Below, in pieces: positions 1 through 20,000 of a stretch of DNA of 20,000 nt. The stretch lies in IMG/VR virus record IMGVR_UViG_3300042549_008416; one strand, given 5' to 3'. Within the stretch, counting starts at the first letter, position 1, and each line of letters opens with the position of its first letter. The stretch is from an uncultured virus (IMG/VR IMGVR_UViG_3300042549_008416). Taxonomy: Duplodnaviria > Heunggongvirae > Uroviricota > Caudoviricetes. The notes below the pieces were generated by a model. It saw only the letters and a list, made by a program, of their open reading frames with translations. It was not told where the DNA came from and did no database searches. The position numbers were made by a program, and so were the translations under genes.

Positions 1-1
1 A

Positions 2-1489
2 GAATTTGAAACTTCTGCTGCTGCAAAAAGGTATGTGGAATCTTCAGATTGGAAAAGGCCGTATTCAATTAAAAAAATTGAACCAAAAGTTGCCAGAACT
101 CAATTCGAAGAGGAAGTTTTTGAATACGCTGATGGTGGAGATACAGATTCGCCAGAATCAATCTGGGAATCAACTAAGCCAATCAAAAGAGTAAAAATGC
201 TTGTTAATGCTGCTTTTGATGGTCAAAAATATAAGCATACACAAAATGAATTAATTGAATTTTCAGATTTAGAATGGTCAAGTTTACCAGAAGATATTAG
301 AAGTAAATTAGAATTAGATATATATAAATATGCTGATGGTGGACAATTTGATTTTAAACCTTATGGAAAAACAAAAGGTAGATATAAAATAGAATATGTA
401 GAGGAAGGTAAAAAACAATCTGAAGTTTGGGAATCAAAAGAGATGGTTGAAGATAGAGGTAAAAAATTATTAAAACTTGGATGCACTAATATTAAAATTA
501 CGAAAGTCAAAAAAATGGCTAGGGGTGGAGAACCAAAACCTTCACTAATACCTGATTATAAAAAAATTAGTGGTATCGAAGTTGAAGATATTGATATGGC
601 AGATTATCCAGATTTCTCGGATGCGTACATATCATATGCTGAATATGATGGAGAGCCTATGACAGATGAGCAATTAGAAGAGCTTAATCAAGACGGATAT
701 ATTGTTTATGAAGCTATACAAAGGAGATTATTTGCTGATGGTGGTAAAGTTCGTCAAAATAAAAAAGATAAATTATGGGAATCTATAAAAAATAAATTTT
801 CAGAAATATTCTATTTAAGAGAAACGAATCCAAATGAAATATTTTCAAATGACGTAATAGCCGAAAAAAATGAATATTTATATTTTGCTGCCGCTTGGGT
901 TACAACCACTTTAAGCTTTGAAGAAGCAGAAAATAAATTTATGAAGATGTTGACGGATGATGAGAAAAAAATGATTAAAATAGAACGCAACGTAAAAGAT
1001 ATAAATGAAGCATTCGGTTTAATGTCAGAAAAGAAAATTTTAGTAAAAAGAATTGATAAGATGGCTGATGGCGGGGAGGTTAGTTTATGGAAAGTAGATA
1101 AAAATAAAGTTGAAAAATTAAAAACTGGTAGTAAAAGAGCTATTAAAGGTTACATAACAAAAAACAAACTTGATAGAGCTACTGGAGAGAATTGGGGTTT
1201 GCAAGAGTGGCCAACTGATGTTACTGAAGAACAAATTTTAAGGTATAATCGTTCTAATATGACGGCAACATCTCAAGAATATGCAAGAGGCGGCAAGGTA
1301 AAAAGCAGATGGATTCAAGATGCATTAAGCGGAAACAAAGGGGAACTTCGTAAAACAGCCAAAAGAAAGGGCTTAATCAAAGGAGATGAGAAATTATCAA
1401 ATTCTGACTTACGAAAATTGCAGAAAATGGGCGGTAAAACTGCAAAAAGGGCTCGTTTAGCAGAAACTTTGATAGAATTTAAAAAATAA
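2..1489 (+). CDS. 5'-truncated large modular protein with six [YFM]A[DR]GG motifs (candidate polyprotein / virion core protein)
   Basis: The frame is open from nt 2 (EFETSAAAKRYVESS...), so the GTG at 35 is probably internal. Motifs: YADGG (125), YADGG (329), MARGG (515), FADGG (731), MADGG (1061), YARGG (1280). The last module is very basic (RWIQDAL...KRARLAETL). Confidence 0.85.
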   Translation, partial: EFETSAAAKRYVESSDWKRPYSIKKIEPKVARTQFEEEVFEYADGGDTDSPESIWESTKPIKRVKMLVNAAFDGQKYKHTQNELIEFSDLEWSSLPEDIRSKLELDIYKYADGGQFDFKPYGKTKGRYKIEYVEEGKKQSEVWESKEMVEDRGKKLLKLGCTNIKITKVKKMARGGEPKPSLIPDYKKISGIEVEDIDMADYPDFSDAYISYAEYDGEPMTDEQLEELNQDGYIVYEAIQRRLFADGGKVRQNKKDKLWESIKNKFSEIFYLRETNPNEIFSNDVIAEKNEYLYFAAAWVTTTLSFEEAENKFMKMLTDDEKKMIKIERNVKDINEAFGLMSEKKILVKRIDKMADGGEVSLWKVDKNKVEKLKTGSKRAIKGYITKNKLDRATGENWGLQEWPTDVTEEQILRYNRSNMTATSQEYARGGKVKSRWIQDALSGNKGELRKTAKRKGLIKGDEKLSNSDLRKLQKMGGKTAKRARLAETLIEFKK

Positions 1490-1516
1490 AAGATTAAAAT
1501 TGCGAAAAATAATATT

Positions 1517-1524
1517 TAAATTTG
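1517..1524 (+). promoter_or_regulatory. Bacteroidota-type sigma70 -7 element (TAAATTTG)
   Basis: Exact TAnnTTTG in an intergenic gap, 22 nt upstream of the ATG at 1547. No clear -33 TTTG at canonical spacing. Confidence 0.55.
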
Positions 1525-1546
1525 TAAAAACAGTAAAATTATAATT

Positions 1547-1681
1547 ATGGCAAAGCAAGGCGAAAAAATCAAACTTATCTCAGCTCACGCAAAAAAGATT
1601 TGGAAAAAAGCAGAAGGTGAGAAATGGACTGAAGCCATAAAAAGGGCAAGTGCCGAGCTTAAAAAAGCAGGCAAAATATAA
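1547..1681 (+). CDS. 44 aa small basic protein, putative DNA-binding/condensing protein (not in ORF track)
   Basis: MAKQGEKIKLISAHAKKIWKKAEGEKWTEAIKRASAELKKAGKI*. Lys/Ala-rich with amphipathic helices; TAATT-ATG start context as in neighbouring genes; fills the gap between two ORFs. Confidence 0.8.
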   Translation: MAKQGEKIKLISAHAKKIWKKAEGEKWTEAIKRASAELKKAGKI

Positions 1682-1698
1682 CAAGAAAAAAACTTAAT

Positions 1699-2061
1699 AT
1701 GAGTTTAAAATACGCTGAAAACGCTGTCATTAAAGGATTTGTTGGAATTCCTGACCAATTTGCTATTTATGGTCAAAACAATACATTTACTGATGCCCCA
1801 ACTGCAACACCTGAAGAAAGAATAAATGAAATTTTTAGTATGTCTAACGATTGCAGAGATGGAAGTACCATTTTTGCAGACGAACAAGCATTTCATCCAG
1901 TTTCTCAAGGGTTAACTGCTCAAGTGGTATTATCGGGTTCAGCTCAAGCTGGAACTTCAGCAGAAGCACCTGCACCTCCAATGAAAAAGTTAGAAAATAA
2001 CTTAGCAACTGCTCTTTTAATCGGAGCTGGCGTATTTGTACTTTATAAAATTTTATCATAA
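1699..2061 (+). CDS. hypothetical protein with C-terminal membrane anchor
   Basis: 120 aa; C-terminal LATALLIGAGVFVLYKILS; the stop overlaps the next start (TAATG). Confidence 0.8.
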   Translation: MSLKYAENAVIKGFVGIPDQFAIYGQNNTFTDAPTATPEERINEIFSMSNDCRDGSTIFADEQAFHPVSQGLTAQVVLSGSAQAGTSAEAPAPPMKKLENNLATALLIGAGVFVLYKILS

Positions 2062-2438
2062 TGGAAGAAGCAACATCAGCAACAGCTCCTGCACCAGCAG
2101 CAGCACCAGCCCCAGCGGCAGCACCTGCACCAGAGGCAGCATCTGCACCAGCACCAGCACCAGCACAATCAAGTGGTGGCGGTTTCGGTTCTTCTATTAA
2201 AGAAGCTGTAAGTACTATGAATTGGACTGAAGTTATTTTCGGAGTATTAGGTTCAGCAGCTTTATTTTATACAATTTACTACTATAAATACAATCTCACA
2301 ATGAATAAAACATTCAAAGCTGAGATGCAGAATAAGATTGACGATTTAACTATCAAATTATCTGATATGGAGAGTGCATCTCAAAGAGATATATTGCCTG
2401 CAAACACACCGCAGCAAGGGTTTGATGGTTTCTATTAA
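2061..2438 (+). CDS. membrane protein with Ala/Pro-rich N-terminus, one TM helix and a coiled coil
   Basis: APAPAAAPAP repeats, then VIFGVLGSAALFYTIYYY, then heptad-like MQNKIDDLTIKLSDME. Confidence 0.8.
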   Translation: MEEATSATAPAPAAAPAPAAAPAPEAASAPAPAPAQSSGGGFGSSIKEAVSTMNWTEVIFGVLGSAALFYTIYYYKYNLTMNKTFKAEMQNKIDDLTIKLSDMESASQRDILPANTPQQGFDGFY

Positions 2439-2458
2439 TAGTGAAATAAAAAAATACA

Positions 2459-3106
2459 ATGCAGGTAAATGAATTAAGATTTGGTAATTCAAATCGTACC
2501 ATCCTTGTTTATCTTAAAACAGAAAATTACTTAGATTCTCTCTTACCAGAACTAAGCTCATTCCCGCCACCTGAAAACGATAGCAAAGAAGTATATCAAG
2601 AATTAAATCAACTCATTGAGTATACAAACTTTCTTGAACAAGACGAGCAATTAAGACGTAGATATGAATTATACGATGGTGATTTTGAAAATTACATCAT
2701 TGAAAGATTAGTAAACGTAGGTATAGACAAGCAAGAATTAGAAAAAATTGTCAGAGAGATACACGATGACATACTTCCACTACTTGTTAAACTGAAGGTT
2801 ACATACAATAGGGCTAGACCTTATCAACTAGCATTTTATAAAGGATTAAAGTTATATCCTTTTAAATCTGCAACAGCAGATTCTTCATCATATCCATCAG
2901 GACACACATATCAAGCAAGGATTTACGCTGAAGTATTGGGTAATATGTACCCAAAATTTTATAAAGCCTTACACGATTTAGCTAATGACATTTCTTGGTC
3001 AAGATTATATTTAGGACTTCATTACCCTTCTGATATGGAGTATTCACTTTATGCAGCAGAAGTCGTACTAAAACATCCAGAATTTAGAAAAAAATACAAG
3101 TTATAG
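2459..3106 (+). CDS. PAP2 / acid phosphatase / vanadium haloperoxidase superfamily protein (soluble)
   Basis: All three signature motifs are present in order: KxxxxxxRP (KVTYNRARP), PSGH (SYPSGHT) and SRxxxxxHxxxD (SRLYLGLHYPSD). No TM segments. Confidence 0.9.
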   Translation: MQVNELRFGNSNRTILVYLKTENYLDSLLPELSSFPPPENDSKEVYQELNQLIEYTNFLEQDEQLRRRYELYDGDFENYIIERLVNVGIDKQELEKIVREIHDDILPLLVKLKVTYNRARPYQLAFYKGLKLYPFKSATADSSSYPSGHTYQARIYAEVLGNMYPKFYKALHDLANDISWSRLYLGLHYPSDMEYSLYAAEVVLKHPEFRKKYKL

Positions 3107-3115
3107 TGAAATACA

Positions 3116-3577
3116 ATGGGTGTACACATAAGTCAACTTCCTCAAGAGGTAAAAGATAGGTTAGGGTTAAAAGACCCACAGCATAAGCAATTTTGGGCAA
3201 TTATTGGTTCAAAAGACCCGATATATTTCCGTTCCTCTTGGGAGTATTACTATGCTATATTCCTCGAAAAATTAAAGCAAGAAGGTAAAATAGTCGACTG
3301 GAAGCACGAGCCAAAGTGTTTCTGGTTCGAGAATATTAAGCGTGGGGTTAGGTCATATCTACCTGATTTTTGTGTATTGCATTTAAACGGCACTGAGGAG
3401 TGGGCTGAAGTAAAAGGGTACTATGATTCAAAATCCCAAACAAAGATGAAGAGAATGGCAAAATACTATCCTCAAATCAAGATTAGGCTGGTAGGCTCGG
3501 ATTGGTTCAAAATAAACCTAAAAGCTTGTAAAGCATTAGAGCCTATGCTTGCAAAAGCTGTTCAAAAAGTTTCATAA
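3116..3577 (+). CDS. PD-(D/E)XK endonuclease (DUF1064 / T7 endonuclease I / TnsA-N-like), possible resolvase
   Basis: FRSSWE ... WKHEP ... YLPDF ... WAEVKG catalytic arrangement. Confidence 0.8.
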   Translation: MGVHISQLPQEVKDRLGLKDPQHKQFWAIIGSKDPIYFRSSWEYYYAIFLEKLKQEGKIVDWKHEPKCFWFENIKRGVRSYLPDFCVLHLNGTEEWAEVKGYYDSKSQTKMKRMAKYYPQIKIRLVGSDWFKINLKACKALEPMLAKAVQKVS

Positions 3578-3606
3578 TTTTTTTTAGGTTTTTATGCGGC
3601 ATTGAT

Positions 3607-3614
3607 TATATTTG
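3607..3614 (+). promoter_or_regulatory. Bacteroidota-type -7 element (TATATTTG)
   Basis: Exact TAnnTTTG in the 3578-3644 gap, 30 nt upstream of the ATG at 3645. Confidence 0.55.
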
Positions 3615-3644
3615 TAAATAGAGAAATACTATTGATTTTAGATA

Positions 3645-4085
3645 ATGATAAAAACGGCATCCATTTCAACCAACATATTTGATGAACTCTTTGTAACTAT
3701 TGAGTCTATTGGTGTCGATACTACAATAAAAGTCCTTCAAGAAGCAAGAACAAAAGTGTTGATTTTAGGAGATAACAATGTTGATAATATCATTAATGCA
3801 GTAGTAGAAATAACTGGCGTTCAAAAATCAAGGATATTACACGGAACTGACAGAAGTGATGATAGGAAGATGGCCTTAGCTCTTTGTGTGTATTATATAA
3901 AGAATCAATTTGAATATTCTTATAATGATATGAATAAGATATTTTCAAAAGATAGGGCTGGATTATACAGATATTATTCTTTAATCGATAATATTGCAGC
4001 CAAACCAAAAAATGAATTTGACAAAACACTAAGTGAATATCGGAAACAATTAGAATTATTTATTACTAGAGAAAAAATTAAATAA
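3645..4085 (+). CDS. DNA-binding protein with a DnaA domain IV-like HTH
   Basis: IINAVVEITGV...IL...R...RKMALALCVYYIK..FEYSYNDMNKIFSKDRAGLY resembles the DnaA C-terminal pattern (I...V...FGV....L....R....AR..AMYL.R....SL..IG..F.RDHTTV). No AAA+ domain. Confidence 0.55.
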   Translation: MIKTASISTNIFDELFVTIESIGVDTTIKVLQEARTKVLILGDNNVDNIINAVVEITGVQKSRILHGTDRSDDRKMALALCVYYIKNQFEYSYNDMNKIFSKDRAGLYRYYSLIDNIAAKPKNEFDKTLSEYRKQLELFITREKIK

Positions 4086-4087
4086 CT

Positions 4088-4924
4088 ATGGCAGAAAAAT
4101 TTGAGACAGAAATCATTGAACCTGAAGAAAGGAAAGCAGTAGACTACAATCCTCTTGACGAACAAGTTAATGAGAAAGCGTATACTACTCCAAATACAAA
4201 TACGCAAGGTATTGACTTAAATGCTCCTATACCTGAGCCGAGATTTACTCCTCCGCCAATGGATAAGAGGACAATAAATCAAGAACAAGGAAAACAACCT
4301 AAGCCAGAACCAATGAATCCTGAGATGAAAAATCTTGGGAAAAAAGATACTGAAATGGCGGCAGGTCATATGGCAAAGCTAATCATACAAGGTTATGAGT
4401 GGATGCACCAGTTGGCTAACAAAGGTTTACAAGTCTCTGAAAAAAAATTAAATAAATTACAAGCTGAAGGAGAAATCAATCTTAATGCAATGATTGATTA
4501 CGACTATGGCAAAAAAATTCGTGCTGGAGATTTCTTTATTGAATATAATCAGCAAGTAAGTAATGTATTAACTGTAAGCCAAGAATTTAAAGATGAAGCG
4601 ACTCCGCTGCTTGAAAAAGTCTTAGCGAAGCGTGGTATCGGAATGACAGATGAGCAAATGCTTATGTTTGTATTTGGTAAAGATATTGCAGCTAAGTCTA
4701 TGATATTCTTCCAACAAAAAGCACAGATGAATCATATGTTGGCAAGCATTAAAGAATCAACGATGGCTCAATATGCACAAGCTGCACCGCCACCGCCACC
4801 TCCAATGCAATCTGAACCCCAACCGCAACCGCAACCTACTCAACCTGAAGCAGAATATATCGCAGTAGAACCAGAAGAAGAAGTCGCACCGAAAAAAAGA
4901 GCTGGTAGACCAAGAAAAATTTAA
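4088..4924 (+). CDS. hypothetical protein with Pro/Gln-rich termini and helical core, immediately upstream of the packaging ATPase
   Basis: 278 aa ORF with 2 nt spacing to both neighbours; PPPPPP/QPQPQP tract; basic C-terminal KKRAGRPRK. Confidence 0.85.
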   Translation: MAEKFETEIIEPEERKAVDYNPLDEQVNEKAYTTPNTNTQGIDLNAPIPEPRFTPPPMDKRTINQEQGKQPKPEPMNPEMKNLGKKDTEMAAGHMAKLIIQGYEWMHQLANKGLQVSEKKLNKLQAEGEINLNAMIDYDYGKKIRAGDFFIEYNQQVSNVLTVSQEFKDEATPLLEKVLAKRGIGMTDEQMLMFVFGKDIAAKSMIFFQQKAQMNHMLASIKESTMAQYAQAAPPPPPPMQSEPQPQPQPTQPEAEYIAVEPEEEVAPKKRAGRPRKI

Positions 4925-4926
4925 TT

Positions 4927-5727
4927 ATGGGAAGAGAACCTAAATTACTTGTAGCTGTTGGCAAAAAAGGTGTAGGTAAATCATATACTACAAAAGAAAT
5001 GATGAATCAATATGCTTATGTAAATCCTAAGCGTAGAGTTTTAATTTTAGATGTAAATGATGAATACTTTGACATTAAGGCATTAAGTATACAAGATATT
5101 GGATTGTTTTCAGTACATCCTCAAATCGAAGTAAGGAGAATCAGACCATTTTTAGATAATGGTAAGAGAATGACACTAGATGATATTGCATCAACGCTCT
5201 TTATTATTCTTGAAACATTTAGGAATGGATTACTACTCGTAGAGGATATTAATAAGTATATCAGTGATACTATGCCTAATGACTTGGTAGGTGCTATCTG
5301 TACGAATAGACACATAGGCGTAGACATCATAATGCACTATCAATCTATTGGTAGGATTACATCAAAGGTATGGCAGAACCTAAATATAATTAGGATGCAT
5401 AAGATTACCGATGCTGTAAAGAAGCATAAGCATAAGTTTGAGGATAAGTACGAATACATATCGATAGCAGAGATAATGATTAATCAAGAGTATGAGAAGG
5501 GCAACAAGCACTTCTTTGTATATGTAGACGTAGATGATGAAAAAGTTTATGGCTCGTTTACAACAGCTCAATACGATAACGCAGTAAATATCTTTATACA
5601 GAACAACTATGCAAATGTTATCACTCCTATGCTAAATGCTCGTGGAATGGATGGTAAAAAGGTGCATACAGCCCAATCTGCCATAACTGAATATAAAAGA
5701 AGGCTATTATCTTATATGAAAAAATAG
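4927..5727 (+). CDS. A32/P9-like (FtsK-HerA superfamily) genome packaging ATPase
   Basis: N-terminal Walker A GKKGVGKS, strand VLILD, Walker B LLLVED, and the Arg-finger/Gln-sensor motif NRHIGVDIIMHYQS typical of A32-type ATPases. 266 aa stand-alone, no nuclease domain. Confidence 0.85.
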   Translation: MGREPKLLVAVGKKGVGKSYTTKEMMNQYAYVNPKRRVLILDVNDEYFDIKALSIQDIGLFSVHPQIEVRRIRPFLDNGKRMTLDDIASTLFIILETFRNGLLLVEDINKYISDTMPNDLVGAICTNRHIGVDIIMHYQSIGRITSKVWQNLNIIRMHKITDAVKKHKHKFEDKYEYISIAEIMINQEYEKGNKHFFVYVDVDDEKVYGSFTTAQYDNAVNIFIQNNYANVITPMLNARGMDGKKVHTAQSAITEYKRRLLSYMKK

Positions 5728-5780
5728 TAAAAACAACAGACATTATATACGATTATTGATTAAACAACAATAATCAACGT

Positions 5781-5818
5781 AAAATCATTGACAATAAAAA
5801 GGTCAGTGATTTTTTTTT
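5781..5818 (+). terminator. intrinsic terminator after the ATPase operon
   Basis: AAAATCATTGAC(5781-5792) / 9 nt loop / GTCAGTGATTTT(5802-5813), 12 bp with one G-U pair, continuing into a T-run to 5818. Confidence 0.75.
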
Positions 5819-5834
5819 GTGTTATTTTCCAGCA

Positions 5835-5842
5835 TAAATTTG
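5835..5842 (+). promoter_or_regulatory. Bacteroidota-type -7 element (TAAATTTG), candidate promoter of the capsid gene
   Basis: Exact TAnnTTTG just downstream of the terminator; a TTTG lies at 5816-5819 (15 nt spacer, shorter than typical). Confidence 0.5.
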
Positions 5843-6090
5843 ATACATAATTGTTCTTTGATTGCTATTTCTGGAAGGGTCGATATAAAATCTTGAATTT
5901 GTATTCATTTTTGAATAGAGATTTGGAAGGACTATTAATCTAAGATAGAAGGTAAAACTGGGTAATATAAGTAGAGACTAAGTATTATTTCTTTTGTAAG
6001 ACATAAAATTGAAAATCTATGAGTAGTATCAAGTTGAACTCTGAAATCTTAAAGGAAAGGACAGACTCGTTAAAGGAAAGTTTTTTATGG

Positions 6091-6112
6091 TTTTTAGTAT
6101 TGATACTAAAAA
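6091..6112. promoter_or_regulatory. perfect 10 bp inverted repeat (TTTTTAGTAT-TG-ATACTAAAAA), possible operator
   Basis: Dyad with a 2 nt centre, 76 nt upstream of the ATG at 6189. Confidence 0.35.
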
Positions 6113-6188
6113 AATAAATAATGCCCCCTGAAACACACAAAAAAAAGTAATCATAAAATAAATTTTTAACAAACAAATATTAACTAAA

Positions 6189-6926
6189 ATGTCAGTAAGA
6201 AACTACATCGACAACGCACGCAGAGGTAACTACTCTAATTGGACTGGTGATGCTGCTCCTCAAAATGGTGGCTACCGTAACTTTACAAGTGCCGTTCAAA
6301 CGAACGACCCTCAATCTCCTGTAAGAGCACAAACAAGACCTTTTGCAAACGCAGCTGGTACTGGTAACAATGCTCCTCAATCTCAACCTTACATCTTAAC
6401 TGTAAGCAACGCTTCTGCTGCTGCCGTAAGTAACTTTGATGTATTAGGTGCTTTCACTTATATCGGAAACAGTGGTTTCGCAAATGGTAGCTTGACTATC
6501 TCTGGCGTTACTATCTCTTCTGCTATCAGTAACGTAAACTACCAACAGTTCTTGTATCAATCGATGCAACAGCCATTCTCTGTAGGTCTAACTTACATCG
6601 AGAGTACTTCTGGTACGTCTGCACAAATTACACAAACCTTCACATTAAATACTCAAGATGCGAATGGTAACCAATTATTGAGAACAATCGTTCCAACTAT
6701 TGACCCTTACCAACAACAATCTACAATTGTAGCTGTTAAGCAACAGTATTCTATTGATGGTTTCACTAAGTTAACTTTCAGCACTATTGGTGCGTCAGTT
6801 GTGTTCCGCATTCACTTCTACCCTAGCACAAACATTAACTTGTCTGCTGGTTTACAAGGTCAAAGCGTAGCTCAAGCTTATGGTAATCCTAATATCGTAG
6901 GTGTACCTACTTATATTCAAGGGTAA
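6189..6926 (+). CDS. candidate major capsid protein (jelly-roll type; ~180 aa beta-rich body plus ~60 aa N-terminal extension)
   Basis: Alternating hydrophobic beta-strand pattern and few charged residues. Visibly enriched in C-ending codons (AAC, TAC, ATC, TTC) compared with neighbours. Own leader and terminator; next to the A32-like ATPase. The fold is inferred. Confidence 0.6.
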   Translation: MSVRNYIDNARRGNYSNWTGDAAPQNGGYRNFTSAVQTNDPQSPVRAQTRPFANAAGTGNNAPQSQPYILTVSNASAAAVSNFDVLGAFTYIGNSGFANGSLTISGVTISSAISNVNYQQFLYQSMQQPFSVGLTYIESTSGTSAQITQTFTLNTQDANGNQLLRTIVPTIDPYQQQSTIVAVKQQYSIDGFTKLTFSTIGASVVFRIHFYPSTNINLSAGLQGQSVAQAYGNPNIVGVPTYIQG

Positions 6927-6945
6927 TCCACAAACTCTATAACCG

Positions 6946-6990
6946 AAAAAGGGGGCTATGATTGTCAATCTTTCATAAGCCCCTTTTTTT
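6946..6990 (+). terminator. intrinsic (possibly bidirectional) terminator after the candidate capsid gene
   Basis: AAAAAGGGGGCT-ATGA...TCAT-AAGCCCC-TTTTTTT: GC-rich stem flanked by an A-run and a T-run. Confidence 0.85.
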
Positions 6991-7003
6991 CTAATCATCA
7001 GCA

Positions 7004-7477
7004 ATGACGAATTTTCCGTATGTACAAGAAGTCCTACCTGATGCTCAACCATCAGCGATGAATGTATATGATTATATAGCAAATGTGAATCCTGATGCTG
7101 CAAATAGTGTTTGTAAAAAGTATGGCTACTATCAAATAGAAAATTTAGAAGAGCTTGCTTGGTGTCTTAGACAAATTGTAGCAGATAATGGAGAGGAATC
7201 ATTAAAAAAAGTTATGGAATTGCATCCTGATAAGGAAGTGATTCTTGAATTATTTGAGGTCAAACCTGAACCCAAAAAGGAAGAAATATCTTCAACCCCA
7301 ATTATGATGAATGCTGATGGTAATAAAGACTGCGGCTGCGGATGTGGATATAGATGCGGACTTAATATGAGAAATGCAGACGGAAGTGCATCAACTGGAA
7401 TAGCAAGTCAAACAAATATGATTATCTTAGTAGCTGCTATGATAGTTTCTATTTCTATAATTTCAATGAAAAAATAA
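7004..7477 (+). CDS. C-terminally anchored membrane protein with two NADG motifs flanking a Cys cluster
   Basis: MMNADG-NKDCGCGCGYRCGLN-MRNADG; TM MIILVAAMIVSISIISMKK. Confidence 0.85.
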   Translation: MTNFPYVQEVLPDAQPSAMNVYDYIANVNPDAANSVCKKYGYYQIENLEELAWCLRQIVADNGEESLKKVMELHPDKEVILELFEVKPEPKKEEISSTPIMMNADGNKDCGCGCGYRCGLNMRNADGSASTGIASQTNMIILVAAMIVSISIISMKK

Positions 7478-7480
7478 GTT

Positions 7481-8017
7481 ATGAAACAAAATTTTGCAGG
7501 TCAACCTGATGGTGGTGGTGCTTTAGGATATGCTGGCCCTTTTCCAACTTTAACTGGTAAGGATTTGATGTCAGATGTAAACCCTAATCAATCTACTATT
7601 TTTAGACCTTACCCACGTTTTGTAGATAACTGTAAAACAAAAAAATGTATGAAAAATTCTATGAAGAATTTCGATGATTATAATAATTATGGTAATGAAG
7701 ATTCTGAGACCAATGAAAGAGGCGGCGGATTCTTTTCTTTAGGAAATTTGAATCTAGGTGATTTATTTAGAACTGGTACTACTATTTATAGCGAAACATC
7801 GAGAAATCAAGCTATGAGAGACCAAGCGGCATTAGCACTTCAGATTGAGCAACAAAAAGCAGCTCAGGCTAAAGCTCTTGCACAACAAAAAGCAGCAGAA
7901 TCAGGTTCATATGCAGGTAAAATCAAAGCTTATACAACTCCAATTATTGTTGTTGGTGTATTAACAATTGGTGGTATTGCAGCGTATTTCTACTTTAAAA
8001 AGAAAAAAATTAGCTAA
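7481..8017 (+). CDS. C-terminally anchored membrane protein with Gln/Ala coiled segment
   Basis: QAALALQIEQQKAAQAKALAQQKAA followed by IIVVGVLTIGGIAAYFYFKKKK. The true start could be a downstream Met. Confidence 0.8.
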   Translation: MKQNFAGQPDGGGALGYAGPFPTLTGKDLMSDVNPNQSTIFRPYPRFVDNCKTKKCMKNSMKNFDDYNNYGNEDSETNERGGGFFSLGNLNLGDLFRTGTTIYSETSRNQAMRDQAALALQIEQQKAAQAKALAQQKAAESGSYAGKIKAYTTPIIVVGVLTIGGIAAYFYFKKKKIS

Positions 8018-8019
8018 TT

Positions 8020-8589
8020 ATGGCTGAATTAAGTACTGAAGCAAAAGTTGGCATTGGATTAAGCTTGCTCGCTGCTCTAGGAGTAGGGGGCTTCTTGATT
8101 TATAAATCAATGAATGCTAAAGAAGATGCACCTTTAACTGCGGCACAAATTGCTGCTTTATCAAAGTTAAATCCTCCAGCACAAGCAGCTGCATTAAGAC
8201 AACAAAATCCTAATATTAGTGATGAAAAACTTTTAAAAGCTCTTAAAGAACTAGCGAAAGGACTTAAAGGTGGTGGCGGCTCATCTGGTGGTGGAGCACC
8301 ATCTGGTGGTGGCTCAGGCTCTAAACCTAAACCTAAACCTAAACCTAGTGGCTCTGGCTCTAAACCTAAAGACGGATATGACGATGGATATGATGATGAA
8401 AAGGATGGATATGACGAGGGATATGATAGCAAGGATGGCAGTGGATATGACAGCGGATACGGCGGTGGATATGGCGGTGGATATGGCGGTGGATACAGCG
8501 GTGGATACAGCGGTGGATACGGAGATTATAGTGCAAGCTATTCAGGAGGATATGATAGTGGTGGATATGGTGGCGGGTTTAGTTATTAA
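8020..8589 (+). CDS. N-anchored membrane protein with Gly/Tyr/Asp low-complexity tail
   Basis: TM VGIGLSLLAALGVGGFLIY, then a G/S linker, KPKPKPKP, GYDD-type repeats and GYGG/GYSG repeats. Confidence 0.85.
   Translation: MAELSTEAKVGIGLSLLAALGVGGFLIYKSMNAKEDAPLTAAQIAALSKLNPPAQAAALRQQNPNISDEKLLKALKELAKGLKGGGGSSGGGAPSGGGSGSKPKPKPKPSGSGSKPKDGYDDGYDDEKDGYDEGYDSKDGSGYDSGYGGGYGGGYGGGYSGGYSGGYGDYSASYSGGYDSGGYGGGFSY
8452..8523 (+). repeat. 12 bp tandem repeat ((g/a)gcggtggata(t/c)) encoding GGGY/SGGY
   Basis: About five adjacent copies: ggcggtggatat x2, ggcggtggatac, agcggtggatac x2. Confidence 0.85.
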
Positions 8590-8599
8590 ATTAAATTAG

Positions 8600-8815
8600 A
8601 TGTACGCAAAAAGTTATTTAAAGGCAGTAGGAGACACAAAAAAAAAGGATACGAATACTGTTATTTCTGAAACGACTAAAGGAACAATGGTAGGTGCTGC
8701 AATCGGTGCTGGAATTGGTATCTTTATTGGTTTTGGAAGAAAAAAGAATTTACTTATGAGTGGCTTCGTAGGAGCAGTAATAGGTGGAGCAATATCAAGA
8801 ATTTTTATAAAATAA
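8600..8815 (+). CDS. small glycine-zipper two-helix membrane protein
   Basis: GAAIGAGIGIFIG-RKK-GFVGAVIGGAI (GxxxG arrays). Confidence 0.8.
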   Translation: MYAKSYLKAVGDTKKKDTNTVISETTKGTMVGAAIGAGIGIFIGFGRKKNLLMSGFVGAVIGGAISRIFIK

Positions 8816-8838
8816 ATTACTAACAAAAATCAATTTTT

Positions 8839-8976
8839 ATGTTTAAAAGTGCAGACGCAACAGAAAAAAAACCTTTTTTAGAAACAGCGACTGGAATTGC
8901 TGTATCAGTAGGCGTATTATTCGTTACTGTATGGGTAGTTTCAAAAGCTTGGAAATCAGGACAAAAAACAGCTTAA
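8839..8976 (+). CDS. 45 aa single-TM protein, paralogue A (not in ORF track)
   Basis: MFKSADATEKKPFLETATGIAVSVGVLFVTVWVVSKAWKSGQKTA*; preceded by AAAAATCAAT. Confidence 0.85.
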   Translation: MFKSADATEKKPFLETATGIAVSVGVLFVTVWVVSKAWKSGQKTA

Positions 8977-9004
8977 TTATTATTAACTATAAAAATCAAT
9001 TAAA

Positions 9005-9127
9005 ATGGAGACGAAAAAATTATTAGGAAGTGCTGTAGGTGTTGCAGTTTCTTTAGGATTATTATTCGGTATGGTATGGGTTGCCTCTAAAGCTTGGCAA
9101 AAAGGTCAAGAAAAAAAAGGTTTATAA
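9005..9127 (+). CDS. 40 aa single-TM protein, paralogue B (not in ORF track)
   Basis: METKKLLGSAVGVAVSLGLLFGMVWVASKAWQKGQEKKGL*; clearly similar to 8839-8976; same AAAAATCAAT upstream. Confidence 0.85.
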   Translation: METKKLLGSAVGVAVSLGLLFGMVWVASKAWQKGQEKKGL

Positions 9128-9128
9128 T

Positions 9129-9287
9129 ATGAAAGTAGGTTCTGCTTTAACGACTATTGGAGCAATAGGTGGATTAGCATATGGTGTATCTAAACGAAAA
9201 TCGTTTTGGACAACCGCAGGCTTTACTATTCTATTTGCCATAGCTGGTGCAGCAGTAGGAACTGCTATAAATACAATTTCAGAATAA
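9129..9287 (+). CDS. 52 aa glycine-rich two-helix membrane protein
   Basis: Start revised from 9081 (which overlaps paralogue B) to the ATG at 9129: MKVGSALTTIGAIGGLAYGVSKRKSFWTTAGFTILFAIAGAAVG...; same helix-basic loop-helix layout as 8600-8815. Confidence 0.8.
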   Translation: MKVGSALTTIGAIGGLAYGVSKRKSFWTTAGFTILFAIAGAAVGTAINTISE

Positions 9288-9301
9288 ATTAAAAAAAAAA
9301 A

Positions 9302-9559
9302 ATGAACAAACAAACAAAAACCCTTTTAGGAGTAGCGGTATTAGCTGGTGTAGGCTATTATCTTTTTACACAAAACAAGAAAAAGTCATTCGCAAACTTT
9401 TCAGACAAAGTTAAAATGACTCCAAAATGCAAAGGAGATTATGGTAAAGATGCAGAAGGTCGTTATATCTGCTGTAAGCAAGGATGGCGTAGTAATGCAT
9501 CTGATGGACAACCTTGTGGTGGCGGTGAAGGTGGTGGCCAAAAAGAATTAGCATTTTAA
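9302..9559 (+). CDS. N-anchored membrane protein with small 4-Cys domain
   Basis: MNKQTKTLLGVAVLAGVGYYLF anchor; C...CC...C. Confidence 0.8.
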   Translation: MNKQTKTLLGVAVLAGVGYYLFTQNKKKSFANFSDKVKMTPKCKGDYGKDAEGRYICCKQGWRSNASDGQPCGGGEGGGQKELAF

Positions 9560-9576
9560 TTTAAAAAATAAATAAG

Positions 9577-9918
9577 ATGGATAAGCAAACAAAAATGTAT
9601 GTTGGCTTAGGTGTTGCTGCGGTGGCAGGATACTTACTTTACGACAACTGGAAGAAGAATCAACCAGTAGCTCCAGCTAAATCTTTCTCTGGAAATGTAA
9701 CTACCGATGTAGTTGGCCGTAGAAAAATTGCTATGGTAGGGTTAGATGCTACTCAAAGACAAAACGCAGTAATTAAAGATTCTCCATTTGCTTGGGGTAA
9801 TTTTTCTGCTCAAAATGAAAAGATTAAAGACGGAACTTGGGCAAGTGCAGTAGGCGACAATATCGCTCCAAACTTTTTCAATGTTCACGACTCAGAAAAT
9901 TCATTTAGAAACCGCTAA
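9577..9918 (+). CDS. N-anchored membrane protein
   Basis: MDKQTKMYVGLGVAAVAGYLLY anchor, similar to 9302. Confidence 0.8.
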   Translation: MDKQTKMYVGLGVAAVAGYLLYDNWKKNQPVAPAKSFSGNVTTDVVGRRKIAMVGLDATQRQNAVIKDSPFAWGNFSAQNEKIKDGTWASAVGDNIAPNFFNVHDSENSFRNR

Positions 9919-9943
9919 TATTAGCTGAAAATAAGTATTTTTG

Positions 9944-9970
9944 ATAGGCATTTGGTTTCCAAGTGCCTAT
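9944..9970 (+). other. intergenic stem-loop without U-tract
   Basis: ATAGGCATTTGG-TTT-CCAAGTGCCTAT, 12 bp with one G-U pair; extendable by AGTATT(9934)/AATACT(9971). Confidence 0.55.
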
Positions 9971-9982
9971 AATACTATATAT

Positions 9983-10300
9983 ATGGAAATGTCAGCCAAT
10001 AAAAAATGGAAAATGAGTGGCAGCACGCTGTCATTTAAAGAGTGGATTGATAGGGAAAATAAGAAAAAAGAGCCCGAAGGTAATTTTATCCCTTTTATTC
10101 CAGATACAAGTGCAAGTAAAACTATCGAAGAGACGCTAAAACTATCTCGTGATAATATTGCAAAAACTGCTGGATATAAAGAAGGAGTAGATACTAATAC
10201 TATTTTTGGTTTAGATAAAAAGATATTTGTCTTCTCATCTATTATGATAGTTGGTTCTCTTAGTTATTATTTTTATAGCAGGTTAAAGAAAAAGAAATGA
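9983..10300 (+). CDS. C-terminally anchored membrane protein
   Basis: Start revised to ATG 9983 or 9989, because the TTG at 9941 falls at the hairpin. TM IFVFSSIMIVGSLSYYFY followed by RLKKKK. Confidence 0.8.
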   Translation: MEMSANKKWKMSGSTLSFKEWIDRENKKKEPEGNFIPFIPDTSASKTIEETLKLSRDNIAKTAGYKEGVDTNTIFGLDKKIFVFSSIMIVGSLSYYFYSRLKKKK

Positions 10301-10557
10301 TAATGGATAAACAAAAAATGGTTTATGTAGGAGTTGCGTTATTTGCATTTCTTGTAATTGTAAATTCTACAAAAAAAGTTGTATTAGAAGAAGTAGTTTC
10401 TGAAAATACAAATAAAACATTTGATAATACTTCATTACCTTATCAACTCAGACCTCCATATAAAATGGCTGAAGGTGAAAAAATGCCAAAGACTATTGCT
10501 AAAAGAACAAATGAATTTTCATCCTTTTTAGGAATTAAGCCTAGATTTGACACATAA
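10297..10557 (+). CDS. N-anchored membrane protein
   Basis: ATGA overlap with the previous gene; MDKQKMVYVGVALFAFLVIV anchor. Confidence 0.75.
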   Translation: MIMDKQKMVYVGVALFAFLVIVNSTKKVVLEEVVSENTNKTFDNTSLPYQLRPPYKMAEGEKMPKTIAKRTNEFSSFLGIKPRFDT

Positions 10558-10560
10558 GTT

Positions 10561-11343
10561 ATGATATATAAAGTACCTACAAGACACGAAGAATTAACCT
10601 TATTAATCAAGGTACATACATTTAAGCCTGAAACTATAAGATTGAAGGTAACTGATGCTGACCAACCAAATACTGCTTTCACTGACAGATACAAAACTGT
10701 TGATGGTGAAAGTATTTTTTTTGTAAGGATGCCAGTAAGTCCAAATAATGCTTTGATTTCGGTATATAATGAAGCAAATGGTAATTTGCAAGTGGGTGCT
10801 GACAATACTATAATCGTTGATTCTATTACAAAAGAACCTCTTGATAAAAAATTAGATGTAATTGATTTTGCAAATCCTCTTGTAAGAAGCTTTGTAAATT
10901 TTTCTACAAGATTTTGTTATAATGCTGGTTCTTTACCGAGTGGTACATACCTATCAGATGATAAAAAATTTGTAATAAAGTACTTACCAATCATTGAAGA
11001 TAACGGACAAGAACAAACTACTCCTGCTCGTATTGATATTGATAATGGTACAATAGAAATTTCAAAAAAACAATTTTTAGATTTTACTGTACCAAGTAGA
11101 AAAGCTATTTTATTACACGAATTTTCTCACGTTTATCTTAATGAAAACGTAGATGATGAAGTGGAAGCCGACTTAAATGGATTATTGATTTATTTAGGAT
11201 TAGGATACCCAAGAATTGAAGCATTTGAAGTATTTGCTAAAACATTCTTGAGTGTACCTTCTGACGGAAATAGAATGCGTTACGATAAGATTAAAACTTT
11301 CATAGACGAATTTGAACAACATAACACTTATTTGTATGAATAA
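10561..11343 (+). CDS. zincin metalloprotease (HEXXH...ExEAD; M48/M78 ImmA-IrrE-like), candidate virion maturation protease
   Basis: ILLHEFSHVYLNENVDDEVEADLNG; N-terminal beta-rich domain; the only gene without a TM segment in the membrane-protein cluster. Confidence 0.8.
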   Translation: MIYKVPTRHEELTLLIKVHTFKPETIRLKVTDADQPNTAFTDRYKTVDGESIFFVRMPVSPNNALISVYNEANGNLQVGADNTIIVDSITKEPLDKKLDVIDFANPLVRSFVNFSTRFCYNAGSLPSGTYLSDDKKFVIKYLPIIEDNGQEQTTPARIDIDNGTIEISKKQFLDFTVPSRKAILLHEFSHVYLNENVDDEVEADLNGLLIYLGLGYPRIEAFEVFAKTFLSVPSDGNRMRYDKIKTFIDEFEQHNTYLYE

Positions 11344-11539
11344 AGATTTAAAAGAGGGAATAATTGTTTCTTTAGTAGCGGTGGCTGCTTTTTTAATATA
11401 TAAGCAAGCAACAAAAACAAAAGATATTTCAAAAACATCAGTTGCAACAAACGACCCTGACCCTATTAATATAGGTTTACCAGTAGAAGACCCTAAAAAA
11501 GTCGGAGAAGTATTAATGGATGCACCTGCAAATATTTAA
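11336..11539 (+). CDS. small N-anchored membrane protein
   Basis: Start revised to ATG 11336: MNKDLKEGIIVSLVAVAAFLIYK. Confidence 0.75.
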   Translation: MNKDLKEGIIVSLVAVAAFLIYKQATKTKDISKTSVATNDPDPINIGLPVEDPKKVGEVLMDAPANI

Positions 11540-11541
11540 TT

Positions 11542-11883
11542 ATGGATGCTAAAACAAAAAAAGGACTGATTGTTACGGGTGTAGTTGTAGGACTAGTAGC
11601 ATTAGCATATTTTCTATTGAAGAAAGTTGTTCCATCTCCAACTAATTGCACAAAAGATAGCAATAGTAAGACTTTAGAAGAATTAAAGTTTTGTGTTTGG
11701 AATCATATGATACTTAATTATCCAACTGCTGCAACAAAAGAAAACGAAAATTTCATTAAAAGTAATTATCCTTTTACTGATATAGCTTTTATGAAAGTAT
11801 GGGATGCAGCTATTCAAAAAAATGAGCCTACTTTCACTTATGCAGGTAAGAAGATGGATACTAGTAATGGTCAATTTATATAA
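11542..11883 (+). CDS. N-anchored membrane protein
   Basis: MDAKTKKGLIVTGVVVGLVALAYFLLKK anchor. Confidence 0.8.
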   Translation: MDAKTKKGLIVTGVVVGLVALAYFLLKKVVPSPTNCTKDSNSKTLEELKFCVWNHMILNYPTAATKENENFIKSNYPFTDIAFMKVWDAAIQKNEPTFTYAGKKMDTSNGQFI

Positions 11884-11892
11884 ATAAATTTT

Positions 11893-12456
11893 ATGGCAGA
11901 CAACAAAATATTCAAAGTTTACCAAGAATTGCCACAATGGGCTAAAGGAGTTGTAGTTGTTGGTGGATTAGTAGTTACTTACATAGTAGGTAGCACTGTT
12001 TATAAAAAAGTTAAATCTTTTCAGGATAGTGCTGATGCTCAAAATAAGCTGAATCAATTAGAAGATGATTTAAAAATAAAGATAAGACAAGGTCAACAAC
12101 CTTCGTTCAGCAGTACCCAATATAACAACTTCGCAGACTCAATACAAACTCTATTTGAAGGATGTGATTATTCTAGTCCAGCGATTCCAGTTCCTACAAC
12201 TTGGCTTTTAAATGTTGGATGGAGTAACTCTGGAGCAAGTCTTTTTAATATTTTATATCAATTTAATAATGATGTTGACTTTTTAGCTCTACAAAAAGCT
12301 TTCGGTACAAGAACTATTTCAAAAGGATGGTATTGTGGTGGAGATTATACCAATACAACATTAAATCAAGCTGTAAATAAACAACTAAATAGTCAGGAAA
12401 TTGGAGCTATCAATAAATTGCTAACTCAAAAAGGTATAACATATAGATTTAGTTAG
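11893..12456 (+). CDS. membrane-anchored helical protein, divergent annexin-repeat-like (paralogue of 12459)
   Basis: TM GVVVVGGLVVTYIVG. ADSIQTLFEG...FNNDVDFLALQKAFGTRTIS...LNSQEIGAINKLL aligns with the next gene. Confidence 0.7.
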   Translation: MADNKIFKVYQELPQWAKGVVVVGGLVVTYIVGSTVYKKVKSFQDSADAQNKLNQLEDDLKIKIRQGQQPSFSSTQYNNFADSIQTLFEGCDYSSPAIPVPTTWLLNVGWSNSGASLFNILYQFNNDVDFLALQKAFGTRTISKGWYCGGDYTNTTLNQAVNKQLNSQEIGAINKLLTQKGITYRFS

Positions 12457-12458
12457 TT

Positions 12459-12872
12459 ATGGAAAATAAAAATAAAAAAATATTATATTGGTCTGCTGGA
12501 ATAATAGTTGCGTTTGTTTTATTCGTAAAACTAAAATCAAGAGGGACAAAACAAATTGTACCTAATGTTGAAGGAGGTGTAACGCAAGGATTAAATTTCA
12601 AAGCTATGGCTGATAGTATTTATGAAGCTATGGATGGTTATGGAACTTCATTTCAGCTAATTGTAAATGAATTTTCAAAGCTTAACAATAACAATGATTT
12701 TGACGCATTATATAAGGCTTACGGAATAAGAACTGTAAGTAGTGGAGCTGGAAATCTATTTGTTTCAGATTATACTGGAGATATGACAGGAGCTCTAAAA
12801 AAAGATTTATCTGCAACTGAAATTGCAAAAATAAATAGCCTGCTATCAATAAAAAATATTAAAACTATATAA
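12459..12872 (+). CDS. membrane-anchored annexin-repeat-like protein
   Basis: TM ILYWSAGIIVAFVLFV. ADSIYEAMDGYGTSFQLIVNEFSKLNNNNDFDALYKAYG...LKKDLS resembles the annexin repeat consensus A..L..AMKG.GTDE..I..IL...Y...L...L..ELS. Confidence 0.65.
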   Translation: MENKNKKILYWSAGIIVAFVLFVKLKSRGTKQIVPNVEGGVTQGLNFKAMADSIYEAMDGYGTSFQLIVNEFSKLNNNNDFDALYKAYGIRTVSSGAGNLFVSDYTGDMTGALKKDLSATEIAKINSLLSIKNIKTI

Positions 12873-13382
12873 ATGAGCTTAAAGAAAACACTTATTGGTG
12901 TAGGAATACTAGGAGGCTTAGGCACATTTGTCTACGCCTTTTATGCTTATGCCAATAGGCAAGCAAAATTATTGGAAGATTTTACTTGGAAACTAATGGG
13001 TGTCAATTTTGACTCTTATTCTTTACAAGCTGTAAAAGGTAAAGTTGAAATTCTTTTTACAAGTAAATCAGATGTAGAGGTTCAAATCCAAAAATTTGTG
13101 ATGACTTTTTATTTTAATGGTGCTGAAGTCGGATATATAGAAGATACAACTCCTTTTATCATACCTGCAAGGGGTACAGCTCCAATCAATTTTAGCTTTA
13201 CCTTGAATCCTCAGCTCGTATTCGGAAATGTAACAAATATAATCAATTATGCCCTACAGAAAGAAGACGCTTCTGTCTCTTTAAGGGGTTTTGCAAGTAT
13301 AAAAAGTGGCTTTGTAAGTGCTACATTGCCAATTACCTACGATTCTACAATTAAGTGCATTTTATACGATAAAAATTGTTAG
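12873..13382 (+). CDS. N-anchored LEA_2/WHy-like beta-sandwich protein
   Basis: TM, then a beta-strand pattern ...SDVEVQIQKFVMTFYFNGAEVG...FIIPARGTAPINFSFTL typical of LEA_2-like domains. Confidence 0.65.
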   Translation: MSLKKTLIGVGILGGLGTFVYAFYAYANRQAKLLEDFTWKLMGVNFDSYSLQAVKGKVEILFTSKSDVEVQIQKFVMTFYFNGAEVGYIEDTTPFIIPARGTAPINFSFTLNPQLVFGNVTNIINYALQKEDASVSLRGFASIKSGFVSATLPITYDSTIKCILYDKNC

Positions 13383-13399
13383 AATAATGGGATAATATT

Positions 13400-13407
13400 T
13401 AACTTAG
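13400..13407 (+). promoter_or_regulatory. possible variant -7 element (TAACTTAG)
   Basis: One mismatch to TAnnTTTG, in the 40 nt gap before the ATG at 13423. Confidence 0.3.
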
Positions 13408-13422
13408 CGTAAAAGTGAAATT

Positions 13423-13851
13423 ATGATAGATTTTATCCAAAGTGAAACTAAGAAATTAATGTACAAGTGCTGTGAAAGGCACTCAAAAAAGTATCAAAAA
13501 GCAATGGAAGATGTGCAGTTGATACTGGGTCTTGACGAAAACGGAAACACATATACTGTGTGTGAGAATTACAAACCAAAAGAACACTTAGATATTCTCG
13601 GTGTTCTCGGTGTAAGAATCGACTTTTTAGGATATAGTCATCTTGCTCCGCCCTTTATTTTAAAGAGTTTGGTAAGATTTTCAGAAAAACATAGTATAGA
13701 CATTGATAAAGTCAAAGTAATGTGTATTCCAACATTAAACGAAAAAGGAAAACCTGACGTTCTTCTTTTTGTGTATAACGATAGCGAATATGTAGAGACA
13801 ATCTCATTCGCTGAGTTATTCCGAGAGGAGGATTTCGAAATACCGACATAA
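13423..13851 (+). CDS. hypothetical soluble protein
   Basis: 142 aa ORF with normal start context; no motif recognised. Confidence 0.8.
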   Translation: MIDFIQSETKKLMYKCCERHSKKYQKAMEDVQLILGLDENGNTYTVCENYKPKEHLDILGVLGVRIDFLGYSHLAPPFILKSLVRFSEKHSIDIDKVKVMCIPTLNEKGKPDVLLFVYNDSEYVETISFAELFREEDFEIPT

Positions 13852-13852
13852 A

Positions 13853-14116
13853 ATGCAAATATATACTACAACATTATCAAGCGGTTCTCTTGTCCTAAGC
13901 AGGGCAGATGGAGGACAAGTAATTTCAATCCAGTGTAAAACTGGAGGAGAAGCTCTCTTTACTGGTAGTTTGCCATTTAAGGGAGAACAACCTACGCCAA
14001 TCACATTGACGGCAGGTCAAGTTTTTAATTATTCGGCATCTAGTTCTTCGTCTCCTTTAGATGGGATTACGATTACTTGGGTAGCAGGAGACATCGATAT
14101 TGTTGTAGGATTCTAA
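13853..14116 (+). CDS. small all-beta protein, candidate vertex/penton or fibre-base protein
   Basis: 87 aa, about 8 short beta-strand-like segments, S/T/G-rich, directly upstream of the fibre genes. Confidence 0.6.
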   Translation: MQIYTTTLSSGSLVLSRADGGQVISIQCKTGGEALFTGSLPFKGEQPTPITLTAGQVFNYSASSSSSPLDGITITWVAGDIDIVVGF

Positions 14117-14128
14117 AAAATTAAGCAA

Positions 14129-17100
14129 ATGTCATTAGGTAATACAAATTTAGGTTTTAGCGGCGGCGGCTCAGGTGGTGGCGGCGGCACTGGAACTAAT
14201 GGTACTTCAGGTCAAACTTTTGGTACATCAGGTACTTCAGGTAATACAGGAACTGCTGGTACATCTGGGGTAAATGGTACATCTGGAGTAAATGGTACTA
14301 ATGGAGAAAGTGGCACTTCAGGTAATACAGGAACTGCTGGTACATCTGGGGTAAATGGAACATCTGGAGTAAATGGTACTAATGGAGAAAGTGGTACTTC
14401 AGGTGCAGACGGTACAAGCGGTGAATCAGGTACTTCAGGTGAATCAGGTACAAGCGGTGAATCAGGTACTTCAGGTGCAGACGGAACAAGCGGTGAGTCA
14501 GGTACTTCAGGAATAGATGGTTCTTCGGGTACAAGCGGTGAATCAGGTACTTCAGGTGAATCAGGTGAATCAGGTACTTCAGGTGAATCAGGTACTTCAG
14601 GTGCAGACGGAACAAGCGGAACTGATGGCTCATCAGGAACTTCAGGAATAGATGGTACAAGTGGAGAAAGCGGTACTTCGGGTATTAGTGGTTCAGACGG
14701 CAGTAGTGGTACAAGTGGAGAAAGTGGCTCTTCGGGTACTAGCGGTGAATCTGGAACAAGCGGAGAAAGTGGTACTTCAGGAATAGATGGTTCTTCGGGT
14801 ACAAGCGGTGAATCAGGTACTTCAGGTGAATCAGGTACTTCAGGTGAATCAGGTACTTCAGGTGCAGACGGAACAAGCGGTGAGTCAGGTACTTCAGGTG
14901 CAGACGGAACAAGCGGAACTGATGGCTCATCAGGAACTTCAGGAATAGATGGTACAAGTGGAGAAAGCGGTACTTCGGGTATTAGTGGTTCAGACGGCAG
15001 TAGTGGTACAAGTGGAGAAAGTGGCTCTTCGGGTACTAGCGGTGAATCTGGAACAAGCGGAGAAAGTGGTACTTCAGGAATAGATGGCTCATCAGGTACT
15101 TCAGGAATAGATGGAACAAGTGGAGAAAGTGGTACTTCGGGAACTGATGGTTCTTCAGGTACTAGCGGTGAATCTGGAACAAGCGGAGAAAGTGGTACTT
15201 CGGGAACTGATGGTTCTTCGGGTACTTCAGGAATTGATGGAACAAGTGGTGAATCTGGAACAAGTGGTACTGATGGCTCATCAGGTACTTCAGGAATAGA
15301 TGGAACAAGTGGAGAAAGTGGTACTTCGGGAACTGATGGTTCTTCAGGTACTAGCGGTGAATCTGGTACAAGTGGCACTGATGGTTTAAGTTGTTTAAGT
15401 TATACTGTAACCTATCAAGTAGGTGGCGGTGATTTATATTTTGATTACAATGATTGCTCGGGTGCTTTAGTAAGTGTGGGGCCTGTAACAAGTGGTTCTT
15501 TAACATTTTGTGCGCTTAGTTTCGGGAGTTCTCCCAGCATAGTTATAATTTCGGGTAATGCTACGATTTTAAGTAACGGAGTTTGCGTAGGCACTGACGG
15601 AAGCTCTGGAACAAGTGGCACTAGCGGTACAGATGGCTCGAGTGGTACTTCGGGAACTTCAGGTGAATCAGGAACAAGCGGAGAAAGTGGTACTTCGGGA
15701 ACTGATGGTTCTTCGGGTACTTCAGGAATTGATGGAACAAGTGGTGAATCTGGAACAAGTGGTACTGATGGCTCATCAGGTACTTCAGGAATAGATGGAA
15801 CAAGTGGAGAAAGTGGTACTTCGGGAACTGATGGTTCTTCAGGTACTAGCGGTGAATCTGGAACAAGCGGAGAAAGTGGTACTTCGGGAACTGATGGTTC
15901 TTCGGGTACTTCAGGAATTGATGGAACAAGTGGTGAATCTGGAACAAGTGGTACTGATGGCTCATCAGGTACTTCAGGAATAGATGGAACTAGCGGAGAA
16001 AGTGGTACAAGCGGTACTGACGGAAGCTCTGGAACAAGTGGCACTAGCGGTACAGATGGCTCTAGCGGAACTTCGGGAACTTCGGGAACGAATGGCTCGA
16101 GTGGTACATCTGGAACTTCAGGTGAATCAGGAACAAGCGGTGAATCTGGTACTAGCGGAGAAAGTGGTACAAGCGGTACTGACGGAAGCTCTGGAACAAG
16201 TGGCACTAGCGGTACAGATGGCTCGAGTGGTACATCTGGAACTTCAGGTGAATCAGGAACAAGCGGTGAATCTGGTACTAGCGGAGAAAGTGGTACAAGC
16301 GGTACTGACGGAAGCTCTGGAACAAGCGGCACTTCGGGAACTGATGGTTCTTCGGGTACAAGTGGTGAATCTGGTACGAGCGGAACTGATGGTTCTTCAG
16401 GAACTTCAGGTACTGACGGCTCTAGCGGTACTTCGGGTACAAGCGGTACTGATGGAAGTTCTGGAACAAGCGGTACGAGCGGAACTGATGGTTCTTCGGG
16501 AACTTCGGGAACATCAGGAACTGACGGCTCTAGCGGTACGAGTGGAGAATCTTCATTATTCTTTGGAACAAGTGGAAACTCAATCTCATTACCATTAAAT
16601 TCAGTAACAACCACGAGTACAACAACAACTACGAGCACAACTGCTCCGCCTCCGCCTACGAGTACAACAACAACTACGAGCACAACTGCTCCGCCTCCGC
16701 CTACAAGTACAACAACAACTACGAGCACAACTGCTCCGCCTCCGCCTACAAGTACAACAACAACTACGAGCACAACTGCTCCTACTACAAGTACAACTAC
16801 GACAAGTACAACGGCTGCTGTTGGTGGATTTACTATAAGCAATCCATCTGGTAGCGGACAAATAGATAATGTTACTACTACGGGTGGGGCATCGTTTTAT
16901 GTGATAAATTCAGGTTCTTTCCCTGTAACAACGGGTAGTAGCGTAGTGGCAGGTCTTGCAAGTTTAACGGGTGACCCAGTAATTGTTGATATATCAAGTT
17001 ATTCATCAACATCGTGTTTATCTTTATATATTAATGGTATATTAAATGAATCACAGACAATTAATGCGAGCGGAACGTATACATTTTCTAATAAAACTTT

Positions 17101-17149
17101 CTCTACAAGTGATACTGTGTTACTTGAATATGTATCAGGAACTTGTTAA
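14129..17149 (+). CDS. Gly-X-Y (collagen-like, proline-free) fibre/spike protein 1
   Basis: About 400 aa of G-X-Y, a 4-Cys insert (15386-15589), about 320 aa of G-X-Y, a Thr/Pro mucin-like tract, and a ~110 aa beta-rich C-terminal domain with two Cys. Confidence 0.85.
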   Translation: MSLGNTNLGFSGGGSGGGGGTGTNGTSGQTFGTSGTSGNTGTAGTSGVNGTSGVNGTNGESGTSGNTGTAGTSGVNGTSGVNGTNGESGTSGADGTSGESGTSGESGTSGESGTSGADGTSGESGTSGIDGSSGTSGESGTSGESGESGTSGESGTSGADGTSGTDGSSGTSGIDGTSGESGTSGISGSDGSSGTSGESGSSGTSGESGTSGESGTSGIDGSSGTSGESGTSGESGTSGESGTSGADGTSGESGTSGADGTSGTDGSSGTSGIDGTSGESGTSGISGSDGSSGTSGESGSSGTSGESGTSGESGTSGIDGSSGTSGIDGTSGESGTSGTDGSSGTSGESGTSGESGTSGTDGSSGTSGIDGTSGESGTSGTDGSSGTSGIDGTSGESGTSGTDGSSGTSGESGTSGTDGLSCLSYTVTYQVGGGDLYFDYNDCSGALVSVGPVTSGSLTFCALSFGSSPSIVIISGNATILSNGVCVGTDGSSGTSGTSGTDGSSGTSGTSGESGTSGESGTSGTDGSSGTSGIDGTSGESGTSGTDGSSGTSGIDGTSGESGTSGTDGSSGTSGESGTSGESGTSGTDGSSGTSGIDGTSGESGTSGTDGSSGTSGIDGTSGESGTSGTDGSSGTSGTSGTDGSSGTSGTSGTNGSSGTSGTSGESGTSGESGTSGESGTSGTDGSSGTSGTSGTDGSSGTSGTSGESGTSGESGTSGESGTSGTDGSSGTSGTSGTDGSSGTSGESGTSGTDGSSGTSGTDGSSGTSGTSGTDGSSGTSGTSGTDGSSGTSGTSGTDGSSGTSGESSLFFGTSGNSISLPLNSVTTTSTTTTTSTTAPPPPTSTTTTTSTTAPPPPTSTTTTTSTTAPPPPTSTTTTTSTTAPTTSTTTTSTTAAVGGFTISNPSGSGQIDNVTTTGGASFYVINSGSFPVTTGSSVVAGLASLTGDPVIVDISSYSSTSCLSLYINGILNESQTINASGTYTFSNKTFSTSDTVLLEYVSGTC
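14186..16553 (+). repeat. 9 bp-periodic Gly-X-Y coding repeat with higher-order duplications
   Basis: ggN-acN-tcN/agY units; 81 bp duplication near 14234-14400; 297 bp-period duplication (14644 vs 14941); 189 bp-period duplication (15721 vs 15910). Confidence 0.9.
16613..16783 (+). repeat. 45 bp tandem repeat encoding TSTTTTTSTTAPPPP (3 full + 1 partial copy)
   Basis: ac(g/a)agtacaacaacaactacgagcacaactgctccgcctccgcct repeated almost identically. Confidence 0.95.
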
Positions 17150-17176
17150 TAATTACTAATAATTAAATATTTATAA

Positions 17177-20000
17177 ATGGCTTTTTCTAATATTACCATA
17201 GCAGCTAACACAGGTTTATCATTCGTAGCGGGACAATATGTTCAAGTTATTCATGACATAAACAATTATTTTGTTGGTCAAGTTATATCATACAATCCAA
17301 CTACTGGAAGTATGACAATAGCTCCAGAAGTAAGTGTTGGTTCAGGTAGTTTTTCTACTTGGGAAGTTGTATTATCAGGACAATTTGGTACTAATGGTTC
17401 AAGCGGTACATCTGGTTTAAGCGGCACAAGGGGAACAAGTGGTTCAAGTGGTACAAGTGGAATAAGTGGTTCAAGTGGTACAAGCGGAACTGATGGTTCT
17501 TCGGGTACAAGTGGTGAATCTGGAACAAGCGGTGAAAGTGGTACAAGCGGTGAAAGTGGTACAAGCGGAACTGATGGTTCTTCGGGTACAAGTGGTGAAT
17601 CTGGAACAAGCGGTGAAAGTGGTACAAGCGGAACTGATGGTTCTTCAGGAACTTCAGGTACTGACGGAAGCTCTGGAACAAGTGGCACTAGCGGTACAGA
17701 TGGCTCTAGCGGAACTTCGGGAACTTCGGGAACGAATGGCTCGAGTGGTACATCTGGAACTTCAGGTGAATCAGGAACAAGCGGTACAGATGGCTCGAGT
17801 GGTACATCTGGAACTTCAGGTGAATCAGGAACAAGCGGAACTTCGGGAACTGATGGTTCTTCAGGAACTTCAGGTACTGACGGAAGCTCTGGAACAAGTG
17901 GCACTAGCGGTACAGATGGCTCTAGCGGAACTTCGGGAACTTCGGGAACGAATGGCTCGAGTGGTACATCTGGAACTTCAGGTGAATCAGGAACAAGCGG
18001 TGAATCTGGTACTAGCGGAGAAAGTGGTACAAGCGGTACTGACGGAAGCTCTGGAACAAGTGGCACTAGCGGTACAGATGGCTCGAGTGGTACTTCGGGT
18101 ACAAGTGGAACAGATGGTTCAAGCGGTACTTCAGGTACTGACGGAAGCTCTGGAACAAGTGGTACTTCGGGTACAGATGGTTCAAGTGGCACTAGCGGAA
18201 CTGATGGCTCATCAGGAACTTCAGGAATAGATGGAACAAGTGGTACTTCGGGTACAAGCGGAACTGATGGTTCTAGCGGAACTAGCGGAACTTCGGGAAC
18301 TTCGGGTAGCTCGGGTACAAGCGGAACTAATGGTTCAAGCGGTACATCGGGTACTTCAGGAACGAATGGTTCTTCGGGTACTTCGGGTACTTCGGGTACT
18401 TCGGGTAGCTCGGGTACAAGCGGAACTAATGGTTCAAGCGGCACTTCGGGTTCTTCAGGAACTTCGGGAACTTCGGGTAGCTCGGGTACAAGCGGAACTA
18501 ATGGTTCTTCAGGAACATCGGGAACGAATGGTTCAAGCGGTACAGATGGTTCAAGTGGCACTAGCGGAACTGATGGCTCATCAGGAACTTCAGGAATAGA
18601 TGGAACAAGTGGTACTTCGGGTACAAGCGGAACTGATGGTTCTAGCGGAACTAGCGGAACTTCGGGTACAAGCGGAACTAATGGTTCAAGCGGCACATCG
18701 GGTACTTCAGGAACGAATGGTTCTTCAGGAACATCGGGAACGAATGGTTCAAGCGGTACATCGGGAACATCGGGTACGAATGGCTCTAGCGGAACTTCGG
18801 GAACATCGGGTACGAATGGCTCTTCTGGAACTTCGGGTACAAGCGGAACTAATGGTTCTTCAGGAACATCGGGAACGAATGGCTCAAGCGGTACTAATGG
18901 TTCAAGCGGTACATCGGGAACATCGGGTACGAATGGCTCTAGCGGAACTTCGGGAACTTCGGGAACGAATGGCTCTTCTGGAACTTCGGGTACAAGCGGA
19001 ACTAATGGTTCAAGCGGCACATCGGGTACTTCAGGAACGAATGGTTCTTCTGGAACTTCAGGTAGCTCGGGTACAAGCGGTACTAATGGTTCAAGCGGTA
19101 CATCGGGAACATCGGGTACGAATGGCTCTAGCGGTACATCGGGAACTTCAGGAACGAATGGTTCTTCTGGAACTTCAGGTAGCTCGGGTACAAGCGGAAC
19201 TAATGGTTCAAGCGGTACATCGGGAACATCGGGTACGAATGGCTCTAGCGGAACTTCGGGTACAAGCGGAACTAATGGTTCAAGCGGCACATCGGGTACT
19301 TCAGGTAGCTCGGGTACAAGCGGTACGAATGGCTCTAGCGGAACTTCGGGAACTTCGGGAACGAATGGTTCTTCAGGAACATCGGGTACTTCAGGTAGCT
19401 CGGGTACAAGCGGTACGAATGGCTCTAGCGGAACTTCGGGAACTTCGGGAACGAATGGTTCTTCAGGAACATCGGGTACTTCAGGTAGCTCGGGTACAAG
19501 CGGAACTAATGGTTCTTCAGGAACATCGGGTACAAGCGGAACTAATGGTACAAGTGGTTCTTCTGGAACTTCGGGAACTAATGGTTCAAGCGGTACATCG
19601 GGAACAAGTGGTTCTTCTGGAACTTCGGGAACTAATGGTTCAAGCGGTACATCGGGAACAAGCGGAACTTCTGGTTTAAGCGGCACTTCTGGAACTTCGG
19701 GAACTTCGGGTAGCTCGGGTACAAGCGGTACTAATGGTTCTTCTGGAACTTCGGGAACTTCAGGAACGAATGGTTCAAGCGGTACATCGGGAACATCGGG
19801 TACGAATGGCTCTAGCGGCACATCGGGTACTTCAGGTAGCTCGGGTACAAGCGGTACGAATGGCTCTAGCGGAACTTCGGGAACTTCGGGTAGCTCGGGT
19901 ACAAGCGGTACTAATGGTTCAAGCGGTACATCGGGAACATCGGGTACGAATGGCTCTAGCGGAACTTCGGGAACTTCGGGAACGAATGGCTCTTCTGGAA
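17177..20000 (+). CDS. Gly-X-Y fibre/spike protein 2, 3'-truncated (not in ORF track because it has no stop in the window)
   Basis: ATG 17177: MAFSNITIAANTGLSFVAGQYVQVIHDINNYFVGQVISYNPTTGSMTIAPEVSVGSGSFSTWEVVLSGQFG, then about 870 aa of G-X-Y in the same frame to the window end. Confidence 0.9.
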   Translation, partial: MAFSNITIAANTGLSFVAGQYVQVIHDINNYFVGQVISYNPTTGSMTIAPEVSVGSGSFSTWEVVLSGQFGTNGSSGTSGLSGTRGTSGSSGTSGISGSSGTSGTDGSSGTSGESGTSGESGTSGESGTSGTDGSSGTSGESGTSGESGTSGTDGSSGTSGTDGSSGTSGTSGTDGSSGTSGTSGTNGSSGTSGTSGESGTSGTDGSSGTSGTSGESGTSGTSGTDGSSGTSGTDGSSGTSGTSGTDGSSGTSGTSGTNGSSGTSGTSGESGTSGESGTSGESGTSGTDGSSGTSGTSGTDGSSGTSGTSGTDGSSGTSGTDGSSGTSGTSGTDGSSGTSGTDGSSGTSGIDGTSGTSGTSGTDGSSGTSGTSGTSGSSGTSGTNGSSGTSGTSGTNGSSGTSGTSGTSGSSGTSGTNGSSGTSGSSGTSGTSGSSGTSGTNGSSGTSGTNGSSGTDGSSGTSGTDGSSGTSGIDGTSGTSGTSGTDGSSGTSGTSGTSGTNGSSGTSGTSGTNGSSGTSGTNGSSGTSGTSGTNGSSGTSGTSGTNGSSGTSGTSGTNGSSGTSGTNGSSGTNGSSGTSGTSGTNGSSGTSGTSGTNGSSGTSGTSGTNGSSGTSGTSGTNGSSGTSGSSGTSGTNGSSGTSGTSGTNGSSGTSGTSGTNGSSGTSGSSGTSGTNGSSGTSGTSGTNGSSGTSGTSGTNGSSGTSGTSGSSGTSGTNGSSGTSGTSGTNGSSGTSGTSGSSGTSGTNGSSGTSGTSGTNGSSGTSGTSGSSGTSGTNGSSGTSGTSGTNGTSGSSGTSGTNGSSGTSGTSGSSGTSGTNGSSGTSGTSGTSGLSGTSGTSGTSGSSGTSGTNGSSGTSGTSGTNGSSGTSGTSGTNGSSGTSGTSGSSGTSGTNGSSGTSGTSGSSGTSGTNGSSGTSGTSGTNGSSGTSGTSGTNGSSG

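Follow-up and report, generated by a model that had tools for sequence, protein, structure and literature searches.

A cassette-like array of small, unrelated protein modules joined by a conserved Gly-Gly seam in an uncultured virus of the Caudoviricetes

Among the uncultured Caudoviricetes of lake water, IMG/VR record IMGVR_UViG_3300042549_008416 includes a stretch of 20,000 nt (the window, as analysed here) that opens with a gene whose product looks like a chain of small, mutually dissimilar modules joined by a short peptide with two glycines. This raises the questions of how such a protein is assembled, whether it travels in the virus particle, and whether the recurrent peptide, hereafter the seam, serves as a joint, as a handle or as a site at which the chain is cut. 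The first-pass annotation read the gene as a cassette-like polyprotein whose linkers are protease sites or capsid-targeting tags used to load small effectors. That reading is assessed here from sequence comparison, structure prediction and the published work on related systems.

The ORF at 2-1489, which is 5'-open in the window, corresponds to the last 495 aa of the 630-aa protein P0002 (100 % identity over 495 aa), and the full-length protein adds two modules and a seventh seam, MAKGG, upstream of the part that lies in the window. As a whole, P0002 comprises a short basic N-terminal leader, MVKKPRKRFDTG (pattern MAKK..KR.FDTG), followed by eight modules of 57-114 aa. The six [YFM]-A-[DR]-G-G motifs described in the annotation are confirmed by a six-frame scan and by their coordinates (Table 1), the motif-to-motif distances being 68, 62, 72, 110 and 73 aa and the terminal module 64 aa. 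Its two further observations also hold, i.e. that the intervening sequences are not repeats of one another, each of the eight modules falling in a different cluster at the thresholds used, and that the modules contrast strongly in charge, the net charge being lowest in the DYPDF module (-13) and highest in the WIQDAL...KRARLAETL module (+13). Based on composition, 0.0015 chance matches to the motif are expected, and when the 495 residues were shuffled 100,000 times, one match occurred in 147 shuffles and more than one in none. Elsewhere in the 20-kb window, a six-frame scan with the looser pattern [YFMLIW]A[DRENK]GG gave no further match. The last module contains an extra Gly-Gly (KMGGK, aa 477) that is invariant in the family of this module and does not represent a seam. 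There is no terminator-like site in window positions 1-2600, promoter-like sites are at chance level, and the window contains no Rfam family and no tRNA. The motif [FY]-x-N-[AF]-x-G occurs once in the 6012 aa of window ORFs, which is not above chance.

Table 1. Coordinates of the array gene, its modules and seams, and other features of the window
Feature	Position (nt)	Strand	Remarks
Array gene, 5'-truncated by the window	2..1489	+	Last 495 of 630 aa (P0002)
Module cut by the window edge	2..124	+	P0002 aa 120-176; AlphaFold2 pLDDT 84-90 over aa 121-160
Seam 1, YADGG	125..139	+	DNA similarity stops at nt 138 in L003 and at 117 in L004
Seam 1 in same-sample contigs	122-139	+	Only DNA in common
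63-aa module, net charge -4	140..328	+	Rare cluster, 4/120 proteins
Seam 2, YADGG	329..343	+	Same-sample contigs: nt 319-343 the only DNA in common
57-aa module PYGKTKG..., net charge +7	344..514	+	pLDDT ~91; in 23/120 relatives
Seam 3, MARGG	515..529	+	DNA similarity of L003 and L004 begins at nt 515
Acidic 67-aa module DYPDF..., net charge -13	530..730	+	Matches PHROG 28889
Seam 4, FADGG	731..745	+	Pattern scan
105-aa module	746..1060	+	Same module in relative P0140
Seam 5, MADGG	1061..1075	+	DNA similarity of L003, L004 and L005 stops at nt 1074
68-aa module EVSLWKVDK..., net charge +3	1076..1279	+	Clustering, charge count
Seam 6, YARGG	1280..1294	+	DNA similarity of L003, L004 and L005 restarts at nt 1288
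Basic helical 64-aa module WIQDAL...GGKTAKRA..., net charge +13	1295..1486	+	Matches PHROG 20603
Two small genes with hydrophobic segments, 3' of the array	1699..2438	+	Conserved right flank of the variable locus
Candidate processing enzyme P0231, 260 aa	10561..11343	+	N-terminal beta-sandwich, then M48/minigluzincin-like HExxH domain

How the array is built is best seen in its relatives. Cutting 120 of them at the seam yielded 886 segments with a median length of 61 aa, which group into 261 clusters. These segments are arranged in 117 different architectures in the 120 proteins, and 28 of the 1252 co-occurring cluster pairs are seen in both orders. BLASTP gave 350 internal segment ends, of which 222 are no more than 8 aa away from a seam as against 19 % expected, the hits not being independent of one another. 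At the DNA level, the window is 86-97 % similar to three related contigs over nt 1-138, 515-1074 and 1288 onward, which means that nearly all ends of these similar stretches fall inside seams 1, 3, 5 and 6; in L003 and L005 the similarity also spans the first of the small genes that follow the array and runs into the second, as far as nt 2116 in L003. In all four lake runs, other contigs match the seam DNA only, at 122-139 and 319-343. Tandem seams with nothing between them, e.g. ADGGMMAKGG, are common, 138 of the 886 segments measuring <10 aa, and the basic module at the end of the array is present in 83 of the 120 relatives as well as in Rhizobium phages. Modules are therefore gained, lost and reordered at the motifs among relatives, as the cassette-like reading had supposed, and a cassette array with exchange at its seams is very probable. 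Since relatives insert, delete and reorder modules at the seams, the locus is a fast-changing set of small proteins.

The seam itself is a peptide of defined composition. Across 1727 GG sites in 229 proteins, Y, F, M or W occupies position -3 in 1106 and A position -2 in 772, while K or E followed by V, T, I or L is favoured after GG. The consensus is [YFM]-A-[DKR]-G-G-[KE]-V in the window's lineage and takes the form of a different dialect, [YF]xNGGGV, in the G001 lineage. The AlphaFold2 model of P0002 is poor overall (pLDDT 56), and a Foldseek search with it against the PDB gave nothing at E <= 0.001; all seven seams fall in coil with pLDDT <50. The motifs are placed between folded parts rather than inside folded domains, and the seams are thus predicted to be unstructured joints between modules. 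No paper describing the seam was found in the literature, and the six motif strings occur in no phage paper as judged by title and start of abstract.

The modules between the seams also exist outside arrays. The suggestion that the acidic and basic modules resemble stand-alone small proteins is borne out, with free-standing relatives of 64-73 aa for the acidic module and with P0165 for the basic module; a third comes close, since the 130-aa relative P0140 comprises a hydrophobic leader, one seam and a 105-aa module of the 746..1060 type. Neither P0001 nor P0002 has an above-threshold match to a Pfam family, and the function of the window's modules is for this reason inferred from relatives. 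Among relatives with shared modules, Pfam conflict-type domains are present in 10 of 65 long arrays and 5 of 11 proteins, and include ART-PolyVal, LPD11, ArdA, RadC, Zeta_toxin, DUF4314, DUF2958 and others; GNAT modules are carried by relatives too. An anti-defence role of the array is suggested by the anti-restriction and conflict domains of its relatives, the window protein itself having no Pfam match.

Proteins of this kind are known in outline. Polyvalent proteins are single polypeptides of phages or plasmids in which several (2-15) unrelated domains are combined, and their delivery with the DNA, with possible proteolytic release, is proposed in the main text of Iyer et al. (2017, PMC5512222). 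P0002 shares their many unrelated domains per polypeptide of a mobile element, with eight unrelated modules and a window that is phage-type by gene content, and the group shows the same extreme mosaicism. Because relatives carry ArdA, ART-PolyVal, LPD11, RadC and Zeta-toxin modules, which are named polyvalent-protein domains, the array is considered a small-module form of polyvalent proteins. It differs, however, in that its modules, with a median length of 61 aa, are small and belong for the most part to no known family, in that the window protein has no internal peptidase domain, and in that one stereotyped seam peptide stands at every junction. The main text of Iyer et al. (PMC5512222) does not contain the terms linker, glycine, diglycine, spacer, boundar-, interdomain or disordered.

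Two further systems offer partial parallels. Adenain and the pS273R protease of African swine fever virus (ASFV) cut core polyproteins at Gly-Gly, the adenain consensus being (M/I/L)XGG↓X, and the array resembles their substrates in its repeated Gly-Gly with an upstream hydrophobic residue and as a viral protein whose maturation may take place within the particle. The register of an adenain-type cut site, however, is not matched by [YFM]-A-x-G-G, in which the hydrophobic residue would stand five places before a post-GG cut rather than four. The internal proteins IPI-III of phage T4 have an N-terminal capsid-targeting sequence for loading and are trimmed by the gp21 prohead protease, and provide a model for small anti-restriction proteins that are leader-loaded, then processed within the head, and enter the cell along with the injected DNA. 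Unlike the array, these are made as one protein per gene, with an L/I-x-E cut site, no arrays and no Gly-Gly.

Whether the array protein is a virion component can be approached through gp45 (cargo protein C1) of Bacteroides phage crAss001, which is a virion protein by mass spectrometry and cryo-EM and which is described, in text of Bayfield et al. (2023, PMC10172136), as a single chain that runs from capsid to tail across the portal and partly unfolds in ejection. The strings 'cleav' and 'proteoly' are absent from the text of that paper, and the 2018 crAss001 paper lists band sizes in its text without naming the band that held gp45. The N-terminus of gp45, MAKKKIKRRGKMPPNIFDTGG, is a basic leader that ends in FDTGG, like the leader of the array; two seams (260-264 and 559-563) come shortly after the resolved segments 214-245 and 425-552, and the C-terminus contains AKGGKV. 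The two proteins are alike in having the same basic leader and [F]-A-x-G-G seams next to structured segments, and unlike in that gp45, a chain of 90.8 kDa, has 3 seams in 842 aa versus 7 in 630 aa for P0002 and has no module in common with it. PF25725 (crAss_CARG1) matches gp45 at 424-555 (E 2.3e-66), and in the same search this portal-binding domain was found neither in P0002 nor in the arrays of L033 and L034. When tblastn was run with P0001 and P0023, crAss001 was not among the matches listed. Because leader and seam recur in gp45, a proven virion protein, delivery in the particle is favoured, and on this analogy the balance tips modestly towards the array protein being carried there. Within the window, which encodes a HerA/FtsK-type ATPase, no capsid gene was identified and the neighbours of the array are not recognizable virion genes.

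The window's ATPase gave no related IMG/VR locus and nothing useful against PDB sequences, and none of four related records contained a match to the ATPase, to Terminase_6N or to DUF87. Searches of cultured phages by megablast with window positions 1-8000, and by tblastn with the ORF at 6189-6923 and with the MAKGG protein of G005, gave no match; an exact 41-nt pattern from the window likewise had no match in IMG/VR. The metagenome scan gave three short contigs only, scans of genome collections gave none for P0002 and one MAG contig for the basic module, and there was no RNA run with window sequence among the matches listed from public runs.

If the seams are cut, a protease is required. An adenain/Ulp1-like (clan CE) enzyme, for which the first-pass annotation had proposed a scan, is not apparent: none of the 24 other ORFs of the window matched a protease family at E <= 0.001, and PF02902 is in 0 of 5 related virus records, only two of them at least 90 % complete. 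An embedded MPTase is also unlikely, since HExxH occurs in only 4 of 230 proteins and none of these sites is peptidase-like. The alternative is P0231, a putative zincin with HEFSH at 186-190 and DDEVEAD at 198-204, in which H186, E187, H190, E200 and D204 do not vary among the 26 sequences compared, even in one with as little as 39 % identity. P0231 accordingly has the HExxH and the downstream Glu (the presumed third zinc ligand) of M48 peptidases and minigluzincins. Its model has a pLDDT of 87.9, and the top VIA-align match of residues 109-253 is the M48 peptidase BepA (Z 8.8, rmsd 4.2, 121 aligned), a Z near 8 being a value that can come from a common helix arrangement; the next matches are 3c37 (Z 6.8), ZMPSTE24 (6.3), Ste24 (6.1) and abylysin (5.9). 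Foldseek gave selecase 4qhf with a probability of 0.99 and an E of 0.02, Pfam gave Peptidase_M91 alone with an E of 0.051, the zincin profile gave nothing useful against PDB sequences, and tblastn with P0231 had no match among cultured phages. An M48-like HExxH protein is near seam arrays in 5 of 5 related loci, all four IMG/VR loci with a P0231 homologue having seam arrays no more than 10 kb away; in the window itself, 9 kb separate the zincin from the array. These loci are from related viruses, and their co-location may be plain synteny. The complete 58-kb podovirus record G005 encodes seam-bearing proteins and has no zincin homologue, and the zincin cannot for that reason be a general reader of seams. 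When the zincin (alignment A3) was modelled together with P0002 236-392 and zinc, the score was 0.00, which is neither for nor against binding. The conserved M48-like zincin is thus only a candidate for the enzyme that cuts the seams. Overall, the cassette-polyprotein reading is supported in its array with module exchange, its seams between folds and its free-standing modules; an adenain/Ulp1-like protease was not found among the window's other ORFs or in the five related records.

In the scheme that is preferred, the array protein, built from a leader and small, unrelated, independently folding modules joined by one seam peptide, would enter the particle during assembly and be delivered together with the DNA in the manner of gp45. 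The modules would then act early on host defences or host processes, a role suggested by the ArdA, ADP-ribosyltransferase, RadC, Zeta-kinase and GNAT modules of relatives. The seam would be the recognition site for a virus-encoded protease, the modules being freed as separate proteins of ~60 aa. That the gene is a cassette-built effector carrier of the polyvalent-protein kind, loaded and delivered, with its seams best read as cut sites, is put forward tentatively, its likelihood falling a little short of even. Cutting of the seams, taken by itself, is possible if doubtful, and the MAKGG that P0165 keeps at its own start is not accounted for by a pure cut site.

Several other accounts of the seam deserve consideration. 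The array might be carried and ejected whole, with Gly-Gly as flexible hinges for threading the exit channel and the flanking hydrophobics capping domains, and with no cutting at any stage. The single, partly unfolding chain pictured by the crAss001 authors in the text cited above (PMC10172136) fits this, as do the predicted coil of the seams, the low cysteine content of arrays (0.16 % vs 0.65 % in the window's other ORFs), which counts for the preferred scheme as well, and the aromatic at seam -3, with which free-standing acidic modules such as P0191 and P0219 natively end; furthermore, the main text of Iyer et al. (PMC5512222) notes that some polyvalent proteins, e.g. the virion RNA polymerase of N4, are packaged unprocessed. 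A plain hinge, however, needs no Ala at -2, no K, D or R at -1, no K/E and V after GG and no lineage dialects, and unrelated modules that are separate proteins elsewhere have no obvious gain from tethering, making an uncut chain somewhat unlikely. Seam and leader might instead be docking handles bound by a particle component or loading factor, with or without later cutting, as suggested by the motif that stands at the protein start after a basic leader in 33 of 173 Met-starting seam-rich proteins (many of the others being fragments) and in gp45, by the MAKGG before the single module of P0165, and by the frequent tandem seams. The last are equally explicable as scars of seam-to-seam deletions, no binding partner is known, and the two seams of gp45 lie just outside the segments that the crAss001 text describes as bound to portal and tail barrel; docking is, on this evidence, quite improbable.

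It is also conceivable that the seam has no role in the protein and is kept as recombination microhomology, homogenized by concerted evolution. Breakpoints do lie inside seams, different arrays of the same lake samples have 18-25 nt of seam DNA and nothing else in common, and a core of GCT GAT GGT GG is common to many seams. Yet third codon positions of the seam hold little information (0.46-0.73 bits), all four Gly codons are in use, and the peptide is retained in lineages without DNA similarity to the window, namely crAss001 and G001, the latter with its own dialect, all of which renders this account very improbable. The preferred cut-site scheme can be extended into a broader proposal, in which the [aromatic/Met]-x-x-Gly-Gly seam and basic leader form a cassette code common to Bacteroidota-type viruses of unrelated build, both crAss-like tailed phages and the lake group of the window, inter-seam effectors are leader-loaded, diced by a particle-associated protease (here the zincin) and injected as a mix of ~60-aa anti-defence proteins, and seam DNA doubles as a recombination joint; in that full form it is unlikely.

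Polyvalent and cargo proteins are regarded as one of the chief means by which a phage supplies the infected cell with ready-made counter-defence proteins. A seven-residue seam at every junction offers exact residues for locating where, and whether, such proteins are cut, and the seam is conserved across virus groups without DNA similarity, at the very place where natural cassette exchange occurs. It also provides a simple rule by which orphan metagenomic proteins could be split, by the thousand, into candidate small effectors, and suggests a natural plug-and-play design for the loading of proteins into phage particles.

The array protein is a cassette array whose seam, a short Gly-Gly peptide joining unrelated small modules, is conserved and unstructured, and its modules have been exchanged naturally at that seam. 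The array gene is open at its 5' end at the window edge. A pattern scan reproduced the six motifs of the first-pass annotation, together with their spacings (68, 62, 72, 110 and 73 aa) and a last module of 64 aa, and a looser seam pattern had no further match in any other frame in a six-frame scan of the 20-kb window. The number of matches expected from composition is 0.0015; among 100,000 shuffles, 147 contained one match and none contained more. The modules are, as first supposed, not repeats of each other, for they form separate clusters and range in net charge from -13 to +13. The full protein from the same gene, P0002, has 630 aa and is identical over the 495 aa encoded in the window; its N-terminal part, which begins with MVKKPRKRFDTG, contains two further modules and MAKGG as a seventh seam. 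Across the collected proteins the Gly-Gly context is [YMF]-A-[KDR]-G-G-[KEM]-[VTIL], with Y, F, M or W at -3 in 1106 and Ala at -2 in 772 of 1727 sites (229 proteins).

Features of the array protein, of the window and of the arrays in the lineage of the related virus record G001
Feature	Location	Strand	Basis or detail
Array gene (ORF)	2..1489	+	495-aa product, P0001
Seams 1-6	YADGG nt 125, YADGG 329, MARGG 515, FADGG 731, MADGG 1061, YARGG 1280	+	pattern scan
Seam-bearing coil segments, P0002	aa 106-117, 164-225, 246-253, 307-313, 380-387, 489-501, 548-582		AlphaFold2
PAP2-type phosphatase	2459-3106	+	
HerA/FtsK-type ATPase, 266 aa	4927-5727	+	Pfam DUF87; PHROG 2666 (labelled terminase)
Candidate enzyme (putative zincin) P0231, 260 aa	10561-11343	+	HEFSH, then DDEVEAD
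LEA_2-domain protein	12873-13382	+	
Two very long collagen-repeat proteins	14129-17149 and 17177-19999	+	Pfam Collagen, E 1e-101 and 1e-125
G001-lineage tandem arrays with ~40-aa end module	L001:5987-11197, L034:14291-20606, L036:4105-6237 and 10195-12378		

A word-seeded search returned 122 relatives at E <= 0.001, and exhaustive HMMER against 1.84 billion representatives returned 813 at the same threshold, 158 at <= 1e-10 and 13 at <= 1e-30; for most matches to the array protein, query coverage is only 10-45%. Segment and architecture counts refer to the 120 listed of the 122 relatives. Split at their seams, these yield 886 segments (median 61 aa), 138 of which are shorter than 10 aa and represent empty tandem seams such as ADGGMMAKGG, while segments of at least 20 aa fall into 261 clusters, including 158 singletons. 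Both orders were seen for 28 of 1252 co-occurring cluster pairs, and the basic C-terminal module, present in 83 proteins, has copies that are last (39), first (6) or internal (38). BLASTP segments on P0002 have 350 internal ends, and for 222 of these a seam is no more than 8 aa away (19% expected), an enrichment whose significance is overstated because the matches are related to one another. At the DNA level, three near-relative metagenome contigs (L003-L005) are 86-97% identical to the window, but only at nt 1-138 (1-117 in L004), 515-1074 and 1288 onward, and seams 1, 3, 5 and 6 contain nearly all the ends of these blocks. The gain and loss of modules at motif borders that the first-pass cassette reading implied is thus evident both in these block ends and in the 117 distinct architectures among the 120 proteins. 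L003 carries three tandem array genes of at least 215, 999 and 230 aa, after which comes the small gene also present at window 1699-2061; the locus therefore varies between conserved flanks. The exact window variant, with zero differences, occurs in contigs of all four lake-water runs (2020-2024), which are not independent and may be the window's source. Three of these runs (X1, X6 and X12) each contain one 6.5-12 kb contig whose only matches to the window are nt 122-139 and 319-343; each match is a stretch of seam DNA (18-25 nt), and ~1.1 kb of other sequence separates the two.

Neither P0001 nor P0002 matched a Pfam family. In PHROGs, the acidic module corresponds to family 28889 (64 positions) and the basic module to family 20603 (59 positions). 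Their proposed resemblance to stand-alone small proteins holds, since (nearly) free-standing forms exist: the acidic module occurs alone in proteins of 64-73 aa ending at the aromatic residue of the seam (e.g. P0191 and P0219), and P0165 consists of MAKGG and, after it, the basic module. The latter is also the end of a 144-aa protein in Rhizobium phages, and cultured phages (KVP40-like, phiM12-like and others) have single-gene relatives of another module of the family. ArdA, RadC, DUF4314 and DUF2958 were found in 5 of 11 scanned relatives sharing modules with the window's protein, and ART-PolyVal, LPD11, Zeta_toxin, GNAT, DUF5661, DUF5824 and DUF7659 in other relatives (10 of 65 long arrays, the other 55 being without a family). 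These conflict domains, carried by relatives, place the family among the polyvalent proteins. Iyer et al. 2017 (PMC5512222) propose that such proteins are delivered along with the DNA and that embedded peptidases release them; the main text of that paper mentions no linker or glycine motif. In the mini-arrays P0140, P0143 and P0144 (also P0156, P0175 and P0207), a membrane-helix-like hydrophobic leader, MIPYLLAAVGGYLIG..., replaces the basic leader; it is followed by a single seam and up to three modules (at least one), P0140 having a single module of 105 aa. Judging from the sequence of these leaders, some arrays may be membrane-anchored.

The seam is [YFM]-A-[DKR]-G-G-[KE]-V in the window's lineage, [YF]-x-N-G-G-G-V in G001, L034 and L036, and x-A-K-G-G in L033. 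Every G001-lineage array ends in a conserved ~40-aa module (...G..PNYP...VG...L.KC.LRP.YK..; ...PNYP...KCFLRPYY...), and several have Cys-containing starts (MCGCE.., MRGCKYKN..); both may be lineage-specific end tags. Conserved ends on either side of a variable interior would suit termini that serve in loading or anchoring. Leader and seam are common to the array family and gp45, the cargo protein C1 of Bacteroides phage crAss001, which starts with MAKKKIKRRGKMPPNIFDTGG (array leader MAKKPRKRFDTG(G)), has seams at 260-264 (FAEGG) and 559-563 (FAYGG), and ends ...AKGGKV... The account of gp45 in PMC10172136 identifies it as a virion protein by mass spectrometry, with segments resolved by cryo-EM in the tail barrel (214-245) and on the portal (425-552); the two internal seams come directly after these segments, and the seam at 559-563 also follows the Pfam CARG1 domain (424-555). 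P0002 is without CARG1, and the likeness to gp45 is therefore limited to leader and seam. In the crAss001 record, gp66 (L037:43492-44007) is annotated as an aspartyl protease.

Several readings of the seam can be weighed, the weights being our own judgement and fixed by no result. All four Gly codons (GGT, GGA, GGC and GGG) are used in seams, and third codon positions carry 0.46-0.73 bits, so it is the seam peptide on which selection acts. A shared core, GCT GAT GGT GG, could help recombination, but DNA conservation alone is insufficient to explain the conservation of the seam, and that it is a pure recombination scar seems to us very unlikely. The seam as a docking handle is improbable, though less so. 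The AlphaFold2 model of P0002 (39-row alignment; mean pLDDT 56, pTM 0.26) resembles beads on a string, with confident modules at aa 121-160 (pLDDT 84-90) and 261-303 (~91); all seven seams lie in low-confidence coil (pLDDT < 50) and none inside a folded domain, as the cassette claim needs. Such coil could also belong to an uncut hinge, and in the treatment of gp45 in PMC10172136 that protein is a single chain bridging capsid and tail, with processing undiscussed; we nevertheless consider a hinge rather doubtful. Tentatively, and at somewhat less than even odds, cleavage at the seam is favoured over hinge, handle and scar.

The adenain/Ulp1-like cysteine protease envisaged in the first-pass annotation did not materialize, either among the window's 24 other ORFs (E <= 0.001) or, as PF02902, in five related records, only two of which are >= 90% complete. 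Residues H186, E187, H190, E200 and D204 of the candidate P0231 do not vary among 26 sequences, one of which is a G001 homologue with 39% identity. P0231 has 938 relatives, and the contigs carrying them reach 182 kb. The P0231 model (pLDDT 87.9, pTM 0.87) is confident and comprises a beta-sandwich (aa 1-96) and then a helical domain, whose best structural matches are M48 peptidases and minigluzincins (Z: BepA 8.8, 3c37 6.8, ZMPSTE24 6.3, Ste24 6.1, abylysin 5.9), with selecase as a Foldseek match; the protein atlas gave leads only (metallopeptidase clusters at 0.86 and 0.81). Seam arrays lie within 10 kb of a zincin homologue in four of four IMG/VR loci, or five of five counting the window, a co-location that may be plain synteny because the viruses are related. 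Counting against P0231, a basic protein punctuated by MAKGG is encoded in G005, a complete podovirus record of 58 kb that lacks a zincin homologue. This very basic 215-aa protein (L025:619-1263, - strand), encoded a few genes upstream of terminase, has MAKGG, SEYGG and MAFGG seams separating stretches of only 6-30 aa; similar ORFs occur in L010, L013, L016 and L018, and tblastn found no relative in cultured phages.

In the 20-kb window no tailed-phage hallmark gene was recognized, and no gene for capsid or terminase was identified. Many small membrane proteins are encoded, two small genes with hydrophobic segments lie in 1699-2438, and the apparent gap at 8590-9301 holds several small ORFs (44-76 aa) with hydrophobic helices. 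PHROG tail-fibre matches of the collagen-repeat proteins are due to the repeats, which in all likelihood also give rise, as by-products, to long antisense ORFs such as 15445-16842 and 17278-19998. The 102-kb IMG/VR record G001 contains homologues of the LEA_2 protein, ORF 6189-6926 and ORF 11893-12456; with the zincin, these are a small core common to the window and this distant relative.

We put it at slightly better than even that the array protein is carried in the virus particle; its modules would be early-acting effectors and the seam a site read by something. Were the basic protein of G005 cut at its seams, it would give rise to short basic peptides.

Follow-up and report, generated by a model that had tools for sequence, protein, structure and literature searches.

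The Tectiviridae and Corticoviridae (PRD1, Bam35, PM2) possess double-jelly-roll coat proteins and genomes of 10-15 kb, and the tectiviruses encode a protein-primed polymerase. STIV, a member of the Turriviridae, has a genome of about 17 kb, and its B204 protein is a packaging ATPase of the A32/P9 type. In adenovirus, the cysteine protease adenain performs maturation cleavage at (M/I/L)xGG-x sites. Tailless membrane viruses with single-jelly-roll proteins are grouped as the Helvetiavirae. The capsids of the Sphaerolipoviridae, the Simuloviridae and the Thermus phages P23-77 and IN93 are described as two single-jelly-roll proteins around an internal membrane, with genomes of 16-19 kb and about 30 kb. 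A tailless, membrane-containing phage of PRD1-type architecture is described as encoding two capsid protein types (PMC6356626).

The window is the whole 20,000-nt stretch of DNA analyzed here, and all of its long ORFs lie on the + strand (Table 1). Both edge ORFs run off the window, the last one (17177-19999) at its 3' end, as a preliminary description of this DNA had recorded. The window is probably the module for virion morphogenesis in an uncultured bacterial virus of lake water, from an undescribed lineage with genomes of ~70-130 kb, a B204-like ATPase and a jelly-roll shell. This reading draws on gene content, two predicted folds, synteny and the failure to detect tailed-phage hallmark families in any of four large relatives.

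Table 1. Features of the window, in order of position
Feature	Coordinates	Strand	Evidence
Giant protein, C-terminal 495 aa	2..1489	+	ORF open at 5' end
Two small proteins, one predicted membrane helix each	1699-2061, 2061-2438	+	Kyte-Doolittle maxima 2.01, 1.65
PAP2-family phosphatase without predicted membrane helix	2459..3106	+	Pfam PAP2 5.6e-11
DUF1064 / Holliday-junction-resolvase-like nuclease	3116..3577	+	Pfam DUF1064 5.6e-7, phrog_190 2.3e-17
Small protein, weak DnaA C-terminal helix-turn-helix match	3645..4085	+	Pfam Bac_DnaA_C 6e-4, below the curated cut-off
Conserved 278-aa protein	4088..4924	+	Homologues directly upstream of ATPase in 4/4 relatives
Packaging ATPase candidate, FtsK/HerA superfamily, B204-like	4927..5727	+	Pfam, PHROG, alignment, fold searches
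Non-coding leader (461 bp) ahead of jelly-roll gene	5728..6188	+	No ORF on coding strand
Single-jelly-roll protein, disordered N-terminal arm; major capsid protein candidate	6189..6926	+	AlphaFold model, fold searches
Intrinsic-terminator-like hairpin and T run, directly after jelly-roll gene	6945..6990	+	Folding energy versus shuffles
Eleven small ORFs, ten with a clear membrane helix, one borderline	7004..10557	+	Hydrophobicity scans
HExxH protein, 260 aa; zinc-metalloprotease candidate	10561..11343	+	Invariant motif, conservation
Five small membrane-anchored proteins	11336..13382	+	Hydrophobicity scans
Conserved 142-aa protein and 87-aa beta-rich protein	13423..14116	+	142-aa homologues in 4/4 relatives
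Two collagen-repeat fibre proteins	14129..19999	+	Pfam Collagen 2.6e-101 and 6e-125

The packaging ATPase candidate is a 266-aa P-loop protein that matches Pfam DUF87/HerA (6.4e-6) and phrog_2666 (6.9e-10). Its Walker A (GKKGVGKS) and Walker B (LLLVEDI) motifs are invariant columns in an alignment of 14 sequences. With a structure model of mean pLDDT 88, the best 12 among the Foldseek matches listed are B204 of STIV2/STIV (E 8.1e-10 to 5e-8), and the next family follows at E 2.3e-6. VIA also places B204 at the top (Z 17.8, rmsd 2.7, 186/204 residues aligned), followed by DndH-C (Z 15.8), VirB4 (15.6) and HerA (15.5); B204 is the sole structural match of equal small single-domain size. By sequence, the ATPase matched none of the solved packaging ATPases, only HerA/DUF87 at E 0.002-0.018, and Pfam listed no Pox_A32 match at E up to 0.1. 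The model supports assignment to the small viral packaging type, with packaging as its candidate role. The earlier A32/P9-type label agrees with the predicted fold. Directly upstream, the 278-aa protein has a Pro/Gln-rich tail and a basic GRP-type end, which may be AT-hook-like, and has no family in Pfam or PHROGs. The product of the gene before it is possibly a DNA-recognition factor for packaging; for the G001 protein at the equivalent position, a DnaA model gives a match of 1.4e-5.

The major capsid protein candidate is a 245-aa protein in which a disordered 60-residue arm, bearing a conserved N-terminal helix, precedes one jelly roll. The core (residues ~64-214) is modeled by AlphaFold at pLDDT >90 as one beta sandwich; AlphaFold and VIA agree with the beta-rich jelly roll proposed earlier. 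No Pfam or PHROG family was found for this protein. Its best VIA match is a bacterial carbohydrate-binding domain (Z 6.3), and capsid or vertex chains of PBCV-1, PR772, FLiP, phiCjT23, PM2 and STIV (A223) appear at Z 4.6-5.6, all Z values falling below 8, in a range that VIA grades as common. Each relative has at least one additional, shorter jelly-roll paralogue, consistent with a shell of one major and one minor protein.

Expression signals surround the jelly-roll gene. The leader contains TAAATTTG at 5835, and a contig from an RNA library maps inside it (5871-6022). The hairpin has a folding energy of -24.2 kcal/mol (z -4.3; equally stable shuffles, 0/200), and GC3 of the gene is 0.31 versus 0.13-0.25 in most neighbours. 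The leader, hairpin and GC3 lend some support to the earlier impression of high expression. Two lake metatranscriptome runs, each from a separate study, both have their longest and deepest window contigs on this gene (538 nt, depth 7.1; 582 nt, depth 7.1), and other single-copy parts of the window, with collagen-repeat pieces set aside, yield contigs of 150-270 nt at depth 2.2-2.7; being assembled contigs from libraries in which DNA may occur, these do not rank genes.

Between 7004 and 13382, 15 of 17 ORFs have a clear membrane helix, defined as a 17-residue Kyte-Doolittle (KD) maximum of at least 1.65, and one is borderline (maximum 1.35). The 16 small membrane proteins counted earlier are therefore a fair tally, with two more upstream (1699-2438). 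Of the small ORFs in 7004-10557, one (8600-8815) matches Gly-zipper_YMGG (Pfam, 2.9e-8) and another (7004-7477) carries the motifs MMNADG and MRNADG, and the last of the downstream five (12873-13382) has an LEA_2 beta-sandwich domain (Pfam, 5.1e-6). The PAP2 protein has a KD maximum of 0.58 and syntenic homologues in 4/4 relatives. The protease named earlier corresponds to the HExxH protein, in which H186-E187-x-S189-H190 and an acidic cluster further downstream do not vary across 5/5 homologues. Pfam gives weak hints only; among Atlas neighbours of the protein, low-scoring ones carry the DUF4344 and M48 metallopeptidase families. The protein is 47-59% identical in 4/4 relatives and was found in 10/10 further contigs. 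The 142-aa and 87-aa proteins have no family in Pfam or PHROGs. The fibres reported earlier are proteins of 1006 aa, with a beta-rich C-terminal domain, and >941 aa, open at its 3' end; their genes have a G+C of 0.42-0.52, and their matches to "tail fibre" PHROGs fall inside the collagen repeats. The giant protein at the other edge, possibly an internal protein or polyprotein, has six (Y/F/M)-A-(D/R)-G-G motifs and is 37-40% identical to a 2575-aa protein of G001 and a 1179-aa protein of G002. In the relatives this motif occurs 11-28 times per genome, versus a shuffle mean <1 and maximum of 4, and is almost confined to giant proteins.

The order PAP2, 278-aa protein, ATPase, jelly roll, membrane protein, HExxH protein and 142-aa protein is conserved in 4/4 relatives. 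The colinear relatives span 74-132 kb (including G001, 101 kb, and G016:C9, 132 kb), far above the genome sizes of known tailless phages, in line with the earlier suggestion of a larger virus. The lineage is widespread: its jelly-roll protein falls into 513 representative clusters and its ATPase into 989. No paper on it was found in a literature search, and 50,697 phage records showed no sequence similarity to either protein. Relatives carry RecT, an initiator, a DnaQ-like exonuclease, fibres (Pfam, PHROGs) and endolysins (GH108, glucosaminidase, M15). The endolysins, RecT, initiator and fibres support a viral character. Their genes for replication resemble those of phages or plasmids. Searches recovered no protein-primed polymerase, nor any DNA polymerase family in G001; with RecT, an initiator and an exonuclease but no polymerase, replication appears unlike that of PRD1. 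A Shine-Dalgarno-like motif precedes only 18 of 526 gene starts, and TAnnTTTG occurs upstream on the gene strand in 49/158 intergenic regions, usually 18-50 nt ahead of the start, compared with 21/158 on the opposite strand. Scarce Shine-Dalgarno motifs and TAnnTTTG are linked to Bacteroidota, so the host is probably a member of this phylum, as proposed earlier.

In the particle that we envisage, the jelly-roll protein would be made abundantly from its own transcription unit and form the shell. A lipid layer beneath it would be populated by the many small membrane proteins and the LEA_2-domain protein, perhaps joined by the PAP2 phosphatase, which is predicted to be soluble; both this internal membrane and an icosahedral shape are putative. 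Double-stranded DNA would be pumped into the preformed particle by the B204-like ATPase, with the two DNA-binding-type proteins from the genes directly upstream as possible guides. The HExxH protein may process virion proteins by cutting at short motifs that they share, and the collagen-like fibres would bind the host. The observations of the preliminary description were confirmed as a whole by ORF calls, Pfam, PHROGs, structure models and hydrophobicity scans. Its interpretation is supported in part: the ATPase type, the jelly roll, large genomes, missing tailed-phage hallmarks and the fit to Bacteroidota stand, the coat candidate being a single jelly roll with generic fold matches.

Each of three other readings has evidence in its favor. 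It is unlikely, but carries a real chance, that the virus is tailless and the 245-aa protein is a trimeric C1q/TNF-like spike head or a lectin, with the shell made by another gene. Against the PDB, no Foldseek match reached E 1e-3, the best rows being TNF, C1q, phage tail-needle knobs and the PRD1 P5 spike, and the best matches in a viral library were collagen/C1q-type head domains (TM ~0.25). Since the matches are C1q/collagen heads and the fold scores are weak, such a role, or that of a fibre head, is conceivable, and the relatives have several paralogues per genome, some beyond the structural block (G002 has five family members). The protein, however, has no collagen or coiled-coil stalk, and its arm with a conserved helix resembles that of many capsid proteins. 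Its gene lies near the ATPase gene in 5/5 genomes, is a stand-alone unit with its own leader and terminator, and is the best covered in the two RNA libraries, within the bounds of assembled contigs; the module offers no second conserved protein in the capsid size range.

A highly divergent tailed phage is quite unlikely. Its HK97 capsid, portal and terminase would have diverged beyond detection or lie outside the contigs, and the ATPase and jelly roll would be accessory. Tailed phages commonly share the genome size, RecT, initiator, methylases, endolysins, collagen fibres and polyvalent giant proteins, and the Atlas neighbours of the HExxH protein carry the automatic taxonomy Uroviricota. TerL, usually the easiest phage gene to detect, was nevertheless not found in four colinear relatives of 74-132 kb, nor were HK97 capsid and portal families. 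Terminase, portal, capsid and tail-tube families were not detected in the 27 of 31 window ORFs scanned in Pfam and PHROGs (all but the four smallest), as the preliminary description had it. Caudoviricetes hallmark families were likewise missing from G001 (138/138 ORFs in Pfam and PHROGs, 46 in NCBIfam), from G005 (33/34 ORFs of at least 200 aa) and G004 (37/37) in PHROGs, with 36 of these 70 ORFs searched in Pfam too, and from G016:C9 (61/63 ORFs of at least 180 aa). These absences are as seen by profile libraries, with several large ORFs (416-2575 aa) having no family, and the ends of all contigs are unproven, so genes could lie outside. The sole strong "terminase" match, to an 823-aa protein of G004, is due to an intein located in the P-loop of an AAA ATPase of the MoxR type. 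The searches also yielded no families for tape measure, tube, sheath or baseplate: the 213-aa protein behind a "baseplate hub" match (G016:C9) also matches a peptidase family. Structurally, the packaging ATPase candidate is closest to an enzyme that packages DNA in a tailless virus. A conjugative element or plasmid, whose ATPase and membrane proteins would form a secretion or transfer apparatus, is highly improbable: the 138 ORFs of G001 include no relaxase, coupling protein, VirB4-size ATPase or Bacteroidota Tra family, and three kinds of endolysin occur alongside fibres. Conjugative elements, too, carry polyvalent proteins with Zeta-toxin and ART-PolyVal domains, DUF932, YopX and many methylases, the glycine-zipper protein gives weak TrbC and TraT hints in Pfam, and VirB4 and HerA score well against the ATPase model, but the ATPase is B204-sized and B204 is its best match. 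Moreover, most of the 132-kb contig, which belongs to a genome bin, runs colinear with the viral contigs, and its base composition shows no deviating patch.

The favored reading, a tailless virus with a jelly-roll shell, can be set against the described systems. The layout is like that of the Tectiviridae and Corticoviridae, where a packaging ATPase, jelly-roll proteins and small membrane proteins are followed by spikes; the coat candidate here is a single jelly roll and so falls outside their double-jelly-roll definition, and the polymerase gap in G001 is a further difference. The phage with two capsid protein types has a genome of about 44 kb and a host in the Bacteroidetes, the phylum probable here, but its habitat is hypersaline. 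Recurring short Gly-Gly motifs, here in giant proteins, recall adenovirus; another motif is repeated in the coat arm and membrane proteins, and a conserved protease-like gene lies within the same module, though the enzyme proposed here is a zinc protein of the HExxH type rather than a cysteine protease and cleavage is putative. B204 of STIV/STIV2 shares the small single-domain P-loop fold of the FtsK/HerA superfamily and ranks first in structure with both aligners, with no detectable sequence match; ~55 extra C-terminal helical residues (212-266) of the ATPase lie outside the aligned range, the host is bacterial, and the genome is several times that of STIV. The Sphaerolipoviridae, Simuloviridae, P23-77 and IN93 share single-jelly-roll proteins, a packaging ATPase and many membrane proteins, but the paralogues of the relatives are not adjacent and their genomes reach 70-130 kb rather than 16-19 or ~30 kb. 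As in these viruses, the relatives encode more than one jelly-roll family member, and, as in tailless membrane viruses with A32/P9-type ATPases, the ATPase gene lies near that of the coat candidate.

The genes between 4927 and 14116, which the preliminary description took for the morphogenesis module of an apparently large, tailless, membrane-containing Bacteroidota virus, form a module that would work in the manner known from tailless viruses with a membrane. Every substantial ORF of the window is encoded on the + strand; the first one and the last one are open at the window ends. The G+C content is 0.30-0.38 up to 14 kb and 0.42-0.52 in the two collagen-repeat genes. Family scans covered the 27 largest of the 31 ORFs, and PHROGs families were matched by only six of the scanned proteins. 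Pfam and PHROGs returned no terminase, portal, capsid, or tail-tube family for these 27 ORFs; terminase, portal, and tail genes had already been noted as missing. The features first read from the sequence (an ATPase, a beta-rich protein, small transmembrane proteins, a protease candidate, and fibres) proved correct in the family and hydrophobicity scans. Neither tRNA genes nor Rfam families were found in the window.

Features of the window and the matches or signals that define them
Feature	Coordinates	Strand	Evidence
Giant protein (truncated first ORF)	2-1489	+	(Y/F/M)-A-(D/R)-G-G motif six times
PAP2	2459-3106	+	Pfam, 5.6e-11
DUF1064	3116-3577	+	Pfam; a PHROGs Holliday-junction-resolvase family is also among the window matches
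DUF87/HerA ATPase (266 aa)	4927-5727	+	Pfam, 6.4e-6 (above cut-off); phrog_2666
Jelly-roll protein (245 aa)	6189-6926	+	Structure model
Hairpin and T run	6945-6990		z -4.3
Small ORF	7004-7477	+	(F/Y/M)-x-N-(A/V/I/M)-x-G at residues 101 and 122
Glycine zipper	8600-8815	+	Pfam
HExxH protein (260 aa)	10561-11343	+	Zinc-metalloprotease candidate
Membrane-anchored paralogue	11893-12456	+	Matches one G004 ORF
Membrane-anchored paralogue	12459-12872	+	Matches the same G004 ORF; weak DUF1970 match (E 0.001)
LEA_2	12873-13382	+	Pfam
Collagen	14129-17149 and 17177-19999	+	Pfam; PHROGs 'tail fibre' families match the collagen repeats

By hydrophobicity, 15 of the 17 ORFs from 7004 to 13382 encode a protein with a clear membrane helix and one more encodes a protein with a borderline one; the HExxH protein has none. 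Together with the conserved PAP2 phosphatase, these 15 clear and one borderline membrane proteins point indirectly to a putative lipid bilayer under the shell. No membrane helix is predicted in the PAP2-family phosphatase, whose conserved gene precedes that of the ATPase by a few genes in each of the four relatives. A gene of this type is unusual for a virus. Two membrane-anchored proteins of the region are encoded side by side and are paralogues. The collagen-repeat genes gather very many partial or joined metagenome contigs, with a depth of up to 1453 compared to 32 elsewhere in the window. These repeats are common to many other genomes or hypervariable, and they break assemblies.

Relatives were gathered with the jelly-roll protein because a pattern query with the ATPase returned no loci among the viral contigs. 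The jelly-roll query retrieved 44 viral-contig loci, on contigs of up to 102 kb, and at least 496 metagenome stretches; the best identities were 55-57% in viral contigs, 91% in metagenome contigs, and 75% in genome bins. The ATPase was present in five of five large viral contigs and in all three genome bins tested, and the HExxH protein in 10 of 10 further contigs. CheckV put completeness at 90% or more for 10 of the 15 viral contigs. Five relatives were compared: the viral contigs G001 (101 kb), G002 (102 kb), G004 (74 kb), and G005 (79 kb), and G016:C9, a 132-kb contig in a genome bin. The other four are all colinear with G001. Among 50,697 phage records, neither the 9.2-kb module (megablast) nor the ATPase and jelly-roll protein (tblastn) found a match. 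Sixteen lake-water metagenome runs contain the window DNA at full word share; the source sample may be among them, and all of them may come from one campaign.

The ATPase has invariant Walker A and Walker B residues (G12, G15, G17, K18, E106, and D107) in an alignment of 14 sequences that are 46-88% identical to the window protein. Its sequence profile matched only HerA/DUF87 chains in the PDB, weakly (E 0.0023 and 0.018), and Pfam gave no Pox_A32 row at E 0.1 or below. The AlphaFold model has a mean pLDDT of 88. In Foldseek, the packaging NTPase B204 of STIV2/STIV provided the best 12 among the matches listed (E 8.1e-10 to 5.3e-8, target TM 0.62-0.69), followed by F1 ATPase as the next family at 2.3e-6; HerA was at 1.9e-5. 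VIA, which is independent of Foldseek, placed B204 at Z 17.8 (rmsd 2.7, 186 of 204 residues aligned), ahead of DndH-C (15.8), VirB4 (15.6), HerA (15.5), TrwB (12.7), and FtsK (11.4); the lead over HerA and VirB4 is modest, at about 2 Z units. The model is thus that of a small enzyme of one domain, to which B204 comes closer among solved structures than HerA, VirB4, or FtsK, and the role in packaging is putative. The earlier label of an A32/P9-type ATPase agrees with the P-loop and the B204-nearest fold.

The structure of the beta-rich protein was modeled with 30 homologues as the alignment. In the model, residues 1-63 are a disordered arm with a conserved helix at 3-15, and residues ~64-214 form one confident beta sandwich with pLDDT above 90, at odds with the two jelly rolls per chain of a major capsid protein of the double-jelly-roll viruses. 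No PDB structure reached E 1e-3 in Foldseek, whose weak matches were without exception to jelly rolls, namely those of TNF, C1q, tail-needle knobs, the PRD1 P5 spike, picornavirus VPs, and CBM22. The best VIA score, Z 6.3, went to the carbohydrate-binding domain of AlgX, and capsid chains of PBCV-1, PR772, FLiP, phiCjT23, and PM2, as well as STIV A223, scored Z 4.6-5.6, all of them below the value of 8 under which a match is rated common. A viral structure library gave mostly collagen/C1q head domains at TM ~0.25, and the protein Atlas gave no usable match. The suspected jelly roll is confirmed by this model, but the fold does not prove a capsid protein.

The jelly-roll protein is a capsid protein candidate on the basis of its genomic context, its fold matches being generic. 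The capsid reading draws on where the gene lies, how widely it is spread, its organization as a separate unit, its codon usage, and RNA contigs. In every one of the five genomes compared, the gene follows the ATPase downstream at a distance of 0.3-3 kb, and the family counts 513 representative clusters at E 1e-3 or below (276 of them at 1e-10 or below), which makes it as widespread as the ATPase with 989 clusters. It is a stand-alone unit with a 461-bp leader upstream and a hairpin and T run downstream, and its codon GC3 exceeds that of most neighbours. Two lake metatranscriptome runs, each of another study, have their longest and deepest window contigs on this gene. This is a hint only, since contigs do not allow genes to be ranked and RNA libraries may contain DNA; a lack of such contigs elsewhere in the window does not show that those parts are silent. 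A sigma-70 promoter scan of the window gave no excess over shuffles. A fibre-head or lectin role is the less likely rival to the capsid reading, and use of the family outside the core module agrees with it. Trimerisation would not tell a capsid protein from a fibre head. Shorter paralogues of ~150-180 aa, which lack the arm, occur elsewhere in all four relatives (E 4e-13 to 4e-9 with the family profile), and the window holds one jelly-roll gene. Of the five members of the family in G002, one is a 406-aa ORF (17198-18415) with two complete domains (2e-47 and 4.5e-42), and two distant members, P0009 (397 aa) and P0135 (411 aa), have two tandem domains, each with an invariant DPYQQQ loop. Judged from their sequences, the two-domain members are predicted to be natural single-to-double jelly-roll fusions. 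The paralogues and fused forms fit a shell of major and minor jelly-roll proteins, with a two-domain fusion in some lineages.

A tailed phage and a conjugative element are unlikely sources of such a module. The preliminary description had named an HK97 capsid, portal, and terminase as the genes that would speak against a tailless virus, and this hallmark set of Caudoviricetes was not found, in searches made with profiles only, in the scanned ORFs of the window, G001, G004, G005, and G016:C9. All 138 ORFs of G001 were searched with Pfam and PHROGs, and 46 unassigned ones also with NCBIfam. Portal, capsid, tube, tape-measure, and polymerase families are all missing among the matches, and the weak phrog_2666 match of the small ATPase is the one exception for terminases. 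HK97 capsid, portal, and terminase families were equally absent from G005 and G004 (PHROGs on 70 of the 71 ORFs of at least 200 aa, 36 of them also in Pfam) and from 61 of the 63 ORFs of at least 180 aa in G016:C9. An 823-aa protein of G004 (L058:11986-14457, - strand) does match a PHROGs 'terminase large subunit' family strongly, and also primase and helicase-loader families. In Pfam, it matches only AAA_5 and a homing-endonuclease domain. Aligned with its 449-aa orthologue in G001, it shows an insertion of ~340 residues that directly follows the Walker A lysine and ends in His-Asn, with Thr next. From the alignment and the homing-endonuclease domain, the protein is a MoxR-type AAA_5 ATPase interrupted by an intein rather than a terminase, and the intein explains the spurious terminase, primase, and helicase-loader matches. 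A conjugative type IV secretion element is very unlikely, as Pfam found no relaxase, coupling protein, or VirB4-size ATPase in the 138 ORFs of G001.

Two short motifs are shared among proteins of these viruses. The first occurs in the truncated first ORF of the window, and its broader form, x-A-(D/R/N/K/E)-G-G, is found 11-28 times per genome in four relatives, whereas shuffles averaged below 1 and gave 4 at most. It is found almost only in giant proteins, every 60-110 residues (the first window ORF, G001 29892-37619, and other giant ORFs), a pattern that suggests a putative polyprotein or multiple processing sites. The second motif, (F/Y/M)-x-N-(A/V/I/M)-x-G, is present in the jelly-roll arm as FANAAG at residue 52 and recurs in small membrane proteins of G001, G002, G004, and G005; its enrichment is modest, at 6-9 per genome compared to shuffle means of 2-4. 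Along with the invariant HExxH protein, the two motifs suggest a putative proteolytic maturation.

Beyond the module, G001 carries many N6/N4 methylases, RecT, a replication initiator, a DnaQ-like exonuclease, YopX, and DUF932, in addition to glycosyltransferases, a sulfotransferase with APS kinase, three kinds of endolysin, a MoxR-type AAA ATPase, and a polyvalent giant protein. The sulfotransferase and adenylylsulfate kinase genes are side by side at 80516-81832 (L054:516-1832), with several glycosyltransferases elsewhere in the genome, and either a surface glycan or the virus's own fibres may be the target of modification. Replication of the Tectiviridae type, with a protein-primed family B polymerase and inverted terminal repeats, is rejected on the lack of any polymerase family in G001. 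Replication appears to depend on the host and to be of a phage or plasmid kind rather than protein-primed. Direct terminal repeats were absent from the 15 viral contigs and G016:C9. Inverted repeats were flagged in three of the 15 contigs (123 bp, 127 bp, and 653 bp). Because these are unrelated to each other and two of them have a size typical of assembly artefacts, they are unsafe as evidence for PRD1-like linear genomes. Contig breaks are roughly homologous between G001 and G016 and not between G001 and G002.

The host is a bacterium, as indicated by the peptidoglycan hydrolases. Seven genome-bin matches fall in bins labelled Ignavibacteria, Chlamydiae (two), Sediminibacterium, Flavobacteriales, Alphaproteobacteria, and Legionellales, and the two Bacteroidota bins (Sediminibacterium and Flavobacteriales) hold both contigs longer than 100 kb. 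For the greater part, the 132-kb bin contig looks viral; the labels therefore stem from binning rather than integration and are weak host evidence. The expression signals are more telling. A Shine-Dalgarno-like motif precedes one of 30 starts in the window and 18 of 526 starts in five genomes. Of 158 intergenic regions, 49 have TAnnTTTG upstream of the gene on its own strand, mostly 18-50 nt before the start codon, compared to 21 on the opposite strand; over the whole window it is found 21 times with 24.6 expected, so its enrichment is confined to the regions upstream of genes across the five genomes. Scarce Shine-Dalgarno motifs and an upstream TAnnTTTG are typical of Bacteroidota.

Taken jointly, these data allow a tentative and somewhat doubtful reading, in which the module belongs to an undescribed lineage of bacterial viruses, of order level or higher, with genomes of 70-130 kb, a large membrane-lined single-jelly-roll shell, a B204-type motor, and single and fused members in one family. 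In the same reading, virion proteins may be matured in an adenovirus-like manner at short shared motifs by a zinc protease. A literature search outside subscription journals found no description of such a lineage. Published work regards tailless membrane-containing phages as under-sampled, although they may be abundant in water. If the reading is true, the lineage would show the step from a single to a double jelly-roll coat in living viruses, and its natural series of single-domain and fused two-domain proteins would be material for the origin of double-jelly-roll capsids. Automatic pipelines would also be shown to file such phages among tailed phages. The lineage is directly testable because its DNA recurs in many lake-water samples.

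The proposal of a large, tailless, varidnavirus-type lineage is largely but not fully supported: the coat candidate has one jelly roll per chain and not the two of the double-jelly-roll viruses, and the lineage may belong to the single-jelly-roll group. Double-jelly-roll viruses are the Bamfordvirae, with Tectiviridae, Corticoviridae, and Turriviridae. The single-jelly-roll membrane viruses, grouped as Helvetiavirae, combine two single-jelly-roll capsid proteins with a packaging ATPase, and the candidates here for a second such protein are the shorter paralogues of all four relatives. Cultured tailless membrane-containing phages have genomes of ~10-44 kb, and a widespread lake lineage of such a build at 70-130 kb would be about two to three times the size range of these phages.
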